From Hallerella sp. (GTDB lineage Bacteria > Bacillota_I > Bacilli_A > RFN20 > CAG-826): DNA of 64,000 nucleotides. How positions within the stretch are numbered: position 1 is the first letter of the stretch; each line of letters starts with the position of its first letter. The position numbers were made by a program, and so were the translations under genes. Positions 1-64,000 of the stretch are shown here, one piece after another. The stretch spans positions 117,426 through 181,425 of the forward strand of contig CAVJFO010000015.1 of the NCBI GenBank assembly GCA_963648925.1. Reading direction: 5' to 3'. The notes beneath the pieces were generated by a model. It was not told the DNA's origin, ran no database searches, and saw only the letters and a list, made by a program, of their open reading frames with translations.

Positions 1-794
1 CGTTAAAAGACTTTGCTCTTTTATACGAAGATAAAGATATAACTTCATATTTCGAATTGATTTTAGAGAAGATGTTTTCTTGCATCGAAAATGGTTTAAA
101 GAAAAACGGAAGAATCCCAACAAACAACAATCCTCGTTTAATCTGGGATAGATCTGCTGGCAAAATATATCAAAAAGCCCTGCAAATCCCCGATGAAAAT
201 AATAAAAGAGAGATGTTATTGACTGCTTATGCATACGCTACAGGAGAATCAAGCGCATCAGGAGAAGAAGTCGTCACCTCTCCAACATGTGGTTCATCTG
301 GCGTTCTTCCCGCTATTCTTTATTATGAGTATCATAATGAACATATTGAGAAAGAAAAACTCATAAATGCACTCTTTGTAGCAGGCATTTTTGGAAATAT
401 CGTAAAACAAAACGCTTCGATCGCTGGGGCTATTGGAGGTTGCCAAGCCGAAATTGGCACGGCCTCATCAATGGCTGCAGCCGCTTTATGCTACATTAAA
501 GGACTTGATCTTTTCTCCCAAGAGTATGCTGCCGAATGTGCTATGGAACATTTCCTTGGCCTTTCATGCGACCCGGTTGACGGATATGTTGTAATTCCTT
601 GTATCGAAAGAAATGGCATGGGCGTTTTACGTTCGTATGACGCATATTTATATGCCAAATACGTCGCACCTATACGTAAGAACCAAGTATCTTTTGACAA
701 TGTAGTTTCCGCTATGAAACTAACAGGAGACGCCCTTGAAGAAGCTTACAAAGAAACCGCTTTAGGCGGCTTAGCTAAAATACTAAAAGAGTAG
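1..794 (+). CDS. sdaAA: L-serine dehydratase, iron-sulfur-dependent, alpha subunit (5' partial; reading frame open from the window edge)
   Basis: The frame is open from position 3. Motifs GSSGVLPAILYY and AGAIGGCQAEIGTASSMAAAAL match the Fe-S L-serine dehydratase alpha chain. Confidence 0.85.
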   Translation, partial: LKDFALLYEDKDITSYFELILEKMFSCIENGLKKNGRIPTNNNPRLIWDRSAGKIYQKALQIPDENNKREMLLTAYAYATGESSASGEEVVTSPTCGSSGVLPAILYYEYHNEHIEKEKLINALFVAGIFGNIVKQNASIAGAIGGCQAEIGTASSMAAAALCYIKGLDLFSQEYAAECAMEHFLGLSCDPVDGYVVIPCIERNGMGVLRSYDAYLYAKYVAPIRKNQVSFDNVVSAMKLTGDALEEAYKETALGGLAKILKE

Positions 795-828
795 TATCTC
801 ACTTATTTTTGATATATACTCTTTCCCA

Positions 829-869
829 GCGTGTTCTATCCTCTGAACCACGCCTAAAAAACAAGGAGG
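829..869 (+). ncRNA. Putative preQ1-I riboswitch in the queT 5' leader
   Basis: Stem GCGUGUUC/GAA(C)CACGC with loop UAUCCUCU, followed by the tail CUAAAAAACAAGGAGG. Loop UCCU can pair with the Shine-Dalgarno AGGA to form a pseudoknot. The element lies immediately upstream of queT, a known preQ1-riboswitch target; a TATACT -10 sits at 815-820. Confidence 0.55.
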
Positions 870-877
870 TCAAGATC

Positions 878-1486
878 ATGGCCGATAATGATCAAAAACA
901 AGTCTCTTTCGAGACCCCATCTGAAACGGGTAACTCTCAGGAAAAAGGAAAGAAAAAGGCACGTATTGATACGCGCACTCTGATAATTTACATAACTCAG
1001 AATGCTCTTGTCGCAGCTATTTATTTCGTGTTGACGGCATTCACCCAGCCAATTTCTTTTGGCGCTATGCAAATCAGATTAGCTGAAGCGCTTGGATTGC
1101 TTTGCTTTTGGCGTCCAGATTTCGCAATTGGAATGACGCTTGGCTGTTTCTTAGCCAACGTTTATTCTTTCTCCCCATGGGATATGCTTTTAGGCTCCTT
1201 AGCCACGCTTGTCTCATGCTTATTAATTTCTTACGCTTCAAAATGGCTTTGGATGGGCATCATCTATCCAGTAGTCTTAAACGGATTAGTCGTTGGCGCG
1301 GAATTAACTTGGATATTTATGAATCCAGTTGGCACATATGTTGATTTTGCCGTTCAAGGCGGCTGGGTTGCTCTTGGCGAACTTGGCGCAATGGTGCTTG
1401 GCTATGTGCTATGGATGATTATTTGTAGACTGAAAATATTTAACAAGGTCTTCAAACCAGTCAGACATCAAGACGTAAAGTTCTAA
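878..1486 (+). CDS. queT: Queuosine precursor transporter QueT (ECF-type S component)
   Basis: Multi-pass membrane protein with QueT-family character. AAGGAGG RBS precedes ATG 878. It is the first gene of the que operon. Confidence 0.8.
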   Translation: MADNDQKQVSFETPSETGNSQEKGKKKARIDTRTLIIYITQNALVAAIYFVLTAFTQPISFGAMQIRLAEALGLLCFWRPDFAIGMTLGCFLANVYSFSPWDMLLGSLATLVSCLLISYASKWLWMGIIYPVVLNGLVVGAELTWIFMNPVGTYVDFAVQGGWVALGELGAMVLGYVLWMIICRLKIFNKVFKPVRHQDVKF

Positions 1487-1516
1487 CTTCTTTAAAAAAC
1501 GTTAGAATAGATATAA

Positions 1517-2659
<1,143 letters not shown>

Positions 2660-2661
2660 AT

Positions 2662-3720
2662 ATGGATATCAATTTATTTGATTATAATTTGCCTGAAGAA
2701 TTAATCGCTCAATCTCCAAAGGAAAAAAGAGATACCTGCAAATTGATGGTTTTAGACCGTGAGCACCAAACGCTTGAACATAAGATTTTTCATGACATTA
2801 TCGATTATCTAAAACCTGGCGATGTTTTAGTTAGAAACAACACAAAAGTTATTCCTGCACGTCTTTTAGGCGTAAAGAAAGAAACCGGAGGAGCCGTTGA
2901 GGTTCTCCTTTTAAAACAATTAGAAAATGATGTTTGGGAATGCTTAGTCGGAAATGCCCGTTCAGTTAGAGAAGGAACACATTGCGTATTTGGCGATGGC
3001 AAACTTGTTTGTGAATGCGTCAAAGTCAAAGACGAAGGCATACGTGACATGAAGTTCATTTACAAAGGCATATTTTTAGAAATCTTAGAACAATTAGGTC
3101 AGATGCCTTTGCCGCCATATATCAAAAAACAATGTTCAAATAACGACGAGTATCAAACAGTCTATGCCAAAGTTCCTGGCTCAGCTGCCGCTCCAACCGC
3201 TGGTTTCCATTTTACAAAAGAACTTTTTGATGAAATACGCGCTAAAGGGGTTGAAGTAGAAGACATTACTTTAAATATTGGCTTAGGGACTTTCCGTCCT
3301 GTTAAGGTTCAAGATACAAAAGACCACGTCATGCACTCTGAAGTTATTGAAATGAGCGAAGAAGTGGCGGCTCGTTTAAACAAAGCCAAACATGAACATA
3401 GACGCATCATCGCCATTGGCACAACCTCAATTAGAACCCTTGAGGCAATCTATGGCAAATATGGCGAATTCAAAGCCACTAGAGAACCAACAAGACTTTA
3501 TATCGAACCTGGCTATAAATTCTTAGCGGTTGATGCCGTAATTACAAATTTCCATCTTCCAAAATCGACATTAGTTGAACTTATATCTTCTTTTGCTGGT
3601 AGAAGTTTTGTTCTAAACGCCTACAAAGAAGCCGTCAAAGAAGAATATCGTTTCTTCTCTTTTGGCGATGCGATGTTCATTTATGGTGATAATTTCGATT
3701 ATTCGAAAGCGATTGACTGA
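2662..3720 (+). CDS. queA: S-adenosylmethionine:tRNA ribosyltransferase-isomerase
   Basis: N-terminus LFDYNLPEELIAQSP and the GTTS motif are typical of QueA. Only 3 nt separate it from tgt. Confidence 0.95.
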   Translation: MDINLFDYNLPEELIAQSPKEKRDTCKLMVLDREHQTLEHKIFHDIIDYLKPGDVLVRNNTKVIPARLLGVKKETGGAVEVLLLKQLENDVWECLVGNARSVREGTHCVFGDGKLVCECVKVKDEGIRDMKFIYKGIFLEILEQLGQMPLPPYIKKQCSNNDEYQTVYAKVPGSAAAPTAGFHFTKELFDEIRAKGVEVEDITLNIGLGTFRPVKVQDTKDHVMHSEVIEMSEEVAARLNKAKHEHRRIIAIGTTSIRTLEAIYGKYGEFKATREPTRLYIEPGYKFLAVDAVITNFHLPKSTLVELISSFAGRSFVLNAYKEAVKEEYRFFSFGDAMFIYGDNFDYSKAID

Positions 3721-3722
3721 TA

Positions 3723-4352
3723 ATGAAATCACATATCGTAAATCACAATTACTATCTTGAAAGCATCGAGGAAATAAAGAAATTTCCTTTAGATAAAAAA
3801 CCAACAATTCTTTTGCATGATTGCTGTGGCCCATGCGCTTGTTTTCCTTTGCTTTTCCTTTGCAAACATTTTGACGTAACAATTTACTACACGAATTCAA
3901 ATATCAACACAGAAGAAGAATTTAACAAAAGACTAAAAGAAGTAGAACGCTTAATCCAATATCTAAAAGACACCTGGGGATATGAAGTTAAGCTAGTTGT
4001 TTCGTCTTATAACCATGAAGAATATATAAAAGATCTTATCCCATTTTCTTCCTTGCCTGAATGTTCGTTCCGTTGCCATCTTTGTTACCGTAAAAGAATG
4101 GAAGAATCTTTTAATTATGCGGATGAACACAATTTTGATTACTTTACGACGGTTATGACTATCTCTCGTCAAAAATCTTCAAAAATCATGAATGATATTG
4201 GCAAAGAATTAGCGTCCCATCACAAGACTAAATATTTTTTCTCCGACTTTAAAAAGAACGGCGGGATTGATAAAGGCGTTCAGCTACGTAACGACCTAGG
4301 CTTATATTGTCAAAATTATTGTGGGTGTGAATTTAGCATAAGAAACAATTAA
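3723..4352 (+). CDS. queH: Epoxyqueuosine reductase QueH (DUF208 family)
   Basis: Cys motifs DCCGPCAC and CQNYCGCEF are characteristic of QueH. Tightly linked to queA. Confidence 0.8.
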   Translation: MKSHIVNHNYYLESIEEIKKFPLDKKPTILLHDCCGPCACFPLLFLCKHFDVTIYYTNSNINTEEEFNKRLKEVERLIQYLKDTWGYEVKLVVSSYNHEEYIKDLIPFSSLPECSFRCHLCYRKRMEESFNYADEHNFDYFTTVMTISRQKSSKIMNDIGKELASHHKTKYFFSDFKKNGGIDKGVQLRNDLGLYCQNYCGCEFSIRNN

Positions 4353-4376
4353 CTGTAACAGATGTCACTAATCAAC

Positions 4377-4404
4377 TTGTAATGTTGCTGTTTTAAGTTA
4401 TAAT
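4377..4404 (+). promoter_or_regulatory. Sigma-A-type promoter (TTGTAA-16-TATAAT)
   Basis: -35 element at 4377-4382 and -10 element at 4399-4404, upstream of the small ORF and lipoprotein pair. Confidence 0.45.
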
Positions 4405-4431
4405 TTAGGTATTATTAGTGAGGAAATTTTT

Positions 4432-4653
4432 ATGAATCTCATTGTAATAACGGTGTTTTTGTCTATTTGTTTCTCAATTTTACTATATTCTTTTCTCTAC
4501 TGGAGCATTGTTGTTAGCTGGGGATGCAATTATTCATACGACGAAACCAGTCATTCATGCACATGGACGGGGATAAAAGGGGATATGAACGCTTGCATTT
4601 ATGTCGCTGATTCTCAATATGTAAAAAATAGTTGGACGCTTCAAAGGAAATGA
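4432..4653 (+). CDS. Small hypothetical membrane protein (73 aa)
   Basis: GAGGAAA RBS 7 nt upstream. N-terminal transmembrane helix. No recognisable family. Confidence 0.35.
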   Translation: MNLIVITVFLSICFSILLYSFLYWSIVVSWGCNYSYDETSHSCTWTGIKGDMNACIYVADSQYVKNSWTLQRK

Positions 4654-4658
4654 ATGTT

Positions 4659-5396
4659 ATGAAAAATAAATTAATATTTTTAATGCTGCCATTCCTTCTT
4701 GGGTCCTGCAACGAATACATATGTAAAGGCAAAAGCGATTATAAACCGTCAAACTTTGTTTCGTTTTTTCGGAATAAAGAAATTTTAACTGATAAAATTG
4801 CCTATCTTTATAAAGATCCCGGAAGCGAAGGCTTGTTAGTGGAAAATAATAGTTGTGGATGTTTTAAATCTGTCGATTCAGATAGGATTATTGGAGTTTT
4901 GGAAGGACATGCATGCAATTATTATGTTGCAACTGGCGCTTCCACTTTAACTAAAGATGATAATACAATCGAAATGCAACTAGATTCGAATTTATCGGTC
5001 AATGATGTAGCGTTAAAATTTTTTGAAAAATTAGAAATAACGCCAGTTTTTTCTAGCAATGACATGCTATTAGCTGTTGGAGAATATTTTTTAAAAAAAG
5101 ATGGCTGGGAATATATACCGTGTCTTTACTATCACAGCATCGCTCTTTACGTTTATGAGGAAGATTTAGAAGAAGATGTTTCTTTGCAAAATAATATAAA
5201 AAAACTTCTCGGAAACGATGAAGATGAATATTTCGCGTGGAAAGAGACCTGCTACCATGGATTTAGTGATAGTTTTGCTATTACAATTGGCATGAATAGC
5301 GATGAAACCAAACTTGAGCCAGAAATGGCGCTCGGCTCAATTAGGCTTACCTTTCCAAAAGATTCAGAGAAACTTGGTTGGAAATACCTTGTGTAA
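4659..5396 (+). CDS. Hypothetical Cys-rich lipoprotein
   Basis: Signal peptide with lipobox LLGSC. Eight Cys in the mature part. No recognised domain. Confidence 0.6.
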   Translation: MKNKLIFLMLPFLLGSCNEYICKGKSDYKPSNFVSFFRNKEILTDKIAYLYKDPGSEGLLVENNSCGCFKSVDSDRIIGVLEGHACNYYVATGASTLTKDDNTIEMQLDSNLSVNDVALKFFEKLEITPVFSSNDMLLAVGEYFLKKDGWEYIPCLYYHSIALYVYEEDLEEDVSLQNNIKKLLGNDEDEYFAWKETCYHGFSDSFAITIGMNSDETKLEPEMALGSIRLTFPKDSEKLGWKYLV

Positions 5397-5563
5397 AAAA
5401 GTCATTTGAAATTCTATTTTTAACAGGATGAATATGTCATTATTTGTGCACCATGCATAAATATTTTAGATGTTTTTTGAATGAAAATTAACAAAATACC
5501 GATAAATAGTGGATTTTTTCAAAAACAATAGATAACACCTATATTTTCGGTCAAAAAAAGTTG

Positions 5564-5592
5564 TTGACTACGTATACGCGTAGAGAGATAAT
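5564..5592 (+). promoter_or_regulatory. S10 operon promoter (TTGACT-17-GATAAT) followed by a ~130-nt leader
   Basis: -35 at 5564-5569, -10 at 5587-5592. A near-palindrome CTACG-N6-CGTAG lies in the spacer. Confidence 0.5.
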
Positions 5593-5725
5593 TTTTCACG
5601 CTGACGCAAGCAAGGAAGTGCGATGTTGCTGACACACCGATACACGTTGTCTAGTAACGGCTTAGTCGGGAAACTCGCATGGAGCCCAAATCAAGCAAGC
5701 CTGGTGAAAACAAGGAGGAAAAATC

Positions 5726-6040
5726 ATGGCGAAACAACAAGTCCTGCGTATCAGATTGCAGGCTTACGACCACAAGATTATTGATGTCGCAGCCGAAAAA
5801 ATCATTGAAGTCGCAGACAAAACCGGCGCCAAAGTCATTGGCCCAGTACCTCTCCCAACGGAGAAACAAGTGTACACAATCTTAAGAGCTACCTTCAAAT
5901 ACAAGGATAGCCGCGAACAATTTGAAATCCGTACACACAAGAGATTGATCGATGTTGTCAATCCAACAAAAGAAACAGTCGAAGCCATTCGTAAGCTTCA
6001 CTTACCTAACGGCGTCGATATCGATGTCACAGCGAAGTAA
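5726..6040 (+). CDS. rpsJ: 30S ribosomal protein S10
   Basis: Strong similarity to S10 ([27 protein letters not shown]). GGAGG RBS. Confidence 0.97.
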
Positions 6041-6054
6041 GGAGGAAAACATTC

Positions 6055-6738
6055 ATGAAATCCATTATCGGAAGAAAAATTGGAATGACCGAAGTCTTCG
6101 CAACTGATGGAACAATGTATCCAGTCACTGTCATCGAAGTCCTTCCAAACGTTGTCGTTGCTAAAAAGACAACCGAAAAAGATGGCTATGAAGCATTACA
6201 AGTTGGCTATGAACCAATCGCTGAACGCCGTCTCAATAAATGCGAATTAGGCATTTATAAAAAATCCAACGTTGCTACACACGCACATTTATATGAATTA
6301 AAGGGCGAAGAGATTTATTCCAAGAACGTTGGCGAAACCCTCACAGCTGATTTATTCCAAGCTGGTGAAGTGGTTGACGTTATCGGTACAACCAAAGGAC
6401 ATGGTTACACCGGCGTCATCAAGAGATATCACAAACACATCGGTCCAAAAGGCCATGGTTCCGGATATCACAGACAAATTGGTTCACTTGCCAATAACGG
6501 CCGTTGCAATAACCGCGTTATCCCAGGCAAGGTCATGTCTGGACATTGGGGCCCACATCAAGCGACACTCCAAAATATCACCGTCGTTGCTTCCAATGCT
6601 GAAAAAGGATACATCCTTGTTAAAGGTGGTGTCCCAGGACCAAAAAAATCGATCGTTATGATCAGAAGCGCGATCTTAGAACAATTCAGAAAACCAGAAG
6701 TTAAAGAATTAATTGATCGCAGCAAGAAAGGAGAATAA
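6055..6738 (+). CDS. rplC: 50S ribosomal protein L3
   Basis: L3 N-terminus GRKIGMT.VF..G...PVTVIE. Conserved operon position. Confidence 0.97.
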   Translation: MKSIIGRKIGMTEVFATDGTMYPVTVIEVLPNVVVAKKTTEKDGYEALQVGYEPIAERRLNKCELGIYKKSNVATHAHLYELKGEEIYSKNVGETLTADLFQAGEVVDVIGTTKGHGYTGVIKRYHKHIGPKGHGSGYHRQIGSLANNGRCNNRVIPGKVMSGHWGPHQATLQNITVVASNAEKGYILVKGGVPGPKKSIVMIRSAILEQFRKPEVKELIDRSKKGE

Positions 6739-6743
6739 GAATT

Positions 6744-7376
6744 ATGGCAACAAAAGCAATTACTCTCCCAGTCGTTTCATTAGCAGGCGAAAAAGTCGGC
6801 GAAGTCGAACTCTCTAACGAAGTCTTCGGCATCACCGCTAAGAATGAACAAGTCGTTCATGATGCTGCCGTTGCTGAAGAAGCAAACTATCGCCAAGCAA
6901 CTGCCAAAACCAAAAAACGTCACGAAGTTAGTGGCGGTGGCAAAAAGCCTTGGAGACAAAAAGGAACCGGCCGTGCTCGTGCAGGTTCTAGCCGTTCACC
7001 TATCTGGGTCGGCGGCGGTAAGGTCTTCGGACCAGATGGAAACCAAAACTATACGGTTTCCCAAAACAAGAAAGCTCACGCACTTGCCCTTAAGACTGTT
7101 CTCTCTCAAAAGGTCAACAATGGCTTAATCGTCATTGACGAAATCAAGGCTGACAAAGTTTCCACAAAAGACTTCAAAGCCAATTTAGCAAGTGTCAAAG
7201 CCGAGGGCAAAGTTCTTCTTGTCACATCTGATGAGAAGGTTATCTTAAGCGCCAAAAACATTGATCGCTTAGAATTCCGTGCTGTCAACAACATCAGCGT
7301 CTACGATGTCCTCAATGCAAATGTCTTAGTTATTTCTAAGAAAGACATTGAAACCCTTGAAGGAGGACTTAAATAA
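6744..7376 (+). CDS. rplD: 50S ribosomal protein L4
   Basis: L4 family. Conserved operon position. Confidence 0.95.
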
Positions 7377-7726
7377 TGGCAGCCAAGAAGAAAGTCGAAA
7401 CAGTTGAAGAAACAAAGAAAACATTTGCTTCCCCAACCCATCATGACTATGAAGTTATCCTTGAACCAGTCATCACCGAAAAGAGCATGGCTCTTCTCCA
7501 AAATGAAAACAAGATCACCCTTAAAGTTGCATCTAGCGCCAATAAGACATCTATCAAGGAAAGCTTCCAACGCTTATATCAAGTAAGCGTCGATGATGTT
7601 AAAGTCATCAACGTTCTTGCTAAGAGCACAACCAGAGGCGGCCGCTATCAAGGCCACATCTCTGGATATAAGAAGGCCATCATCACCATTCATGAAGGTG
7701 AAGCGATTGACCTCTTCAAAGAGTAA
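7376..7726 (+). CDS. rplW: 50S ribosomal protein L23
   Basis: L23 family. TAATG overlap with rplD. Confidence 0.93.
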   Translation: MAAKKKVETVEETKKTFASPTHHDYEVILEPVITEKSMALLQNENKITLKVASSANKTSIKESFQRLYQVSVDDVKVINVLAKSTTRGGRYQGHISGYKKAIITIHEGEAIDLFKE

Positions 7727-7796
7727 GGAAACACCGTTAAGCCTCATATATCCTTATATATAGACTTATAAAGAATCCACTATAGGAGAAAAGACA

Positions 7797-8630
7797 ATGG
7801 CAATCAAAACTTATAAGCCATATACGAAATCGAGACGCGAAATGGTCACCCTTTCGTATGAAGACATCACAAAAACCACTCCTGAAAAATCATTACTTGC
7901 CCCTAAGAAACACACTGGTGGCCGTAACAATCAAGGAGTCATCACCTGCCGTCATCACGGTGGTGGAAACAAAAACCGTTATAGAATCATCGACTTCCGT
8001 CGTAACAAAGATGGAATCCCAGCAACAGTCAAAGCGATTGAATACGATCCAAACCGTACCGCATTCATCGCCTTACTTAGCTATGCTGATGGCGAAAAAC
8101 GCTACATCATCAGACCAAAGGATCTCAATGTCGGAACGACCATCATCTCTGGAGCAACAACTGATATCAAGACAGGAAACAATCTTGAATTAAGAAATAT
8201 CCCAGAAGGTACATTTGTTCACAACGTTGAACTTATGCCAGGAAAAGGCGGACAACTCTGCCGTGCTGCTGGTACAGGCGCACAAATCCTCGGCTCCGAT
8301 GGCAAATACGTCATCATCCGTTTAGCTTCTGGTGAAGTTAGAAAAGTCTTAGGCGTTTGCCGTGCAACAATCGGTATCGTCGGTAACGAAGACTACAACC
8401 TCGTTAACAGAGGTAAAGCTGGTAAAACCCGCTATAAGGGCATCCGCCCAACCGTCCGTGGTTCAGTCATGAACCCAGTCGATCACCCTCACGGTGGTGG
8501 TGAAGGCAAATGTCCAGTCGGACGTAATGCACCACGTACCCCATGGGGTAAGAAAGCAATGGGCGTTAAGACCCGTCGCGTTAAGAAGAATTCCACACGC
8601 CTCATCGTAAGACGTAGAAATTCTAAATAA
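7797..8630 (+). CDS. rplB: 50S ribosomal protein L2
   Basis: L2 signature HPHGGGEG plus RNA-binding regions. Confidence 0.97.
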
Positions 8631-8647
8631 GGAAAGGAGATCAAAAT

Positions 8648-8935
8648 ATGTCTCGTTCAGCTAAAAAAGGACCATTTGTTGACGAATACCTTCTCAAAAA
8701 GGTTGAAGCCATCAAGAAATCCGGCAAAAAAGAGGTCATCAAAACTTGGTCTCGCCGCTCGACAATCTATCCAGCATTCGTCGAACAAACCTTCGCTGTT
8801 TATAATGGCAAGGAACACATCACAGTCTATGTCACAGAAGATATGGTTGGACACAAACTTGGCGAATTCGCCCCAACCCGTACCTTCCCTGGTCACCATG
8901 GCAACAACCTCAATGACCAAGCAGCTAAGAAATAA
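8648..8935 (+). CDS. rpsS: 30S ribosomal protein S19
   Basis: S19 N-terminus [11 protein letters not shown]. Confidence 0.97.
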
Positions 8936-8945
8936 GGAGTAGATT

Positions 8946-9455
8946 ATGGCAGAAGAAAAGAAAACCGTAAAGAAAGCTCCAGCCAAGAAAGCTGCAGCTC
9001 CAAAGGCCAAGAAAGAAACTGTTAAAGAAGAAGTCAAGGCCACTGAAGTAAAAGAAACAAAGAAAGCTTCCAAGAAAGCAGTCAAGGCCGAACCTGTTAA
9101 AGAAGAAAAGCCAGCTGTTACCGAAGCTCTTGCCGTTGCAAAAGACGTTCGTGTCACCCCACGCAAAGTTCGCTTAGTTATCGATCTTGTCCGTGGCAAA
9201 GATGTCGACGAAGCTCTCGCAATCCTCAAGAATGTCAACCGTGCTGCTAGCGCACCAGTCTACAAGATCATCAAATCTGCAGCTGCTAACGCTACCAACA
9301 ACTTCGGAATGGATGGCAACAAATTATATGTTGCTGAAATCCAAGCTTCCGATGGCATCAAGATGAAGAGATTCATGCCACGTGGCAAAGGATCTTCTTC
9401 CGGATTAGTCAAGAGAACAGCAAATATCCGCTGCATCGTCAAAGAAAGAAATTAA
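8946..9455 (+). CDS. rplV: 50S ribosomal protein L22 with a ~60-aa Lys/Ala-rich N-terminal extension
   Basis: Canonical L22 core (RVTPRKVRLVIDLVRGK...). N-terminal KA-rich extension begins [11 protein letters not shown]. Confidence 0.93.
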   Translation: MAEEKKTVKKAPAKKAAAPKAKKETVKEEVKATEVKETKKASKKAVKAEPVKEEKPAVTEALAVAKDVRVTPRKVRLVIDLVRGKDVDEALAILKNVNRAASAPVYKIIKSAAANATNNFGMDGNKLYVAEIQASDGIKMKRFMPRGKGSSSGLVKRTANIRCIVKERN

Positions 9456-9468
9456 GGAGAGTAAACTA

Positions 9469-10176
9469 ATGGGTCAAAAAGTTAACGCTAACGGTCTCCG
9501 TGTTGGAATTAACCGTGGCTGGGAAGCCAATTGGTTTGCTTCCAAAAAAGACTACGCGACATTCTTAGGCGAAGACATCGCCATTCGTAACTACTTAGAA
9601 CCTCTTCTCAAAGAAGCGGTTGTAAGCCACATCGATATCGCTCGTAGCAAAAATGACAAAGGCTCAACTGTTATAATCAACGCCTTCGTCGCTCGTCCAG
9701 GTGTCATTCTTGGACAAGACAACACAAAAATCGCCGCTATCAACAAAGGCTTAAAGAAAGTTGTCAAATCCGGTGTTGCTACCCTCAACCTCGTTGAAGT
9801 TAAAAACCCAGATCTCGACGCAACTTTAATTGCCAAGTGGATCGCTTCCGAAATTGAAAATCGTCAATCTTTCCGTTCTACGCAAAAGAAGGCGATTCAA
9901 AGAATGAAAAAGGCTGGCGCACTCGGTTGCAAAACCCAATGCCAAGGCCGTCTTGCCGGTGCTGAAATTGCCCGCCGCGAAGGTTACAAAGTTGGTGTCG
10001 TACCACTCGAAACACTTCGTGCCGACATCGATTATGCATCCGTCACAGCCAATACCGCTTATGGCGATATCGGTATCAAAGTATGGATCTGCCGTTCTGC
10101 TAACACAGCCAAAGCGGTAGAAACCGAAGATAAGAAAGAAGGAGGACATGACAATGTTGCAACCAAAGCGCGTTAA
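9469..10176 (+). CDS. rpsC: 30S ribosomal protein S3 (with a short C-terminal extension)
   Basis: S3 N-terminus MGQKVN.NGLRVGI and a KH domain. Confidence 0.96.
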   Translation: MGQKVNANGLRVGINRGWEANWFASKKDYATFLGEDIAIRNYLEPLLKEAVVSHIDIARSKNDKGSTVIINAFVARPGVILGQDNTKIAAINKGLKKVVKSGVATLNLVEVKNPDLDATLIAKWIASEIENRQSFRSTQKKAIQRMKKAGALGCKTQCQGRLAGAEIARREGYKVGVVPLETLRADIDYASVTANTAYGDIGIKVWICRSANTAKAVETEDKKEGGHDNVATKAR

Positions 10177-10702
10177 GTATCGTCGTCCACACAGACTCTC
10201 CTATGAAGGCGTTGCCTCCAAAGGAAATGAAGTCGAATTCGGTGAATACGGCCTTGCCGCAACCGAAGGTGGATATCTTGACAATCACCAAATTGAATCC
10301 GCTCGTATCGTTTTAGCAAAATATACTGATAGAACCGGAAAAGTTTGGATCAGAGTCTTCCCTCACTTAGCAAGAACTAAGAAACCAGCCGAAGTCCGTA
10401 TGGGTTCCGGTAAAGGTTCACCAGAGAGCTGGGCAGCAGTCGTTAAGAAAGGCAGAGTCATCTTCGAGATTGGCGGAGTCAATCCAGAAGTTGCCATCAA
10501 AGCCCTTCACCAAGCCGGCTTCAAGCTCCCACTCAACACAAAAATCGTTAAGAGAACAAAAACCTTAAGCAATGCTGAATTACTTAAGATGGAAGAACAA
10601 CATGCTTCCTCTCTTGAACAAATCGAAGCTGAAGATCAAATCGAAACTGTCTCTGATACAGGAAATGAGACTCCAGCAACAACTGAAGGGGGAAATAAAT
10701 AA
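10154..10702 (+). CDS. rplP: 50S ribosomal protein L16 with a ~40-aa acidic C-terminal extension
   Basis: Canonical [11 protein letters not shown] start. AAGGAGG sits 10 nt upstream of ATG 10154. Overlaps the rpsC 3' end by 23 nt. Confidence 0.93.
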
Positions 10703-10914
10703 TGACCATTAAAGAATTAAGGGCCTTGTCCCCAAAAGAGCTCGAAGAAAAGATTGCTGAATTAAAGCAACATCAATTCGAACTTCGTCGTCAAGCAGCC
10801 GTCGGACAATTAGAACATCCAGATGACTTGCACTTCGTCCGTAAGGACATTGCTAAAGCTGAAACCGTTAAACGCGAGAGAGAACTCCAAATTAACGCTT
10901 CAGAAAGCAAATAA
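10702..10914 (+). CDS. rpmC: 50S ribosomal protein L29
   Basis: L29 family (LR.LS..EL..K...LK.ELF.LR.Q.A.GQLE). Confidence 0.93.
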   Translation: MTIKELRALSPKELEEKIAELKQHQFELRRQAAVGQLEHPDDLHFVRKDIAKAETVKRERELQINASESK

Positions 10915-10932
10915 TGAAAGGAGACCACAAAC

Positions 10933-11271
10933 ATGGAAAGAAATACAAGAACAAAATTCCAAGGTGTTGTTACCTCAGTTAAAATGGATAAAACCATCAC
11001 TGTCACGGTTTCCACCAAACAAAATGATCCCCTTTATCAAAAGAGAGTCGGATATTCTAAGAAATATCACGCTCATGATGAAAAGAACGCCGCCAAAGTT
11101 GGTGACGTTGTAACCATCATGTCCTGCCGCCCTATCTCCAAAACAAAGAAATTTATCTTAGTTTCCATCGATAAGGCAGCAGAAAGTGGCGTCAACGCCA
11201 ATGATGTCGAAGCCGCACTCGAAAAGAGCGAAGGTTCTGACGAAATCGTTAAAACAGAAGAGGAGAAATAA
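10933..11271 (+). CDS. rpsQ: 30S ribosomal protein S17 with an acidic C-terminal extension
   Basis: S17 core ([14 protein letters not shown]......PLY.KRV..SKKY.AHDE). Confidence 0.95.
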
Positions 11272-11273
11272 GC

Positions 11274-11642
11274 ATGATCCACAATGAAACTAATCTTGTA
11301 GTCGCTGATAACTCCGGTGCTCGTGCAGTCCGTGTCTTCCGCCTTTATGGTGGATCCCACCGCAAAATGAGCTCCATTGGAGATGTCGTCCTCTGCGCTG
11401 TTAAAGACGTTACCCCAAACGGCAAGATCAAAAAAGGTCAAGTCGTCAAAGGTGTCATCGTGAGAGTTAAACGCGCTGTCATCCGTAAAGATGGTTCTTC
11501 CATCTCCTTCGATGATAATGCTGTCGTTCTCATTGATAATGACGGAAACCCACTTGGAACACGTGTCTTCGGACCTGTTGCTCGTGAACTTCGTGACAAA
11601 GGCTATATGAAGATTATCTCTTTAGCCCCAGAAGTCTTATAA
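11274..11642 (+). CDS. rplN: 50S ribosomal protein L14
   Basis: L14 N-terminus [13 protein letters not shown]. Confidence 0.97.
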
Positions 11643-11654
11643 GGAGAAAACAAC

Positions 11655-11966
11655 ATGAACATCAAAACTGGTGATAAAGTTATCGTTCTCTCTGGCGATG
11701 ATAAAGGCAAGATCGGCGTTGTCCAAAAGGTTTATCCTAAGTTGAACAAAGTCGTTGTCGAAGGTGTCAACGTCCACAAGAAACACAAGAAACCAACTCA
11801 AGCCACTCCTGAAGGATCCATCCTTGACATTTATGTCCCATTCGATGCTTCCAAGGTTGCCTTGATTGATCCAAAAACAAAGAAAGCCACCCGCGTCCAC
11901 AAAAAGATCGTTGATGGCAAAAAGATTCGCGTCAATGCGAAAGGCGAAAGCTTAGAAAAGAAATAA
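11655..11966 (+). CDS. rplX: 50S ribosomal protein L24
   Basis: L24 with a KOW motif (GDKV.V.SG.DKGK.G). Confidence 0.95.
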   Translation: MNIKTGDKVIVLSGDDKGKIGVVQKVYPKLNKVVVEGVNVHKKHKKPTQATPEGSILDIYVPFDASKVALIDPKTKKATRVHKKIVDGKKIRVNAKGESLEKK

Positions 11967-11980
11967 GGGAGGAATGAAAA

Positions 11981-12589
11981 ATGGCTGAAGAAAAGAAAAC
12001 TGTTAAGAAAGCTTCCCCTAAAAAAGCTTCCCAACCAAAAGCTGGTTATGTTAACCGCTTAGAAACCAAATATAAGGATGTTGTCGTCCCAGCTCTTGTC
12101 AAAGAGTTTGGCTACACCACCCCAATGCAAGCTCCTAAATTTGAGAAAATCGTCATTAACATCGGTGTTGGTGATGCCACCTCAAATAGCAAAGCTCTTG
12201 ATGACGCTGTTGCTGAGCTTGCCACAATCACTGGTCAAAAACCAGTCGTTACAAAAGCCAAAAAGTCCATTGCGACCTTCAAACTTCGTCAAGGACAGGC
12301 TATTGGCTGCAAAGTTACGCTTCGTGGCGTGAGAATGTATGAATTCTTCGATAAGTTAGTTTCCATCTCTCTTCCACGTGTCCGTGACTTCCGCGGCGTT
12401 TCCAAGAACGCTTTCGATGGCCGTGGTAACTACACCCTCGGTGTCAAGGAACAATTAATCTTCCCTGAAATCGATTACGATAAGGTATCCAAGATTCGTG
12501 GTATGGATATCGTCATCGTTACTACAGCAAATTCTGATGAAGAAGCATTCGCCCTCCTTCGTGAGATGGGAATGCCATTCAAGAAATAA
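11981..12589 (+). CDS. rplE: 50S ribosomal protein L5 with a Lys-rich N-terminal extension
   Basis: L5 core (VINIGVGDA....LD.A..EL..ITGQKPV.T.AKKSIA.FKLR). The N-terminal extension again begins [11 protein letters not shown]. Confidence 0.95.
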
Positions 12590-12601
12590 TGAGGTAAGTA
12601 C

Positions 12602-12787
12602 ATGGCAAAGAAAAGTTTAGTTAATAAATGCAACCGCCCACAAAAGTTCTCAACCCGTGAATACACCCGTTGCCAACGTTGTGGACGTCCACACGGCGTT
12701 CTCCGTAAATTCGGATTATGCCGTATCTGCCTCCGTGAAATGGCCTACAAAGGCGAAATCCCAGGCATGAAGAAAGCATCTTGGTAA
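12602..12787 (+). CDS. rpsN: 30S ribosomal protein S14, zinc-binding type Z
   Basis: 61 aa with CQRCGR...CRIC zinc ribbon. Position between rplE and rpsH. Confidence 0.95.
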
Positions 12788-12805
12788 GGAAAGGAGAACA
12801 CTAAC

Positions 12806-13201
12806 ATGAACGCAGACCCAATTGCAGACATGCTCACACGCATCAGAAACGCTAATGCTCTTCGCTACGAAAGTGTTTCCATGCCTTATAGCAAAATGAA
12901 AGGCGAAATTGCCAAAATTCTCTTAGACGAAGGATTCATCTCTGGATTCGTCGCCGAAGGTGAAAAAGCAAACAAAACCCTTCACATCACTCTTAAATAC
13001 GGCGCAAATGGCGAAAGAGTCATCACCGGATTAAAGAGAATCAGCAAACCTGGACTTCGTGTCACAGTTGAAGCTGACAAGATCCCAAGCGTCTTAAAAG
13101 GACTTGGTATCGCAATCGTTTCTACTTCCAAAGGCGTTTTAACCGATAAGGAAGCTAGAAAGAACGGCGTTGGCGGAGAAATCCTCTGCTACGTCTGGTA
13201 A
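12806..13201 (+). CDS. rpsH: 30S ribosomal protein S8
   Basis: Near-identical S8 motifs ([14 protein letters not shown]; [12 protein letters not shown]; [12 protein letters not shown]). Confidence 0.97.
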
Positions 13202-13233
13202 TTTAGAATTACAGAAAGAAGAGAATAACAATT

Positions 13234-13791
13234 ATGTCACGTATTGGATTTAAACCCATCGCTCTTCCAGAAGGCGTTACCTACGAAATCGTTGATAGCG
13301 TCATGACCGTTAAAGGCCCTAAAGGCGAAGTAAGCGTCAGAATTCCTTCTGACGTCAGCGTCGAGGAAGCCGACGGCCACCTCCATGTTAAGCCACTTGC
13401 CGCTGAAACAAAGCAAGGCAGCGCTAACCATGGAACAACAGCAGCTTTATTAAACGCTGCTGTTGTCGGTGTCCATGAAGGTTGGAAGAAAGAATTAGAA
13501 ATCAACGGTACAGGTTACCGTGCCTCTGTCAAAAATGGCGAAGTTACTATGTTCTTAGGCTACAGCCATCAAATCACCGTTGCCCCAGTTGGCAAATATA
13601 CAAAAATTAGCTGCCCAGATGAAACACACATCATCGTTGAAGGCTGCAATAAACAAGAAGTTGGCCAAACAGCCGCTCTCATCTATGACAAGCATAGACC
13701 AGACGTTTATGGCCAAAAAGGTGTTCACTACAAAGGACAACACCTCATCAAGAAAGTTGGTAAGCGTGCTGCTGCCGGCGGTAAGAAATAA
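13234..13791 (+). CDS. rplF: 50S ribosomal protein L6
   Basis: L6 family with a two-domain repeat. Confidence 0.95.
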   Translation: MSRIGFKPIALPEGVTYEIVDSVMTVKGPKGEVSVRIPSDVSVEEADGHLHVKPLAAETKQGSANHGTTAALLNAAVVGVHEGWKKELEINGTGYRASVKNGEVTMFLGYSHQITVAPVGKYTKISCPDETHIIVEGCNKQEVGQTAALIYDKHRPDVYGQKGVHYKGQHLIKKVGKRAAAGGKK

Positions 13792-13806
13792 GGAGGTAAA
13801 TAGAAT

Positions 13807-14163
13807 ATGATCAAAAAAGAAGCAAGATCAGTCGTTCGTGAACGCAGACACATTCGCGTTCGTGAAAAGATCTCCGGTACTGCTGAGTGCCCACGTTTAG
13901 TTGTTTTCCGTTCCAATAAGCACATCGAAGCTCAAATCATCGATGATGTCAAAGGAACTACCCTTGTCAGCTCTGGCTCTGTCCAACTCAAATTAGCATC
14001 TGGCTCCAATTGCGAAGCCGCTGCAACAGTTGGTGCAGATATCGCCAAAAAAGCTATTGCTGCCGGTATCACCAAAGTCGTCTTCGATCGTGGTGGTTAT
14101 CAATATCATGGCCGCGTCCAAGCTCTTGCCGACGCCGCTAGAGAAGGAGGCTTAGTCTTCTAA
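13807..14163 (+). CDS. rplR: 50S ribosomal protein L18
   Basis: L18 family ([16 protein letters not shown]). Confidence 0.95.
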
Positions 14164-14173
14164 GGAGTTAATT

Positions 14174-14878
14174 ATGGAAGAAAATAAAACTGTTAATGCT
14201 GTAGAAGAAAAGCCAGCTAAAGAAAAGAACCCAACAGGCAACCCACAATATGAACCACGCGGTTCCCGTGGATCTGAACGCCCAGGCAGCCGTAAATTCG
14301 GCAACCACAAAGGCAAACCAGGCGAAAGACGTGGTGGACGTGGCGGATTCCGTCGCGTTGAAGACGATTTCCAAGACAGAGTCGTTACCATCAACCGCGT
14401 TACCCGTGTTGAACAAGGTGGTAAAACCATGCGTTTCGATGCTCTCGTCGTTGTTGGCGATGGCAAAGGACATTATGGCTATGCTATGCGTAAATCCGGT
14501 GAAGTACCGGATGCGATGAAGAAAGCTCTCACCGCTGCAAAGAAAGATCTTCACTATGTTAAGATCCAAAAGGGTACAATCGCTCACGAAGTTAGCGGTT
14601 CCCATACTTCAACCAAAGTTGTCTTAAAACCAGCTCCAGCTGGCACAGGTATCGTCGCCGGTGGCGCAGTCCGTGCCGTTCTCGAACTCGCAGGTATCAA
14701 GAATATTGTTTCTAAAGTCTACGGTTCCCGCACTGCCATCAACGTCATTCGTGCAACCGATGCAGCCTTATTACAACTTAAAGAATACGATAAGGTTATG
14801 GTTCTCCGTGGTTTAAAGACCCCAGAAGAAATCAAAGCCTCCCATGCTGCTCCAAAAGCAACGAAAGGAGATAAATAA
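14174..14878 (+). CDS. rpsE: 30S ribosomal protein S5 with a ~65-aa Arg/Gly-rich N-terminal extension
   Basis: S5 core (RV.KGG...[11 protein letters not shown].). N-terminal RG-rich low-complexity extension. Confidence 0.95.
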
Positions 14879-14880
14879 TC

Positions 14881-15327
14881 ATGGCTGAGAATTTAAATAC
14901 TCTTGTTGTTGTTCCTGGTTCTAAAAAAGAACACTTCCGTAAGGGACAAGGTATTGGCTCTGGAAACGGCAAAACTGCCGGTAAGGGTCAAAAAGGACAA
15001 GGTGCCCACGCTCACACAAAGAAACGTGGATTCGAAGGTGGCCAAATGCCATTAGCAAGACGTCTTCCAAAATTTGGATTCAAGAATCTTGCTAGAGTCG
15101 AAAAAGCCATTGTTAACGTTGGTCTCCTTGAATCTTTCGAGGAAGGCACAACCGTTGATGCTAAAGTTTTACTCGAAAAAGGTTTAATTAAGAGCGATAT
15201 TAATGGAATTAAAATCCTTGGTAGTGGTAAACTATCAAAGAAGCTTACTGTTAAGGCTGATGCTTTCTCTGCTTCCGCAAAGAAAGCCATCGAAGATGCC
15301 GGCGGCGTAGCTGAGGAAGTTAAGTAA
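14881..15327 (+). CDS. rplO: 50S ribosomal protein L15
   Basis: L15 family. Directly follows rpsE, so there is no rpmD (L30) gene. Confidence 0.95.
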
Positions 15328-16682
15328 TGAAAAAATTCGTCTCAATCTTTAAAAATAAGGACATTGTCAATCGTATTTTCTTCACGATAATGATCCTCTT
15401 TGTTCTTAGGGTTGGGGCGGTTATTACTGTTCCTGGGGTCAAAGTCTCGGATGAATTAACTAATATCATGAATAGCGGAAATTCTTTCGCTCTCATGGAT
15501 TTATTGGGCGGAGGAGCTCTCTCGAACTTCTCCGTGTTCGCCCTTGGCGTTTCACCTTACATTACTTCTCAAATTATTATCCAACTTCTCTCAAAAGACG
15601 TCCTTCCGGCTCTTACCGAACTCTCCAAACAAGGTGAGTACGGAAGAAAGAAGATGGAAATGGCCACCCGTTATCTAACATTGCTTCTTGGAGCTGTCCA
15701 AGGCTATGGTATGATTCGTACCATGGTTAACCAAGGATATATCTCCTTAAGTATGACTGATAACTTCTGGACATACGCCTACATCGTCACGATTCTGCTT
15801 GGTGGTTCAATGCTTACCATGTGGCTTGGTGACCAAATCACAGAGAAAGGCCTCGGAAACGGTATTTCCGTCATCATCTTCGCTGGATGTGTTAGAAGCC
15901 TTCCAACTCAAATATCTACTGCATGGAGCAAGTGGATCACGGGCAACGTTGATTATGGTTCAACCCAAATGATCAAAGGTGCCTTCCAATTTGCTCTTTA
16001 TATCTTAGCAATGCTTGCGATTGTCGCATTCGTTGTCTTCACGGAATTATCACAAAGACGTATTCCAGTCCAACACGCTGGAAAGGGCGGTGCATCAGCC
16101 TCAATGGCTCGCGCTTCCTTCTTGCCGATTAAAATTAACTCGGCTGGCGTCATTCCGGTTATCTTCGCTTCGAGTATCTTAACCGCTCCAAGTATCATTG
16201 CTTCCTTCATTTCTACTGAAGCAAGTAATGCTTCTTGGTTAAACATCTTCAATTACAACACCACGATGACCATGACAAACTTTGATGGAACGACGTGGAA
16301 GATGAACTGGGGATTGTTCATTTACTTAGCCTTGATTATCGCCTTCACATTCTTCTATGCTGAAATGCAAATAGATCCAGAGAAACTTGCTGATAATTTC
16401 CAAAAATCTGGTTCTTATATTCCAGGCATTCGTCCAGGAAAAGAAACGGAAAGATATGTTGGAAAGGTTCTTAATCGTGTCACCTTCATCGGTGCCATGT
16501 CATTATCTATCATTGCTGCCTTGCCAATAGTCCTTGTTTGGGCTAACGCATTCGGAACTGATACTTCCCTTGCAATTGGTGGCACAGGATTAATCATCAT
16601 TGTCGGCGTCGCTATCGAGCTTAACAGCCAAATCGATGGCTTGATTGCCGGAAAATCTTACGACCAAGTTAAGGAGGCATAA
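15327..16682 (+). CDS. secY: Preprotein translocase subunit SecY
   Basis: Ten-TM SecY with conserved motifs. Conserved position after rplO. Confidence 0.97.
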   Translation: MKKFVSIFKNKDIVNRIFFTIMILFVLRVGAVITVPGVKVSDELTNIMNSGNSFALMDLLGGGALSNFSVFALGVSPYITSQIIIQLLSKDVLPALTELSKQGEYGRKKMEMATRYLTLLLGAVQGYGMIRTMVNQGYISLSMTDNFWTYAYIVTILLGGSMLTMWLGDQITEKGLGNGISVIIFAGCVRSLPTQISTAWSKWITGNVDYGSTQMIKGAFQFALYILAMLAIVAFVVFTELSQRRIPVQHAGKGGASASMARASFLPIKINSAGVIPVIFASSILTAPSIIASFISTEASNASWLNIFNYNTTMTMTNFDGTTWKMNWGLFIYLALIIAFTFFYAEMQIDPEKLADNFQKSGSYIPGIRPGKETERYVGKVLNRVTFIGAMSLSIIAALPIVLVWANAFGTDTSLAIGGTGLIIIVGVAIELNSQIDGLIAGKSYDQVKEA

Positions 16683-16684
16683 TT

Positions 16685-17338
16685 ATGCTTAATATCATTC
16701 TCATGGGCCCTCCAGGTGCCGGTAAAGGCACGCATGCTGCGTGGATGGCCAAGGATTACAACATCCCACACATTTCCACAGGCGACATGTTCCGTGAGGC
16801 CATGAACAGTGGTTCTGAACTTGGAAACAAAATTAAAGATATCGTTAATCGCGGGGACCTTGTAAGTGATGAACTTACTTGCGCCCTCGTGAAAGAACGT
16901 TTATCCAAACCTGATTGCGCTAATGGGTATCTCCTTGATGGATTCCCACGCACAATCGCGCAAGCTGAAGCCTTTGACAAAATTGGCGAAGAAATTGGAC
17001 GCGCTCCAACCTACGTCATTAATGTCTCTTGCCCAGACGATCTCTTAATCGGACGCATCGTTACAAGACGCGTTTGCCCAAAATGCGGCGCTGGCTTCAA
17101 CGTCATCACTCTCAAACCAAAGAAAGAAGGCATTTGCGATAATTGCGGTACTGATTTGGTCCAAAGAAAGGACGACAACGAGGAATCTTTCAAGATCCGC
17201 CTCGCTAATTACTATAAGAGCACTGCCCCACTCCTTGATTTCTACAAGGGGAAAGGCTTACTCCATGAGTTCGACTCATCTAACGGACTCGAAACCACTA
17301 AGAATGCCATTTCGGATTTCTTAAGGGGTTTGAAATAA
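16685..17338 (+). CDS. adk: Adenylate kinase (zinc-containing lid)
   Basis: P-loop GPPGAGKGT and lid CPKCG...CDNCG. Confidence 0.97.
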   Translation: MLNIILMGPPGAGKGTHAAWMAKDYNIPHISTGDMFREAMNSGSELGNKIKDIVNRGDLVSDELTCALVKERLSKPDCANGYLLDGFPRTIAQAEAFDKIGEEIGRAPTYVINVSCPDDLLIGRIVTRRVCPKCGAGFNVITLKPKKEGICDNCGTDLVQRKDDNEESFKIRLANYYKSTAPLLDFYKGKGLLHEFDSSNGLETTKNAISDFLRGLK

Positions 17339-17339
17339 G

Positions 17340-18110
17340 ATGATCATCATTAAATCCCCACGAGAGATTGAATTAATGAGAAAGGCCTCTGCTTTAACGG
17401 CGAAGGTCTTTGAAGTTGTTGGACCTCTTGTAAAACCTGGCGTTACGACTCAATACCTTGCAGATATGGCTGAAAAAGTCATTATCGAAGGCGGAGGCGT
17501 GAGCGCTGAAAAAGGTTATTGTGGGTTCCCTGGCGCCATTTGTGCAAGCGTAAATGAAGTGCTTGTGCATGGCATTCCTTCCCCTAAGCGTGTTCTTAGG
17601 GATGGAGACATTGTTTCTCTCGACGTTGTATCCTTACTTAATGGATATAATGGTGATGCTTGCAGAACTTATGCTGTTGGCATCTGCCCAGAAAACAAAC
17701 TTAAGCTCATTCGTGTTGCTGAAGAATGTTTCTGGAATGCGGTGAAACTCGTCAAAGAAGGCGTCCATTTAGGCGATATCTCTCATGCGATTCAAGTGAC
17801 TGCGGAATCAAACGGATATTCTGTTCCACTCGAATTTACAGGGCATGGTATTGGCAGGGAAATGCATGAAGACCCTTATATCCCTGATTATGGTGAAGCA
17901 GGGACAGGACCAATTCTTCGCGAAGGAATGACCTTAGCGATTGAACCTATGATCCTTGAAGGCTCTAATAAACTTAGAGTTATGAGGGATGGCTGGACTA
18001 CCGTATCTAAAGACGGCAAGCCTAGCGCACACTACGAGAACACAATCCTCGTAACTAAAAATGGTTGCGAGATTCTAACTTTAGAGCAAGGAGGAAAATC
18101 CATTGAGTAA
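17340..18110 (+). CDS. map: Methionine aminopeptidase type I
   Basis: MAP family metal-ligand residues. Conserved position. Confidence 0.95.
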
Positions 18111-18324
18111 AGAAGATTGCATTGAAGTTGAAGCAAAGGTATTAGAATGCCTTCCAAACGCCAACTTTAAAGTACAATTAGCAAATGGGGCGGTCGTACA
18201 AGCCTGCGTTTCTGGAAAAATTCGCATGAATTACATACGAATCCTTCCGGGTGATAGAGTAACCGTTCAATTCTCTCCTTACGATTTAACACGTGGGCGC
18301 ATCACATTCCGTTTCAAAAACTAA
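18103..18324 (+). CDS. infA: Translation initiation factor IF-1
   Basis: 73 aa with an S1-like fold. Near-identical to IF-1 (GKIRM..IRILPGD.V....[10 protein letters not shown]). Confidence 0.96.
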
Positions 18325-18363
18325 AAGTGGGCAACAGTTCCCAAAAGAAGGAGTTTAATTACT

Positions 18364-18477
18364 ATGAAAGTAAGACCATCCGTCAAACCAATCTGCGATA
18401 AGTGCAAGATTATCCGCCGCCATGGCGTGGTTATGTGCATCTGCCCAAACCCAAAGCACAAGCAGAGACAAGGTTAA
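18364..18477 (+). CDS. rpmJ: 50S ribosomal protein L36 (zinc-ribbon type)
   Basis: Manual translation gives [37 protein letters not shown] (37 aa). Absent from the ORF track only because of its size. Confidence 0.92.
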
Positions 18478-18498
18478 TTTAAGGAGTAAACAACAAAT

Positions 18499-18873
18499 AT
18501 GGCACGTATTGATGGGGTTGATATCCCTAGTGAAAAACGCGTTGTAATCTCCCTTACCTATATCTATGGTATCGGCGATACAACCGCAAAGAAAATCTGT
18601 AAAGATGCTGGCGTCAGCGAAGACATCCGCGTTAAGAATTTAACCGATGATCAACTCGTCGCCTTAAGAACAGAGGTCGCCAAATATAAAACAGAAGGTG
18701 ATCTCCGCCGTGAAGTCGCTATGAATATTAAGCGTCTCACCGAAATTGGCTGCTATCGTGGCATGCGTCATAAAAAAGGCCTTCCTGTCCGTGGACAACG
18801 TACAAAGACCAATGCTCGTACCCGTAAAGGTAAGAGAAAGACAATTGCTAATAAGAAGCAAGCTACTAAATAA
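18499..18873 (+). CDS. rpsM: 30S ribosomal protein S13
   Basis: S13 N-terminus [22 protein letters not shown]. Confidence 0.96.
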
Positions 18874-18891
18874 TAGGAAAGGAGAAGAATT

Positions 18892-19293
18892 ATGGCTGCA
18901 AAGAAAAATACAAAAACTTCAGTTCGTAAGAAAAAAGTTAAGAGAAACTTTACTGTTGGAACAGTCCACGTTCATGCTTCCTTCAATAACACCATCGTTA
19001 ACGTTACCGATTTACAAGGTAATGTCATCGCATGGTCAAGCGCCGGTGCTTTAGGATACAAAGGCGCTAAGAAAGCTACGCCATTTGCTGCTCAATTAGC
19101 AGCAGAAGCCGCTGGCAAATCCGCTTTTGATCAAGGCTTAAGACAAGTTAATGTCGAAGTCAAAGGCCCAGGCCCAGGCAGAGAAAGTGCTGTCAGAGCC
19201 CTTGCTAATGTTGGCTTACAAGTTTTATCCATTTCCGATACGACTCCAATTCCACACAACGGTTGCCGTCCACCAAAGAGACCACGCGGCTAG
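18892..19293 (+). CDS. rpsK: 30S ribosomal protein S11
   Basis: S11 family ([16 protein letters not shown]...WSSAG). Confidence 0.96.
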
Positions 19294-19338
19294 TTGTAGC
19301 ATTCTCGGCTAATAGGGAAATACAGGAGGAAAATATTA

Positions 19339-20349
19339 ATGGCTAATAACAATATCGATCAAACAAACGAAGAGCTCGTTTTACCAAAGCCTTTCATCCC
19401 ATTCGATTTCACGGTTGAAATCAATGATGAAGAGGAACACTATGCCCGTTTCGCGATCAAACCTCTCGAGAGGGGTTTCGGTACCACTCTCGGAAACGCA
19501 CTCCGCAGAGTTTTGCTTAGCGCCCTTCCTGGCGCTAGCGTCTATGCAGTGCAAATCGATGGCGTTCGTCATGAATTCTCTTCGATTCCAGGAGTTGAAG
19601 AAGACGTTACCGCTATCATTCTTAATCTCAAGGATCTTATCTTAAAAATCGATTCTGATAATCCAAAAGAAACCAAAGAACTCAACATTGATTTCCAAGG
19701 CCCTGGCATCTTAACAGCTGGCGATATCGTTTGCCCAGCTCTCGTTGAGGTTGTCAACAAAGATCTTGAAATTGCCCATGTCAACAAAGACGGACACATC
19801 AAGATGAGAATCTTCGCTGGCAAAGGAAGAGGCTATTACACCGCCGATGCCAACAAAGTCGAACGCAATGTTAACCAACTTGGTTATATCGCTACCGATT
19901 CCAACTATTCACCAGTCGTCAAAGTCGCTTATGCTGTTGAATCAACACGTGTTGAGCATGACTCCCACTTCGATAAATTAACACTCGAAGTTACGACAAA
20001 TGGTGCTATTAAACCACATGAAGCCGTCGCTATGGCTGCTCAATTATTAGTGGTTCACTTCCAAAAGTTTGCTTCTCTTGACGAAAAGGTCAAATCCTTC
20101 AAACTCGAGAAAGAAGAAGTCAAGCCAGAAGAAAACAAATACCAAGGAATGCTTATCGAAGAACTCGAGTTTAGCGTTCGTAGCAACAATTGCCTTAAGA
20201 GAGCCGGTATCTCCACTGTCTTAGAACTCACTCAAAAGAGCGAAGATGAGATGATGAAGGTTCGTAATCTTGGTAAGAAGTCGCTTAAAGAAGTCAAAGA
20301 GAAGCTTGCCCATATTGGCTTGCATTTCCGTGATTATGTAGGAGAATAA
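19339..20349 (+). CDS. rpoA: DNA-directed RNA polymerase subunit alpha
   Basis: RpoA N-terminal dimerisation domain and C-terminal domain (ELELSVRSNNCLKRAGI). Confidence 0.96.
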   Translation: MANNNIDQTNEELVLPKPFIPFDFTVEINDEEEHYARFAIKPLERGFGTTLGNALRRVLLSALPGASVYAVQIDGVRHEFSSIPGVEEDVTAIILNLKDLILKIDSDNPKETKELNIDFQGPGILTAGDIVCPALVEVVNKDLEIAHVNKDGHIKMRIFAGKGRGYYTADANKVERNVNQLGYIATDSNYSPVVKVAYAVESTRVEHDSHFDKLTLEVTTNGAIKPHEAVAMAAQLLVVHFQKFASLDEKVKSFKLEKEEVKPEENKYQGMLIEELEFSVRSNNCLKRAGISTVLELTQKSEDEMMKVRNLGKKSLKEVKEKLAHIGLHFRDYVGE

Positions 20350-20351
20350 TT

Positions 20352-20753
20352 ATGCCAGCACAAGGAAGAAAAAACGTTCACGGTAAGACCGGCGTTAGAT
20401 TTAAAGCCGCTTATACCGCTTCAAAGAATTATTCAATGCTCCGTAATGTTGTTTCTGAGTTAATCGTCCATGGACACGTCAACGTGACCTCTGGCGTTAC
20501 CCAAGAACTCGTTACCCTCGCCGCTAAAATGGTTACCTATGCAAAACAAGGCGATCTCGCAGCCCGTAGAGAATGTGAGAAAGTCCTTCGCAAAGGAATC
20601 AAAGACGAAAATGGCGTTGATAGCTTAACAAAGCTCTTCAATGAGATTGGCCCTAAATTCAAAGACCGCAATGGTGGTTACACCAAAGTCTACAAACTTG
20701 GCGCTCGTAAAGGCGACAATGCTGAAGTAGAAATGGTCACATGGGCTGACTAA
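20352..20753 (+). CDS. rplQ: 50S ribosomal protein L17
   Basis: GGYTKVYKLGARKGD matches the L17 C-terminal motif. Conserved position after rpoA. Confidence 0.9.
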   Translation: MPAQGRKNVHGKTGVRFKAAYTASKNYSMLRNVVSELIVHGHVNVTSGVTQELVTLAAKMVTYAKQGDLAARRECEKVLRKGIKDENGVDSLTKLFNEIGPKFKDRNGGYTKVYKLGARKGDNAEVEMVTWAD

Positions 20754-20772
20754 TTAAGCAAAAATTCATTTA

Positions 20773-20805
20773 AGAGATCAAGTAATCTTGGTCTCTTTTT
20801 CTTTT
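20773..20805 (+). terminator. Rho-independent terminator ending the alpha operon
   Basis: 10-bp stem AGAGATCAAG/CTTGGTCTCT with loop TAAT, followed by a T-run. Confidence 0.7.
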
Positions 20806-20820
20806 TTGCATTATTCTTAT

Positions 20821-21483
20821 ATGGGTAAAATTATGAAGAACTATATTTTTGACTTAGACGGAACGACCTTAGATACAATTGAAGGCATCCAAATCGCTAT
20901 CAATACAGCCCTTAAAAATGCTGGATACAATTACACTTTCGACAAAGAAGGGACAAAAACTCTTATAGGCGAAGGCGCAGATACATTAATTCATCGTGCC
21001 TTAAAAGAAAAAGACACGGAAGAAAATTTTCTTAATCTTAAGAAAGAATATCTTCCTTTGTACCATTCCGAACAAGAAGACCACACTTTTTTGTTTCCTA
21101 GCCTCAAAGAAATATTAGAAACGTTAAAAAAAGAAGGAGCAAGACTCTTTATCTGCACGAATAAGCCTGATGCGTTTGCAAAAAGAATTGTTTCAAAAAT
21201 ATACGGAGATGACTTATTTGAGGAAGTTTGTGGCCAAGTTGAAGGCCTTCCAGTCAAACCTGATCCAAGGATTCCTAATTATTTGATCGATAAATATCAT
21301 TTAAACAGAGATGAGACGTTGTTTGTTGGTGACTCGAAAACAGATGTTGCTACAGGAATCAATTCAAATTTAAAGACCGCTTTATGTCTTTGGGGGTATG
21401 GTTTTTACACCGAAGATCTTTTAAAAAAAGCAGATTATGTTTTCAAGAAAGTTGAGAATTTATTAGACACATATGATAAATAA
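20821..21483 (+). CDS. HAD-IA family hydrolase (phosphoglycolate-phosphatase-like)
   Basis: Motifs FDLDGTTLDT, ICTNKP and VGDSKTD. Start may be ATG 20821 or 20833. Confidence 0.8.
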   Translation: MGKIMKNYIFDLDGTTLDTIEGIQIAINTALKNAGYNYTFDKEGTKTLIGEGADTLIHRALKEKDTEENFLNLKKEYLPLYHSEQEDHTFLFPSLKEILETLKKEGARLFICTNKPDAFAKRIVSKIYGDDLFEEVCGQVEGLPVKPDPRIPNYLIDKYHLNRDETLFVGDSKTDVATGINSNLKTALCLWGYGFYTEDLLKKADYVFKKVENLLDTYDK

Positions 21484-22309
21484 GGCTTTAGAAAAGAAAA
21501 AGATTTTAATTTCTATAAGGCTATTGCCGTCGCTAATTTTAGTTTTGGCTTCCTTATCTTTTTCTATCGCCTATTTGTATCATGGTTACGCTACGACATA
21601 CAATTTCGTTTTAGCTGGCGGATTGTTTGGTTTTTCGCTCTTGTTTTTACTTATAGATGTGGGCCTAGAATATTCCTACAAAAGCAAGAATTTGACTTAT
21701 AATGTCGCTTCATTACTAATATCCATTTTTCAGCTATTGTATTATGGCGTTATCCTATTCCGTTATCTTAAGGGTTTACCTGATGGATCTGATCCATCTA
21801 AAAGAATTTTCCCGATTGTTTTGCTTGTTGTGTTATTGCTAATAAATGTTTTGTATCGCTTGCTAATTTGGCTTGGTAAATGGAAAACTGACGAAAACCA
21901 AGGAAATGATTTATATGCGGCCTATATTGGCTTTTTAGGCCTTGGCGTGTCTTTAATTTGTTCGATTCCTTTTTCTGCAATTAACGTCTATTCCGGAGAG
22001 CTTATTACTTCATATGTTGGCATATTCGCGATTGTCGCGTTAGCTTTTGGCGTTATTGAGGCCTTAGTTGGCGCAGCATGGCTTTCTTTTGAGAAAGTAA
22101 GAAAATCAACCAAATCAAACGTCTTCTTTTATTTGACGATATTTTGTTTCTTCGTTTCTTTAGCCGCTTTAATTACGGTATCATTTGGCTATACATATGA
22201 GATCGTTTCTTTAGTAACAGCCGTGTATTGCTTTTCCTCATATTCGATTTCGATTCTTTTAATCGCCTCTGGGCTGTTATATTTAACTTATTTAGCGAAA
22301 AAACAATAA
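21473..22309 (+). CDS. Hypothetical polytopic membrane protein
   Basis: Only one Met in the frame; overlaps the HAD gene by 11 nt. Eight or more hydrophobic segments. Confidence 0.55.
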   Translation: MINKALEKKKILISIRLLPSLILVLASLSFSIAYLYHGYATTYNFVLAGGLFGFSLLFLLIDVGLEYSYKSKNLTYNVASLLISIFQLLYYGVILFRYLKGLPDGSDPSKRIFPIVLLVVLLLINVLYRLLIWLGKWKTDENQGNDLYAAYIGFLGLGVSLICSIPFSAINVYSGELITSYVGIFAIVALAFGVIEALVGAAWLSFEKVRKSTKSNVFFYLTIFCFFVSLAALITVSFGYTYEIVSLVTAVYCFSSYSISILLIASGLLYLTYLAKKQ

Positions 22310-22431
22310 AAAGGTCTTTATTAAAGGCTGATTATTTTCAATAATGCGGATAACAAAGCTTATTTTTCGTCTTTTGTTGCCGTAAACTCTTGCTAGGAAT
22401 AAAATTTAATATCTTAGAAAGGATGGAATTT

Positions 22432-23778
22432 ATGCACGAATTAAAACTGTTCAATTCACTTGGTATGAAAGAAGAAGTGTTTACCCCTCTAGTTGAAGGA
22501 AAGGTTTCTATTTATTGTTGTGGACCAACAGTTTATAACGATCCCCACATTGGCAACTTCCGTCCGGTAATTACTTTTGACGTATTAAGAAGATTACTTA
22601 TTCATCTCGGATATGAAGTTACTTTCGTTTCCAATTACACGGACGTCGATGACAAAATCATTAATCGTTCGAAAGAATTAGGAATTAGCGAAAAAGAATT
22701 AACAACTTCCGTTATTAACGAATATCGTCGTTTAGTTAGTGAGGTTGGCGCTCTTCAACCTGATTACACGCCAACTCCAACGGTTTATATGCCTCAAATA
22801 ATATCTTACGTAAAGGATTTGGTTGACAAAGGCTACGCTTATGAAGCTGACGGAGACGTTTATCTTTCTGTTAAGGATATTCCATCTTATGGTGAGTTAT
22901 CCGGAAACTCCGTTGAAGATTTAGAAAATGGAGCGAGAATTGCCGTTGGCGATAAAAAAAGAGATCCAGTTGATTTTGCTTTATGGAAGAAAACAGCTGA
23001 AGGAATCAAATGGAGCACTCCTTGGAGCGAAGGACGCCCTGGATGGCACACTGAATGCTGCGTCATGATTCATTCTATATTCAATGACCAAAATGGCTAT
23101 ATTGATATTCATGGCGGTGGATTTGACCTTAAATTCCCTCACCATGAAAACGAAATTGCTCAAGCAAAAGCTCATGACGGGCATAAATTAGCTCATTTTT
23201 GGATGCATAACGGATTTATCAATATCAACAATGAAAAGATGTCTAAATCTTTAGGCAATGTGATTTTGATGAAAGATGTCGTTAATGAGTATGGCGGAAT
23301 TCCATTTAGATTGATGTTACTTGCTTCACATTATCGTGCGCCTGCGGCTTTCTCTGGAGACACGATTAAGGAAGCCCAAACCAAATATTCGCAAATTGTA
23401 ACCGCGACAAGAAAAGTTGCTATCATTCTTGAAAGAAACGGTATTGATATAGACACTTTAAAACCGAGCGATGAAAGTAAGTTCCTCGATGCTATTTGCG
23501 ATGATCTAAACACCCCAAACGCCCTTACTGTTTTATATGATGAGCTAAAGACCCTCAATTCTTTATGGCGCGTCAAAGAAATAAATTACGAGGCTTTAAA
23601 AGATTCCTTCGCTAAAGTTAAAACGTATTGCGATGTTTTAGGGCTAAATTTGCCTCTTCCAAGATTGAATGATGAAGACAAAAAACTTTATGAGGAGTAT
23701 GATTTAGCTAAGAAAAATAAAGATTTCGCTAAATCTGATGAAATTCGTCAACTTTTAGTTGATAGAAATATATTCTAA
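22432..23778 (+). CDS. cysS: Cysteine--tRNA ligase
   Basis: HIGN and KMSKSLGN motifs, plus zinc ligands. Start could alternatively be ATG 22423. Confidence 0.95.
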   Translation: MHELKLFNSLGMKEEVFTPLVEGKVSIYCCGPTVYNDPHIGNFRPVITFDVLRRLLIHLGYEVTFVSNYTDVDDKIINRSKELGISEKELTTSVINEYRRLVSEVGALQPDYTPTPTVYMPQIISYVKDLVDKGYAYEADGDVYLSVKDIPSYGELSGNSVEDLENGARIAVGDKKRDPVDFALWKKTAEGIKWSTPWSEGRPGWHTECCVMIHSIFNDQNGYIDIHGGGFDLKFPHHENEIAQAKAHDGHKLAHFWMHNGFININNEKMSKSLGNVILMKDVVNEYGGIPFRLMLLASHYRAPAAFSGDTIKEAQTKYSQIVTATRKVAIILERNGIDIDTLKPSDESKFLDAICDDLNTPNALTVLYDELKTLNSLWRVKEINYEALKDSFAKVKTYCDVLGLNLPLPRLNDEDKKLYEEYDLAKKNKDFAKSDEIRQLLVDRNIF

Positions 23779-23790
23779 CAAGGAGGAGTT

Positions 23791-24546
23791 ATGGTGCTTG
23801 AAAACACAACCACATGGAATAGCTGGGATAACGACATTGTCAATTTCTTTAATTCCGGCTTCAATGGCGCAATTTCTTCTCAAGCAGGAAATTTAATACT
23901 TATCGCAATATCTTTGCTTCTTGGAGGACTCTTCTCAGGCTTAATCGGCTTTGAAAGAGAATTCAAAGGACATGATGCAGGACTAAGAACACACTTATTA
24001 GTCGGACTTGGCTCTGATTTGGTTATGATTATCTCCATTTATGGTTTTGGAACATGGACCGGAAGCAGGGATCCAGCTCGTTTAGCGGCTCAAGTTGTTA
24101 CAGGCGTTGGCTTTTTAGGCGCTGGCGCCATCTTGAATAATGGTTTAGATGTTAAGGGCCTTACAACTGCGGCCACGATTTGGATATCAATGGCTATTGG
24201 CCTTGCTTGCGGAAGTGGCAATTTCATAATTGCGGCAATGGGCTTTGCCCTAGCCTTCGTTTCCCTTATCGTCCTTCATAAGGTTGATAAATGGATTGCT
24301 GGAAGGAATCCAGCCGTAATGATCATCGTTCCTTCAGATAAACCATCTTTGAAAGAAATCATCTTGATTGCCAATAGATATAACATCGCAATAAGAGATG
24401 TTCATACGGAACTAGTGTCTTATCAGGACAACTCCGCTTTGAGAATTACGTTACGTTGCGCATTCGCATCAAAGGAGACTGTCACCTCCTTTTCTGATGA
24501 AGTTAGATTCACTTTAAAACCATTAGAATTAAAAGTTTCAGTTTAG
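23791..24546 (+). CDS. MgtC/SapB family membrane protein
   Basis: MgtC N-terminal domain (GLIGFERE...GLRTH.LVGLGS...GVGFLGAG). GGAGG RBS. Confidence 0.75.
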   Translation: MVLENTTTWNSWDNDIVNFFNSGFNGAISSQAGNLILIAISLLLGGLFSGLIGFEREFKGHDAGLRTHLLVGLGSDLVMIISIYGFGTWTGSRDPARLAAQVVTGVGFLGAGAILNNGLDVKGLTTAATIWISMAIGLACGSGNFIIAAMGFALAFVSLIVLHKVDKWIAGRNPAVMIIVPSDKPSLKEIILIANRYNIAIRDVHTELVSYQDNSALRITLRCAFASKETVTSFSDEVRFTLKPLELKVSV

Positions 24547-24575
24547 TATTGTAAAATGACAAGGTGTTAGATATA

Positions 24576-25301
24576 ATGATTATGCAAGTTTACGGCAAGA
24601 ATGCCGTCCGAGCGACAATAGAAGCTGGTAATGGTATTACGTTATATACCATGAAACGTTTCGAGAATGATGAACTTGTTTCGCTTGCTCGGAAAAAAGG
24701 AGTCTCGGTCAAATTCGTTAATGATGGCGATTTGACAAATATGGCTAAAAGTCAATCCCACCAAGGCTTTGTAGTCACGAGCGATGGTATTAGGAGTTAT
24801 TCTCTCGAAGAATTACTTCAAAGTATTCCTTCTGATAAGAAGAATCCTTTGATAGTTATTTTAGATGGAATCGAAGATCCTCATAACTTAGGCGCTATAA
24901 TTCGCACTTGCGATGCTTTTAGCGTAGACGGAATCATCATGAAGAAATATGGCGAAGTCCAATTGAATTCGACTGTTGCCAAAGTTTCAACTGGCGCTAT
25001 AAATTATGTTAAAGTTGCAGTTGTTACCAATCTTAATCAAGCCATTGAAAAATTAAAGAAGGCTGGTTTTTGGGTTGTTTCTTCCGATGGTTCTGCCACA
25101 GGTTCTTATTTGGATGTCGATTATAATTCTCCTATTGCGTTAGTGGTGGGAAGTGAAGGTTTTGGAATTTCCAAGTTAGTTTTAAAGAATTCTGACTTTA
25201 TCGTGAAAATTCCAATGACTGGTCACGTTAACTCATTAAATGCCTCGGTTGCCACGGCTATCCTTATTTCCGGCGTTGTCGCTCAACGCACCAAGAAATA
25301 A
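24576..25301 (+). CDS. rlmB: 23S rRNA (guanosine-2'-O)-methyltransferase, RlmB/SpoU (TrmH) family
   Basis: SpoU methylase motifs (DPHNLGAIIRT; VVGSEG.G). Conserved position between cysS and sigH as in Bacillus. Confidence 0.85.
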   Translation: MIMQVYGKNAVRATIEAGNGITLYTMKRFENDELVSLARKKGVSVKFVNDGDLTNMAKSQSHQGFVVTSDGIRSYSLEELLQSIPSDKKNPLIVILDGIEDPHNLGAIIRTCDAFSVDGIIMKKYGEVQLNSTVAKVSTGAINYVKVAVVTNLNQAIEKLKKAGFWVVSSDGSATGSYLDVDYNSPIALVVGSEGFGISKLVLKNSDFIVKIPMTGHVNSLNASVATAILISGVVAQRTKK

Positions 25302-25316
25302 GAAAGAGTGGTATTT

Positions 25317-25916
25317 ATGAATTTTGAATCAACTTCGGACGAAAGTCTGCTACTAATGGCAAGAAGCCAAAACGCTGATGCTTATTGCACTTTGACAAAG
25401 AGGTATTTCGATAAGAAAAAACTTCTTTGCAATCAAGCTTCCGCAGCTTTATCTTGCATGTTCGACCAATGGGATTTGAATCATGCTTTTTATCTTGCGT
25501 TTAATTCTACCATTAAAAGTTATTCTTTAGGGGAAGGAAGTTTCCATTCCTATTTTGTGAGATGTTTGAAAAACGCCTTAATAAGAGAGGCTGAGAAACT
25601 TCATTTATTTAAAAATGTTCCAACGGTTTCGTTAGATTTTGTTTCTTCGGATTCTAATGAGTCTACGTTGCATGACGTAATTCAAGATACTGGCGAAGAA
25701 GACCCTAGAATGTATGTCAATTATCTTGAGGAAGCGCAAAAATTTTCTAGATTGAAAGAGAAGATTGACGACGAGGTTCTCCAAGTGGCCAGATTGAAAA
25801 TTGACGGTTGCAAATTTACTGAAATAGCCAAGATTCTTTCTATATCGCCAAAAAGAGCCAGCAGAGATTATGAGAAATACGAGGAACTAGTTAAAAGCAT
25901 CGTCTTTGGCAAGTGA
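25317..25916 (+). CDS. Divergent sigma-70 family sigma factor, SigH-like by position
   Basis: Region-2-like and region-4 HTH (FTEIAKILSISPKRASRDYEK). Same locus as B. subtilis sigH (between rlmB and rpmG). Start could be GTG 25308. Confidence 0.55.
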   Translation: MNFESTSDESLLLMARSQNADAYCTLTKRYFDKKKLLCNQASAALSCMFDQWDLNHAFYLAFNSTIKSYSLGEGSFHSYFVRCLKNALIREAEKLHLFKNVPTVSLDFVSSDSNESTLHDVIQDTGEEDPRMYVNYLEEAQKFSRLKEKIDDEVLQVARLKIDGCKFTEIAKILSISPKRASRDYEKYEELVKSIVFGK

Positions 25917-25969
25917 TATTTCTTAAGAAATAATTTGCTTAAATTTGCTTCAGCGCTTATATTATTTAT

Positions 25970-25997
25970 GCGAAGCAAGTGAATCTTCGCTTTTTTC
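25970..25997 (+). terminator. Rho-independent terminator
   Basis: Stem GCGAAG/CTTCGC followed by TTTTTT. Confidence 0.6.
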
Positions 25998-26034
25998 ATA
26001 GTGAATAAAACTATGAGTTCTGAGGTAATGACGC

Positions 26035-26184
26035 ATGAGTAGAGAAAAAGTATTCTTAATTTGCTCCGATTGTTTGTCTAGAAACTATCAAGTTAGCAAA
26101 AGGCAAGACGATCCGCGCCGCTTAGAATTGAAGAAATTTTGCCCTCATTGTGGTAAATACACAATCCATAAAGAGAGTAAATAA
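26035..26184 (+). CDS. rpmG: 50S ribosomal protein L33 (zinc-ribbon type)
   Basis: Manual translation gives MSREKVFLICSDCLSRNYQVSKRQDDPRRLELKKFCPHCGKYTIHKESK. GAGGTAA RBS. Confidence 0.9.
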   Translation: MSREKVFLICSDCLSRNYQVSKRQDDPRRLELKKFCPHCGKYTIHKESK

Positions 26185-26201
26185 GTTGGAAGGAGACTCT
26201 T

Positions 26202-26396
26202 ATGCCTAATCCAGTTAAGTATATGAAAGAAGTTGTCCGTGAAGGCAAACGTGTTCGTTGGCCTAAACGTGATACCTTATGGCCAACGATAGCAGTTGTC
26301 GTTGTAATCGCAGTTTTTGCCGCCGTTTTCCTCTCATTGGAGGATTTAGCCGCCGCAAAAATCATTGAACAATTAAAAGCAGCCTTTGGAGGATAA
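26202..26396 (+). CDS. secE: Preprotein translocase subunit SecE
   Basis: 64 aa with a single TM helix. SecE conserved N-terminus (EV..E..KV.WP...). Confidence 0.9.
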   Translation: MPNPVKYMKEVVREGKRVRWPKRDTLWPTIAVVVVIAVFAAVFLSLEDLAAAKIIEQLKAAFGG

Positions 26397-26400
26397 GAAC

Positions 26401-26961
26401 ATGGCAAACGATTTAGCTGAAAAACATTGGTATATTGTCAATACCTATTCTGCTCATGAAGCAAAAACAGCAGAAAACATCAAAAACCGTATTAAAACAA
26501 TGAACATGGGAGAGTACATTTTCCGTGTATTGGTTGCTGAATACGAAGAAAAGTGTATCGATAAAGAAACTGGGCTTCCAAACGGAAAGGTCAAAGTTAA
26601 AAACCTTTATCCAGGTTACATCTTTGTTGAAATGATCATGACGACTGAATCTTGGTTTGTTGTTCGTAATACTCCAGGTGTTACTGGTATTACTGGATCT
26701 AGCGGTGGCGGTAAGATGCCTACCCCTATTTCCCGCGAAGAAATCGAACCAGTTCTTAAGAGAATGGGTCTTGTTGATGAGGCTATGTATGATCGTTACA
26801 ACGTTGGCGACAAAGTCAAAATCATTTCTGGTCCACTTGAAGGAACTGAAGGCGATATCGTCTCTATCGATAAAGATACAGGCGCATGCCGCGTTAACAC
26901 AATCTTCTTTGGACGTTCTACGCCAGTCGATGTCGAATTCTCTGAAATCGAGAAGATCTAA
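26401..26961 (+). CDS. nusG: Transcription termination/antitermination factor NusG
   Basis: NGN domain (WY.V.T.S..E) and a C-terminal KOW domain (GDKV.I..GP..G..G). Confidence 0.95.
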   Translation: MANDLAEKHWYIVNTYSAHEAKTAENIKNRIKTMNMGEYIFRVLVAEYEEKCIDKETGLPNGKVKVKNLYPGYIFVEMIMTTESWFVVRNTPGVTGITGSSGGGKMPTPISREEIEPVLKRMGLVDEAMYDRYNVGDKVKIISGPLEGTEGDIVSIDKDTGACRVNTIFFGRSTPVDVEFSEIEKI

Positions 26962-26980
26962 TCATTCTAAGCATTTGAAG

Positions 26981-27008
26981 AATCCTCATTTTTATGAGGA
27001 TTTTTTTA
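26981..27008 (+). terminator. Rho-independent terminator after nusG
   Basis: Stem ATCCTCAT/ATGAGGAT with loop TTTT, followed by a T7 run. Confidence 0.75.
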
Positions 27009-27019
27009 TTTTATTAATA

Positions 27020-27095
27020 CATGAAAATTCATTCATATTTATATTGATATATGAATGGTTATTCATTATAATTGTCTACGTTAAATATGAAAGGA
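27020..27095 (+). promoter_or_regulatory. AT-rich promoter/operator region of the arsR-ATPase operon with inverted repeats (TTCATAT...ATATGAA; TGAATGG...ATTCAT)
   Basis: Dyad-symmetric TCATAT/ATATGA elements upstream of the ArsR-family gene. ArsR/SmtB repressors bind such dyads. Confidence 0.4.
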
Positions 27096-27102
27096 TATTC
27101 AT

Positions 27103-27408
27103 ATGTCAGAATTGCCAAATGAAAAAATAATCGACTCAATGGAAGATTTATTAAGCGTTGCTTCCGATTCTACGAGGCTAAAAATAATGCTTTCTATCTC
27201 TGAAGAAGAACATAACGTAACGGAGATAATGAATATTGTTGGAGCATCTCAATCTCTTGTTTCGCATCAGTTAGAAATACTTCGCAAGCATCGCATCGTG
27301 AATGTACGTAAAGATGGCAGGAAAGCTTATTACATTCTCTCGGACCATCACATAAACGAATTAATTAAAGTGGTCTATGAACACGTTATGGAAAAAGAAG
27401 GAGAATGA
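27103..27408 (+). CDS. ArsR/SmtB family metalloregulator with an alpha5-type metal site (DxHx10Hx2E) and no cysteines
   Basis: Winged HTH (LVSHQLEILRKHRIV). C-terminus DHHINELIKVVYEHVMEKE fits the SmtB/CzrA alpha5 Zn/Co site. Confidence 0.8.
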   Translation: MSELPNEKIIDSMEDLLSVASDSTRLKIMLSISEEEHNVTEIMNIVGASQSLVSHQLEILRKHRIVNVRKDGRKAYYILSDHHINELIKVVYEHVMEKEGE

Positions 27409-27410
27409 GT

Positions 27411-29327
27411 ATGCCTGAAGAAAAGAAAGAAATATTAGTTAACAGCATCCGTTTAGTTTTAGGCTTAACTGCTGCATTACTCGGATTATTTGTATTCAAC
27501 GAAAATAATTATGGCGTATTCGTTAATCTTGCCGTCATGGTTATTGCCTGGCTGATTGTAGGCTACGATATTATCGTCAAAGCATTTACTTCCCTAGTCA
27601 AAGAGAAGAATCCATTTGATGAAAACATGTTAATGCTTATTGCCTCTATTGGTGCTTTTTGCCTTCGTATATTTGGAAAGGACGAAGGGGAAGTATTTGG
27701 AAATGAGTTTTTTGAAGCGTTCATGGTTGCATTCCTTTTCCAACTTGGGGACATCTTTGAAGATCTTGCAACAGATAAATCCCATGAAGCTATAACTAGT
27801 GCCGTTGGCCTTAGGGCTAAAAAAGCATCTCTCTTAGTTGATGGAGAAGTCAAATTTGTAAAACCTGAAGAACTTAAGGTTGATGATGAAATTCTAGTAA
27901 AAGTCGGCGAAATATTGCCTGCGGACGGAAAAATTATTTCCGGAGAAGGTGACATTGATATGTCTTCTCTTACTGGGGAATTTAATCCCGTCTATAGAAA
28001 AACTGGCGACTTTGTTAATTCCGGTACAATTCTAAAAAATGGATCATTGACAGTTAAAGTTACGAAATCATACGAAGATTCCACTGTTAGCAAGATTATT
28101 TCCCTTGTCGAGGAGTCTTCTGAGCAAAAATCCAAGGCTGATAAATTCATCACGAAATTCGCTAAAATCTATACTCCAATAGTTGTTTCTATCGCCATAC
28201 TTATTGCAATAATTCCTCCGCTCATTATCGGAATAAACAATACTGAAGTCTGGAAACAATGGATTAAAATCGCTGTATCTATCTTAGTTATTTCTTGCCC
28301 TTGCGCAGTTGTTGTCTCAGTCCCGCTTGCTTATTTTGCTGGCATTGGTTTAGCCTCAAAACATGGAATCATCGTTAAAGGAGGAACTTATTTCGATCAA
28401 TTGAATGATTTAGGGATCCTTGTAACTGACAAAACGGGAACGTTGACGCTTGGGAAATTCGTTATTGAAGAAGTTTACGCTGAAGGAATTTCAAAAGAAG
28501 AATTTCTTGAATATGCAGTTGCGGCAGAATCCCGTTCTAATCACCCTATCGCCAAAGCGATTGTTGGAGAAACTGACATTTCAACAATTTCTAAAGATAT
28601 TACCGAATATAACGAAATCGCTGGATTTGGTGAAGAATTAACTTATAAAAAACACACTATTCTAGCTGGTAATGACAAGTTACTTTCTAAGCATTCAATT
28701 TCTTTTGAAAAAGCCGATACAATCGGGACAATCGTATATCTTGCCGTTGATGGTAAATATGTGGGATACATTCAATTAAGTGATCAAATAAAGGATGCTT
28801 CAGAACCAACAATTAACAATCTCCATTCCCTTGGCATCAAAACGATTATGTTAACTGGAGACAAGGAGAATAGTGCTAAAAAAGTTGCCAATATTTTAAA
28901 GATTGACGAAGTTCGCTCCGAGCTTCTTCCAGAAGAAAAAACCGCGGTTTTAAAAGAAACAATTGACGGAAGTTCTAAAGCGGTCGCCTATGTTGGAGAT
29001 GGCATCAATGACGCTCCTAGTATTACCCTTGCCGATGTTGGATTTGCAATGGGCGGAGTCGGAAGCGATTTAGCCGTTGAAAATGCAAACATCGTTATCA
29101 TGAACGATGATATCTCAAAGGTTTATACGGCAATAAAGATTGCTAAAGCAACAAGAAATAGAGCGGTTTTCAATGTAGTTGCTTCTTTATTAATCAAACT
29201 AGCGATTGCGTTATGTTCCATCTTCATTCCTAATTTCCCATTAATGATCGCTGTCTTTGCCGATACTGGTGTGACTTTATTAATGGTCGCATCATCGATT
29301 TCCTTGCTAATTCACAAGGTAAAATAA
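27411..29327 (+). CDS. P1B-type heavy-metal translocating ATPase (CPC motif, no N-terminal metal-binding domain); likely Zn/Cd/Co exporter
   Basis: Motifs CPC (TM6), DKTGTLT, GDGINDAP and TGE. No HMA/GMTCxxC domain. AAGGAG sits 7 nt before ATG 27411, and the gene is 3 nt after the arsR stop. Confidence 0.85.
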   Translation: MPEEKKEILVNSIRLVLGLTAALLGLFVFNENNYGVFVNLAVMVIAWLIVGYDIIVKAFTSLVKEKNPFDENMLMLIASIGAFCLRIFGKDEGEVFGNEFFEAFMVAFLFQLGDIFEDLATDKSHEAITSAVGLRAKKASLLVDGEVKFVKPEELKVDDEILVKVGEILPADGKIISGEGDIDMSSLTGEFNPVYRKTGDFVNSGTILKNGSLTVKVTKSYEDSTVSKIISLVEESSEQKSKADKFITKFAKIYTPIVVSIAILIAIIPPLIIGINNTEVWKQWIKIAVSILVISCPCAVVVSVPLAYFAGIGLASKHGIIVKGGTYFDQLNDLGILVTDKTGTLTLGKFVIEEVYAEGISKEEFLEYAVAAESRSNHPIAKAIVGETDISTISKDITEYNEIAGFGEELTYKKHTILAGNDKLLSKHSISFEKADTIGTIVYLAVDGKYVGYIQLSDQIKDASEPTINNLHSLGIKTIMLTGDKENSAKKVANILKIDEVRSELLPEEKTAVLKETIDGSSKAVAYVGDGINDAPSITLADVGFAMGGVGSDLAVENANIVIMNDDISKVYTAIKIAKATRNRAVFNVVASLLIKLAIALCSIFIPNFPLMIAVFADTGVTLLMVASSISLLIHKVK

Positions 29328-29336
29328 ACAAAAATT

Positions 29337-29364
29337 AAGGTTTCCATTTTCGGAGACCTTTTTA
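29337..29364 (+). terminator. Rho-independent terminator after the ATPase
   Basis: 9-bp stem AAGGTTTCC/GGAGACCTT followed by TTT. Confidence 0.6.
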
Positions 29365-29403
29365 TGCATAATGCACAATAAAGTGAACAAAATAAATTTC
29401 TCG

Positions 29404-29432
29404 TTGATTCCTCTCTCACACGTGCGTATAAT
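29404..29432 (+). promoter_or_regulatory. rplK-rplA promoter (TTGATT-17-TATAAT), followed by a ~95-nt leader that may be an L1-binding autoregulatory site
   Basis: Consensus-like -35 and -10 hexamers. The leader contains GGGAUCC...GACGAGGACCC structure. Confidence 0.5.
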
Positions 29433-29526
29433 ACCCAAGCACGCATAAATTAGCGTCGCAGCGTGGTAGGGATCCTTTGACGAGGACCCGAGAAGCCACT
29501 GCATATCGTCAATTAAGGAGGACAAT

Positions 29527-29940
29527 ATGGCAAAGAAAATCGTCAAAGTCCTTAAGATGGAACTCCCAGGTGGAGACGCCCATCCAGGACCAAAGCTTGC
29601 TTCCGCAGGCGTTCAAATGGCTAAATTCTGCACTGACTTTAATGCAAAAACAGCCGACAGAAAAGGACAAACAGTCCCTGTAATCATCACTGCTTATGAA
29701 GACAAATCTTATGACTTCGTTATCAAAACATCACCAGTCACAGATTTACTTCTCAAAGCCGCTGGAATCAAAAAAGGCTCCGGTGTTCCTAACAAAACAA
29801 AAGTAGGACACATCTCTGCTGCTCAACTTGAGGAAATCGCTCAATATAAGATGCCAGATCTTAACGCAAATGACATCGAAGCCGCAAAGAAAATCGTCGA
29901 AGGATCTGCTCGTCAAATGGGCATCACCATCGACAAATAA
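29527..29940 (+). CDS. rplK: 50S ribosomal protein L11
   Basis: L11 family (PPVGPALG..GVN...F...FN). AAGGAGG RBS. Confidence 0.95.
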
Positions 29941-29955
29941 TAGGGAGAGACAACA

Positions 29956-30645
29956 ATGAAACAAGGAAAGAAATACATTGCTGCTAAGAAACTCATTGAC
30001 GAAAACAAAGAGTACACCCTTGAAGAGGCAGCCGCTCTTCTCAAAAAGACCAGCACCACAAAATTCGATTCAACAATCGACATCAGCTTCGCGTTAAATG
30101 TTAATCCAACATTAGCTGATCAATTAATCCGTGGAACTTTAGTTCTTCCACACGGAAATGGCAAAACCAAAAAGATTCTTGCTGTTACCAACACCAAACA
30201 AGATGAAGCAAAAGCAGCAGGCGCTGACTTCGTCGGTGGAAAAGAAATGCTCGAAAAGATCCAATCCGAAAACTGGTTTGGCTTCGACATCATCGTTGCT
30301 ACCCCAGATATGATGGGTGAGCTTGGTAAAATGGGTCGTGTCTTAGGTCCTAAAGGCTTAATGCCAAACCCAAAGACCGGAACAGTTTCCATCGAAATTG
30401 GCAAAGCCATCACCGAAATCAAGAAAGGTAAGATCTCTTACCGTGTTGACAAGGATGGCAACTTAAACATCTCTATCGCACGTGTCTCCTTCTCTGAAAG
30501 TGATATCGTCGATAACTTACAATCCGTCATTGACGCAATTGTTAAATCCCGTCCATCAACGGTCAAAGGTGTCTACATCAAAACAGTCGTCGTCCATACA
30601 ACCATGGGCCCTGGCATGAAGATCACCTTCCCAACCAGAAACTAA
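29956..30645 (+). CDS. rplA: 50S ribosomal protein L1
   Basis: L1 family. Conserved position. Confidence 0.95.
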   Translation: MKQGKKYIAAKKLIDENKEYTLEEAAALLKKTSTTKFDSTIDISFALNVNPTLADQLIRGTLVLPHGNGKTKKILAVTNTKQDEAKAAGADFVGGKEMLEKIQSENWFGFDIIVATPDMMGELGKMGRVLGPKGLMPNPKTGTVSIEIGKAITEIKKGKISYRVDKDGNLNISIARVSFSESDIVDNLQSVIDAIVKSRPSTVKGVYIKTVVVHTTMGPGMKITFPTRN

Positions 30646-30798
30646 TTCTGGTCACCAACTTTGGTGAATTGCTTGTTATTCCTAAGATAGCAACGGACAC
30701 ATGTCTTAATAAACCACGTTGCTGAGGTTACAAATTCACGAATTAACTCACTAGTTATATCAAGCTTCACATATATATTAAGAAAGGAGGAACACAGT
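30646..30798 (+). ncRNA. Putative ribosomal protein L10 leader (autoregulatory 5' UTR of rplJ-rplL)
   Basis: 150-nt structured intergenic region at the canonical position of the L10(L12)4-binding leader. Not modelled. Confidence 0.35.
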
Positions 30799-31308
30799 AT
30801 GAATGCATCTGCACTTCAAGCTAAAAAGGATTCCGTTAAGGAAATTACTGAAGGTTTCAAATCCAGCAAGACAGTCGCTATTGTTTCTTATCAAGGCTTA
30901 ACAGTCGCTGAAACACAAGAACTCCGCCGCACCTTAGCAGAAAAGAACGCCAAGATGGGTGTTTACAAAAACACTTTAGTCCGCCGCTCTTTAGCTGATC
31001 AAGGTATCGAAGGATTAGACGAACTTCTTGAAGGACCAAATGCGTTAGTCTTCTCTGAAGATGTTACTAGCGCCGCCAAAATCCTCTACAAATTCTCCCG
31101 TTTCCATGAACATCTCGTCTTACGCGGTGGTCTTGTCGAGGGAAAACCAGTAGATGCCAAAGGCATTAAAGAAGTTGCCAAACTTCCAACAAAAGAAGCA
31201 TTACTCTCTATGTTCTGCATGGTTCTCAACGAACCTATCGCTGGCTTTGCCAGAGTCGCTAATCAAATTAGCGAGAAGGCTGGAGCAGAAGCCCCAGCAG
31301 CCAACTAA
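30799..31308 (+). CDS. rplJ: 50S ribosomal protein L10
   Basis: L10 family. Conserved position. Confidence 0.93.
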   Translation: MNASALQAKKDSVKEITEGFKSSKTVAIVSYQGLTVAETQELRRTLAEKNAKMGVYKNTLVRRSLADQGIEGLDELLEGPNALVFSEDVTSAAKILYKFSRFHEHLVLRGGLVEGKPVDAKGIKEVAKLPTKEALLSMFCMVLNEPIAGFARVANQISEKAGAEAPAAN

Positions 31309-31327
31309 TCTCTAGGAGGAAAAAACA

Positions 31328-31708
31328 ATGGCTGAAAAATTAACAAATGAACAAATCATTGACACTCTCAAACAAATGACCGCCCTTGAACTCAAGGCTC
31401 TCGTTGATGCTGTTTGCGCTGAATTCGGTGTTACCGCCGCTGCCCCAACAGCTGCTGCACCTGCTGAAGAAGAAGGCCCAGTCGCAAAAGGACCAACCGA
31501 AGTCTCCTTATTCTTAAAGGGTCTCGGAACTGCTTCCAAAGTTGCAGTTATCAAAGCAGTCCAAGGCATCACTGGCTTAGGACTTATGGAAGCTAAGAAA
31601 CTCGTTGACTCCGCTCCAGTCGCCGTCAAAGAAAAGATCTCTCCTGTTGAAGCTGAAGCTTACAAGAAGACTCTCACCGATGCTGGCTGTGAAGCTGAAG
31701 TTAAATAA
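31328..31708 (+). CDS. rplL: 50S ribosomal protein L7/L12
   Basis: Ala-rich hinge plus the C-terminal domain ([12 protein letters not shown]). Confidence 0.96.
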
Positions 31709-31732
31709 GTTTCACCCCAAATTTGATCTTTG

Positions 31733-31776
31733 CCCTACCCATAGACTACTCGTCGCCTGTGGGTAGGGTTTTGGCA
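31733..31776 (+). terminator. Terminator or attenuator hairpin after rplL
   Basis: CCCTACCCA...TGGGTAGGG stem followed by TTTTGG. Confidence 0.5.
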
Positions 31777-31795
31777 CTTAAAGGAGGAAACAAAA

Positions 31796-32413
31796 ATGCC
31801 CCAATATTTCGACAATGTCGATGGAATGGAACATCAAGATCTAACTATCGAATTTGATATCTTAGATCAACATTACTCCTTTAAAAGTGACAAAGGCGTA
31901 TTCTCGAAAAACAAACTTGATTTTGGAACAAAACTCTTGATTGAGACGATTCTTAAATCCGAAGTTTGCTTGGGCGAAAGAATACTAGACCTTGGGTGTG
32001 GAGCGGGACCGATAGGACTAATCCTCGCTCACCTCGACCCTCTAAGGCAGGTCACGCTTGCCGATGTTAATGAGAGGGCCCTCGAACTTTGCAAGAAAAA
32101 CGCCGAGAAATTAGGCGTTTCTAAGCAAACAGAGATCGTTAATAGCGACGTTTACCTCAACGTACACTCCACCTTTGATACGATAATCTGTAACCCGCCA
32201 ATTAGGGCTGGGAAACGCGTCACTTACCGGATCTACGATGAAGCATCATCACATCTTAATGACAACGGTTCATTAATCATCGTCATAAGAAAAGAGCAAG
32301 GCGCCTTATCCGTGAAAGCACATCTCGAAGAAATCTTCGATAATGTCACGGTATTAGACCGTAAAAAAGGTTATTACATCATTCAATCGTTTAAGAAAAA
32401 GGAGCAGTATTAA
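31796..32413 (+). CDS. Class I SAM-dependent methyltransferase (RsmC/YbxB-like, NPPI motif)
   Basis: Motifs LDLGCGAGPIG and ICNPPI. Same position as B. subtilis ybxB between rplL and rpoB. Stop overlaps the rpoB start (TAATG). Confidence 0.8.
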   Translation: MPQYFDNVDGMEHQDLTIEFDILDQHYSFKSDKGVFSKNKLDFGTKLLIETILKSEVCLGERILDLGCGAGPIGLILAHLDPLRQVTLADVNERALELCKKNAEKLGVSKQTEIVNSDVYLNVHSTFDTIICNPPIRAGKRVTYRIYDEASSHLNDNGSLIIVIRKEQGALSVKAHLEEIFDNVTVLDRKKGYYIIQSFKKKEQY

Positions 32414-35400
32414 TGCCAAACGAAAAACCATTCCTAACTGAATTCCCTGGACCTAATGGTAAAAATTACCCAGTAGGTCTCAACAACCGCGTTAATTTCG
32501 GAAAGATTTCCGGCTCATTGGAATTACCATATTTGGTCGCCGTCCAAACAAAATCTTTCAAGTGGTTCGTTGATAGTGGAATTGACGAAGTCTTTAGAGA
32601 GACTTTCCCAATCGAAAACAACAACAGAACAATTTCTCTTGAGTATGTCAGCTGCCATTTCGAAGAGCCTGAATACAAACCTCTCGAATGCAAAGAAGAA
32701 GATTTGACATATTGCAGCAAATTAAAAGCAACTCTCCGTTTAAAGAATAAAGATACTGGTGAGATGAAAGAATCCGAAGTCTATATGGGCGATGTCCCTA
32801 TGATGACTAATAGCGGTACATTCATCATCAACGGAACAGAGAAAGTCGTTGTTTCCCAAATCATTCGTTCTGCCGGAGCCTATTTTGAGAATCCTAATGA
32901 AAAAGGCATCGAATTCCATGCTGAATTAATTCCTACAAGAGGAACGTGGATTGAATTCGAAAATACCAACAAGAACATCATCTATGTTGATATCGACCAC
33001 TCTCAAAATGCTTCCCATAAACTTTTTGCGCCTGCAATCTTTAAAGCGCTCGGTTTCCAAGAAAGCGATATTACCGAATTATTCGGTGAATCCGAGGCGT
33101 TAGTTAATACGTTAAAGAAAGATGAAGCTAACTCTAATTCCAACTTAGCTTTAATTGAAATCTTCAGAAAATTAAAACCAGGCGAACCAATCACAAAAGA
33201 AGGAACATACAATCTCTTAATTCAACGTTTCTTCGATGACAAACGTTATGATTTAGGCAGAGCTGGCCGTTTCAAACTCACACAAAAATTAGGCATTTAC
33301 GGTCGTTTAGCAGGACGCGTCCTCGCTGAGCCTCTTATTGATGCCGATGGCGAAATCGCCACAAACAAATATGGCGAATTAATGGTCGCAGGATATACGA
33401 TCACAAAAGAAGACGTTCAAAAACTTCGTGATGAAGAATTCTTCGAAAAAGGCGCTATGGAATATGATCTTGCTAGCAAAGTCAATCCTGATTTCGCAAT
33501 CGGATCAACTAAAGTTAACATTGTCAAAGTTCACGCTAAAGACAAGGTTTCCGAAAAGATCGTTAATGTTATCGGCACCTCCCTCGAACTCGAAGGAACG
33601 CTTGATGGCAGCAAGAAACCACTTTTATGCATTGCAATCCCTGATATCGTCGCTTGCTTCTCATATTTTGAGAATATCCGCGATGGCATCGGCTCATTAG
33701 ATGATATTGATAATCTTGGCAACCGCCGCGTTCGTTGCGTTGGCGAATTGCTCCAAAATCAATTCCGCATGGGCCTTACAAAGATGAGCAAGACCATTGT
33801 TCAACGTATGAACACCACGGTCGACTTCTCTGAGGCTAAGCCACAAGCTTTCGTCTCTATCCGCCCATTGACCTCTTCCATCCATGAGTTCTTCAATACG
33901 TCGCAACTCTCCCAATTGATGGACCAAGTCAACCCACTTTCCGAACTTGCCAATAAACGTCGTCTTTCCGCTTTAGGCCCTGGCGGTTTAACCCGTGAAA
34001 GAACAACAATGGCTGTTCGTGACGTTCACGATACCCACTATGGCCGTATCTGCCCTATCGAAACTCCAGAAGGTCAAAACGTCGGTTTAATCAATAACTT
34101 AGCAACCTACGCTAAGATCAACAAATTAGGATTCATCGAAACTCCATATCGTCGTGTCTTCAAATCAACTGACGAGAGCGGCGTTACTCACGTTTATGTT
34201 TCTGATGAAGCTGAATATTTATCAGCAGATGACGAAAGAGGGCTTTATATCGCTGAGGCTAACATGAAAGTTTCCGAACCAATGGAACTTGAATTTGATG
34301 GCCATAAAGAAATCGTCAAAGAAATTCTCGATGATGAAGTCGTCACGCGTCATGATGATGAAAATATCATTGTCAGCAAGGAAATCATCTCCTACGTCGA
34401 CGTTTCTCCAAAACAAATCGTCTCTGTTGCTGCATCTTGTATTCCATTCCTTGAACACGATGACTCTACTCGTGCTCTTATGGGTGCGAACATGCAACGT
34501 CAGGCCCTCCCATTACTTCAACCAGAACTTCCTTATGTCGGAACTGGTATGGAAAGAAATGTTGCTCATGACTCTGGTTTAGCGGTTGTCGCAAGAGCCG
34601 ATGGTGAGGTCACCTATATCGATAGCACAGAAATCACCATTAAAGAGGAAGAAGGAGAACATACATATTTCTTACGTAAGTTCGAAGGAACCAACCAAGG
34701 AACATGTATCAATCAAACTCCAATCGTCCATGTTGGCGATCACGTTAAAGAAGGCGATGTCATTGCTGACGGTCCATCCATGAAGAATGGCGAATTAGCC
34801 TTAGGACACAACCTCCTTATCGCTTATATGACTTGGAACGGCTACAACTACGAAGACGCCGTTATCATGTCTGAAAACATGATCAAGAATGACACATATA
34901 CTTCAATCCACATCGAAGTTTATGATGTCGAATGCCGTGAAATCAAAGGTGGCGACTCTGAAGAAATCACCCGCGATATTCCAAACGTTGGCGAAGATCA
35001 CAAGAAATATCTTGATGAAAGAGGAATTATCATTCCTGGCGCAGAAGTTAAAGAAGGAGACATCCTTGTCGGTAAGACCACGCCAAAAGGCCGTGTGGAT
35101 CCATCCCCAGAAGAAAAACTTCTCATGTCCATTTTCGCTGAGAAGGTCAATGACGCTAAAGATACATCCTTACGCGTCCCTCATGGCGGACAAGGTATTG
35201 TCTTAAAGGTCAAATGCTTCTCCCGTCGTCATAAAGACCCTCTTGCTCCTGGCGTTATTGAAAAAATCAGAGTCTACATCATTCAAAAGAGAAAGATCTC
35301 CGAAGGTGACAAGATGTCTGGACGTCACGGTAACAAAGGTGTTATCTCTAAAATCTTACCAGTCGAGGATATGCCATTCTTACCAGATGGTACACCAATC

Positions 35401-36195
35401 GACATGATGCTTTCTCCAATGGGTGTTCCTTCACGTATGAACATCGGTCAGGTATTCGAGGTTCAACTCGGACTTGCTTGCCGTAAACTCAATATGCGCG
35501 TTGCTACCCCAGTATTCGACGGTTTAACATCAGACGAAATCGCCGAACTCATGAAGATGGCAGGCCTTTCTAGCGATGGAAAGACAATTCTATATGATGG
35601 ACAAACTGGTGAGCGTTATCCAGAACGTATCGCTGTCGGTGTCCAGTACATGATCAAACTCAACCACATGGTTGATGATAAATTACACGCTCGTAGCGTC
35701 GGACCATACAGCTTAATCACCTTGCAACCTCTTGGTGGTAAGGCTCAAAACGGCGGTCAGCGTTTCGGTGAGATGGAAGTCTGGGCTCTTGAAGCCTATG
35801 GCGCAGCCCATACTCTCCAAGAAATGATGACAGTCAAATCTGATGACCGCGTCGGAAGAAGAAAAACTTACGAAGCAATCATCAAAGGAAACGCTCTTCC
35901 AAAATCAAGCATGCCTGAAGCCTTCAAGGTTCTCACAAAAGAACTCAAGGGACTTTGCATGGAAGTCTCTCTCTTCGACAAAGAAGGAGAAAAGATTGAC
36001 ATGGATAACCTTGTCAAAGACGCCTTGGTTGAGGAAAGAAAGACCAATTCTGCTATCCGCAACTTCTCTAGCGCCCGCAACAACAATCAACAAGAAGAAG
36101 ATTCCTTCGAAGAACCTACTTCAGTTACCGATGTTATGGAAGCTGTCTCAGAAGAAGGACTTAGCGTCACAAGCAGCATTAGTCACAATGATTAA
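32413..36195 (+). CDS. rpoB: DNA-directed RNA polymerase subunit beta
   Basis: Full set of conserved beta-subunit regions. Acidic C-terminal tail. Confidence 0.98.
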   Translation: MPNEKPFLTEFPGPNGKNYPVGLNNRVNFGKISGSLELPYLVAVQTKSFKWFVDSGIDEVFRETFPIENNNRTISLEYVSCHFEEPEYKPLECKEEDLTYCSKLKATLRLKNKDTGEMKESEVYMGDVPMMTNSGTFIINGTEKVVVSQIIRSAGAYFENPNEKGIEFHAELIPTRGTWIEFENTNKNIIYVDIDHSQNASHKLFAPAIFKALGFQESDITELFGESEALVNTLKKDEANSNSNLALIEIFRKLKPGEPITKEGTYNLLIQRFFDDKRYDLGRAGRFKLTQKLGIYGRLAGRVLAEPLIDADGEIATNKYGELMVAGYTITKEDVQKLRDEEFFEKGAMEYDLASKVNPDFAIGSTKVNIVKVHAKDKVSEKIVNVIGTSLELEGTLDGSKKPLLCIAIPDIVACFSYFENIRDGIGSLDDIDNLGNRRVRCVGELLQNQFRMGLTKMSKTIVQRMNTTVDFSEAKPQAFVSIRPLTSSIHEFFNTSQLSQLMDQVNPLSELANKRRLSALGPGGLTRERTTMAVRDVHDTHYGRICPIETPEGQNVGLINNLATYAKINKLGFIETPYRRVFKSTDESGVTHVYVSDEAEYLSADDERGLYIAEANMKVSEPMELEFDGHKEIVKEILDDEVVTRHDDENIIVSKEIISYVDVSPKQIVSVAASCIPFLEHDDSTRALMGANMQRQALPLLQPELPYVGTGMERNVAHDSGLAVVARADGEVTYIDSTEITIKEEEGEHTYFLRKFEGTNQGTCINQTPIVHVGDHVKEGDVIADGPSMKNGELALGHNLLIAYMTWNGYNYEDAVIMSENMIKNDTYTSIHIEVYDVECREIKGGDSEEITRDIPNVGEDHKKYLDERGIIIPGAEVKEGDILVGKTTPKGRVDPSPEEKLLMSIFAEKVNDAKDTSLRVPHGGQGIVLKVKCFSRRHKDPLAPGVIEKIRVYIIQKRKISEGDKMSGRHGNKGVISKILPVEDMPFLPDGTPIDMMLSPMGVPSRMNIGQVFEVQLGLACRKLNMRVATPVFDGLTSDEIAELMKMAGLSSDGKTILYDGQTGERYPERIAVGVQYMIKLNHMVDDKLHARSVGPYSLITLQPLGGKAQNGGQRFGEMEVWALEAYGAAHTLQEMMTVKSDDRVGRRKTYEAIIKGNALPKSSMPEAFKVLTKELKGLCMEVSLFDKEGEKIDMDNLVKDALVEERKTNSAIRNFSSARNNNQQEEDSFEEPTSVTDVMEAVSEEGLSVTSSISHND

Positions 36196-36214
36196 TTAGG
36201 AGGAAGAAAGAATT

Positions 36215-39200
36215 ATGTTTGATGTAAACAATTTAGCCGCAATGCAAGTCGGACTTGCTTCCCCAGATACAATCCGTGGCTGGTCACATGGCGAAGTCAT
36301 TAACTCCGAAACGATCAACTACCGTTCCCATAAACCGGAATTTGGTGGTTTATTCTGCGAACAAATCTTTGGTCCTGTGAAGGATTATGAATGTTCTTGC
36401 GGAAAATACAAAAAGATGAGATACCAAGGCACGACATGTGAAAAATGTCACGTCGAGGTTATTTCCAAAGAGTGGAGAAGAGAGAGATTCGGTCATATCG
36501 AACTCGTCTCTCCTTGCACCCACATCTGGTATTTGAAAGGTATTCCTTCCCGTATTGGATTACTTCTTGATATGTCTCCAAAAGAGCTTGAAGAAGTTGT
36601 CTATTTCGCAGGCCACCTTTGCCTTAATCCAGGTACTTTAGGTTTTGATGAAAATGGTGTCGCAAAACCATTCGACAAATTAAAGAAAAAGCAATTCTTC
36701 AACGATTCCCCAGCTAGCAGAGAAGCTTTCGTTGCAGCTATCCAAGCAATCCAACAAAGCGGAGAAATCATCGAAGATAGCGCTGATGATTACAAAGCAA
36801 AAGAAATCATTCAACGTTTACAAAACGCCAATGAAACATTTGACTTTGCATCAACCTCAGCCTTCGTTGCTAAATACACCGATGCTGAGTTTGGCGAAGG
36901 CGCAGCAGCCGTCAAACGCTTGCTTAGCGAAGTTAACTTAGACGAAGAATTCAATATTCTTTCCGAAAAAGTTAAAACCGAAAAAGGCCAAATCCGTTTG
37001 AAAGATGCTAAGAGACTCGAAGTTGTCGAGGCTTTCCGCAATTCTAATCAAAAACCTGAATGGATGGTTCTTGATGTAATCCCTGTGATTCCACCAGAGC
37101 TCCGTCCAATGCTTCAACTCGATGGCGGACGTTTCACCGATTCTGATATCAACGATTTATATCGTCGTGTCATCATCCGTAACACACGTTTGAAGAAATT
37201 AATTGAAAACAATGCTCCTAGCGTCATTCTTTGCAATGAAAAACGTATGCTTCAGGAAGCCGTTGACGCTTTAATCGACAACGGACGCCGTGGCAAACCA
37301 ACAGTTGGCAAAAATGGCCGTGAACTCAAATCCCTTTCTAGCGGATTAAGAGGTAAGCAAGGTCGCTTTAGACAAAACTTACTCGGTAAGCGTGTCGACT
37401 TCTCTGGTCGTTCGGTTATCGCAGTCGGTCCAAATCTTAAGATGTATCAATGCGGTCTTCCACGCGAGATGGCCGTCCAACTCTTACGTCCATTCATTTC
37501 TGCCATTCTCTTAAAGAGAGGCATTGTTACTGCTCATAGACAAGCTGATAAGCTTATCGATGCATATGATCCAAAGGTTTATGACATCGTTGAAGAGATC
37601 ATCGGACAACACCCAGTTCTCCTTAACCGTGCTCCAACCCTTCACCGTCTTTCCATCCAAGCTTTCCAACCTGTCTTAGTTGACGGACACGCTATCCGTT
37701 TACACCCACTCGTTTGCCCTGGCTTCAACGCCGACTTCGACGGTGACCAGATGGCTGTTCACGTTCCTCTTGGAAAAGCGGCACAATCTGAGGCACTTAA
37801 CCTCATGCTCGCATCCAATAACATCCTTGGTCCAAAAGATGGCAAAACAGTCGTCGTTCCTGGACAGGATATGGTCTTAGGCAACTACTATCTCACAGCC
37901 GAAGAATCAATCGTTGATATGCTCAACCGCGCGAAAGATCTTCGCAAGGTCACAGTCTATGACGAAGCTGAGAAAATCGCTAACGAGAAGGCTGCCCTCC
38001 AACAAGAAACATTTGCTAAAGAAGAAGGAAAGATCTTCGGCTCTGTCACATCAGTTCTCGAAGCATACGAAACTGGATCAGTTCAAATCCACACTCGTAT
38101 TGTCATTCCTGCTAAAGCAATCCATAAGACATTCGGCGATGATTTAAATGAATTTGCCCTTCCAAAGGATGTTGAGAATAAATATCTCATCACAACAGTT
38201 GGTAAGGTCATCTTTAATGAAATCTTCCCTGATGACTTTGTCTATATCAACTGCAACAAGCCAGCATCAATCAACCGTGAAATAATCGAATCTTGGTTCG
38301 TTTCTCCTGCTGATGTTCAAAAAGAACACGATGCTCTTGAAGCAAAGATTGGCTCTCTCTCTGATGAAGACGCAATCAAATTCATCGTTGAGAACTACTT
38401 CATGAAACAGGATAAGAAGACTGGAAAACTTGTCTACATTGATGAACACTACAGAGATTCTGACTATCCTGAACTCGCTAAGATTGCCTTAGCCTTCCAT
38501 AAAGATGGCAACAATCTTTCCGAACATATCTGCTTAACAAACCTCTTTACTGGTATTGGCAAGAAAGATATCGGCGCCCTTATCGATATGGTCTTCCATA
38601 AATACGATATGAAAGACGAAGATAGAGTCGAACCAAAACCATGTAAGACATCCGCGATCTTAGATAAGATCAAAGACCAAGGCTTCAAATATTCAACAAT
38701 CTCCTCAGTTACAATCGCCCTTTCTGATATTAAAGATATTAAGAATAAAGACGGATACGTTGCTGAAGGTCAAAAGAAGGTTGAAGCAATCAATAACGCA
38801 TATCAACTCGGTTACATCGAAAACGAAGAACGTTACAAGCAAGTTTGTAAGGTTTGGACAAATGTCACTGACCAAGTCGCAAAAGAAGTCGCGGCTTACA
38901 TGAAGAAAGATAACCGTAACCCATTGATCATCATGGCCGACTCTGGCGCTCGTGGATCCTTGGATAACTTCAAACAGTTAATCGGTATGAAGGGCTTAGT
39001 CTCCAACCCTAAGAACGAGGCTATTGAACTTCCTATTATTTCTTCCTATCGTTCTGGCGTTAAGGTCAACGAATTCTTCATCAACACCCACGGTGCTCGT
39101 AAGGGTGGAGCTGATACAGCCTTAAAGACTGCTGACTCTGGTTACCTTACAAGACGTCTTGTTGACGTTTCTCAAGACGTTATCGTTCGTGAAGATGATT

Positions 39201-40447
39201 GCCATTGCGATCACGGATATAAAGTCCGCAAGATCGAAAAGGCTTCATCAACTGGCGGTGAGGCAAAAGTTATTGCTTCCCTCTCTTCTCGTATTAACGG
39301 CCGTTATGCCATGCACGATATCATTGACCCATCAACTGGCGAAATCATCGTTTGTGGCAACACCTTGATCCATGAAGATGAAGCTAAAGCCATTGAAAAG
39401 GCTGGCATTGAAGAGGTCGAAATCCGTTCCATCTTCACTTGCCAAACAAAAGAAGGCGTTTGCCGTCATTGTTATGGTCTTAACATGGCAACCGGACATC
39501 TTGTCCAACTTGGCGAAGCTGTCGGTATTATGGCTGCTCAATCAATTGGTGAACCTGGTACACAGCTCACCATGCGTGTCTTCCACACTGGTGGTATGGC
39601 TGGTGAAGATATCACTTCCGGTCTTCCACGTGTTCAAGAACTTGTTGAAGCCCGTAATCCAAAAGGACAAGCTATCATCGCTAAATTCGCTGGTAAAGTC
39701 TCTGACATTACCAACAACCCAGATGGTTCACAAGCTATCACTGTCGTTTCTTTAGCTGGCCCAACAGTCGAAAACCCTGTTACCGAAGCTGCAGTTTACG
39801 AAATCCCACGTAATACGAAACTTGCCGATGGCATCGTTAAAGGTGCTACAGTCGAAGCAGGCGGACTCATTACAAAAGGATCTAAGAAACTTCAAGATCT
39901 CCTTGAATACACAGACGTTGAAACAGTTGAAACGTATATGTTAAAGGAAATCAAATCGGTTTACGCCTCCCAAGGTATCGAACTTTCCGATAAACACCTT
40001 GAGATTGTCATCCGTCAAATGTTACGTAAGATGTTCATCAATGATTCTGGAGACACAAAACTCTTACCAGGAACAAGAGTCGACATCGATCGTTACACGG
40101 AAGCCAACCAAGAAGCACTCGTCAATGGCTTACACCCAGCAGTTGGTCGCCCATTGATCCTTGGTATCACCAAAGCCGCATTAGAGACCGAATCCTTCCT
40201 CTCGGCCGCATCCTTCCAAGAAACCAACCGCGTTCTTACCGACGCTGCCATTAAGGCAAAACGCGATAACCTCCACGGTTTGAAAGAGAATGTCATCACT
40301 GGCAAACTCATTCCTACTGGTTCTGGATTATTCACCGAAGAAGAAGAGAAAGCCCACCTTAGCAACTTCGACGTCTTATCTAAGATGAAAGAAGTTAAGG
40401 CTCAATACGTTGAGGCTCACGACCGTAAAGACAGCATTGCTGACTAA
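36215..40447 (+). CDS. rpoC: DNA-directed RNA polymerase subunit beta' (1410 aa, with lineage-specific insertions)
   Basis: Zn finger CX2C...CX2C, the NADFDGDQM catalytic loop, and trigger-loop and bridge-helix regions. Confidence 0.98.
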   Translation: MFDVNNLAAMQVGLASPDTIRGWSHGEVINSETINYRSHKPEFGGLFCEQIFGPVKDYECSCGKYKKMRYQGTTCEKCHVEVISKEWRRERFGHIELVSPCTHIWYLKGIPSRIGLLLDMSPKELEEVVYFAGHLCLNPGTLGFDENGVAKPFDKLKKKQFFNDSPASREAFVAAIQAIQQSGEIIEDSADDYKAKEIIQRLQNANETFDFASTSAFVAKYTDAEFGEGAAAVKRLLSEVNLDEEFNILSEKVKTEKGQIRLKDAKRLEVVEAFRNSNQKPEWMVLDVIPVIPPELRPMLQLDGGRFTDSDINDLYRRVIIRNTRLKKLIENNAPSVILCNEKRMLQEAVDALIDNGRRGKPTVGKNGRELKSLSSGLRGKQGRFRQNLLGKRVDFSGRSVIAVGPNLKMYQCGLPREMAVQLLRPFISAILLKRGIVTAHRQADKLIDAYDPKVYDIVEEIIGQHPVLLNRAPTLHRLSIQAFQPVLVDGHAIRLHPLVCPGFNADFDGDQMAVHVPLGKAAQSEALNLMLASNNILGPKDGKTVVVPGQDMVLGNYYLTAEESIVDMLNRAKDLRKVTVYDEAEKIANEKAALQQETFAKEEGKIFGSVTSVLEAYETGSVQIHTRIVIPAKAIHKTFGDDLNEFALPKDVENKYLITTVGKVIFNEIFPDDFVYINCNKPASINREIIESWFVSPADVQKEHDALEAKIGSLSDEDAIKFIVENYFMKQDKKTGKLVYIDEHYRDSDYPELAKIALAFHKDGNNLSEHICLTNLFTGIGKKDIGALIDMVFHKYDMKDEDRVEPKPCKTSAILDKIKDQGFKYSTISSVTIALSDIKDIKNKDGYVAEGQKKVEAINNAYQLGYIENEERYKQVCKVWTNVTDQVAKEVAAYMKKDNRNPLIIMADSGARGSLDNFKQLIGMKGLVSNPKNEAIELPIISSYRSGVKVNEFFINTHGARKGGADTALKTADSGYLTRRLVDVSQDVIVREDDCHCDHGYKVRKIEKASSTGGEAKVIASLSSRINGRYAMHDIIDPSTGEIIVCGNTLIHEDEAKAIEKAGIEEVEIRSIFTCQTKEGVCRHCYGLNMATGHLVQLGEAVGIMAAQSIGEPGTQLTMRVFHTGGMAGEDITSGLPRVQELVEARNPKGQAIIAKFAGKVSDITNNPDGSQAITVVSLAGPTVENPVTEAAVYEIPRNTKLADGIVKGATVEAGGLITKGSKKLQDLLEYTDVETVETYMLKEIKSVYASQGIELSDKHLEIVIRQMLRKMFINDSGDTKLLPGTRVDIDRYTEANQEALVNGLHPAVGRPLILGITKAALETESFLSAASFQETNRVLTDAAIKAKRDNLHGLKENVITGKLIPTGSGLFTEEEEKAHLSNFDVLSKMKEVKAQYVEAHDRKDSIAD

Positions 40448-40464
40448 GGTCAAATAATAAAATT

Positions 40465-40499
40465 AAGCGTAGTTATCGTTAAGGTAGCTACGCTTTTTG
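40465..40499 (+). terminator. Rho-independent terminator after rpoC
   Basis: 8-bp stem AAGCGTAG/CTACGCTT followed by TTTTTG. Confidence 0.65.
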
Positions 40500-40514
40500 T
40501 TATGCTCAGAAATT

Positions 40515-40540
40515 TAAAAAAGGCCCTAAGGCCTTGAATG
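40515..40540 (-). terminator. Terminator of the minus-strand GT2 gene
   Basis: AGGCC-CTAA-GGCCT hairpin followed, on the minus strand, by a U6 tract. Confidence 0.6.
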
Positions 40541-40549
40541 TAAATAAAA

Positions 40550-42244
40550 TTATTTCTTGCTTTGTATGAATTCTATCCCGCCCATCACAAAGAATGGATT
40601 TAGATTCAATATGCCAAGAATGATCGTTATAACTCCAACCGTTTTCTTTTTATAGTTAGCAATTAATATGCCAACCATTATAAGGCTGAATAATGTCCAT
40701 AAGAAGACGGCAATAGAAGGAATCAATAAAGGATCGGCCCAAAGAAGATATTCCTTGAATGGGTTGTCTTTTCTTGCGTATACGGCTGCAAGTAAGAAGA
40801 CAAGCGAGATAGCCATTAAGACTATTTGATATATCGCGCCAATCTTATAGTTCTTGCTGAAATCACTTTTCTTTTTCTTTTCTTCTTCCTTTGAAAGCTC
40901 ACTGCCATCCTTAACAAAATGGTGATCAATATGTTTCCATTCAGGATTTTTGAAAGCAGAAACGGCGGAGAAGATCGGATCCATCAATGTATATAAAGGG
41001 AACAAGAAGGAGTAGAAAAATATTTTATGCCATGGCAACAAAATATGTTTCCACTCTTTGATGATAACTAGGATGTTATGCAAGAAAGACCCAAGATACA
41101 ATCCGCCAATAACACCTATCCAATAATTAAGGACGCTCATCCAAGTAAAGCTTTCATCTCCAACGATAAAGAATAAGGCTAAGACGGTTATTTGATATAT
41201 AGCAGTAATCCAAAAAGTAAGGAAAGAATAAGGGAAAGTTTGGAAGAAAATGTCATACTTAGACCATGATGGCTTTTTGAAGAAAGACTTAATCATCACC
41301 CAAGCATAACGGTTAAAGGCGATAAGTCCCCCTCTTGCCCATCTAATTCTTTGTCGCCAAAGAAGTTTGAATGTCGTTGGTTGCTCTTCATAGAATACAG
41401 CCTCTTCGGTGAACCCCGTCTTATAGTTATTAGATGTTAAATCAAGCAATGTTTCGATATCTTCAGTAAGTGAGACCCATTTCCATCCATCTTTTAATAA
41501 GTAAGATCTTAATGTTGTGGAAGGACCGTACATTTCTTGATTGCAGTTTAAGACTTGTCTAGGTCTAAGACCATCTAAAGAATGGGCGAAAGCTTGAATG
41601 CCACACATCGAAGAGATCCAATTTTCCGAAAGATTCTTCGTGTTTCTATAGGCGATACATTCATCAACCCCGCTGTATTGAAGATAATTATTGATTTTGC
41701 TTATGTAATCTGGGGCTGGAACATTATCGGCATCTAATGTCGTAAAAGCGTAGTATTGATTTATATCAACATCTTTTTTAATTTGTGAGACCAAATACCT
41801 TAAGCCATAACCTTTCGAACGCTCGTTAGGGTTATTGTGATAATAAACAAAGGCGCCACGTTCTTTAGCGATTTCTCCGGTCTTATCAGTGCAATTATCG
41901 GCGCAAACATATATATCGATTAATTCTTGAGGGTAATCCATGCTGCGGATTGAGTCGATAAGATTCCCAATAACTAATTCCTCATTCCATGCCGTAATTA
42001 TGAAAGCGTATTTCTTATCCTTTGGCATTTCAGGGTATTTCTTCGGCTTGCTGAATAAACCAATAACGATATAAACGCTTTTATAGGCAACAAGAACTCC
42101 TAGAAACAAAAATAAAGACGAAAATATAACTTGAACATAACCTTGAGCGGGAATCGGTTGATTATTTTCTATGGCGTTCATGATTAAATCGATGCCTAAA
42201 AAAGAATAGAACCATTTAGCTATTGCTTCCCAAAATTGTTCCAT
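40550..42244 (-). CDS. Processive family-2 glycosyltransferase, membrane-embedded polysaccharide synthase (D, DxD and QxxRW motifs)
   Basis: N-terminal 2 TM, GT-A catalytic domain (TLDADN, QRIRWARG) and a C-terminal TM bundle, resembling BcsA/PgaC/HasA-type synthases. GAGGT RBS 7 nt before ATG 42244. Confidence 0.8.
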   Translation of the reverse strand: MEQFWEAIAKWFYSFLGIDLIMNAIENNQPIPAQGYVQVIFSSLFLFLGVLVAYKSVYIVIGLFSKPKKYPEMPKDKKYAFIITAWNEELVIGNLIDSIRSMDYPQELIDIYVCADNCTDKTGEIAKERGAFVYYHNNPNERSKGYGLRYLVSQIKKDVDINQYYAFTTLDADNVPAPDYISKINNYLQYSGVDECIAYRNTKNLSENWISSMCGIQAFAHSLDGLRPRQVLNCNQEMYGPSTTLRSYLLKDGWKWVSLTEDIETLLDLTSNNYKTGFTEEAVFYEEQPTTFKLLWRQRIRWARGGLIAFNRYAWVMIKSFFKKPSWSKYDIFFQTFPYSFLTFWITAIYQITVLALFFIVGDESFTWMSVLNYWIGVIGGLYLGSFLHNILVIIKEWKHILLPWHKIFFYSFLFPLYTLMDPIFSAVSAFKNPEWKHIDHHFVKDGSELSKEEEKKKKSDFSKNYKIGAIYQIVLMAISLVFLLAAVYARKDNPFKEYLLWADPLLIPSIAVFLWTLFSLIMVGILIANYKKKTVGVITIILGILNLNPFFVMGGIEFIQSKK

Positions 42245-42461
42245 AAACAAAACCTCACAGCAATTGAGTTGATTATAACAAAACATATATTTTTAATAAA
42301 GATTTAAAGAATAATAAAACTTATTAATATATAAGAAGATACCTATTAGAAAGAAAAGGCGCACGAAATTGTTAAAATTGAAAAATATTTGCAAAATTTA
42401 AAATCTTTTTCGAATAATTCGTTAGTGTTTTTAAAGCACACTTAACCCAGTGTATCAAAAT

Positions 42462-42506
42462 TGATATAATTTCGATGTTGACAAGACTTTTTATGGGAAG
42501 TAAACT
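42462..42506 (+). promoter_or_regulatory. str operon promoter region (extended -10 TGATATAAT; TTGACA-17-TAAACT)
   Basis: Two overlapping consensus-like promoters within 100 nt upstream of rpsL. Confidence 0.5.
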
Positions 42507-42578
42507 TTTCGAGCATGTGAGAAGGGCGATGACCCTTTTTTCACGAATGCGTATACTCGTAAAGGAGAATAGGACAAA

Positions 42579-42998
42579 ATGCCTACAATTAATCAGCTTG
42601 TCCGTTCTGGTAGAAAGAGCAACGTTAAGAAATCTAAATCACCAGCTTTAGGAAAACGTTATAACTCCTTAACCAAAACGACAAAGAATCAACCAAGTGC
42701 TCAAAAACGTGGTGTTTGCACCCGTGTTGGCACAATGACTCCTAAGAAGCCAAACTCAGCTCTTAGAAAATACGCCCGTGTACGTCTCTCCAATGGTTAT
42801 GAAGTCACAGCCTATATCGGCGGTGAAGGACATAACTTACAAGAACACTCCACCGTTATGATTCGTGGTGGCCGTGTCAAAGACTTACCAGGTGTCCGTT
42901 ACCACATCATCCGTGGTACCCTTGACTGCGCCGGTATCGAAGCCCGTCGCCAAGGACGTTCCTTATATGGAACAAAGAAACCAGCTCCAGCTAAATAG
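42579..42998 (+). CDS. rpsL: 30S ribosomal protein S12
   Basis: Near-identical to the S12 family ([10 protein letters not shown]; [10 protein letters not shown]). Confidence 0.98.
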
Positions 42999-43017
42999 TA
43001 GAAAGGATTAGAAAATT

Positions 43018-43488
43018 ATGTCACGTAAAGGAAAAACTGAAAAACGCGATGTCTTGCCAGATCCAATCTATAACAGCAAGCTCGTTACACGCTTAATCAA
43101 CCGCGTTATGTATGATGGCAAGAGAGGAACTGCTCAAACCATTATCTACAATTCCTTCAAGATCATTGAAGAAAAAACCCAAAAGCCAGCAATTGATGTC
43201 TTTGCAACCGCAATCAACAACATCATGCCAGAAGTCGAACTCAAGGTTCGTCGTATTGGCGCTGCAAACTATCAAGTACCAGTCGAAGTTAGCCCAGAAA
43301 GAAAACAAACTCTCGGTCTTCGTTGGTTAGTCACCTATTCCCGTCTTCGCAATGAAAAGACAATGGAACAAAAATTAGCAGGCGAAATCATTGATGCCGC
43401 TAATGGAAGTGGCGCTTCCGTCAAGAAGAAGGAAGATGTCCATAAGATGGCTGAAGCCAACAAGGCTTATGCACATTACCGCTGGTAA
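43018..43488 (+). CDS. rpsG: 30S ribosomal protein S7
   Basis: S7 family. Conserved position. Confidence 0.97.
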
Positions 43489-43504
43489 TTGAAGGAGAAT
43501 ACCC

Positions 43505-45604
43505 ATGGCAGATGAAAATATGATCAATGAGAGCTCGACCTACGATCTCCCACACACCCGCAACATTGGTATTATGGCTCACATCGATGCTGGTAAAACC
43601 ACAACGACTGAGCGTATCCTCTATTACACTGGACGTACCCACAAAATCGGCGAAGTTCACGAAGGAACTGCCACCATGGACTGGATGGTCCAAGAACAAG
43701 AGCGTGGTGTTACAATCACCGCCTCAGCAACAACCGCCTTCTGGAAAGGCCACCGTATCAACATCATCGATACCCCAGGGCACGTTGACTTCACTGTTGA
43801 AGTTGAACGTTCTCTCCGTGTTCTCGATGGCGCTGTCACAGTCCTCGACTCCAAAAACGGCGTTGAGCCACAAACAGAAACAGTTTGGAGACAAGCTGAT
43901 AAATATGGCGTCCCAAGAATCGTCTTCTGCAACAAGATGGACGCTATCGGTGCCGACTTCTATATGTGCTTAGACACATTAAAGGAAAGACTTGGCGTTA
44001 AGTATGCCGCTTTCCAACTTCCTATTGGCAAAGAAAGCCAATTCAAAGGTGAAGTTGACCTCGTTACAATGACTGCTTGGATCTTTGGCGATAACAAAGA
44101 CGATGTCCCACAACATATCGACATCCCAGAAGATCTCAAAGACAAAGCAGCCGAATACCATCAAAAACTCATCGAAGCCCTTGCTGACTACGATGAAGAC
44201 TTAATGATGATGGTCTTAGACGGACAAGAGCCAACCGTTGATATGATTAAAAACGCTGCTCGTAAAGCTGTCTTAACATCTAAATTCTTCCCAGTTTTCT
44301 GTGGAACCGCCTTCAAGAACAAAGGTGTTCAACTCCTTCTTGATGCCGTTCTCGATTATCTCCCATCCCCACTTGATATCCCAGGTGAAAAGGGAACACG
44401 CAATGGCGAAGAATACGTTTGCAAAGTTACCGATGATGCACCATTTGTCGGTCTTGCCTTCAAGATTGCCACCGACCCATTCGTTGGCCGTCTTGCCTAT
44501 GTCCGTGTTTATCAAGGTGTTTTAAAGAGCGGAACTTATGTTCTTAACTCCACAAACGGCAAACAAGAACGTATTGCCCGTTTAGTCTTGATGCACGCTA
44601 ATCACCGCCAAGAAGTCGATTGCTTACACGCTGGTGAAATCGGCGCAGTTGTCGGCTTAAAGAACACCACAACCGGTGATACCTTATCTGATCCATCAGA
44701 AGATGTCGTTCTCGAATCACTCGAATTCCCAGAGCCAGTTTTGGAACAAGCAGTTGAACCAAAGACAAAAGCTGACTTAGAGAAGATGAATAACGCCATC
44801 CAAAAACTCGCTGAAGAAGATCCTACATTCAAAGCTCATACAAACACTGAAACTGGCCAAACAATCATTGGCGGTGTCGGTGAATTACAACTCGATATCA
44901 TCGTCGACCGTATGAGAAGAGAATTCGGCGTTGAAGTTAACGTTGGTAGACCTCAAGTCAACTATCGTGAAACAATCCGCAAAACCGGCGAAGCACAAGG
45001 ACGTTATGTCAAACAATCCGGTGGTCACGGTCAATACGGTGACGTATGGATCCGCTTTGAACCAAACCCAGGAAAAGGATTTGAATTCGTTGACGCTATC
45101 GTTGGTGGTGCAGTTCCAAAAGAATTTATCAAACCAACACAACAAGGTCTTGAAGACGCTATGACTCGTGGTCTTGTCGCTGGCTATCCAGCAATCGATA
45201 TCAAAGCAACCTTATTTGATGGTTCCTACCACGATGTCGACTCTTCCGAAGCCGCTTATAAGATCGCCGCTTCCATGGCTCTTAAAGCAGCAGCCACCAA
45301 GTGTGACCCAGTCATCCTTGAACCTGTTATGAAAGTCGAAATCACCGTTCCAGAGAAGTACTATGGTGACGTCATTGGTGATGTTACCCGTAGACGTGGC
45401 GAAATCACAGGCGAAATCCAACGCGGAAACGCAAAAGAAATCGACTGCTTCGTCCCACTTGCTGAAATGTTCGGCTACGTTACTGATCTTCGCTCTATGA
45501 CACAAGGTCGTGGTAACTTCATGATGGCCTTTGACCACTATGGAGAATGCCCACGTTATGTCCAAGATCAGATTATTGCTAATAGCAATATGTCAAATCG
45601 TTAA
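43505..45604 (+). CDS. fusA: Elongation factor G
   Basis: GTPase G1-G5 motifs ([17 protein letters not shown]) and EF-G domains II-V. Confidence 0.98.
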
Positions 45605-45680
45605 TTCTATTGATTAATTAATCAACGGGATTTAAAATAATTGAGCGTTTGTTTAAACCATTATTGGAGGAATAAAAACA

Positions 45681-46898
45681 ATGGCAAAAGAGAAATTCAA
45701 CCGTGACCGCACCCACGTTAACGTTGGTACAATCGGCCACATCGACCATGGTAAGACAACCTTATCAGCCGCAATCATGCACGTTCTTAGCTTAGTTGGT
45801 AAAGAAACCAACGGTGTCGAAGGAAACGCAAAAGACGTCGGATACGCTGGTATTGACTCTACACCAGAAGAAAGAGCTCGTGGTATCACCATCAACTCTG
45901 CTCACGAAGAATACGAAACAAAAACCCGTCACTATGCCCACGTTGACTGCCCAGGGCACGCTGACTACATCAAGAACATGATCACCGGTGCAGCTCAAAT
46001 GGATGCTGCTATCCTTGTCGTTGCTGCAACTGATGGCGTCATGCCACAAACCCGTGAACACGTCCTTCTTGCTCGTCAAGTCGGTGTTCCAGCAATCATC
46101 GTCTTCCTTAACAAGTGCGATATGGTCGACGATCCAGAATTAGTCGACTTAGTCGAAATGGACGTCCGTGACCTTCTCACTTCCTATGGATTCCCAGGAG
46201 ACACTCTCCCAGTTATCCGTGGTTCCGCTTTGAAAGCCGGACAAGTCGCTTCCAGCAAAGATGCTGATGCCGCTTGCGTCCTCGAATTACTCAAAGCTCT
46301 TGACACATACATCCCAGATCCAGTCCGTTCTGATGATAAGCCATTCTTAATGCCTATCGAAGACGTTATGACAATCTCTGGCCGTGGCACAGTCGTTACT
46401 GGCCGTGTCGAACGTGGTGTTGCCAAGATGAACGACGAAGCTGAAATCGTCGGTATCCGTCCAACAATCAAGACAGTCATCACTGGTCTTGAAATGTTCC
46501 GTAAGACCCTTGACTTTGTTGAGTCTGGCGATAACGCCGGTGTTCTTCTCCGTGGTGTTACCCGTGACCAAGTCGAACGTGGCCAAGTCCTTGCTAAGCC
46601 AGGATCCATCGTTCCACACGACAAATTCACTGCTACAGTCTACGTCCTTACAAAAGAAGAAGGCGGCCGTCACACTGGCTTCTTAAAAGGCTATCGTCCA
46701 CAATTCTTCTTCCGTACAACCGATATCACCGGTACAATCGACCTCCCAGCCGATGTCGAAATGGTTATGCCTGGTGATCACGTTACCTTCACAGTTAGCT
46801 TAATCCACCCAGTTGCTCTTGAAGCTGGTACTAAGTTCTCCATCCGTGAAGGCGGCAAAACCGTTGGTTCCGGACAAGTCGTTGACATCCTTCACTAA
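45681..46898 (+). CDS. tuf: Elongation factor Tu
   Basis: Motifs [17 protein letters not shown] and NKCD. Full-length EF-Tu. Confidence 0.98.
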
Positions 46899-46928
46899 TT
46901 TCAATTAGTTAGGTATCTAGCGAAATCT

Positions 46929-46957
46929 AGCCCTTGCGTTTGCAGGGGCTTTTTTTG
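46929..46957 (+). terminator. Rho-independent terminator after tuf
   Basis: 9-bp stem AGCCCTTGC/GCAGGGGCT with loop GTTT, followed by a T7 run. Confidence 0.75.
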
Positions 46958-47043
46958 TTTCCTGCAAATTAAATATTGCTAACACGGAAATTTCTAACTA
47001 AAACAAGCATTTATCAAACTAAAAAATAAATAAAAATAGTAAT

Positions 47044-47078
47044 TGACAATATAGTTAGTTAAGACTAATATATAACTA
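47044..47078 (+). promoter_or_regulatory. Promoter TTGACA-17-TAATAT
   Basis: Consensus -35. A GGAGGGG RBS sits 5 nt before ATG 47107. Confidence 0.55.
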
Positions 47079-47106
47079 CCAAGAAGATTAACTTGGAGGG
47101 GATATT

Positions 47107-48486
47107 ATGATCGATATATTGTTGTTGCCGTTCATGTGCTTTTCTATTTCTAATCCGCGTATTGCGAGTGTAGAAGTAGATAAAACGCCTATTCGTTTTA
47201 ATGCCATTGTTTCAACAACTGGGGACAAATTATATATGGATGGCGATTATAAAAAGACGTACGGTGAGAAGAAGATGAAACTACCATCTTATAAAAGCGA
47301 ATACACAGAAAAAGTTGCTGGAAACAAAACTTATCTAAATGCTGAGAAGATGGAATTACCTACTGGAAATTTAAGATTTTACAATCGCTCATTGGACATT
47401 AACGGATCGTTTTCTAGAGCTAATGCTGCTGATGTGTATTATGTGAATCTTGATGATCGCATGATCACTGAATTTCGGTTTGTTACGGAAGACGCAAATG
47501 TTACCGCATACGTTTCAGATGAGAACAGGACAAAACTATTTGATGTTTTTCAAAAGGACGAATCTGAAGGGTTGCCTAGTGGTTTACTAACAAAGGGCGC
47601 TTATTATTTAACAGTTAAGACTAATGGCCAAAAGGACACTAATTACAAAATAAACATGTTTGCCTCATATGCCGATTCAAAAGAAAAAGTTACGATAGAT
47701 GAGGAATTCATGAATAAATATACCGCTCTTGTTTGGGAATCCGATTATGTTCCTGGCGCGGTTGATCCAATTGACGGAACGATTATAAGGCGAGACTTCA
47801 AACCAGGAAGAAGAAGTCCTTGGACTCATACAGGAAGATTCGTTTCGGGAGAATTAAACAAACCATATCTTTATAGATCTGTTTATATTTGGACAAATGA
47901 GGCATTTGAAGATTTGCACAACGACATAGAAGTTTATAAAGCTAAACTATTGGAAGTATCGAGCAAAGCTAATGATATAGTTGCTAAATGGAGTACAACC
48001 TCGAGCGTGACTGGGGCAGCTGGCTTCTTCGTAACATTTTTACCTGTTGTAGGCGGAGTTTTAGGGACGGCCCTTGGCGGAGTAAGCTTAGCGACTTCAA
48101 TAATCGCCGCCTGTTTAGGAAGTTCAAGCGAAATTAACGCCGATTTAGCAATAAGACAGTGTGAAAGATTTCTTGGAGCCTTGGATGCGGCAAGCACGGG
48201 AACGATAATTTCGTTTAAAGAATGCGTTACTGTAAAATCTTATAAAAATGATAGTAAATACACTAAACGCCATTACCAAAAAATAAGATTTCAATCGTAT
48301 TTAGATTTCTCGAGTGGCGATACGTATGATATCACTGAGAAAAAAGCTGGCAAAGGCGACTATCCATCCTACGACGCCCATCTTCGTCATGGCGCAAAGA
48401 ATCAAATAATTAGCGATTGCCAAGGGACTTTCACGGCATACGAGAGCTACAAAGACATCAAACCCTTGACGTCTTTAGAGGATTGA
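47107..48486 (+). CDS. Hypothetical protein: PPC-like beta-sandwich domain plus a helix / Gly-Ala-rich hydrophobic hairpin / helix module (candidate membrane-active toxin)
   Basis: Residues ~100-190 fit the pre-peptidase C-terminal (PPC) pattern (YYVNLDD...GAYYLTVKTNGQKDTNYKINMF). Residues ~300-340 read VTGAAGFFVTFLPVVGGVLGTALGGVSLATSIIAACLG and are flanked by predicted helices. No classical signal peptide. Confidence 0.5.
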   Translation: MIDILLLPFMCFSISNPRIASVEVDKTPIRFNAIVSTTGDKLYMDGDYKKTYGEKKMKLPSYKSEYTEKVAGNKTYLNAEKMELPTGNLRFYNRSLDINGSFSRANAADVYYVNLDDRMITEFRFVTEDANVTAYVSDENRTKLFDVFQKDESEGLPSGLLTKGAYYLTVKTNGQKDTNYKINMFASYADSKEKVTIDEEFMNKYTALVWESDYVPGAVDPIDGTIIRRDFKPGRRSPWTHTGRFVSGELNKPYLYRSVYIWTNEAFEDLHNDIEVYKAKLLEVSSKANDIVAKWSTTSSVTGAAGFFVTFLPVVGGVLGTALGGVSLATSIIAACLGSSSEINADLAIRQCERFLGALDAASTGTIISFKECVTVKSYKNDSKYTKRHYQKIRFQSYLDFSSGDTYDITEKKAGKGDYPSYDAHLRHGAKNQIISDCQGTFTAYESYKDIKPLTSLED

Positions 48487-48490
48487 TAAT

Positions 48491-49129
48491 ATGAATAAAA
48501 ACAAAAACGTACTTACATTTCTTTGCCTCTTTCCATTATTTTTAACCTCTTGCAACAAGCAAAACACGATTCAGGAGGAGATGGAGACTCTAGAGAACAA
48601 TGGCTGCTTTTTATTGAACAAAACTTATGAACGTATCTTTAAAGGCTTTTATGGCACAGAATGCAAAGGAGAGTTCTTTGACATATATTCGAAAGAACTT
48701 AAAAATACTGGCGAATTTGAATATTTAAAAACCATTTCAAAAACGGATGTATATACAGCGGGCATATTCAACGGTCAGCAAACTAGATTTTATTTTCGCG
48801 ATGGAATAAATGTCGGCTTTAGCACGAGGGACCCCCAATTTGGACAATCCCTTTTCGGTTGCACAATAGGAAGCCCAACCCGCGATTATCTTAATGATGG
48901 TTGGAATAATTCTCTAATCGCGAAATTTAATGAACGTGGTTGGACTTGTACATATGAAAGAGATGAGGAAGAACGTTCAGAACTTTCCGTGTTTGACCTA
49001 GATGAACCCATTAGCCTAGTCCATAGATATATGAAATATAAAGACAAATTGCATGTCAATTTCGGATTCGAAAATAAGTATTCGTTAAATTGGAACATGA
49101 TGTCTTTGGAAATCTACCTAGATGAATGA
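48491..49129 (+). CDS. Hypothetical lipoprotein, paralogue A (immunity-like)
   Basis: Lipobox LTSC. About 55% identical to the next gene. Lies 4 nt after the upstream CDS. Confidence 0.65.
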   Translation: MNKNKNVLTFLCLFPLFLTSCNKQNTIQEEMETLENNGCFLLNKTYERIFKGFYGTECKGEFFDIYSKELKNTGEFEYLKTISKTDVYTAGIFNGQQTRFYFRDGINVGFSTRDPQFGQSLFGCTIGSPTRDYLNDGWNNSLIAKFNERGWTCTYERDEEERSELSVFDLDEPISLVHRYMKYKDKLHVNFGFENKYSLNWNMMSLEIYLDE

Positions 49130-49162
49130 ACTCAACATCATCATAATTGGAGGACTGAAAAT

Positions 49163-49789
49163 ATGAATAAAAACAAAAGTGTGCTTGCGTTCCTTTGCGC
49201 TATTCCGTTGCTAGCAACTTCATGCAACAAGCAAAACACAATCCAAGAGGAGATGACTGTTTTAGAGAACAATGGTTGCTTTTTATTGAACAAAACTTTT
49301 CAAGAGATCTATGACAAGATAGGCTTTCACGATTTTTATGATATTTATTCTGGCGAACCAAAATTCACAGGTAAATTTCAATATTCTAAGACTATTGGTA
49401 AAACTGACGTCTATACGGCTGGAACATTCAATGGTCAGGAAACGAAACTCTATTTCCGCGATGGCATAAATGTCGGATTTAGCACGAGGGACCCGCAATT
49501 TGGCTTATCGCTTTTTGGCAGAACAATAGGAAGTCCAACGCATGGTTATATTAACAATTGGTGGGATAATTCAGTAGTTGCTAAATTTCACGACCGTGGG
49601 TGGGTATATGATTATGATAGGTTAGAGGAAGAATATTCGGAACTTTCCGTGTTTGATATAAATCCACCTGAATATACCGTTCCTAGATATATGTATTATC
49701 AAGAAAAACTCCATGTTAATTACGGCATGAAACCTTTAGAATCGCTATGTTGGAATATGGTGTCTTTAGAAGTGTATCTTGATGAATAA
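49163..49789 (+). CDS. Hypothetical lipoprotein, paralogue B (tandem duplicate)
   Basis: Lipobox ATSC. Long stretches of near-identical DNA with paralogue A (for example the FRDGINVGFSTRDPQFG region). Confidence 0.65.
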   Translation: MNKNKSVLAFLCAIPLLATSCNKQNTIQEEMTVLENNGCFLLNKTFQEIYDKIGFHDFYDIYSGEPKFTGKFQYSKTIGKTDVYTAGTFNGQETKLYFRDGINVGFSTRDPQFGLSLFGRTIGSPTHGYINNWWDNSVVAKFHDRGWVYDYDRLEEEYSELSVFDINPPEYTVPRYMYYQEKLHVNYGMKPLESLCWNMVSLEVYLDE

Positions 49790-49896
49790 AAAGTATCTTT
49801 GAAATAGAGGGCCGCTTAATCTTTAGAACGTAAGATTAGAAGAAAACCATTAAATATTTCTTTAATAATTTTTCTCTTTCACATATATTTAATGCC

Positions 49897-51186
49897 ATGG
49901 AAGAAAAAGATTTATTACAAATAGCGCCAGTCTCTAAAAGAGCTCTCTCTTTTATCATTGATTTCGTTCTGGCATTTTTACTTGGCATCATTGTCAATAG
50001 CACCCTCACAAGCACATATTTATTTAACGCTTTAGGAGGAGGAACCTTACAACAGGATTATTATTCTTTTGCCATTGATTCTGGACTTGTCAACTCAACG
50101 AAGAATGACGATGGAACAATTAAAACGATTTTCCTTTATTCTTATGCGCCTGACGGCAAGGAAAATACGACATTACAATATGTTGCAACCCCTAATGGTG
50201 AACTCGGTTATGAGGCGTATCTTGATATCGTTTGGGATTATTACACGAATTTCTATCCAAATGATTCAAGAATGATTCAACCTGAAGAATATGTTTATAG
50301 CAAAGAAGCCTTAGATTCTTATAAAACCTACGTTTACAAAGATATATTCCTTTTACCAAATCCTGGTAGCGTGGAAGGAAAAAGCGATGCTACATTGTAT
50401 TCAAGTGACGAGAATCAAATCTATTTCCAATATGATGTTAATGAAGACGGAACGCCTAATTTAAGCGTTAAGCCAACTCTTAGAGAGAATATCAAAAAAG
50501 ACCTTGAAGATGATATAAAAAGAAGCGATACATTGAAAAACCTTCGCGATTATTTCCTTGGAATAACGGAGTCATCATCCTCTCTTTCAATCGCCGGAAC
50601 TGGCATTTATTATCAAGCTGCCTTACATATGGAAGGGCAATCTGGCTCTAACCAAACATATTTCTCTAACATTTACACAAAAGTTAGCTGGATTAGCTGG
50701 GAATGCTCTCTTGTCGCATTATTACCATTCTATTTAATCATTTTCTATCTCGTTCCTGTCTTTGATAAAAAAGGCAGAACACTTGGCAAATGGGCTCTTG
50801 GAGTTGTCGTTATCAATAAAGATGGCACATATATGAAACTCTATCAAAGATTGCTTAGGCCTTTATATATGGTTGTCCTTTGCTCATTGACCTTAATTCC
50901 AAATAACGCCATATCTTTCTTAGCCTTTGGCGCGGTCGCTTTACTTGATTTTGGCTTTGCCTCATTTGGAAAAACGAGCCAATCCTTACATGACAAGCTA
51001 TTTAGAACCCTTGTTGTAACAAGAAAGAAATCCACAATCTTCAAAACGGTTGAAGAAAAAGAAGAATACCTCAAAAAAGAAAACGAAAGAATCGAAGAAG
51101 AAAGATCTATCAAAGTCCCTTCAACAGGCAAAAACCTTGATTTAGGTTCTTTGATTGAAGAAGAAGCAAAAGAAAATAATAATTAA
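49897..51186 (+). CDS. RDD-family membrane protein with a ~210-aa ectodomain insertion (paralogue 1)
   Basis: TM1 motif RALSFIIDFV, GRTLGKWALGV and SLHDKLFRTLVV match RDD (PF06271) motifs. Charged C-terminal tail. Confidence 0.65.
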   Translation: MEEKDLLQIAPVSKRALSFIIDFVLAFLLGIIVNSTLTSTYLFNALGGGTLQQDYYSFAIDSGLVNSTKNDDGTIKTIFLYSYAPDGKENTTLQYVATPNGELGYEAYLDIVWDYYTNFYPNDSRMIQPEEYVYSKEALDSYKTYVYKDIFLLPNPGSVEGKSDATLYSSDENQIYFQYDVNEDGTPNLSVKPTLRENIKKDLEDDIKRSDTLKNLRDYFLGITESSSSLSIAGTGIYYQAALHMEGQSGSNQTYFSNIYTKVSWISWECSLVALLPFYLIIFYLVPVFDKKGRTLGKWALGVVVINKDGTYMKLYQRLLRPLYMVVLCSLTLIPNNAISFLAFGAVALLDFGFASFGKTSQSLHDKLFRTLVVTRKKSTIFKTVEEKEEYLKKENERIEEERSIKVPSTGKNLDLGSLIEEEAKENNN

Positions 51187-51416
51187 TCTAACTTTGTTTT
51201 TAGGATATAACAATCATTCTTGCGATCATAGGCAATGATATAAGGAGAATTAGTTTTCGAAAGAAAATCCCTTAAATCATTGATATATCGTTTAAATCTC
51301 AAATCATTTATTAAGAGTTCATCTAAAACATCTCGTTTGTAGATGACTCTTTTTTCTTCTAACTTGCTATAGAGATATAAGAGGCAGAATGTTTTTGAAA
51401 ATCCATTTTTTCTCAT
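51183..51416 (-). CDS. Small hypothetical protein (77 aa), doubtful
   Basis: ORF only. No RBS and no family recognised. It lies in a 490-nt gap convergent with the upstream RDD gene. Confidence 0.2.
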   Translation of the reverse strand: MRKNGFSKTFCLLYLYSKLEEKRVIYKRDVLDELLINDLRFKRYINDLRDFLSKTNSPYIIAYDRKNDCYILKTKLD

Positions 51417-51675
51417 ATTTATTTGATTTTATATTTTTCTTCAACAAATAAAAACTGAATTCGTTTTGTTACTGGCGAATTGCTTAATTTTTACAATCGA
51501 GAGTTTTTTGATATTTCATAATCAGGAAAATTGACTATAATAATATTCGGAAGGACACCTTCCATAACATAGCAACGACACCCCCGTTCCTTTAGGAATG
51601 AAAAATTAAAAACGTTTTGTTTCTTTTTGTTTACCGGCGGTGTTTTTCTTTTTGTTGAATAGAAAGGTAATTTTA

Positions 51676-53811
51676 ATGAAAACAAAAAAATTGTGTTTGC
51701 TAGCCTTAGGCAGCATCTTCATGTTGGCAGGTTGCGGTGAAACCAATTCTAGCGAAAGTAACGCTAAAGAAGAAAGTTCATCCGTAAGTCAAAGCCAAGA
51801 TGAAATCTCATCAAGCGAATCTTCCTCCGAGTCTTCTAACGAAAGCTCATCCTCATCTTCATCCTACGATTTCGATTATGAATTAACGACTGTTGCTGAA
51901 GCTATTGAAATTGCTAACCAACACCAAACTGCTACGACAGAACGTTATTACATTTTTGGAACCATCACCGAGATTAGCGATGCAACCTATGGTTCAATGA
52001 CAATCGAAGATGAAACTGGTTCGATTTACGCTTACGGAACATATTCCGCAGACGGAGTTGATCGTTATAGTGTTTTAGAGAACAAACCACAAGTTGGAGA
52101 TCAAGTTGTCTTATATTCAACGCTTGTAATGTATAATGGCACTCCAGAAATCAAATCTGGCTGGATTGTTTGGCAAAGCACTAAAGAAAAAGAATTCAAC
52201 GAAGACGACTATGCGGCAAAAACTATTGCTGAAGCTCGTGAAATGAGCGCTGGATCCTTGGTTAAAGTTAGTGGAGTTGTCGCTAGAATAACCTATGCAA
52301 ACGGCATGATTCCATCTGGATTCTACGTTATCGATAACACATCCTCCATTTACATTCATTCAACCCTTGCTGCTAAAGTAGAAGAAGGAAATAAGATCAC
52401 TGTTTGTGGATCTGTTGATTTCTGGATTCTTGAAAATGAAACAACTAGCGCTGGTAAAGTCGGTTACAAAGGCTCATGCCAATTAAGCGATATAACAATT
52501 ACCGCAAACGACAATTCAACAGAGAACACCTTTGATAAATCCTGGATAGAGGAAAGTACCGTTAAAAATATTGTGGATACCCCTGCAACGGAGAATATCA
52601 CCAACAAGATATTCAAGGTTAATTCCTATGTGAAGAAAGTAAGCGCCCCAGGCTTTGTTAATTACTATTTAGATGATATTGATGGAGTTACTGGCTCCTA
52701 CGTCTATACTCAATGCAATGGCAGCGACTTCTCCTGGCTTGATGAATTTGACGGAAAAATTTGCACAGTTTATTTAACCGCTATCAATGCTAAATGCACT
52801 GGCGCTGGCGCCATTTGGCGTTTCATGCCAATCGAGGTAATCGATGAAGAATATCAATTCGATACAAAAGACGTTAACGAATACGTTTGGACTTATCATC
52901 TTGATGGACTTTTCCGTGAATCATATACCGGTGACCCAAATCTTGAAGTCCCAACAAGCGTTTCCTCTGAACTTTTAGGATTTGAAAACGCCACAATTTC
53001 TTATTCTTCTTCAAATACCGATGTTGCATATTTTGAAACAACCGAAGAAAACACCATTTTCCACACAAAAGATAATGGCAAGGCCACAATCACCATTGAC
53101 ATTGATTATGGTACAAACGAAACTCTTACTAAAACCTTTGATGTTACAGTCGCAAAAACTTCATATGATGATGCATTAACCGTAAAAGAAGCGATTGATG
53201 CAGCAAACCAAGAAGAAGTAATCGTTAAAGGAATTGCCGGTCCTTCACTTGTTAACCAAGTCGGATTCTACTTAATTGATGAGACTGGCGTTATTGCCGT
53301 TAAGACTACCTCAGAAGCAATGGCAGAAATCTCTTTAGGAAACGAAGTCGTCTTTAAAGGCACTAAAACTATTGGCTACGGAACAGTCGAAGGTTCTGAA
53401 ATTGCCGGAGAATCCTGTATTTTAGATTCAACTCTCGTTACCAACTTATATGGCAAACACGACTATTCAAGAGATACCTTCATCACAGATAAAACTCTTG
53501 CTGACGTTTACGCTTTAGATTATAAAGTTGATCACTCAACGGAAGTCTATACTGTTAAAGGCAAGATCAGCAAGACCGAAACTTCCTACTACACAACTAT
53601 TGCCATAGTTGATGGAGATACGAAACTTTCGCTTTATTGCTCTAGCGCAAATCAATATAACTGGTTAGCAAATGCCTTTGACGCGGATACTGAAGTTACC
53701 CTTGATATTGCTCCATGTAACTGGAACAAGAAAAAATACTGGGCTGGTTGCGTACTCTCTGCAACTGATGGAACCACTAGAGTTGATAACACCTTGAATT
53801 ACAGCAAATAA
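51676..53811 (+). CDS. Surface lipoprotein with a Ser-rich linker, at least three OB-fold-like repeats and a Big_2-like Ig domain (putative nucleic-acid binding)
   Basis: Lipobox LAGC. Repeats of the pattern 'TV.EA....g..v.v.G.i..i.....f.i.D.TG.I.vy'. Big_2-like segment ATISYSSSNTDVAYFE...ATITIDIDYG. Confidence 0.6.
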   Translation: MKTKKLCLLALGSIFMLAGCGETNSSESNAKEESSSVSQSQDEISSSESSSESSNESSSSSSSYDFDYELTTVAEAIEIANQHQTATTERYYIFGTITEISDATYGSMTIEDETGSIYAYGTYSADGVDRYSVLENKPQVGDQVVLYSTLVMYNGTPEIKSGWIVWQSTKEKEFNEDDYAAKTIAEAREMSAGSLVKVSGVVARITYANGMIPSGFYVIDNTSSIYIHSTLAAKVEEGNKITVCGSVDFWILENETTSAGKVGYKGSCQLSDITITANDNSTENTFDKSWIEESTVKNIVDTPATENITNKIFKVNSYVKKVSAPGFVNYYLDDIDGVTGSYVYTQCNGSDFSWLDEFDGKICTVYLTAINAKCTGAGAIWRFMPIEVIDEEYQFDTKDVNEYVWTYHLDGLFRESYTGDPNLEVPTSVSSELLGFENATISYSSSNTDVAYFETTEENTIFHTKDNGKATITIDIDYGTNETLTKTFDVTVAKTSYDDALTVKEAIDAANQEEVIVKGIAGPSLVNQVGFYLIDETGVIAVKTTSEAMAEISLGNEVVFKGTKTIGYGTVEGSEIAGESCILDSTLVTNLYGKHDYSRDTFITDKTLADVYALDYKVDHSTEVYTVKGKISKTETSYYTTIAIVDGDTKLSLYCSSANQYNWLANAFDADTEVTLDIAPCNWNKKKYWAGCVLSATDGTTRVDNTLNYSK

Positions 53812-53828
53812 TTAACAACAAAGAATGA

Positions 53829-53856
53829 CGGAGTCAGAAATGATTCCGTTTTTTCT
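53829..53856 (+). terminator. Rho-independent terminator
   Basis: Stem ACGGAGTC/GATTCCGT followed by a T6 run. Confidence 0.5.
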
Positions 53857-53891
53857 TTTGAGCGCCATTCTTTTTATTTATAATAAAAATC

Positions 53892-55079
53892 ATGCAAAAA
53901 GATTACGTTGAAAAAGAAGAAATCAAAACCGATAAAAACGGCGTACTAATCGTTAGGGGTTCTTCATTAAGAAGAGCTTTAGCGGAGTTGGCGGATATCT
54001 TAACTGCTTTTATTTTAGCCATAACGATTTATGGTGTGGGCTTTCAACGCTTGTTTGGCTATGACCACTATACAAATGAGATGAGCAAGGTTTCTTCTTC
54101 TATGACCTCGTTCATGATTGAACATAACTTATATAAGAAAAGCGATGACGGAAACATTTTGCTAAAAAGCGATTTGTCCTCTTATTGGTCATATTACTAC
54201 CTTGCTAACTCTGATTCTTCATATAAAAAAAGAAAGATTTATGAGCCAATAAAAGACTATTACACGGTCACAAGGATTTCATCTTTTGCTAGGATGAGCC
54301 AATACGAATACAACACGGAAATCCTCAAATTGCCAAAAACGCTTGATGGCTCTTATGAAGATAGCGTTTTCATATACGATTCAACAAGCGCGGATCCTTT
54401 AAATAACGAGCCAATATTCAAAGAAGAAATAGCAACAAACCTTAACACGTATTATTTAGGCAATACTGATGCTTATGAACCAAAAAACGCCTATCAAACA
54501 GTTTCTACATTCTTCTCAAATATCTACGACGTTGCTTTTTCAGAAGCGGTAAAAGATGAGACATATATGAATTTAGTCTTAGAATTTGCCTCCAAGATGT
54601 GGTCACGCTCTTACCTTCAATCCGCGGCAATAATTTCTTCCTATTTGCTTGGGGCAATTATCACTTTTTTACTTCTCCCTTTAATTCAATTGAGTGGCTT
54701 GACCCTAGGAAAAAGAGTAGCAAAGCTTCAAGTTAACGATCAATATGGTGATAAACCGCGTTGGTATTCTTTCTTGATTAGGGGTTTAGTGCAAATAATA
54801 TGTTACTGTTTCATGATTCCCCTTATCGGAGTTATGTCTTACGGATTCGGGGCTTTCGAGATGCCTTTGCTAGAGATAGGTTCGTTTAACTTAAACTTAT
54901 CTTTATTTGCAATTCTGGGCTTGTTATTAACCATTCTTTCCTTAGTTATGATGCTAGTAACCCCAGGAAAACAATCATTACACGATTTAGCTTCCTTGAC
55001 TTATGTTAATACCTCGGATATAAAAGTTATCCGTGATGAACAAAGCAAATTAGAGAAAAACGATCATGGAACAAAATAA
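53892..55079 (+). CDS. RDD-family membrane protein with a large ectodomain (paralogue 2)
   Basis: LTLGKRVAKL and SLHDLASLTYV RDD motifs. Ectodomain shares FFSNIYD and DDGNILLKS motifs with paralogue 1. Confidence 0.6.
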   Translation: MQKDYVEKEEIKTDKNGVLIVRGSSLRRALAELADILTAFILAITIYGVGFQRLFGYDHYTNEMSKVSSSMTSFMIEHNLYKKSDDGNILLKSDLSSYWSYYYLANSDSSYKKRKIYEPIKDYYTVTRISSFARMSQYEYNTEILKLPKTLDGSYEDSVFIYDSTSADPLNNEPIFKEEIATNLNTYYLGNTDAYEPKNAYQTVSTFFSNIYDVAFSEAVKDETYMNLVLEFASKMWSRSYLQSAAIISSYLLGAIITFLLLPLIQLSGLTLGKRVAKLQVNDQYGDKPRWYSFLIRGLVQIICYCFMIPLIGVMSYGFGAFEMPLLEIGSFNLNLSLFAILGLLLTILSLVMMLVTPGKQSLHDLASLTYVNTSDIKVIRDEQSKLEKNDHGTK

Positions 55080-56124
55080 AACGGCTAATACATTAGAATA
55101 TTTCAAAGCGCCATTTGGCAAAAGAATGGTTTCGATAATAATTGAAATTTTTCTTCTTTCATTTGGCTTTTTAGCTTTTCTTTTTTGTTCGCGTCTTATC
55201 GTTGAAAGAATGCCGTTATATACTGATTCATTCGACACATATATCAATATTTCAAAGGATTCTGGATTATACGTTTGCGATAAAACAACCGATAATAACC
55301 TTGTGACTCTTACCGAATATTATGGAAGCAAATCATACGAAACGCAAAATAACGTTATCGAAAAAGCGCTCACTAAGTTTTACACCTTAGAAGAATTCTT
55401 TTCCCAAGATGAAAATAGCGATACGTATGGCCCAAATATTTATTACAAACAAAAAATAGGCGAGACACGTATTGGAAACGATGAAGGAGTGGATTATTTT
55501 TTATTGGACGCAACAGGTACCCCAAAGAAAAACCCTTCATTTACTGAAGAGAAGATGAACGCCTTTTACCTTACGGCATATGATCGCGCTGTTTCCTATA
55601 TTCAAAACAATGAATCTTACCTTCAAGCAAGAAACGTCTTAACAATTTATATCAACCTCGTTTTGATACCTCTTTCGATTGTTCTTTCTTTTTTGATATT
55701 CGAAGTTCTCATCCCTTTAACAATCGGACGAAGAGGCAAACAAACCTTAGGGATGAAATCAATGAAACTTTCTCTTCTTTCTGTTGATGCGCTCTCTTGC
55801 AAGGCAAATAGATTTATCGCTAGGCAAGCGATTCAACTCTTTTTGATTATCTTGTTATCTCTTGTCTCTTTTGGCATTCCTTTAATCGTTTCTTTTTCAA
55901 TGATGATATTTAGAAAAGATGGCCAATGCCTCCATGATTATTTATCTGGAACCTATATGGTTGATTCATCCGAACAATCTGTTTATTTAACTTACGAAGA
56001 GATGAATAACCTCAAAAAGAAAGCGGAAGATAGCTACAATAAAGGCATCCAATCTTCAAGAAAAAATCAAAAAGACATTCCTTTGGGAGATGACTCAATT
56101 TGGCGCAATTTACGCGATAAATGA
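55066..56124 (+). CDS. RDD-family membrane protein with a large ectodomain (paralogue 3)
   Basis: GRRGKQTLGMK and CLHDYLSGTYMV RDD motifs. Overlaps paralogue 2 by 14 nt. Confidence 0.6.
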   Translation: MEQNKTANTLEYFKAPFGKRMVSIIIEIFLLSFGFLAFLFCSRLIVERMPLYTDSFDTYINISKDSGLYVCDKTTDNNLVTLTEYYGSKSYETQNNVIEKALTKFYTLEEFFSQDENSDTYGPNIYYKQKIGETRIGNDEGVDYFLLDATGTPKKNPSFTEEKMNAFYLTAYDRAVSYIQNNESYLQARNVLTIYINLVLIPLSIVLSFLIFEVLIPLTIGRRGKQTLGMKSMKLSLLSVDALSCKANRFIARQAIQLFLIILLSLVSFGIPLIVSFSMMIFRKDGQCLHDYLSGTYMVDSSEQSVYLTYEEMNNLKKKAEDSYNKGIQSSRKNQKDIPLGDDSIWRNLRDK

Positions 56125-56236
56125 GCAAATGTATTCGCTTACATTTATCTGAAAACTATTTATTAAAAATAGTGGTATTGAATTAAAGAGTTTTTTCTCT
56201 TAAAATTTGGTATGCAAAAAATGATTGGAGACGCTC

Positions 56237-57394
56237 ATGGAGATTAGACTAAAAAATCTTACCAAATGCTTCCCAGGAAACCCAAAAAAGGGAATTCCTG
56301 ATACTTACGCAGTGAATGCTTTGGACGTTACCATTCCTGATGGAAAATTAGTTGGACTTTTAGGCCCTTCTGGATGTGGTAAATCAACAACTCTTTATAT
56401 GGTTGCTGGTCTTTTGGAACCTACCGAAGGTGAAATTTGGTTTGGTGATGAAGATGTTACGGATCTTGAACCTGAAAAAAGAGGAATTGGCTTGGTTTTC
56501 CAAAACTATGCCCTTTACCCACATATGACAGTTTATAAGAATGTAGCCTTCCCTTTAACCAACCTTCGTATCGAAGAAAAAGTTCTTGATCAAAATGGAA
56601 ACGAAGTTTTAGATGAAACCGGAAAACCATATATCAAAAAGAGAAAGTTAACCAAGGATGAAATCGATAAAATCGTCCGTGAAACCGCTAAAATTGTCCA
56701 AATCGAAGAATATTTGGAAAGAAAGCCAAATCAACTTTCTGGTGGTCAGCAACAACGTGTTGCCATCGCTAGAGCTTTAGTCAAAAAACCAAAAGTTCTC
56801 TTACTTGACGAACCTCTTTCAAACTTAGATGCTCGTTTAAGACTTCAAACTCGTGAAGAAATCAGAAGAATTCAACAATCTACTGGCATTACCACGATAT
56901 TCGTTACCCATGACCAAGAAGAAGCTATGTCTATCTCCGATGAGATTGTAGTTATGAAGCTTGGCGTTGAACAACAACGTGGTGTTCCTCAAGATGTTTA
57001 TAACAACCCATGCAACAAGTTCGTTGCTAACTTCTTAGGCACTCCTCCGATCAACCTTTTCAAAGGACATATCAAAGATAACAAGGTCTACGTTGGTGAA
57101 GAAGTAGTCCGTGAAATTACCGAAAAAGATGTTCCAGATCAAGAATGTACAGTCGGTATTCGTCCAGAAGGTATCATCGTTGACGAAAAAGGAACATTCA
57201 CATTCAATTGCGAGCGCATCCTTACTATGGGACGCGATATTATGCTTGCTTCCGAACATCCTGAAGCAATCTCTAATACCAAATTCTTAGTTGACGCCTT
57301 CGTTAAAGTTTCAACAGGCGTGGTTCACGCTTCTATAAAACCTCATAAATGTTTTGCTTTCTCTTTAGAAGGGAATGAGGAGAGGATTATCTAA
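56237..57394 (+). CDS. ABC transporter ATP-binding protein, MalK/UgpC/MsmX type with a C-terminal TOBE-like domain
   Basis: Walker A GPSGCGKST, signature LSGGQQQRV and Walker B LLLDEP. Confidence 0.92.
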   Translation: MEIRLKNLTKCFPGNPKKGIPDTYAVNALDVTIPDGKLVGLLGPSGCGKSTTLYMVAGLLEPTEGEIWFGDEDVTDLEPEKRGIGLVFQNYALYPHMTVYKNVAFPLTNLRIEEKVLDQNGNEVLDETGKPYIKKRKLTKDEIDKIVRETAKIVQIEEYLERKPNQLSGGQQQRVAIARALVKKPKVLLLDEPLSNLDARLRLQTREEIRRIQQSTGITTIFVTHDQEEAMSISDEIVVMKLGVEQQRGVPQDVYNNPCNKFVANFLGTPPINLFKGHIKDNKVYVGEEVVREITEKDVPDQECTVGIRPEGIIVDEKGTFTFNCERILTMGRDIMLASEHPEAISNTKFLVDAFVKVSTGVVHASIKPHKCFAFSLEGNEERII

Positions 57395-57396
57395 GC

Positions 57397-58482
57397 ATGG
57401 AAAATTCTGCGACCACTGCGAAAAAAGGCAATATATTCTCCAGATTCTTTAAGAAGAAGGAGAGAGTTTCTGCCGATGCTGGAGAAAAGAATAACTGGAA
57501 GGCCTGGCTTTATCTTGCCCCTGTAATTATTCTTTTATCAGTTTTTACTTTTTATCCTTTAATTAATACTATCGTAATCGCCTTCCTTAGGGATTATGAC
57601 TACACGACCCAAACAAATACTGGATTTACCTTAGATAATTTCTTGACCGTTTTAACTTTAGCGGGTAAGGATCCAGCATCAAATTTGGTTTATCGCTGGA
57701 ATTGTTTCTATGATGAAACGCTTGGTGGCTTAGCCTATATCAATGAGGCTGGCGCCGCAACACGTGTTTATTTCCAAACGGATGTCTTAACATACGCATT
57801 GCCAAACACGATGCTTATCACCTTCGTTACCGTTCCAGTATCTATAATCATCGCATTATTGATATCTGTATGCCTTAATTCAATTAAAGCCTTTAAAAAG
57901 GTTTTGCAGACGATTTTCTTTATTCCTTATGTTACTAACGCTATTGCCGTCGGCATGGTCTTTGCTGTTTTATTCGATTCGCAAGGTATTTTGAACTTTA
58001 TCTTCGGTCTTGGCAATCACAAATGGATTGATGGTGGCGCTACATGGGGATCCGGTATGCTTGCCTTATGCATTTACATCGTTTGGCATGCTTTACCATA
58101 TAAAATCCTTATATTCTTATCAGCTCTTCAAAACATCGATAAACAATACTATGATGCAGCTAAAATCGACTGCGCTGGCAAATGGAAAACATTCTGGCAT
58201 GTTACAGTTCCAATGCTTTCCCCACAAATTCTTTATATTATGATCACCTCCTTTATCGGATCATTTAAAGAATACACATCAGTCGTTGGCTTATTCGGCT
58301 CTCCATCCACAGATGGCGGTTCGACAAAGAACATGTACACGATTGTTTATTACATTTACGAATGCTTAAGCGCGCCTACAACCGTTTCTAGAGGTGCAGC
58401 AGCAGCAGTCTTACTCTTTATCATCATTATGATATTCACCGCAATTCAATTCCAAGTTTCTAAGAGGAGGGTTCATTATTAA
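57397..58482 (+). CDS. ABC transporter permease (CUT1, MalF/UgpA-like)
   Basis: Six TM helices. EAA-like loop (AAKIDCAGKWKTFWHVTVP). Confidence 0.85.
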   Translation: MENSATTAKKGNIFSRFFKKKERVSADAGEKNNWKAWLYLAPVIILLSVFTFYPLINTIVIAFLRDYDYTTQTNTGFTLDNFLTVLTLAGKDPASNLVYRWNCFYDETLGGLAYINEAGAATRVYFQTDVLTYALPNTMLITFVTVPVSIIIALLISVCLNSIKAFKKVLQTIFFIPYVTNAIAVGMVFAVLFDSQGILNFIFGLGNHKWIDGGATWGSGMLALCIYIVWHALPYKILIFLSALQNIDKQYYDAAKIDCAGKWKTFWHVTVPMLSPQILYIMITSFIGSFKEYTSVVGLFGSPSTDGGSTKNMYTIVYYIYECLSAPTTVSRGAAAAVLLFIIIMIFTAIQFQVSKRRVHY

Positions 58483-58483
58483 T

Positions 58484-59533
58484 ATGGCTTACGATTCAAG
58501 AAATTTTATCCAACGCCTTCTCAAAATGAAGTCTCGTGAAGAGAAACAAGCTGAAAGAGAAGCAAAACCTGAATATCAAGCAATTAACACTGCTTCGATG
58601 TCATTAGTCATCAAAGAAGGAAGAGCAGATGCTGTTCAACTTCAAAAAGCTCAAAAAATTGGACGTGTGATTACTTCAGTTATTACATATGCTTTCCTTT
58701 TGTTTATGAGTGTTATCATCCTTTTCCCATTTTATTGGATGATTATCACCTCCTTAAAGAGCACGACGGAAATCCGTTCTTCAACCCAAACATTCTTCCC
58801 TGCAACAGTCTTATGGACAAACTACATTACAGTTTTTAACACATTTGACTTTATTACTTATGTAGGCAACACATTGGTTGTTGGCATTATCTCTACCATT
58901 GGTACGATAATTACGACAATTCTTGCCGCATTTGCCTTTGCTAGACTTAATTTCAAAGGGAAAGACTTCATCTTTGCGATTTTATTGGCAACAATGATGA
59001 TCCCTGGCGAAATGATGGTTATTACAAACTATATCACCGTCGCTAAATTACCTTGGTATGAATTTGGCGTTGGACAAGTAACCGGATGGCTTACATATAA
59101 AGATTCGGTATTCGCCTCGATGATCGTTCCTTTCTGGGTATCAGTCTTCTATATTTATTTATTAAGACAAAACTTCAAACAAATCCCTAATGAACTTTAT
59201 TTGGCTGCTAAGGTTGATGGAAAGTCTGATTGGCAATTCCTCTGGCACGTCATGGTTCCACTAGCTATGCCTACTTTGATTTCTATATTTATCCTTAAAT
59301 TAATGGGTACTTGGAACTCTTATGTTTGGCCTCAACTCGTTACGGCAGGAAATGAATCTTGGAGATTGGTCACTAACGGTCTTCGTTCATCCTTCTCAAC
59401 AACTGCAGGAGAACCGCAATATGGCATTCAGATGGCGGCGACAATCCTTGTAACAGTTCCGTTACTATTATTGTTTATTTTCTTCCGCAAGTATATTATG
59501 AAAGGCGTTGGCCGCGCCGGTATTAAAGGCTAA
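58484..59533 (+). CDS. ABC transporter permease (CUT1, MalG/UgpE-like)
   Basis: Six TM helices. EAA loop (AAKVDGKSDWQFLWHVMVP). Confidence 0.85.
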   Translation: MAYDSRNFIQRLLKMKSREEKQAEREAKPEYQAINTASMSLVIKEGRADAVQLQKAQKIGRVITSVITYAFLLFMSVIILFPFYWMIITSLKSTTEIRSSTQTFFPATVLWTNYITVFNTFDFITYVGNTLVVGIISTIGTIITTILAAFAFARLNFKGKDFIFAILLATMMIPGEMMVITNYITVAKLPWYEFGVGQVTGWLTYKDSVFASMIVPFWVSVFYIYLLRQNFKQIPNELYLAAKVDGKSDWQFLWHVMVPLAMPTLISIFILKLMGTWNSYVWPQLVTAGNESWRLVTNGLRSSFSTTAGEPQYGIQMAATILVTVPLLLLFIFFRKYIMKGVGRAGIKG

Positions 59534-59591
59534 GGTTAAATTTGGTTACATTTCGTAAGAATGTGATATAAAAAAGAAAATGGAGAGAAAA

Positions 59592-61037
59592 ATGTCTAAG
59601 AAAAAATTATTAACAGGCGTTCTTGCAGTCTTATCTGCAGCATTCATCGCGACAAGCTGTGGAGAAACTGATAAGGACAACGGCAGTTCCAATGCCGATG
59701 ACGCTACAAGCAGCCAATCATCTTCTAACACAGCTGATACATCAGCTTTCGATCAACAAGTTACCGCTTTAGGCGATTTGAAAAAGCTTAGCTGTGAAGT
59801 TACCTTCTGGCACACAATGGGTAAATCCAACCAAACTTATTTGGATACTTTCATCGAACAATTCAACAAAGTCTATCCAAACATCAAAATCACCGGTTCC
59901 CAACAAGGTGGGTATGACGAGCTAAAGACCGCTGTTTCTAACGCAATTCCAGCTGGAACAACCCCAACGATGACATATTGCTACCCAGATCACGTTGCCG
60001 ACTATCTTCCTTCCGATTCTGTCGTCAAACTTGACAATTTCATGAATTCTAAAGTCATTGGTTTAGGAGTTGATAATGGTCTTGGCGATGGTGATGCTGA
60101 CGATTTCATCCAAACATATTTGCATGAAGGCGATAATTACACCGTCTCTGGCAAAAAAGTCGAAGGCTATTACTCAATGCCTTTCTCTAAATCAACAGAA
60201 GTTCTTTTCTATAACAAAGACGCTTTTGAAACAAATGGCTGGCAAGTTCCTGAAACTTGGGATCAAATGTGGACTCTTTGCGAAACAATCAAAGCAACAT
60301 ATGGTGATGATGTTACTCCATTAGGATACGACTCTGATGCAAACTTCTTTATCACTTATTGCGCACAAAACAATATCCCATATACAACTGGCGAAGGCAG
60401 TGAACACTTCCTTTTCAATAACGATAAAGCAAAAGCTTTCGTTAACACAATTAAGGATTACTCCGCTAATGTTGGCAGCGGCTATTGGACTTCCCAAACT
60501 CAACTTGGTTCAGGAACCTATACCTCAACAAAATTCACCAATGAAGAAATCTTCATGTCTATTGGCTCTACTGGCGGAACCACATATAACGTTTCAGAAA
60601 ATTTCGAAACTGGCGTTGCAGCTTTACCACAATCCGATTTAAATAACGGAAAAGTCATCATGCAAGGACCTTCCATCTGCTTTATGTCTGATTCTACCTT
60701 AGCTCAAAGAGTTGGTGCTTGGTTATTCTATAAATTCATCACCAATACTCACAATTCAGCTATTTGGTCTTCTAGCACCGGTTATAACCCAGTTAGAACA
60801 TCCTCTTTCACCGATGAGGCATATGCTACATCTAAATCTAGCTTAGTTAACACAGTTCTCCAATTTACAGGCACTGGATCTTCCTATGCTGATTGGTACT
60901 ACACATCTCCATCTTTCAAAGGCTCTTCAGCCGCTAGAACTCAAATCACCAACTTAATGTCTGGTGTTTTGACTGGTACAAAAACTGTTGATCAAGCTTT
61001 CGAAGATGCATATCAAAACTGCTTATTTGCAGCTTAA
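59592..61037 (+). CDS. ABC transporter substrate-binding lipoprotein (family 1), copy 1
   Basis: Lipobox ATSC. FWHTMGK and CYPDHVA motifs shared with copy 2. Confidence 0.85.
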   Translation: MSKKKLLTGVLAVLSAAFIATSCGETDKDNGSSNADDATSSQSSSNTADTSAFDQQVTALGDLKKLSCEVTFWHTMGKSNQTYLDTFIEQFNKVYPNIKITGSQQGGYDELKTAVSNAIPAGTTPTMTYCYPDHVADYLPSDSVVKLDNFMNSKVIGLGVDNGLGDGDADDFIQTYLHEGDNYTVSGKKVEGYYSMPFSKSTEVLFYNKDAFETNGWQVPETWDQMWTLCETIKATYGDDVTPLGYDSDANFFITYCAQNNIPYTTGEGSEHFLFNNDKAKAFVNTIKDYSANVGSGYWTSQTQLGSGTYTSTKFTNEEIFMSIGSTGGTTYNVSENFETGVAALPQSDLNNGKVIMQGPSICFMSDSTLAQRVGAWLFYKFITNTHNSAIWSSSTGYNPVRTSSFTDEAYATSKSSLVNTVLQFTGTGSSYADWYYTSPSFKGSSAARTQITNLMSGVLTGTKTVDQAFEDAYQNCLFAA

Positions 61038-61052
61038 TTCATAACAACACAT

Positions 61053-61078
61053 ATAGGCGGAATCTTTTTTCCGCCTAT
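61053..61078 (+). terminator. Strong hairpin (10-bp stem) between the two binding-protein genes; weak U-tract, so a possible partial terminator or mRNA stabiliser
   Basis: Perfect inverted repeat ATAGGCGGAA-TCTTTT-TTCCGCCTAT. Confidence 0.35.
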
Positions 61079-61105
61079 ATTCAAATTTAGACGAGGTACA
61101 CGATA

Positions 61106-62518
61106 ATGAAAAAAAGAAATCTAGCTTTGTTATTAGGAATAGGGGTTTTATCTCTTGCAGGATGCGGTGAGACGGTTAATTCTTCTACTGATGCTTCAAA
61201 CTCGAATGATGGAAATAGCCAAAACGGCTCTTCTAGCACGAACTCTGGCAAGGTAGAAGTTGAATTCTGGCACACCATGGGCAAGGCCAATCAAGATATT
61301 CTTGAAGGCATGATAAAGGCTTTTGAAGCAGAAAATCCAGACATCACCATTAAACAAAGTGCTGCTGCTGGCGGCTATGACGATTTAGAGCAATTGATTC
61401 TTAAGAACGTTGCTACAAGCGGCTTACCAACAATGGCTTTCTGCTATCCTGATCACGTTGCTGAATATCTTAATAGCGGAAGTAGTGGAATCGTAACTGA
61501 TTTAACCTCGTTTATAAATGATCCTGAATTAGGATTCACGGTAGAAGATGGTTCCCACGTCGATGAAGATGGGAATACTGTCTATGGCGTTGATGACTTC
61601 GTTCCAACATTCTGGGAAGAAGGATGCAATTACACCAAAGAAGGTGTTTATAGCGTTCCATTTGCCAAATCCACCGAAGCTTTATTCTATAACGTAGATA
61701 TGTTTGAAGAATATGGTTGGGAAGTTCCTCAAACTTGGGATCAAATGTGGGCTCTTTGCAAAGAAATCAAAGAAATGGATTTCCCTGAGGTTCAAGCTCC
61801 ATTAGGATACGATTCCGATTCAAACTTATTTATCTCTTTATCCGAACAAATGGATCTTCCATATACTAGTGCGACTGGAAATCACTATTTGTTTGATAAT
61901 GCACAATCTAAGGCTATGGTTAGCGATCTTAAGGCAAAATATGACCAAGGGTTGTTCATCACAAAAGGATCTTCTGGAAATAACACCTACACCTCAACAA
62001 AATTTACGAATGGCGAAGTGTTAATGACAATTGGATCAACTGGTGGCACCACATATAACCAAACGCAAAACTTCACTGTCGGAGTTGCTGAGCCTCCAGC
62101 ATACGATCTTTCAAAGAAAGCCGTCATTTCTCAAGGCCCATCGATTTGTTTCTTCAATGCCGCCTCATCGAAAGCAGCTTCTCCAGCTCAACTTAAGGCC
62201 GCTTGGAAATTCTATAAATTCATTTCAAACGCCGAGAATAGCACCTTATATTCCGTTTCAACCGGTTACCAACCAGTAAGAACATCATCTTATGAAACTG
62301 AAATATATAAGAATTTTGCTTCTGGTACCACAAGCCTTTTAAATAGAGTTGCAAACGTTTCTTCGACCATGCTTGATTCATATTTCAATTCTCCAGTTTT
62401 CATTGGCTCAGCCAAAGCTAGAGACGAAGTCGGCTCTTTAATTAGTGCGGTTCTCCTCGGAACAAAAGATGTCGATAAAGCATTTGAAGACGCTTTAGCT
62501 AATTGCGTTATGGGATAA
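61106..62518 (+). CDS. ABC transporter substrate-binding lipoprotein (family 1), copy 2
   Basis: Lipobox LAGC. Paralogous to copy 1. Confidence 0.85.
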   Translation: MKKRNLALLLGIGVLSLAGCGETVNSSTDASNSNDGNSQNGSSSTNSGKVEVEFWHTMGKANQDILEGMIKAFEAENPDITIKQSAAAGGYDDLEQLILKNVATSGLPTMAFCYPDHVAEYLNSGSSGIVTDLTSFINDPELGFTVEDGSHVDEDGNTVYGVDDFVPTFWEEGCNYTKEGVYSVPFAKSTEALFYNVDMFEEYGWEVPQTWDQMWALCKEIKEMDFPEVQAPLGYDSDSNLFISLSEQMDLPYTSATGNHYLFDNAQSKAMVSDLKAKYDQGLFITKGSSGNNTYTSTKFTNGEVLMTIGSTGGTTYNQTQNFTVGVAEPPAYDLSKKAVISQGPSICFFNAASSKAASPAQLKAAWKFYKFISNAENSTLYSVSTGYQPVRTSSYETEIYKNFASGTTSLLNRVANVSSTMLDSYFNSPVFIGSAKARDEVGSLISAVLLGTKDVDKAFEDALANCVMG

Positions 62519-62531
62519 AAAGGAGACTTTT

Positions 62532-64000
62532 ATGAAATTAAAAAAGAAATTAATTGGATGCTTATTATCAGGACTCTTCCTTTCGAGTCTTGTTTCCTGC
62601 CAAAATAACGTTAATTCATCAAATAACGATGCTTCCTCAAACGCGGATACTCAATCTTCCATAAACGAAGATACTTCATCCGAAGAAAAAAAATGGGTTG
62701 ATTATACCGCCACAACAAAACTCACCCATGAATATTCTGGAAAGAATTTCTTAAGCGATGGCATAGGAGAGGTCACTCTTGTTACAAAAGTTGATGGAGA
62801 TACCGCTCACTTCAAACAAAAAAGTGGTGCTACAGGTACAATCAAAGGCAGATACAATTGCATTGATACACCTGAATCCACTGGTATGATCGAACCTTGG
62901 GGACATGGTGCTTCCGAATACAATGGCAAACTTTTAACTGAAGCTAAGCACATCGTTTTATCAACTGATAGCACCGATTCCACGACTGGACCTGCACTTG
63001 ATTCAACGGGTGGAAGATATCTTGTTTATGTTTGGGTTGCAAATGTTGAAAACCCAACATTAGATGATTTCATCAATGTAAACTTAGCCATTTGCCAACA
63101 AGGCTATTCCAAGGCAAAAGGCGTTTCTGGCAAAGAATATGCTGATTCATTCGTCAATGCTGACACTCAAGCAAAAGAGTTCAAATTACACCTTTGGAGT
63201 GATGAATTAGATCCAGATTATAACTATGACGATCCTGTGAAAATCGATTTAAGAATGATTGTCGAAGGATATGATAGCGAAGGAGAGAAATATAACTGGG
63301 TTGGATCCAAGGTTACATTTAACGCTTATGTTGCAGCCTGTGGCCCAGATACTGGCGCTGCCTACGTTTGCGATGATATCACCTGGACTGATGAAAGTGG
63401 CGAGCACACGCAAAGATATGGTATGTATATCTTTACTCAATATATCGTCTATGCTCCATTACAAACAATTGGTAACTACCTTGAAATATCCGGTATCGTT
63501 TCTGAATACAATGGCACATTACAAGTAGTAGACGTTTCTTATTCAGCCTACTATCCAGATGATTATGATATAAAGATCCTCTCTACTGGACACACGGATA
63601 AAGTTGAACCTGCAACTGGCTCAGCTGGAACATTCGCTAATGATAAATATGTCAACACGATGGTCACAGTCGATTTAGTCTGCACTGGTGGTTATGCAAC
63701 CATTAATACGGCCACCACGACTGCCTATTCCTTTACTTTATATTGCCACGATAAAAATAATCCAAGCGAATCACTCAATATCCGTATTGCTGATTCAATC
63801 AATATCAAATATCCAGATACCGTTGTTCGTATTCAAGATTGCATCGGTTTCTGGACAGGCGAGAAGTCCATCGCCGAAGCGGTAAACAATGGCAAAAACA
63901 CTGATTCTAGAAAACTAGAATATATCACTATCACTGGAGCTGTCGTAAAATATATTACGACAACTGGTAAAACAACTTACCAGGTCAATCTCACCAAGAA
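62532..64000 (+). CDS. Membrane nuclease lipoprotein: staphylococcal-nuclease (SNase/thermonuclease) domain plus C-terminal OB-fold-like domains (3' partial; runs off the window)
   Basis: Manual translation. Lipobox LVSC. SNase motif KVDGDTAHF...GRYNCIDTPE...LHLWSD. Frame is open to the window end. Lies 13 nt after binding-protein copy 2. Confidence 0.75.
   Translation, partial: MKLKKKLIGCLLSGLFLSSLVSCQNNVNSSNNDASSNADTQSSINEDTSSEEKKWVDYTATTKLTHEYSGKNFLSDGIGEVTLVTKVDGDTAHFKQKSGATGTIKGRYNCIDTPESTGMIEPWGHGASEYNGKLLTEAKHIVLSTDSTDSTTGPALDSTGGRYLVYVWVANVENPTLDDFINVNLAICQQGYSKAKGVSGKEYADSFVNADTQAKEFKLHLWSDELDPDYNYDDPVKIDLRMIVEGYDSEGEKYNWVGSKVTFNAYVAACGPDTGAAYVCDDITWTDESGEHTQRYGMYIFTQYIVYAPLQTIGNYLEISGIVSEYNGTLQVVDVSYSAYYPDDYDIKILSTGHTDKVEPATGSAGTFANDKYVNTMVTVDLVCTGGYATINTATTTAYSFTLYCHDKNNPSESLNIRIADSINIKYPDTVVRIQDCIGFWTGEKSIAEAVNNGKNTDSRKLEYITITGAVVKYITTTGKTTYQVNLTK

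Follow-up and report, generated by a model that had tools for sequence, protein, structure and literature searches.

Our analyses of the window, that is, the whole stretch of 64,000 nucleotides under study, uncovered a three-gene accessory cassette that on balance probably represents a new family of toxin/immunity modules, met, as far as sampling goes, only in uncultured gut Mollicutes-like bacteria. Its first gene encodes BIG, a 459-aa protein from an unnamed family and a putative exported toxin, and the two following ones encode LIPO-A and LIPO-B, which would act as first and second immunity proteins. The best reading of the evidence, which is comparative throughout, is that BIG is a new toxin that is exported and probably inserts into membranes, with lipoproteins as its immunity. 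What the analysis shows is the domain anatomy, strict linkage of the genes, presence/absence polymorphism and one-sided decay. An undescribed toxin/immunity module had been proposed at this place in the original prediction; linkage and one-sided decay support that general idea, but not the ClyA/colicin-type version in which it was cast.

The three ORFs occur where they had been predicted, downstream of tuf (45681-46898), and all are on the + strand: BIG at 47107..48486, LIPO-A (212 aa, lipobox LTSC) at 48491..49129, beginning 4 nt past the BIG stop codon, and its paralogue LIPO-B (208 aa, lipobox ATSC) at 49163..49789. A ribosome-binding site, GGAGGGG (47095..47101, +), is placed 5 nt before the BIG ATG, as had been claimed, and its GGAGG is conserved in the alignment. 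The predicted sigma-70-type promoter TTGACA-17-TAATAT (47043..47071, +) was also found, although on its own this match does not exceed chance (10 promoter-like sites versus 13 expected in a 4-kb scan). Equivalent −35, −10 and RBS elements precede all the aligned homologous cassettes. Neither Rfam nor tRNA scans of the window gave a match.

The borders of the cassette were delimited by blastn and alignment of the window against L025, an empty site in a genome with identical EF-Tu and the tuf-RDD junction. Homology stops at about 46954 and restarts at about 49852, so that the whole accessory cassette spans ∼2.9 kb (46955..49851, +). The last feature common with cassette-free genomes is a terminator-like hairpin at the end of the tuf transcript (46929..46950, +; 9-bp stem with six GC pairs, followed by a T-run), through which the homology with L025 continues. 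A 13-nt imperfect direct repeat appears at the cassette boundary, with a left copy ATTAAATATTGCT at 46968..46980 (+) and a right copy ATTAAATATTTCT at 49849..49861 (+). The copies share 12 of their 13 positions at a spacing of 2881 nt; short and AT-rich, they may have arisen by chance. The empty site has one related copy.

BIG and a lipoprotein gene were found together at every locus examined, an outcome in line with a co-occurrence check set beforehand. In all of the ∼10 distinct cassette types, BIG is followed by one to four LIPO genes, the first of them within 2-11 nt, and no intact BIG lacking a lipoprotein was seen among the loci examined. Genomes with identical EF-Tu display three allele states at the same tuf-RDD junction: BIG plus LIPO in L028, the empty site in L025, and a ∼1.29-kb deletion of BIG in L026 and L027, which may constitute a single deletion event. 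The two deleted alleles retain the promoter and the last ∼90 nt of BIG, together with a 98%-identical stretch including the lipoprotein gene, and the orphan lipoprotein of L026 still has a promoter upstream. In L011 an invariant Glu of BIG is replaced by a nonsense codon while three lipoproteins remain intact; the codon is TAA in place of GAA, which rules out a UGA=Trp code as the source of the internal stop. BIG stubs precede extra lipoproteins in L011 and L012, and at least six distinct forms of BIG with internal deletions but both ends retained are present in the protein database. BIG is thus lost while LIPO is kept, never the reverse, the decay asymmetry that toxin/immunity loci show.

The same loci bear on a different explanation, in which BIG would be an adhesin or receptor-binding protein of the cell's own surface, anchored by its hydrophobic hairpin and binding a host or dietary polymer through its PPC domain, with the lipoprotein as partner or anchor. 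Multiple divergent copies would then serve antigenic or ligand variation, as in the paired adhesin operons of mycoplasmas. A PPC/collagen-binding fold is indeed a binding module, the hairpin could be a re-entrant anchor, and BIG has no conserved catalytic residues. Moreover, there are several divergent paralogues per genome (three loci in one MAG, tandem pairs in L003), and the cassette diverges no faster than the neighbouring surface-protein genes, at a similar rate. Nevertheless, the many independent BIG deletions and the nonsense allele, alongside an intact promoter-bearing lipoprotein, and the excess of lipoprotein genes over BIG genes in arrays would be unexpected for two obligate partners of one complex, and we regard the adhesin explanation as fairly unlikely.

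That both small ORFs would encode lipoproteins agrees with their sequences, which start with MNKNK...LTSC and ...ATSC. Their N-terminal signals, MNKNKNVLTFLCLFPLFLTSC and MNKNKSVLAFLCAIPLLATSC, fit the lipoprotein signal pattern, in which a basic n-region precedes a hydrophobic core and then the lipobox [LVI][ASTVI][GAS]C, and the Ser-Cys of the lipobox is invariant in the alignment of the LIPO family, which has only 24 members, all unnamed. The tandem genes had been described as recent duplicates with long stretches of near-identical DNA. They are paralogues, but their proteins are only 66% identical and their DNA 71.4%, and no exact run exceeds 21 nt. A sister species, with a BIG only 76% identical, has separate orthologues (75%) of LIPO-A and of LIPO-B, LIPO-B being orthologous to the second lipoprotein of L008, and therefore the duplication predates that species split and is old as judged by these sequences. 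No relation between the LIPO and BIG families was detected by hhalign.

The absence of any known family was likewise upheld, since Pfam, NCBIfam, PHROG and PADLOC scans of BIG and both LIPO proteins gave no match (no Pfam family for BIG at E <= 1), nor did their relatives give significant ones in the same four collections. Only 19 homologues of BIG were recovered in 5.8 billion proteins, the BIG and LIPO families numbering ∼20-25 members each in that set, and a third, word-indexed protein search with the profile of the C-terminal superfamily brought in no further informative members. Profiles of the C-terminal module of BIG and of the lipoproteins had no match among PDB sequences, and the BIG profile yielded only weak PPC matches there.

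The structural anatomy of BIG was drawn from two models of moderate confidence (pLDDT 67-71), its AlphaFold2 model having a pLDDT of 71 and a pTM of 0.69. The PPC-like beta-sandwich recognized in the original prediction proved correct, with a fold that is that of collagenase collagen-binding domains; it comprises residues ∼91-190 (47377..47676, +) and would be the target-binding domain. At sequence level, BIG of the window has no PPC match at E <= 1 and its relative P0060 scores 25.0 bits against the PF04151 cut-off of 25.9, while the family profile (positions 80-175) matches many PPC-repeat proteins, such as P0048 with nine PPC repeats. Identity of BIG to the collagen-binding/PPC domains of ColG and ColH (PDB 5iku, 1nqd, 3jqw) and to the receptor-binding domain of C. 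perfringens enterotoxin (8u5f) amounts to 17-20%, but BIG has neither a collagenase nor an aerolysin-type module. Instead, residues 192-459 (47680..48483, +) form a predicted alpha/beta module, the presumptive effector part, which provisionally has no known fold, a qualification due to the moderate confidence of both models.

Within this module, a Gly/Ala/Ser-rich hydrophobic hairpin delimited by hydropathy and motif scan (residues 289-342; 47971..48132, +) may be the membrane-inserting element. The hydrophobic Gly/Ala-rich stretch expected here was located at residues ∼300-338, the sole part of BIG with a 19-residue Kyte-Doolittle mean >1.5, and the helices said to flank it were predicted at 264-285 and 345-361. 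The hydrophobicity of the hairpin is no more than moderate (Kyte-Doolittle 1.3-2.1), with Lys or Arg within the hairpin in P0007, P0009 and P0018, and the models disagree on its structure, which is strands in the full-length model versus low-confidence helices in the other. It includes the motif GGVLGTALG (316-324). Among the family members scanned, a strict GxxxGxxxG is present only in BIG of the window, P0002 and P0004; P0006 and P0044 have GxxxGxxxS, most close members merely conserve small-xxx-small-xxx-small, and distant relatives are often without the motif.

A hydrophobic hairpin between two helices, modelled as beta strands at full length, superficially resembles a beta-tongue, and BIG had accordingly been likened to alpha pore-forming toxins of the ClyA/Hbl/YaxAB type or to colicin-type pore domains. 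This likeness is largely refuted, as BIG lacks a helical bundle and matches these proteins neither in sequence nor in fold, and we hold such an identity to be scarcely credible. Regarding ClyA/Hbl/Nhe/YaxAB, there is no elongated four- or five-helix bundle, no Pfam match and no PDB sequence match beyond the PPC region; regarding colicins, BIG has neither a ten-helix bundle burying a hydrophobic helical hairpin nor a match to the Pfam Colicin model. All that these toxins have in common with BIG is the general notion of a hydrophobic hairpin shielded in a soluble form. Besides, immunity to colicin pores comes from polytopic membrane proteins and not from lipoproteins.

The N-terminal peptide MIDILLLPFMCFSIS (residues 1-15; 47107..47151, +) is hydrophobic, with one acidic residue and no Lys or Arg, and has the highest mean pairwise identity of any BIG region (75%); throughout the family residue 11 is a Cys and residue 13 a Ser without exception. 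This conservation is at the protein and not at the DNA level, an RNA or DNA element being ruled out by synonymous codon variation and by a 5' UTR conserved only at promoter and RBS. A search of the other ORFs of all sequences examined confined the motif to the BIG family. The original statement that BIG has no Sec signal is right in that no classical one exists, but in distant relatives ordinary Sec signal peptides take the place of the hydrophobic first 15 residues. From its sequence, this peptide is probably an atypical export signal, neither a canonical Sec nor a lipoprotein signal.

Precisely because BIG has no canonical signal peptide, it could be conceived as an intracellular membrane effector, for instance of abortive infection, that collapses the producer membrane from the cytoplasm on a trigger while the lipoprotein has a separate role. 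Some cassettes adjoin genes for an ATPase or helicase, as is typical of variable islands, a neighbourhood that would suit such a function. However, BIG is strictly linked to an extracellular lipoprotein, both PPC domains and Sec-signal relatives point outside the cell, PADLOC matched neither BIG, nor both LIPO proteins, nor two relatives, and no phage or plasmid link was found, all of which makes this proposal very improbable. The classical Sec signals of distant BIG relatives argue that the superfamily acts outside the cell, where the lipoprotein can meet BIG. No lipoprotein is linked to these Sec-type relatives, whose linked partner is either a small zinc-ribbon protein (DUF6487) or a small membrane protein; a metagenome scan with these relatives gave no match. 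Scans of viral contigs and tblastn against phage and plasmid records gave none either, and therefore a mobile-element origin is without support. As sampled, the BIG+LIPO cassette is confined to one small group among the uncultured Mollicutes-like bacteria of the gut.

Close members of the BIG family share many invariant polar residues (E211, S212, D213, D223, R257, S258, D273, S369, K371, D437, C438 and Q439), which could suggest an enzymatic envelope-targeting toxin, the C-terminal module being a hydrolase of lipids or surface polymers countered by lipoprotein immunity. A precedent exists in a lipase toxin with lipoprotein immunity, TslA/TilA (PMC10730906). Against this possibility, none of the polar residues persists across the wider superfamily and no HMM or fold match linked BIG to any hydrolase, so that we deem it quite improbable. 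The constants of the superfamily, namely W210, P216 and W262, invariant, G440 in at least 90% of the sequences and the small-residue-rich hydrophobic hairpin, include no usual catalytic residue. A binding-type beta-sandwich joined to a module without usual catalytic constants favours the toxin reading of BIG adopted here, and so do the several divergent copies per genome.

Tandem lipoprotein arrays serve as extracellular immunity in Staphylococcus aureus, where TilA/DUF576 protects against TslA (PMC10730906). Like the cassette as read here, that system pairs the gene of an extracellular-acting toxin with genes of membrane-anchored immunity lipoproteins that vary in copy number and occur as tandem arrays and orphans (PMC10730906). 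TslA, however, belongs to the phospholipases, carries an LXG-like helical domain and is exported by type VII secretion with helper proteins. In BIG neither an LXG nor a lipase signature is found, helper genes are absent, the N-terminal signal differs from that of TslA and the fold is unrelated, and LIPO is not DUF576 according to Pfam and NCBIfam. GxxxGxxxG, of which BIG of the window has a perfect copy, has been tied to membrane-permeabilising toxins (PMC10434224, PMC5380434). TelE/TipE (PMC10434224), CdzC/CdzD (PMC5380434) and Tse4 resemble BIG of the window in their Gly-rich hydrophobic segment with this motif, which would oligomerise in the target membrane, in an adjoining cognate immunity gene and in several variants per species. 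They differ in being small or mainly helical and in relying for immunity on polytopic membrane proteins or DUF5085 instead of lipoproteins, and the strict motif stands in only 3 of the BIG family members scanned. CDI, Rhs and LXG loci also place toxin before immunity, carry toxin 3' stubs before extra immunity genes and show strain presence/absence polymorphism. In contrast to them, BIG is conserved at both termini and in its core, without a long delivery domain bearing a swappable C-terminal toxin or any known trafficking domain; Pfam and NCBIfam detected no recognised delivery domain (LXG, Rhs/YD, PT-TG, MafB and the like) in it.

Taken as a toxin/immunity module, the cassette might operate as follows. 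BIG would be transcribed from its own promoter and exported through its conserved 15-residue N-terminus; its PPC-type beta-sandwich would bind a component of the target-cell surface, and the Gly/Ala/Ser-rich hairpin, projecting between two long helices of the novel alpha/beta module, would insert into the target membrane and damage it. The two lipoproteins, whose translation is linked, would sit outside on the producer membrane and neutralise BIG there, probably by binding, and the second copy may broaden protection. Points that we counted against this main reading are the moderate hydrophobicity of the hairpin, its inconsistent models, the rare strict zipper and the non-canonical N-terminus. 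Also counted against it were the lack of homology to toxins, the unremarkable divergence rate, the Sec-type relatives unlinked to lipoproteins, the moderate confidence of both models and the possible single origin of the L026 and L027 deletions.

If BIG and LIPO were instead a surface adhesin pair, their interest would be modest. If the toxin reading is true, a new toxin fold and a new family of immunity lipoproteins would be at hand, and the ultra-conserved 15-residue N-terminal signal could reveal an unrecognised export or lipidation route. In its furthest-reaching form, which we advance as a doubtful though possible proposal, BIG would found a new class of exported membrane-inserting toxins with an unseen alpha/beta fold, a very short 15-residue signal of a new kind, processed or acylated non-canonically, and a new lipoprotein immunity family, forming a competition system specific to uncultured, reduced-genome gut Mollicutes-like bacteria. 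The three natural allele states in genomes with identical EF-Tu make the toxin hypothesis directly testable and are a ready marker for strain-level competition in metagenomes.

The cassette is located downstream of tuf (45681-46898), with a terminator-like hairpin (46929-46950) lying 3' of the latter. A promoter TTGACA-17-TAATAT (47043-47071) and the RBS GGAGGGG, 5 nt before the ATG at 47107, precede the 459-aa ORF of the putative exported toxin BIG (47107-48486), which is followed four nucleotides later by the partner lipoprotein gene LIPO-A (48491-49129, 212 aa) and, 33 nt further on and preceded by its own GGAGGA, by LIPO-B (49163-49789, 208 aa). Taken alone, the promoter match is not above chance, since 10 promoter-like sites were found versus 13 expected in a 4-kb scan; an equivalent -35/-10/RBS arrangement appeared upstream of all homologous cassettes aligned. 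Both lipoproteins begin with a basic n-region and a hydrophobic core followed by a standard lipobox (LTSC or ATSC). None of the three proteins matched Pfam, NCBIfam, PHROGs or PADLOC, in line with the original remark that no known family was recognised for them. A search of 5.8 billion proteins recovered 19 homologues of BIG (35-78% identity, all of 440-466 aa) and 24 of the lipoproteins, with no name or domain on any of them.

Every ORF of 28 loci fetched from relatives (L001-L028) was searched with HMMs of the BIG and lipoprotein families. The co-occurrence anticipated from the window was found in all cassette types, with a gene of the one lipoprotein family starting within a few bases of the end of each intact BIG. 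These types comprise the window group (the window, L008, L023, L024 and L028), the L001 group, two cassettes arranged in tandem in L003, and those of L006, L011/L012, L013, L014, L015 and L017. Cassettes of the window group and L017 contain two lipoproteins, those of L011 and L012 three or four, and one MAG holds three separate cassettes. Since the flanking genes differ between types (ClpB, 3-hydroxyacyl-CoA dehydrogenase, tRNA genes and others), the BIG-lipoprotein pair moves as a unit that is not bound to tuf. Its recurrence as a conserved unit across many genomes indicates that the cassette is real and well above chance.

The two lipoproteins are paralogues, with 66% protein and 71.4% DNA identity and no exact run longer than 21 nt. 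The order tuf-BIG-LIPO-LIPO-RDD is repeated in L008, L023 and L024, where BIG is 76-78% identical to that of the window and fusA and tuf exceed 99%. LIPO-A and LIPO-B each match their own orthologue at 75%, versus 61-68% across copies, so that the recent duplication originally proposed does not hold. Cassette proteins diverge at about the same rate as the adjoining surface proteins (74-86% identity), and hence exceptional acceleration is not apparent.

The junction between tuf and the first RDD-family gene is variable even among close relatives. Looking up EF-Tu from the same 90% cluster yielded four genomes (L025-L028) with mutually identical EF-Tu, whose junctions differ: the cassette may be complete, reduced to its lipoprotein part, or absent. 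In L028 (6360-8680), BIG and one lipoprotein are present. L026 (8219-9345) and L027 keep the TTGACA-17-TAATAT promoter, a decayed start, the last ~90 nt of BIG (…SDCQGTFTAYEDYKDIKPLALLEE) and an intact lipoprotein gene; what they retain is 98% identical to L028, and ~1.29 kb of BIG is gone. In L025 (8218-8337), the tuf terminator is followed by the RDD gene with nothing in between. Mapped onto the window, this empty site delimits a cassette of ~46955-49851. An imperfect direct repeat of 13 nt lies at its borders (46968-46980 and 49849-49861) and occurs once in the empty site; being short and AT-rich, the repeat could be due to chance.

Decay of BIG is also evident elsewhere. In L011 a GAA-to-TAA change turns an invariant Glu codon of BIG into a stop, with three lipoprotein genes left intact, and both L011 and L012 carry short BIG stubs directly 5' of extra lipoprotein genes, consisting either of the C-terminal ~30 codons or of the N-terminal 21 codons joined in frame to the C-terminal end. 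A search of 1.84 billion representatives revealed at least six distinct internally deleted forms with both ends kept (P0049, P0052, P0056, P0057, P0113 and P0123). In L012 (5262-5426), P0113 and P0123, mini-ORFs of 44-46 codons that join the first ~20 BIG codons in frame with the last ~22 lie directly 5' of an intact lipoprotein gene, which suggests selection to keep translation into that gene once the toxin is lost. An intact BIG without a lipoprotein was not seen among the loci examined. Loss of BIG with retention of an expressible lipoprotein, never the reverse, is the pattern of toxin/immunity pairs, the roles of both partners being putative. Such one-sided loss is difficult to reconcile with a surface complex in which both subunits are obligatory, and we regard it as unlikely that BIG and the lipoprotein form a surface adhesin pair.

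Three paralogous RDD-family membrane proteins are encoded just 3' of the cassette (49897-51186, 53892-55079 and 55066-56124; Pfam E-values 3e-15, 3e-12 and 5e-9), flanking a 723-aa lipoprotein (51640-53811) with weak OB-fold and atrophied-Ig matches and a Ser-rich linker. Between the first RDD gene and a large downstream ORF, L026 (10981-13918) encodes proteins of 224 and 757 aa, the latter matching RHS-repeat (faintly) and AHH nuclease; the window counterpart has only a 77-aa minus-strand ORF (51183-51416). The neighbourhood also harbours a recognised polymorphic toxin. A second small variable site separates rpoC from a glycosyltransferase gene: L025-L027 contain there a 415-436-aa SLFN_AlbA_2/HATPase_c_4 gene (e.g. 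L025 471-1718), absent from the window (40448-40549, between rpoC, 36215-40447, and the minus-strand glycosyltransferase gene, 40550-42286). Ribosomal leader RNAs are often detected at ribosomal-protein, rpoBC, secY and str-operon genes, yet the 64-kb window, which holds all of these, gave no Rfam match at gathering score, and no tRNA. The window EF-Tu (45681-46898) has 405 aa, ~10 residues over the usual ~394-397, the extra sequence lying apparently around residues 36-60.

The loci derive from metagenome bins of human and other gut, 'uncultured Mollicutes bacterium UMGS237' being the sole credible record title. Organism labels of the H07xxx 'cleanbin' MAGs (L008-L011, L013-L015, L025-L028) look unreliable: titles such as Sodaliphilus, Bacteroides uniformis, E. 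coli, Faecalibacterium prausnitzii and Lachnospiraceae are at odds with contigs that carry genes of a Mollicutes-like lineage, some even an identical EF-Tu. Genes of the BIG-carrying lineage read through with code 11, and therefore UGA is a stop.

An AlphaFold2 model of BIG built from 18 family members reached pLDDT 71 and pTM 0.69. A PPC-type beta-sandwich occupies about residues 91-190, and family profile positions 80-175 match hundreds of large PPC-repeat proteins. Residues 192-459 form a separate module. When this part was modelled by itself on a broader alignment (pLDDT 67), it showed two long helices and an antiparallel sheet predicted with confidence; within the limits of this moderate-confidence model, it appears to have no known fold. 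The hairpin between the helices (~289-342) was modelled first as strands and then as low-confidence helices. The hydrophobic stretch originally noted is real, being the sole segment whose Kyte-Doolittle mean over 19 residues exceeds 1.5, but its likening to ClyA or colicins was not sustained, as the models show no such bundle, and we give that version hardly any credence. A perfect GxxxGxxxG occurs at residues 316-324, the strict motif being present in only three of the family members scanned; such motifs have been tied to membrane-permeabilising toxins, e.g. TelE and CdzC/D (PMC10434224, PMC5380434).

Exhaustive profile searches detected distant relatives of 436-795 aa sharing with BIG the PPC domain, the W210/P216 motif 'VWESxYxP', the W262 motif 'YxW', the helix-hairpin-helix and a C-terminal 'YG' strand. 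Many start with textbook Sec signal peptides (including P0060, P0082, P0137 and P0144), so the superfamily acts outside the cytoplasm, and a function of BIG as an intracellular defence effector appears very improbable. No lipoprotein gene follows the Sec-type relatives; in two cases the linked gene encodes a small DUF6487 zinc-ribbon protein, lying upstream in one and downstream with an overlap in the other (L016 81-314; L022 7368-7664), and in a third it encodes a 115-aa membrane protein with three helices (L019 3760-4107). Superfamily-wide, W210, P216 and W262 are invariant and G440 is nearly so; the hairpin is conserved not in sequence but in being hydrophobic and rich in small residues, which points to a structural or membrane-inserting function more than to an enzymatic one. 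Within the close family, a set of invariant polar residues (E211, S212, D213, D437, C438 and others) leaves some room for an enzymatic toxin, which we nevertheless consider quite unlikely.

In place of a Sec signal, lipoprotein-linked BIG proteins begin with M-[ILVF]-[DSNE]-x-[ILF]-[LM]-[LIV]-P-F-[MLV]-C-x-S, Cys always being residue 11 and Ser13 invariant. This is the most conserved part of BIG (75% mean pairwise identity versus 36-64% elsewhere), and synonymous codon variation together with an unconserved 5' UTR indicates that selection acts on the peptide. It is devoid of basic residues, is not a canonical lipobox, fits the signal peptidase I -3/-1 rule after residue 15 (S-x-A/S/T), and was found in no other ORF of the sequences examined. 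We infer a putative atypical export signal.

The toxin/immunity idea survives, strengthened by comparative genomics, with toxicity, export and binding being putative. In this best-supported reading, which we hold at slightly better than even confidence, BIG would be exported, its PPC sandwich would serve targeting and the novel module with the hydrophobic hairpin would be the effector, while the surface lipoproteins would neutralise BIG on the outside of the producer's membrane. Functionally, arrays of immunity lipoproteins find their closest precedent in TslA/TilA of S. aureus (PMC10730906), although neither BIG nor the lipoproteins belong to those families. The cassette comprises two protein families and a fold, none of which is described in any database or literature searched.

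Follow-up and report, generated by a model that had tools for sequence, protein, structure and literature searches.

The RDD family is a large, widespread family of membrane proteins, with members in bacteria through to humans, and its function is debated. The roles on record are those of an antiporter, a partner that inhibits a protease and a ligand-binding module. For instance, the RDD protein of Halobacillus andaensis conferred Na+(Li+,K+)/H+ antiport that required conserved Arg/Asp residues (PMC5996927), and SppI (YteJ) of Bacillus subtilis is an RDD protein that forms a complex with SppA and inhibits it (PMC7568657). In Mycobacterium, Mam1B/Mas1B joins an RDD module to an extracytoplasmic domain and is encoded in the mce1 lipid-import (Mce) operon as an accessory protein (PMC1810536; bioRxiv 10.1101/2025.03.26.645568). 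The second group of described systems relevant here is formed by mycoplasma operons (M. agalactiae P80-MAG_5040-MAG_5050..5070 and M. hyopneumoniae mhp379) that encode solute-binding protein (SBP) and staphylococcal-type nuclease (SNase) lipoproteins together with a sugar/Ugp-type ABC transporter of one ATPase and two permeases. They are proposed to import nucleic-acid precursors, the substrate itself being only a proposal (PMC3585158).

The locus analyzed here lies in a window of 64,000 nucleotides, by which we mean the whole stretch of DNA under analysis. It contains three genes on the forward strand, RDD1 (49897-51186, 429 aa), RDD2 (53892-55079, 395 aa) and RDD3 (55066-56124, 352 aa), and the ORF coordinates give an overlap of 14 nt between RDD2 and RDD3, as in the initial annotation. 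To assign family membership we used the gathering score of the Pfam RDD model (PF06271, 24.1 bits). All three proteins as encoded score above it (57.1, 47.3 and 36.9 bits for RDD1, RDD2 and RDD3), in agreement with their earlier assignment to the family. These alignments cover only positions ~33-137 of the model, because an insert splits off the first transmembrane helix (TM1). When the insert is deleted in silico, the model aligns over positions 2-135 of 137 and the scores are 63.1, 52.9 and 41.9 bits, which substantiates the large insertion between TM1 and TM2 that had been proposed.

Like B. subtilis YckC, SppI and the H. andaensis protein, the three proteins thus pass the Pfam threshold, and they keep the signature residues of the family. 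In RDD1, R15 and D22 are nearly invariant, and G297, K298 and H365-D366 are conserved. RDD2 has invariant R27, R28 and D35 and conserved H364 and D365, while RDD3 has K19-R20, an LHD motif and a Glu in place of the TM1 Asp, a conservative change. By these residues, all three proteins carry the Arg/Asp signature of the family. However, typical RDD members are compact with short loops, whereas here a folded extracytoplasmic insert of 143-219 aa separates TM1 from TM2. RDD1-3 are therefore a variant architecture within the RDD family and not non-members. For instance, RDD1 consists of TM1, the ectodomain, TM2, a cytoplasmic loop with the GK motif, a TM3-TM4 hairpin, the HD motif and a charged tail. 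The N-terminus, the TM2-TM3 loop and the C-terminus have a K+R density of 0.15-0.25, the insert one of 0.08-0.10, and the positive-inside rule therefore places the insert outside the cell. The cytoplasmic tails after the last helix are rich in both K/R and D/E in all three proteins; at 71 aa (RDD1) and 69 aa (RDD3) they are long, as first described, but that of RDD2 is shorter (39 aa).

The ectodomains are acidic, aromatic-rich domains of ~140-220 aa inside the RDD domain. They extend over aa ~44-262 in RDD1 (50026-50682, forward strand; mixed alpha/beta, pI 4.3, 14% aromatic), aa ~52-241 in RDD2 (nt 54045-54614) and aa ~45-187 in RDD3 (nt 55198-55626). Of the 37 invariant positions of RDD1, 26 fall in the ectodomain. 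The ectodomain is under strong purifying selection. In an alignment of 40 sequences (~27% identity), conservation in the ectodomain falls on Gly, Pro, Leu and aromatic residues, and this alignment holds no conserved polar catalytic set. Such a pattern is more in keeping with a binding or scaffold module than with an enzyme. Structure prediction, which the initial annotation had suggested for the ectodomains, gave confident AF2 models (pLDDT 86.9 and pTM 0.73 for RDD1; pLDDT >90 for the RDD2 ectodomain). Foldseek and sequence searches detected no relative of the ectodomain in the PDB, and given this result it may be a new fold.

We also looked for the ectodomain elsewhere. A Pfam search with the ectodomains returned no match of any kind, and a profile search with that of RDD1 retrieved 58 clusters among 1.84 billion representatives. 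Among the 57 newly retrieved matches, 56 are RDD1-type, of which 51 have TM1, the ectodomain and the RDD core and five are shorter, truncated sequences. The only names that the sources give to the family are 'uncharacterized RDD family membrane protein YckC' and 'Predicted membrane protein/domain'. The ectodomain-RDD family is rare. In the literature we found no studied RDD protein with this architecture or genomic context and no paper on the architecture, so the initial view of it as undescribed still holds.

The window sequences alone do not suffice to show homology between the ectodomains. BLASTP among them gave nothing significant, and narrow profile comparisons gave P = 3e-4, 0.1 and 0.036; less diverged relatives and profiles are therefore required as intermediates. 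Such relatives occur in lineage L018, in which paralogue 378 matches paralogues 321 (E = 2e-16 over 332 aa) and 439 (E = 1e-19). Paralogue L018_378 also bridges RDD1 (E = 3e-16, 388 aa) and RDD3 (E = 1e-10, 369 aa). RDD2-like proteins of distant lineages match the family profiles of both RDD2 (E = 9.5e-27, 338 columns) and RDD1 (E = 1.9e-20, 317 columns). At the level of sequence comparison, these matches show RDD1-3 to be ancient paralogues over their full length, ectodomains included, and so the proposed paralogy stands. The idea of a local three-member expansion does not, because lineages with just 25-30% RDD1 identity and 77-82% EF-Tu identity to the window already carry the triplication, which is therefore ancient. 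Two shared ectodomain motifs had been read from the window, and only one of them is retained. In the AF2 models of RDD1 and RDD2, the DDG motif occupies corresponding beta-hairpins that follow the first helix of the ectodomain, and it reappears in relatives as SGL-x(n)-DG. The YFSNIY/FFSNIY match is probably coincidental, because profile alignment sets FFSNIY of RDD2 opposite DYFLGI of RDD1.

Upstream of the RDD genes, the locus is anchored by a conserved tuf gene encoding EF-Tu (45681-46898, forward strand), followed by a terminator-like hairpin at 46929-46950. Between tuf and RDD1, the window has a lineage-specific insertion (47107-49789, forward strand) of a 459-aa protein and two tandem paralogous lipoproteins of 212 and 208 aa that are 66% identical to each other. 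Among the fetched loci this insertion was found only in the window and L005, and its proteins have no Pfam or NCBIfam family. Downstream of the RDD genes and on the same strand lies a Ugp/MalK-type (CUT1) ABC importer (56225-59533) with an ATPase of 389 aa and permeases of 361 and 349 aa, which match Pfam ABC_tran and BPD_transp_1, respectively. Their best NCBIfam matches are UgpC, UgpA and UgpE, all under the equivalog cutoffs. Then follow, also on the forward strand, two lipoprotein SBPs (59580-62518; 485 and 470 aa; SBP_bac_8/SBP_bac_1), which are UgpB-like and weakly similar to the model of the P68 family surface lipoprotein, and an SNase (thermonuclease) lipoprotein (62532-64000) that continues beyond the window end. 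The latter has a lipobox, a long C-terminal extension and a PF00565 match of 40.6 bits (cutoff 21).

With an SNase lipoprotein, an ATPase, two permeases and SBP lipoproteins, the window locus has the content of the mycoplasma SNase/ABC operons. It differs from them in gene order, as SNase is last in the window but lies between the SBP and the ATPase in M. agalactiae, and in having two SBPs. None of the described mycoplasma operons has a counterpart of the RDD genes. We also considered whether RDD1-3 belong to the Mce-associated (Mam/Mas) proteins. This was rejected, as the ectodomains are without any Pfam match and the neighboring transporter belongs to the CUT1-type ABC systems rather than to Mce. 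Mam1B and the window proteins share an RDD module, an extracytoplasmic domain and a gene placed with those of a multi-subunit importer. However, the Mas domain follows the RDD helices in Mam1B whereas the insert lies between helices here, no sequence relationship between the ectodomains was detected, and both the transporter class and the phylum differ. The resemblance is thus analogy, not membership.

The gene between RDD1 and RDD2 encodes an acidic lipoprotein of 711 aa (51676-53811, forward strand; LAGC lipobox), whose true start is probably the ATG at 51676. Besides a linker rich in Ser it has a probable OB fold at the N-terminus, and a two-domain unit of ~190 aa is repeated internally (residues 181-371 versus 500-682, E = 3e-10). 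The window protein itself matches the OB-fold model PF01336 with 23.7 bits, under the gathering score of 27, and nine out of ten orthologues match at E <= 0.01 (best 5e-8), with three matching BOF; a sequence search of the PDB found no relative. Of the initial annotation of a multi-OB-fold lipoprotein, the lipoprotein holds and an N-terminal OB domain is probable, while several OB folds are plausible, only the N-terminal one being seen directly. The view that the RDD genes bracket this gene as part of a module had to be abandoned. The gene follows RDD3 in L001, is absent at the loci of L018, L020, L022, L025, L027 and L028, and ends in the window in a terminator-like hairpin of its own (53827-53850). 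It is a lineage-specific accessory insertion, and its placement between RDD1 and RDD2 is incidental.

The association of RDD genes with the importer is conserved. We found RDD genes against the ABC importer in eleven lineages (the window clade, L001, L018/L020, L022, L024, L025, L026, L027, L028, L029 and L017), with all three RDD genes in nine of them, SBP genes in all except L017, and the SNase gene in eight (window, L001, L018/L020, L022, L026, L027, L028 and L029). Wherever RDD2 and RDD3 both occur, the two genes overlap by 4-29 nt, an arrangement consistent with translational coupling and stoichiometric co-assembly. The conserved unit is thus the RDD gene set, the Ugp-like ABC importer, the SBP lipoproteins and the SNase lipoprotein, usually just downstream of tuf. 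The initial annotation had called this region a coherent surface module and named the ABC and nuclease genes merely as neighbors; the module persists with these genes as its conserved partner and without the OB lipoprotein as a core member. The carriers are uncultured, mycoplasma-like Bacilli known only from metagenomes, and their genomes appear reduced. Their ORFs are intact under table 11, and therefore TGA is read as stop in these organisms.

One may ask whether this linkage is no more than historical, with the RDD genes and the ABC/SNase operon lying in the same old block near tuf and with the RDD proteins playing a general envelope role such as membrane or lipid-linked precursor homeostasis. 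We regard this as unlikely. It would fit the tuf-proximal location seen in 15 fetched loci, where tuf precedes the first RDD gene (another eight loci start too near the RDD gene to show tuf), and L016, a short contig in which one RDD1-type gene is followed by a PstS-like gene and not by this ABC system. An envelope role would also suit the frequent fusion of RDD domains to VanZ-type lipid-modifying domains and the cytoplasm-facing intramembrane binding site suggested for the family (PMC12419801). However, several independent insertions have interrupted the stretch between tuf and RDD1 (window/L005, L024 and L016/L017). In L017 tuf is absent upstream and an M13 peptidase is found instead. The linkage also persists across single-gene insertions inside the cluster, and in L029 an inversion has moved RDD2-RDD3 downstream of the SNase gene, still within the cluster. 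RDD-ABC pairing is seen in every contig >12 kb, except for window-clade fragment ends of the L010/L013 type. This is despite deep divergence, with RDD1 identity of 25-35%, GC content of 36-52% and, across seven measured lineages, EF-Tu identity to the window of only 77-93% (<=87% outside L001).

The gene neighborhood, which is the one line of evidence on function, tentatively suggests that RDD1-3 are the accessory membrane complex of a mycoplasma-type nuclease-plus-importer scavenging system, a reading in which our confidence falls a little short of even. The three proteins would form a hetero-oligomer in the membrane, and this complex would serve the neighboring Ugp-like ABC importer as an accessory subunit. 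It would dock, organize or regulate the lipoprotein partners of the importer, the two SBPs and the nuclease, and through the whole locus the cell would digest and import nucleic-acid-derived or other phosphoester nutrients at its surface. In favor of an accessory complex are the linkage held through divergence, insertions and the L029 inversion, and the precedents of RDD proteins as partner-bound accessory subunits (Mam1B/Mas1B and SppI). Against it, the synteny could be partly inherited gene order, given the shared tuf-proximal position; L026 has RDD1 as its only RDD gene, with an unrelated 676-aa membrane protein, and L016 has the PstS-like gene; the family matches of the importer stay under the equivalog cutoffs; and the mycoplasma SNase-ABC operons function without RDD genes (PMC3585158). 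In addition, consensus promoter and terminator scans, the scope of our analysis of transcription signals, show RDD1 in the window as a separate convergent unit, and a hairpin ends the OB lipoprotein gene, so that the cluster there is predicted not to be one transcript.

RDD1-3 could instead be an autonomous transporter or ion antiporter with 12 TM helices in total and the ectodomains as vestibule or gate. The Arg before TM1, the acidic TM1 residue, the GK loop and the C-terminal HD motif are kept in all three paralogues, and the Arg/Asp residues that the H. andaensis-type antiporter conserves are partly conserved in the window sequences. However, B. subtilis SppI, which is 39% identical to the H. 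andaensis protein, showed no salt or pH phenotype (PMC7568657). A role as an autonomous transporter or antiporter, which we judge quite improbable, would also leave unexplained the large conserved ectodomains and the attachment to a complete ABC importer that has two permeases of its own.

Finally, the convergent gene next to RDD1 is a small basic ORF (51183-51416, reverse strand; 77 aa, pI 9.4) that overlaps the end of RDD1 by 4 nt and has no reliable match in Pfam, NCBIfam or the PDB. Its product being a regulator is one possibility. In a further alternative reading, RDD1-3 would be transmembrane sensors whose ectodomains detect an extracellular ligand (for example, nucleic-acid fragments) and whose RDD core and conserved cytoplasmic tail signal to the 77-aa protein, which regulates the locus. 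RDD domains are known fused to signaling domains (PMC12419801), and orthologues of the ORF adjoin RDD1 in most lineages, convergent or divergent, including L016, L022, L024 (upstream), L027 and L029. The cytoplasmic C-termini of the RDD1 orthologues moreover share the motif ILDLSTIN..R[ED]EA...SFDEFE, which is strongly conserved even where overall identity is 25%, but the clade of the window itself has it truncated. The 77-aa protein matches no recognizable DNA-binding family, its gene is not beside RDD1 in L018, L020, L025 and L028, all with three RDD genes, and three paralogous sensors in a fixed order would be unusual. We thus find a sensor role hard to credit.

A more specific form of the accessory-complex reading, which we consider doubtful, is that RDD1-3 are a heterotrimeric, previously unrecognized accessory/gating subunit that physically couples the surface nuclease and the SBP lipoproteins to the Ugp-like importer, the whole being a machine dedicated to digestion and import. 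If true, the first mechanistic role of the RDD domain would be that of a transporter-associated membrane adaptor. Carriers with small genomes would be expected to depend on scavenged nutrients, and our results suggest that in these relatives the mycoplasma-type nuclease-ABC scavenging system includes additional membrane components. This rare subfamily has a strong context, with a co-inherited trio of paralogues, a conserved outward domain and a lasting linkage to nuclease and importer genes, and the conserved arrangement is a testable clue to the function of RDD proteins.

In the window clade the gene order is tuf, RDD1, a small ORF on the minus strand, an OB-fold lipoprotein gene, RDD2, RDD3, a Ugp-like ABC ATPase, two permeases and one or more solute-binding lipoproteins (SBPs), and the window's end falls inside a thermonuclease (SNase) lipoprotein gene. 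The three RDD-family (PF06271) genes lie on the plus strand as the initial annotation had placed them, at 49897-51186 (RDD1, 429 aa), 53892-55079 (RDD2, 395 aa) and 55066-56124 (RDD3, 352 aa), with RDD2 and RDD3 sharing 14 nt. That annotation also counted the OB lipoprotein as a module member bracketed by RDD genes. This part does not hold across the loci fetched from relatives (L001-L029), because the gene comes after RDD3 in the L001 lineage and is missing in L018/L020, L022, L025, L027 and L028, where RDD1 is 25-35% identical to the window protein. In these lineages the RDD genes lie directly upstream of the same Ugp-like ABC importer, followed in most of them by SBP lipoprotein genes and an SNase gene (as judged from precomputed Pfam matches). 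The conserved attachment of the RDD genes to the importer, SBP and SNase genes is our main finding and alters the picture first drawn of the locus.

Several variants of the neighborhood leave this pattern intact. L024 keeps the arrangement with three single-gene insertions. In L026, RDD1 and the ABC, SBP and SNase genes are kept and an unrelated 676-aa membrane protein replaces RDD2 and RDD3. In L029, an inverted segment (L029:11519-21470) places two SBP genes, SNase, genes for a 159-aa and a 907-aa (Big_2) protein, RDD2 and RDD3 on the strand opposite to tuf and RDD1; RDD2-RDD3 is still in the cluster, beside RDD1 and the small ORF. In L017 an RDD1-type gene is followed after ~400 bp by an ABC ATPase homologue (52% identity). 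Only on L016, an 11-kb contig, does an RDD1-type gene stand without a visible ABC homologue. Wherever a lineage has both the second and the third RDD gene, the two overlap by 4-29 nt; the first and second likewise abut or overlap in L018, L020 and L025. EF-Tu, encoded by tuf, is 77-87% identical to that of the window in L018, L024, L025, L026, L027 and L028, 84% in L016 and 93% in L001, and GC content ranges from 36 to 52% across lineages. One may ask whether this gene order is inherited synteny, with the RDD proteins serving the envelope in a role unrelated to the importer; we consider this unlikely.

The protein that replaces RDD2 and RDD3 belongs to an unannotated membrane-protein family whose genes directly precede the ABC ATPase gene in two distant lineages (L026:11771-13801 and L024:14657-16120; 28% identity over 481 aa). 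Its members start with a signal or TM helix, continue with a large domain on the outside and finish in three TM helices.

The ABC system comprises one MalK/UgpC-type ATPase, two BPD_transp_1 permeases and two SBP_bac_8 lipoproteins, with UgpC, UgpA, UgpE and UgpB as the best named matches, all below equivalog cutoffs. The product of the last gene is a lipoprotein whose SNase domain (40.6 bits, cutoff 21) is followed by a long C-terminal extension. The set matches mycoplasma operons whose co-transcribed genes encode an SBP lipoprotein (P80), a lipoprotein of the SNase family (MAG_5040; mhp379 in M. hyopneumoniae) and an ABC transporter of the sugar type; these operons were proposed to import nucleic-acid precursors (PMC3585158). 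Unlike the window, those operons are without RDD genes (PMC3585158). The ABC ATPase varies in length from 385 to 653 aa between lineages (L001, L018, L024, L025, L026, L027, L028 and window 56225-57394). Its long forms match the ABC_tran model twice and resemble the M. agalactiae ATPase MAG_5050, described with two ATP-binding domains (PMC3585158). Covariation of RDD1 tail length with ATPase length was considered and rejected, as L010, L013 and L015 combine the full tail motif with a short ATPase.

The OB lipoprotein gene (51640/51676-53811, plus strand) had been described as encoding several OB folds. An N-terminal OB fold is supported in 9 of 10 orthologues (E ≤ 0.01, best 5e-8), but the window copy is sub-threshold. 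A unit of ~190 aa is repeated within the protein (E = 3e-10), and a terminator-like hairpin at 53827-53850 ends the gene.

All three window RDD proteins score above the Pfam gathering threshold for RDD, which is 24.1 bits (57.1, 47.3 and 36.9 bits for RDD1, RDD2 and RDD3). In the intact proteins the profile aligned at positions ~33-137 only, because the first helix is set apart from the rest. When residues ~47-256 (RDD1), 55-238 (RDD2) and 49-186 (RDD3) were removed in silico, the alignment extended over the complete profile (2-135 of 137), with scores increased to 63.1, 52.9 and 41.9 bits. The extra segment is therefore an insertion within the RDD domain, between TM1 and TM2, as had been claimed. 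By the positive-inside rule the insert is predicted to face outward, because the density of Lys and Arg is 0.08-0.10 in the insert and 0.15-0.25 in the N-terminus, the TM2-TM3 loop and the C-terminal tail.

RDD1, RDD2 and RDD3 retain the signature residues of the membrane core, in which one analysis placed a conserved, cytoplasm-facing intramembrane binding site (PMC12419801). A function as an autonomous transporter or antiporter, as claimed for a Halobacillus protein (PMC5996927), seems to us quite improbable. Two RDD proteins that have been studied work through partners: SppI is bound to SppA and inhibits this protease (PMC7568657), and Mam1B, which combines RDD helices with an extracytoplasmic domain, is a product of the operon for the Mce1 lipid importer (PMC1810536; bioRxiv 10.1101/2025.03.26.645568).

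Structure prediction, proposed initially as a check, modelled the ectodomains of RDD1 and RDD2 confidently. The AlphaFold2 model of RDD1 (pLDDT 86.9, pTM 0.73, from an alignment of 19 sequences) places TM1, which is long, at 12-45 and TM2 at 255-289, with an ectodomain of mixed alpha/beta structure between them (46-254). After TM2 come a cytoplasmic loop that contains a beta-hairpin, a TM3/TM4 hairpin (315-357), a cytoplasmic helix and a disordered tail. In the RDD2 model the ectodomain exceeds pLDDT 90 at residues ~60-230, and the membrane core is weak. Both ectodomains run through a similar succession of secondary-structure elements, from a helix and a beta-hairpin with a DDG turn through several helices and short strands to long helices leading into TM2. 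Foldseek and sequence searches of the PDB found no relative of the ectodomain, and PDB sequence-profile searches with RDD1, the OB lipoprotein and the small ORF returned nothing meaningful.

The ectodomain holds 26 of the 37 invariant positions of RDD1 and is under strong purifying selection. Across 40 sequences at ~27% identity, its conserved positions are Gly, Pro, Leu and aromatic residues and no catalytic-type polar residue is conserved; because of this pattern, the domain may be a binding or scaffold module. We rejected the idea that acidic ectodomains dock basic lipoproteins: every exported protein here is acidic (pI 4.3-4.9, SNase included), and charge therefore does not discriminate.

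The initial annotation treated the three proteins as paralogues, ectodomains included. The window sequences alone are insufficient for this. In BLASTP against each other they align essentially in the membrane core only (23-32% identity); RDD2 versus RDD3 alone extends ~50 residues into the ectodomain (E = 4e-5), and comparisons of ectodomain-only profiles built from close orthologues are weak (P = 3e-4, 0.1 and 0.036). The relationship does emerge from less diverged triads and more diverse profiles. For instance, the 378-aa and 321-aa paralogues of L018 align through their ectodomains (E = 2e-16 over 332 residues), the 439-aa and 378-aa paralogues match at E = 1e-19, and the 378-aa protein can be aligned over its full length with RDD1 (E = 3e-16, 388 aa) and RDD3 (E = 1e-10, 369 aa) of the window. 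A profile from five distant RDD2-like proteins matches two families, RDD2 over 338 columns (E = 9.5e-27) and RDD1 over 317 columns (E = 1.9e-20). Because the L018 triad and this profile align across ectodomains, the triplication must be old and have included the whole protein with its ectodomain. As for the motifs thought to be shared, the DDG hairpin is truly equivalent in the paralogues, but the 'FSNIY' match is, from the profile alignment, probably coincidental.

The architecture is rare. Among 1.84 billion representative proteins, an RDD1 ectodomain-only profile retrieved 58 clusters at E ≤ 1e-3 (36 at E ≤ 1e-10), one of them the already known homologue P0015, and no RDD2 or RDD3 types. 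Family HMMs built for this analysis assigned 56 of the 57 new matches to the RDD1 type; TM1, ectodomain and RDD core are complete in 51 of these, and the other five are shorter, truncated proteins. The remaining match is a borderline 1,324-aa protein. The ectodomain starts at ~42-50 in nearly all full-length matches. A third, profile-based homologue search recovered chiefly the same clade, adding P0104 and P0105 among the matches listed. The insert has no Pfam model, and source records call the proteins nothing more specific than 'uncharacterized RDD family membrane protein YckC' or 'Predicted membrane protein/domain'. In the literature we found neither a description of an RDD protein with an inserted ectodomain nor a link between RDD proteins and Mollicutes-like bacteria. 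The architecture thus stands as undescribed, rather than a common annotated variant.

In a species-level genome collection, 13 of 185,579 genomes have a detectable relative, all of them MAGs labelled Mollicutes, Bacilli or Bacillales or carrying evidently wrong bin names. Among MAG records with the Mollicutes-like locus (L005-L015), titles include Escherichia coli, Bacteroides uniformis, Alistipes communis, Sodaliphilus sp., Prevotella sp. and Lachnospiraceae, evidently mislabelled bins whose names were given no weight in the taxonomy.

Because the three-gene set is fixed, the gene overlap is conserved and the attachment to importer, SBP and SNase genes persists, we tentatively favor, as the best explanation, that RDD1-3 make up a hetero-oligomer that serves the nuclease-importer system as an accessory complex. 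The three proteins would assemble physically into one complex, which would contact nuclease-importer partners; these contacts and the substrate are likewise conjectural.

The small ORF (51183-51416, minus strand) codes for a basic 77-aa protein (pI 9.4); it runs towards RDD1, and their ends overlap by 4 nt. Most lineages keep it beside RDD1, and in L024 it is upstream and divergent. We found no recognizable family for it; three orthologues give weak Mga-HTH matches (E ~0.008). A sensor acting with this adjacent basic protein is, in our judgment, another rather unlikely role for the RDD proteins. Within the 260 nt that separate the divergent small ORF and lipoprotein gene (51417-51675) is an inverted repeat with a perfect 7-bp stem, GGAAGGACACCTTCC (51548-51564), which could be an operator or a minus-strand terminator.

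A cytoplasmic C-terminal motif, ILDLSTINxxR[ED]EAxxxTSFDEFE, is strongly conserved in most RDD1 orthologues, even at 25% overall identity (window ~51080-51186; columns ~440-480 of alignment A1; L018:10001-11320). It looks like a short linear interaction motif, and in the window clade it is truncated to NLDLGSLIEEEAKENNN.

Between tuf and RDD1 (47107-49789, plus strand), the window and, among the fetched loci, only L005 carry an insertion encoding a 459-aa protein with a Gly/Ala-rich hydrophobic stretch and a tandem pair of paralogous lipoproteins (212 and 208 aa, 66% identical); we found no family match for these proteins. Distant relatives encode a ~490-aa protein between rpoC and rpsL (L020:3839-5299, L018:3839-5311). 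The L020 copy has an Endonuclease_1 domain and is therefore a second extracellular-type nuclease near the same locus. The window carries rpoB/rpoC, rpsL-rpsG-fusA-tuf and apparently other ribosomal-protein operons, yet Rfam at gathering thresholds found no RNA family throughout 1-64000; ribosomal-protein leaders of known families are therefore absent or too divergent to detect.

The RDD family and the neighboring module of SNase plus ABC genes were already known. What is new is the inserted RDD ectodomain, which has no PDB relative by Foldseek or sequence search, the ancient set of three RDD paralogues, and the conserved coupling of this set to a nuclease-importer locus. The locus is not a new type of system, yet it offers an unusually informative handle on RDD function.

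Follow-up and report, generated by a model that had tools for sequence, protein, structure and literature searches.

In mycoplasmas, genes for staphylococcal nuclease (SNase)-type lipoproteins lie beside, and are co-transcribed with, Ugp-like ABC transporter genes and a gene for a lipoprotein resembling a solute-binding protein (SBP), and these have been described as 'putative nucleotide transporter' operons (PMC3585158, PMC4045577, PMC9740415). The proposed logic is that nucleic acid is bound and cut and its precursors are imported; moreover, MslA of M. gallisepticum binds DNA, and surface SNases of mycoplasmas break down neutrophil traps and have cytotoxic effects (PMC3585158, PMC4045577, PMC9740415). 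The homologous-looking transporter of M. pneumoniae, MPN134-136, is annotated as a glycerol-3-phosphate (G3P) system and an MPN133 mutant grows poorly on glycerol. Surface nucleases bearing OB folds occur among Firmicutes as B. subtilis YhcR (OB, SNase and 5'-nucleotidase domains), S. pyogenes SpnA and S. suis SsnA. These have an LPXTG cell-wall anchor and N-terminal OB domains, and their genes are not known to belong to operons for ABC importers; YhcR yields 3'-nucleotides through its SNase domain.

Here we analysed a 64,000-nt window, meaning the whole stretch of DNA under study (contig CAVJFO010000015.1, positions 117,426-181,425, forward strand, assembly GCA_963648925.1). The host is an uncultured, mycoplasma-related gut lineage of the class Bacilli, whose genes read without interruption under translation table 11, the standard bacterial one. 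The window probably shows the first half of a conserved locus of ~20 kb for the use of extracellular nucleic acids, with the following features:

49897..51186, + strand: RDD0, RDD-family membrane protein, 429 aa (PF06271, 57.1 bits)
51183..51416, - strand: small divergent ORF, 77 aa, upstream of OBLP; a 49%-identical ORF stands at the same position in locus L087
51676..53811, + strand: OBLP, 711-aa lipoprotein with lipobox LAG/C, five OB domains and one Ig-like domain
53827..53860, + strand: terminator-like hairpin and T-run after OBLP, a 10-pair stem then TTTTTCTTTT
53892..55079, + strand: RDD1, RDD-family membrane protein, 395 aa (PF06271, 47.3 bits)
55066..56124, + strand: RDD2, RDD-family membrane protein, 352 aa (PF06271, 36.9 bits), overlapping RDD1 by 14 nt
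56178..56206, + strand: promoter-like by match to consensus only, TTGAAT-17-TAAAAT, within the 112 nt that precede the ATPase gene
56237..57394, + strand: ABC ATPase of MalK/UgpC type (PF00005, 127.9 bits) with an OB_MalK C-terminal domain; best NCBIfam match UgpC, below cut-off
57397..58482, + strand: permease 1, UgpA/MalF-like (PF00528, 75.7 bits)
58484..59533, + strand: permease 2, UgpE/MalG-like (PF00528, 67.2 bits)
59580..61037, + strand: SBP1, lipoprotein of the CUT1 UgpB/U3GBP branch (PF13416, 112 bits)
61051..61080, + strand: hairpin between SBP1 and SBP2, perfect 12-bp stem and 6-nt loop
61106..62518, + strand: SBP2, paralogous lipoprotein solute-binding protein (PF13416, 121 bits)
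62532..64000, + strand: SNase-OB lipoprotein of 500 codons, of which the window covers 489; SNase domain at residues ~78-225, OB domain C1 at ~236-340, OB-like C2 at ~345-500

The order ATPase-permease-permease-SBP(1-2)-SNase is kept in 80/80 related species-level genomes, the best 80 of 511 relatives, across which nuclease identity ranges from 31 to 86%. If the two had no function in common, it would be difficult to account for an SBP-nuclease junction that persists in all of these, down to ~31% identity and with just a few nucleotides between the genes. Genetic coupling of the SNase lipoprotein gene to those of a CUT1 ABC importer and its duplicated binding proteins is thus well supported. 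The original prediction had at its core a mycoplasma-like nuclease-ABC logic, and both this gene order and the published mycoplasma precedent support it: the cluster is a genuine variant of the known arrangement, larger and found outside the mycoplasmas, with a predicted substrate and activity. Moreover, the module exceeds its first description, having RDD membrane proteins upstream and, past the window end, more lipoproteins, membrane proteins and a second nuclease of the LTD-SNase type. Of the same best 80 loci, 58 have RDD genes upstream of the ABC genes, about 31 carry a second SNase-domain gene, and 59 encode a conserved multi-OB lipoprotein downstream of the nuclease, past the window end. 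This lipoprotein has three OB domains of the type seen in nuclease C1 and OBLP, and the same Ig-like domain as OBLP. RDD0 directly adjoins RDD1-RDD2 in relatives L011, L012, L024, L033, L039 and L042. The likely ATPase start, by comparison with the homologue in L048, is ATG 56237, the mechanical ORF start being TTG 56225.

A clear SNase domain had been read in the lipoprotein at 62532, and the analysis confirms it. The protein has a lipobox (LVS/C), and its Pfam match is to SNase PF00565 (40.6 bits against a cut-off of 21; E 3.9e-10). A profile built from 115 homologues matches S. aureus thermonuclease over the whole domain (E 2.6e-20), and the AF2 model (pLDDT 90.7) fits experimental SNase structures at TM 0.85-0.89 on superposition. 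On alignment, D88-G89-D90-T91, R107, T113-P114-E115 and R162 are invariant in the 115 homologues and D112 is present in this nuclease; read in this way, the catalytic Arg, Glu and Asp and the Ca2+-binding residues of the SNase fold are all present. Nor is the gene truncated, since an identical 500-aa protein (P0001) exists: completed beyond the window, it reaches its stop 11 codons past the end, and its C-terminus is conserved in homologues. Its start lies 13 nt after the SBP2 stop, the distance originally given, with the ribosome-binding site AAAGGAGA in front. The OB-fold-like repeats that follow had been assigned to the same type as those of the 51676 lipoprotein. This is supported for C1 (residues 236-340), which matches OBLP OB2 (hhalign 95.5%, E 1e-8) and OB1 (88.7%), while C2 (345-500) shares OB topology only. 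As a point against nucleic-acid handling, the nuclease domain is acidic and so is every OB domain (pI 4.1-4.9, C2 alone reaching 5.9), in contrast to the basic S. aureus nuclease and the usual basic DNA-binding OB fold.

SBP1 and SBP2 are indeed duplicated genes, as had been proposed, with 45% identity between the paralogues (E 9e-130). At loci with two SBPs, those in first position are SBP1-like and those in second position SBP2-like, and one lineage-specific pocket residue is Ala in SBP1 and Ser in SBP2; judged from these sequences, the duplication is ancient. Conserved motifs particular to this family are YPDHVA, YDSDxNxFI and GSTGG. The hairpin between the two genes folds at -19.4 kcal/mol (z = -5.5), with 0/200 shuffles folding as well, and carries compensatory changes in the closest relatives (L001-L009, L011 and L080). 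It was not found in the more distant two-SBP loci of the compared set. The original prediction was right that this hairpin is perfect, while its stem is 12 bp on folding, not 10.

The nearest PDB relatives of the binding proteins are the 7c0f series (SBP1 E 4e-21, SBP2 E 1e-14), followed by UgpB. The 7c0f entry is probably the Thermus dinucleotide-binding protein; the depositors' name for these closest structures is 'sugar-binding protein'. The UgpB phosphate tetrad Y65/S144/S270/Y346 and R397 are conserved in 120/120 nuclease-linked SBPs, and MalE, a sugar binder used as control, has 0 of these residues. The UgpB glycerol clamp, W192/W195, is absent from the same 120 SBPs and also from 7c0f. 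This tetrad marks the branch of UgpB, glycerophosphocholine (GPC)-binding and dinucleotide (U3G)-binding proteins, and the Trp clamp is specific to small-pocket G3P binders, its absence going with larger pockets (PMC12718374). Retention of the tetrad without the clamp therefore points to a phosphorylated cargo larger than G3P. Most plausibly, to judge by these residues, it would be the 3'-nucleotides and dinucleotides made by an SNase-type enzyme. The same tetrad also occurs in binders of G3P and glycerophosphodiesters, and so the importer may instead carry phosphoesters of lipid head groups and not nucleotides.

This possibility belongs to a wider alternative of phosphate or lipid-precursor acquisition, which we consider unlikely, namely that the importer is a Ugp-like carrier of G3P or glycerophosphodiesters and that the nuclease serves a shared phosphoester- and phosphate-scavenging programme in which nucleic acid is a source of phosphorus, not of nucleotides. 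Among named NCBIfam families the importer is matched best by UgpC, UgpA, UgpE and UgpB, all below cut-off, and MPN134-136 of M. pneumoniae are drawn as a G3P transporter with the MPN133 mutant impaired on glycerol; full conservation of the UgpB tetrad and R397 fits as well. Set against this are the loss of both glycerol-clamp tryptophans in all 120 SBPs, with the larger pockets that go with it (PMC12718374), and the identity of the conserved partners, which are nucleases and OB-fold proteins. Moreover, the scanned conserved gene families of the 80 loci gave no Pfam match to a glycerophosphodiesterase, nucleotidase, phosphatase or Pho-type regulator. It is more improbable still that the nuclease acts on the environment, be it mucus or biofilm DNA, host DNA traps or foreign DNA, beside an unrelated sugar importer to which it is linked by history. 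Trap degradation and cytotoxicity of mycoplasma surface SNases are consistent with such a role, CUT1 systems are mostly sugar carriers, and the nearest PDB entries are named accordingly. However, the strict SBP-nuclease junction argues against a historical linkage, and the SBP pocket residues are of the phosphate-ester type that MalE lacks.

The role of OBLP is more evenly balanced. The 51676 lipoprotein was correctly described as an OB-fold protein: besides its lipobox, the AF2 model (pLDDT 88.1) contains five beta1-3/helix/beta4-5 barrels (~69-168, 180-278, 290-390, 500-592 and 605-704) and one Ig-like domain (~397-492). The OB domains are mutually related by hhalign, their Pfam OB-fold matches fall below cut-off (23.8 vs 27 bits), and there are more than 2500 homologues. 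The best Foldseek matches, p204 HIN-dsDNA (E 4e-9), RPA, Teb1 and RADX, are tandem-OB nucleic-acid binders. OBLP is acidic throughout (every domain pI 4.2-4.9, mature protein pI 4.3). Its placement in the same operon is doubtful: it has its own terminator, between it and the ATPase gene lie two RDD genes and the 112-nt gap with the promoter-like site, and its position varies. OBLP stands between RDD0 and RDD1 in the closest clade only and elsewhere in L011 and L089, lying at the opposite end of the cluster in L011. In other Firmicutes a near-identical architecture at ~50% identity is encoded by a standalone gene in unrelated contexts, the neighbours being alpha-amylase and MFS transporter genes, defence genes, or GdpP and a Flg_new_2 protein. 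Therefore OBLP probably lies outside the ABC-nuclease operon. Given its own terminator, its other positions elsewhere and its strong acidity, both operon membership and DNA binding are no more than putative, and 'DNA capture' by a protein whose every domain is acidic can be suggested at most. The small divergent ORF upstream gave no match in a Pfam scan. We put at slightly under even the chance that OBLP is a surface stalk, an adhesin or a glycan or protein binder, inserted by chance beside the cluster in this clade, and not a nucleic-acid binder. OB folds also bind sugars and proteins, and a separate terminator and upstream region, standalone relatives, acidic domains and sub-threshold Pfam matches would all suit such a protein. 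Nucleic-acid binding is favoured by the same OB subtype being fused to the nuclease and filling the conserved downstream lipoprotein, by the homologue at the other end of the cluster in L011, by structural matches that are DNA-bound tandem-OB proteins, and by one standalone copy that adjoins a xanthine/uracil permease gene.

Taken together, a nuclease joined to a pump with phosphate-type binding proteins makes it most likely that the cluster feeds the cell on outside nucleic acids. We hold this with somewhat better than even confidence, the functional steps being drawn from sequence, predicted structure and synteny. The lipid-anchored nuclease, with Ca2+, would cut DNA or RNA at the cell surface while the polymer is held by its OB domains. 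By the established enzymology of SNases, such cleavage yields mono- and dinucleotides that bear a 3'-phosphate. SBP1 and SBP2, each with its own preference, would bind the phosphorylated products and hand them on to the permeases, which would import them at the expense of ATP. The hairpin after SBP1 may terminate some of the transcripts or block 3'-exonuclease, so that SBP1 and the genes before it would be expressed at another level than SBP2 and the nuclease. Nucleic acid may be tethered by OBLP and by the conserved multi-OB lipoprotein encoded immediately beyond the window, with the RDD membrane proteins as putative conserved accessories.

Compared with known systems, OBLP resembles the OB-barrel chains of HIN-200 proteins (p204/IFI16/AIM2), RPA70, Teb1 and RADX (Foldseek E 4e-9 to 1e-4, probability 1.0), with 9-14% identity and no detectable sequence relationship; global TM is 0.1-0.4 because the domain arrangement differs. 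These eukaryotic proteins are intracellular and basic, whereas OBLP is a surface-exposed, acidic lipoprotein. The binding proteins have the Tyr/Ser/Ser/Tyr tetrad and Arg in common with the T. thermophilus U3G-binding protein and with UgpB of E. coli and M. tuberculosis, and like the U3G- and GPC-binding proteins they lack the Trp clamp; sequence similarity to 7c0f and UgpB is weak (E 1e-14 to 4e-21), and the Thermus protein is not known to have a nuclease as its genetic neighbour. As in YhcR, SpnA and SsnA, OB-fold and catalytic domains are combined in one surface polypeptide, here with a lipid anchor and C-terminal OB domains instead. The closest parallels in gene content are the mycoplasma operons: M. 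agalactiae MAG_5030(P80)-MAG_5040-MAG_5050/5060/5070, M. hyopneumoniae mhp379, M. pneumoniae MPN133-136, M. gallisepticum MslA-MGA_0676 and M. bovis MBOVPG45_0307-0311. Common to these and the present cluster are an SNase surface lipoprotein and, encoded next to it, an SBP-like lipoprotein and a 'sugar'/Ugp-like ABC importer made up of a single ATPase and a pair of permeases. The order here is ATPase-permease-permease-SBP-SBP-SNase, in contrast to SBP-SNase-ATPase-permease-permease in mycoplasmas, and the SNase domain is N-terminal with two C-terminal OB-type domains, whereas that of MAG_5040 occupies residues 182-343 of 390. The cluster additionally has two SBPs, two or three RDD proteins, multi-OB lipoproteins and often a second LTD-SNase, and it resides in an uncultured gut Bacilli lineage using code table 11 and not in a mycoplasma. 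Feeding on outside nucleic acids by means of such a cluster, as we propose here, has already been put forward for mycoplasmas.

Beyond 49.9 kb every ORF of the window lies on the + strand, one small ORF excepted; the genes are arranged as follows.

Genes from 49.9 kb to the window end (positions on the window)
49897-51186, + strand: RDD0, RDD-family membrane protein, Pfam RDD match (PF06271)
51183-51416, minus strand: small divergent ORF of 77 aa without a family match
51676-53811, + strand: OBLP, a 711-aa multi-OB lipoprotein, lipobox LAG-C
53892-55079, + strand: RDD1, RDD match (PF06271)
55066-56124, + strand: RDD2, RDD match (PF06271)
56237-57394, + strand: ABC ATPase, ABC_tran with a MalK-type C-terminal domain
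57397-58482, + strand: permease 1, BPD_transp_1
58484-59533, + strand: permease 2, BPD_transp_1
59580-61037, + strand: SBP1, binding-protein lipoprotein, SBP_bac_1/8, lipobox ATS-C
61106-62518, + strand: SBP2, binding-protein lipoprotein, SBP_bac_1/8, lipobox LAG-C
62532->64000, + strand: SNase lipoprotein gene running off the window, SNase match, lipobox LVS-C

The lipobox Cys of these lipoproteins is kept in their homologues. Window DNA has a GC content of ~35-45% and its ORFs are open throughout under the standard bacterial code. Upstream, the + strand carries the str operon (rpsL, rpsG, fusA, tuf; confirmed by Pfam), preceded in window 1-46900 by ORFs whose sizes and order suggest ribosomal-protein genes and rpoB/rpoC, also on the + strand. 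This is therefore chromosomal DNA. A family-2 glycosyltransferase gene on the minus strand (40550-42286) interrupts this + strand run of ribosomal-protein-like, rpoB/rpoC-like and str genes. The succession of tuf and then the nuclease-importer cluster is common to the window and L087, a relative at 54% identity. Between tuf and RDD0 (47107-49789) the window has an ORF of 459 aa and, in tandem, genes for two small paralogous lipoproteins of 212 and 208 aa, whose N-termini share the form MNKNK...TSC-NKQNTIQEEM; none of the three has a Pfam match; since these genes are missing from this position in L087, they look like a clade-specific insertion. The small minus-strand ORF has a 49%-identical counterpart at the same position in L087 (9568-9813; ORFs of 77-81 aa) and may encode a regulator of the OBLP gene. 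No Rfam family, and hence no riboswitch that would name a ligand, was found in window 47000-64000.

The gene at 62532 starts, as originally predicted, 13 nt after SBP2, and is preceded by a ribosome-binding site. It extends 11 codons beyond the window: an identical protein in the protein collection (P0001) is 500 aa long and its C-terminus (...LTLHMSEE) is common to homologues, so the gene has neither a frameshift nor an early stop. Downstream of a signal peptide and the lipobox LVS-C, the SNase domain matches PF00565 at 40.6 bits (curated cut-off 21), and a profile of homologues aligns at E 2.6e-20 with residues 11-143 of the 149-residue S. aureus nuclease. The AlphaFold (AF2) model (pLDDT 90.7) has a predicted SNase fold, an OB-like barrel with three helices, and Foldseek places residues ~78-225 on solved SNase structures with a target-normalised TM of 0.85-0.89 and an rmsd of 2.0-2.9 A. 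None of 115 homologues deviates at D88-G89-D90-T91, R107, T113-P114-E115 or R162, which correspond to D19-G20-D21-T22, R35, T41-P42-E43 and R87 in the S. aureus enzyme. The equivalents of the Ca2+ ligands (S. aureus D21, D40 and T41; here D90, D112 and T113) and of the catalytic residues (R35, E43 and R87; here R107, E115 and R162) are all present, D112 being the sole such active-site residue that is not invariant among the 115. These results bear out the prediction of an intact SNase-domain lipoprotein with its catalytic Arg, Glu and Asp residues, and we consider it very probable, on homology and modelled fold, that the product is a surface nuclease.

The SNase domain was also said to be followed by OB-like repeats of the OBLP type. 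The model does hold two further barrels (~260-333 and 377-497), both with the strand-strand-strand-helix-strand-strand order of OB folds. In a domain-wise profile comparison the first of these proved homologous to OBLP domains OB2 (95.5%, E 1e-8) and OB1 (88.7%), which upholds the claim for that domain, while the second gave no match. A 97% whole-alignment hhalign match was set aside, as it falls in columns without P0001 residues. The predicted surface proteins of the locus (51676-64000) are all strongly acidic (pI 4.1-4.9). This includes the SNase domain, whose S. aureus counterpart is by contrast very basic; the acidity could be typical of this organism's exoproteome, or it could reflect divalent-cation dependence in nucleic-acid binding.

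A scan of one genome per species yielded 511 relatives of the nuclease, from which the best 80 were taken. In all of these (80/80) the SNase lipoprotein gene lies beside SBP-like and ABC genes on the same strand, and the order ATPase-permease-permease-SBP (one or two)-nuclease holds wherever the upstream DNA suffices, even at ~31% nuclease identity. Reliable-looking labels of the relatives are 'Bacilli bacterium', 'uncultured Mollicutes bacterium', 'Bacillales bacterium UBA...', Coprobacillus sp. CAG:826, Anaeroplasmataceae and Erysipelotrichales. L002, L003, L005, L006, L008, L080 and others are labelled Sodaliphilus, Bacteroides uniformis, Lachnospiraceae, Alistipes, Escherichia coli or Faecalibacterium; with a 77-86% identical cluster in the same synteny, they clearly belong to one Bacilli lineage and look like mislabelled metagenome bins. 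Clustering of all ORFs from the 80 loci revealed a larger conserved same-strand cluster, which includes the following families.

Further gene families of the cluster (loci out of 80)
RDD genes: 58
~725-aa lipoprotein directly 3' of the nuclease: 59
274-aa lipoprotein: 23
second nuclease gene: ~31 (the copy in L001 joins a lamin-tail domain to SNase)
zinc-ribbon protein with two transmembrane segments: 46
232-aa membrane protein: 21
278-aa lipoprotein: 21

Exact-sequence searches with SBP2 and full-length P0001 located no DNA of this genome past 64000, and for genes beyond the window end these statements rest on relatives of 84% identity or less. In the 84%-identical relative, L001, the counterpart of the DNA just past window position 64000 (11540-18195) carries the following genes, all on the same strand and mostly without a Pfam family.

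Genes in L001 11540-18195
796-aa lipoprotein with three OB domains, Big_2 and Flg_new_2
274-aa lipoprotein
406-aa protein with a lamin-tail domain and SNase, the second nuclease
zinc-ribbon protein with two transmembrane segments
232-aa membrane protein
278-aa lipoprotein

By profile comparison the three OB domains of the post-nuclease lipoprotein match OBLP OB1 (97.8%, 94.8% and 74.8%), and its Ig-like domain is the same as that of OBLP (86.5%). This second half of the cluster is present in all ten closest relatives, and beyond it lies unrelated housekeeping, a large ORF whose sequence, judged by eye, resembles pyruvate:ferredoxin oxidoreductase. The window therefore contains roughly the first half of a ~20-kb conserved locus. 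Nuclease and importer are likely to be functionally coupled. RDD0, RDD1 and RDD2, whose genes immediately precede those of the importer, are paralogous, each with a large non-RDD N-terminal part. Published accounts of RDD proteins, which range from a claimed Na+/H+ antiporter through Mce-associated proteins to 'role unknown', offer no function that fits. In one subgroup of loci (L047-L079) the upstream RDD gene is separated from the ATPase gene by one for a membrane-anchored protein of 500-700 aa (cluster c12). The ATPase of this group (e.g. L048 2879-4783) reaches ~635 aa because of a ~250-aa insertion between the Walker A region and the signature motif; the window ATPase has a shorter insertion at the same site.

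All parts of a CUT1 importer were found by Pfam (PF00005, PF17912, PF00528 twice, PF13416 and PF01547), namely an ATPase of the MalK/UgpC type that ends in a regulatory OB domain, two permeases (BPD_transp_1) and binding protein of the SBP_bac_1/8 type. Uptake of DNA by natural competence was rejected because the transporter is of a kind that imports small solutes by way of a binding protein; moreover, none of the proteins scanned from the window and from downstream L001 has a ComEA/ComEC-type domain. A role in anti-phage defence was also considered; the components are housekeeping-type importer genes adjoining the str operon. The importer's top NCBIfam matches are UgpC/A/E/B, MalK/F/G and GlcV/T/U, all under equivalog cut-offs, and the best named of these, UgpC/A/E/B, fall far under theirs. 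SBP1 also matches the mycoplasma P68 lipoprotein model, too weakly (42 bits, cut-off 200) to be counted as a sign of orthology. The Ugp matches would speak for glycerophosphoesters; the UgpB model itself, however, is reached at 73.7 bits against a cut-off of 411, which lies outside UgpB sensu stricto. Of solved structures, the 7c0f series comes closest to SBP1 and SBP2 (E 4e-21 and 1e-14), and UgpB next. Entries 7C0F-7C1B are probably those of the Thermus thermophilus dinucleotide (uridylyl-3'-5'-phosphoguanosine)-binding protein of Chandravanshi et al. 2021.

A dinucleotide-binding protein of T. thermophilus has been placed in CUT1, and two Tyr and two Ser that coordinate phosphate are strictly kept in UgpB, the glycerophosphocholine binder and the dinucleotide binder but not in glucose binders, whereas two glycerol-clamping Trp are specific to small-pocket G3P/G1P binders (PMC12718374). 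With the tetrad defined as in that study, E. coli UgpB and, as a control, MalE were aligned with the SBPs. Equivalents of UgpB Y65, S144, S270, Y346 and R397 (E. coli precursor numbering) are present in SBP1, SBP2 and 120/120 nuclease-linked SBPs, and none of them in MalE. The Trp clamp (W192 and W195 of the E. coli precursor) is absent from 120/120, its positions being taken by Ala/Ser/Asp and Phe/Tyr/Leu, as in 7c0f. With the tetrad kept and the clamp absent, the predicted pocket has the signature of a binder for phosphate esters that exceed G3P in size. The products of SNase-type enzymes are mono- and dinucleotides with a 3'-phosphate, and no match to a nucleotidase, phosphatase or glycerophosphodiesterase was found among the conserved gene families scanned. 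Such a pocket, together with this lack of a nucleotidase or phosphatase match, would fit direct uptake of phosphorylated nuclease products. Judged by sequence, the chances appear evenly divided as to whether nucleotides or dinucleotides, rather than glycerophosphoesters, would be the cargo. At least two loci (L028 and L048; L048 14575-15717) have within the cluster a lipoprotein with a Cys-based phosphatase motif (HCAQGKDRTG), which might dephosphorylate nuclease products at the cell surface.

The two binding proteins are 45% identical. Among 41 two-SBP loci, the first SBP is SBP1-like in 25 and SBP2-like in 3, with a tie in the remainder; the second is SBP2-like in 32/41 and SBP1-like in none. 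Moreover, the pocket residue equivalent to W192 is lineage-specific, being Ala or Asp in the first SBP and Ser in 35/41 of the second. The duplication is thus an ancient one, and ligand preference probably differs between the copies. A perfect hairpin had been predicted between their genes and is present there, with a stem of 12 bp rather than the 10 bp claimed (6-nt loop, -19.4 kcal/mol, z = -5.5, 0/200 shuffles as stable). It is followed on the + strand by only a weak T tract. Equivalent stem-loops with compensatory base changes occupy the same gap in L001-L009, L011 and L080, the L011 version having a clear T-run; more distant two-SBP loci have no such stem-loop. Most likely the element would act as a partial terminator or stabilise the mRNA.

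OBLP consists of the lipobox LAG-C, a Ser-rich linker, five OB-type barrels and one Ig-like sandwich (model pLDDT 88.1). All five units show OB topology in the order of their AF2 secondary structure, a barrel of five strands with a helix separating the third from the fourth, and they are mutually related by domain-wise profile comparison. The closest solved structures in Foldseek are p204 HINab-dsDNA (E 4e-9), RPA-ssDNA, Teb1, RADX and the HIN domains of IFI16/AIM2; the top matches are OB-fold chains bound to nucleic acid. Against the Pfam OB model (PF01336-like) OBLP scores 23.8 bits, under the cut-off of 27, and many homologues carry a precomputed PF01336 match. BLASTP of OBLP gave nothing significant against either the nuclease or the downstream lipoprotein of L001, and its kinship with both is seen only by domain-wise profile comparison. 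Every OBLP domain is acidic (pI 4.2-4.9), yet aromatic-rich; OB folds that bind nucleic acid usually do so by a basic or aromatic face. Binding of nucleic acid by OBLP, as its modelled fold would suggest, is plausible, at a level of confidence just short of even.

The original prediction counted OBLP among the genes of the importer-nuclease operon, and this part of it does not hold up well. The OBLP stop is followed, after 16 nt, by a hairpin of 10 pairs and then TTTTTCTTTT. Several more distant genomes have the three RDD genes side by side, without an intervening OBLP; in L011 a 41%-identical homologue is found at the far end of the cluster, and in L089 a 68%-identical copy lies among unrelated genes. 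The family has >2500 members at ~50% identity, the source names of a few matches pointing to Clostridia, and no functional name is given by the source for any of the family matches listed. Both of the homologues of this kind that we looked up are standalone genes with unrelated neighbours. Given this hairpin, the variable placement, the standalone homologues and the acidity of its domains, OBLP is probably outside the operon. Three observations speak for a functional link: the nuclease itself includes an OB domain of this subtype, such domains also fill the conserved post-nuclease lipoprotein of relatives, and the position between RDD0 and RDD1 is kept in the window's clade, down to 54% identity. 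Standalone homologues (~50-68% identical; L083/L084 8001-11815, L085 8001-10526 and L089 10001-15488) have varied surroundings: one adjoins genes for a xanthine/uracil permease and BREX/TerB-type defence, one those for an alpha-amylase and an MFS transporter, and one those for a 1066-aa Flg_new_2 protein and GdpP.

Taken together, a surface nuclease working with an importer to use extracellular nucleic acids is, on balance, the reading that we favour for the whole. More tentatively, and in our estimation still short of probable, the cluster could be a locus devoted to nucleic-acid utilisation in gut Bacilli with reduced genomes. Phosphorylated nuclease products (3'-nucleotides, dinucleotides or short oligonucleotides) would then be imported directly by the CUT1 importer, without dephosphorylation to nucleosides, the two ancient SBP lineages would split the product range, and the RDD membrane proteins and multi-OB lipoproteins would be obligatory components. 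Were this so, the locus would represent the first genetically defined (oligo)nucleotide ABC importer family and, by extension, would settle the cargo of the nuclease-linked 'Ugp-like' transporter of mycoplasmas. A nucleotide cargo would moreover tie the turnover of extracellular DNA/RNA to the nutrition of abundant, uncultured and probably auxotrophic gut bacteria, and could help in culturing them. We found no description of such a cluster in gut Bacilli in the literature searched.

A surface nuclease beside an ABC transporter is the long-standing putative model for nucleotide supply in mycoplasmas. The genes of the SNase lipoproteins MAG_5040, mhp379, MPN133, MHO_0730, MbovNase and MGA_0676 adjoin those of a 'sugar' or Ugp-like ABC transporter and an SBP-like lipoprotein, the set being regarded as a putative nucleotide-transporter operon and, in M. 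agalactiae, co-transcribed (PMC3585158, PMC4045577, PMC9740415). The M. gallisepticum lipoprotein MslA binds ss- and dsDNA, as cited in PMC4045577. The cargo of the nuclease-linked transporter has been variously annotated as sugar, glycerol-3-phosphate or nucleotide; in M. pneumoniae the counterpart is drawn as a G3P system, and an MPN133 mutant is impaired on glycerol. The predicted likeness to these operons stands as regards adjacency and strand, a SNase lipoprotein gene lying beside SBP-like lipoprotein and ATPase/permease genes on the same strand in 80/80 relatives, but arrangement and parts differ. The mycoplasma order is SBP-SNase-ATPase-permease-permease (PMC3585158), compared with ATPase-permease-permease-SBP-SBP-SNase here, with two binding proteins rather than one. 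Unlike the mycoplasma nucleases, that of the window has an N-terminal SNase domain followed by OB domains, the same domains that fill the adjoining lipoproteins. The binding proteins of the locus combine a phosphate-ester pocket signature with the absence of the glycerol clamp. RDD proteins, extra OB lipoproteins and a second nuclease further set this locus apart from the mycoplasma system, as does its host lineage. The coupling of nuclease and ABC transporter is thus not peculiar to mycoplasmas, and is strictly kept, within a much larger cluster, in many uncultured gut Bacilli.
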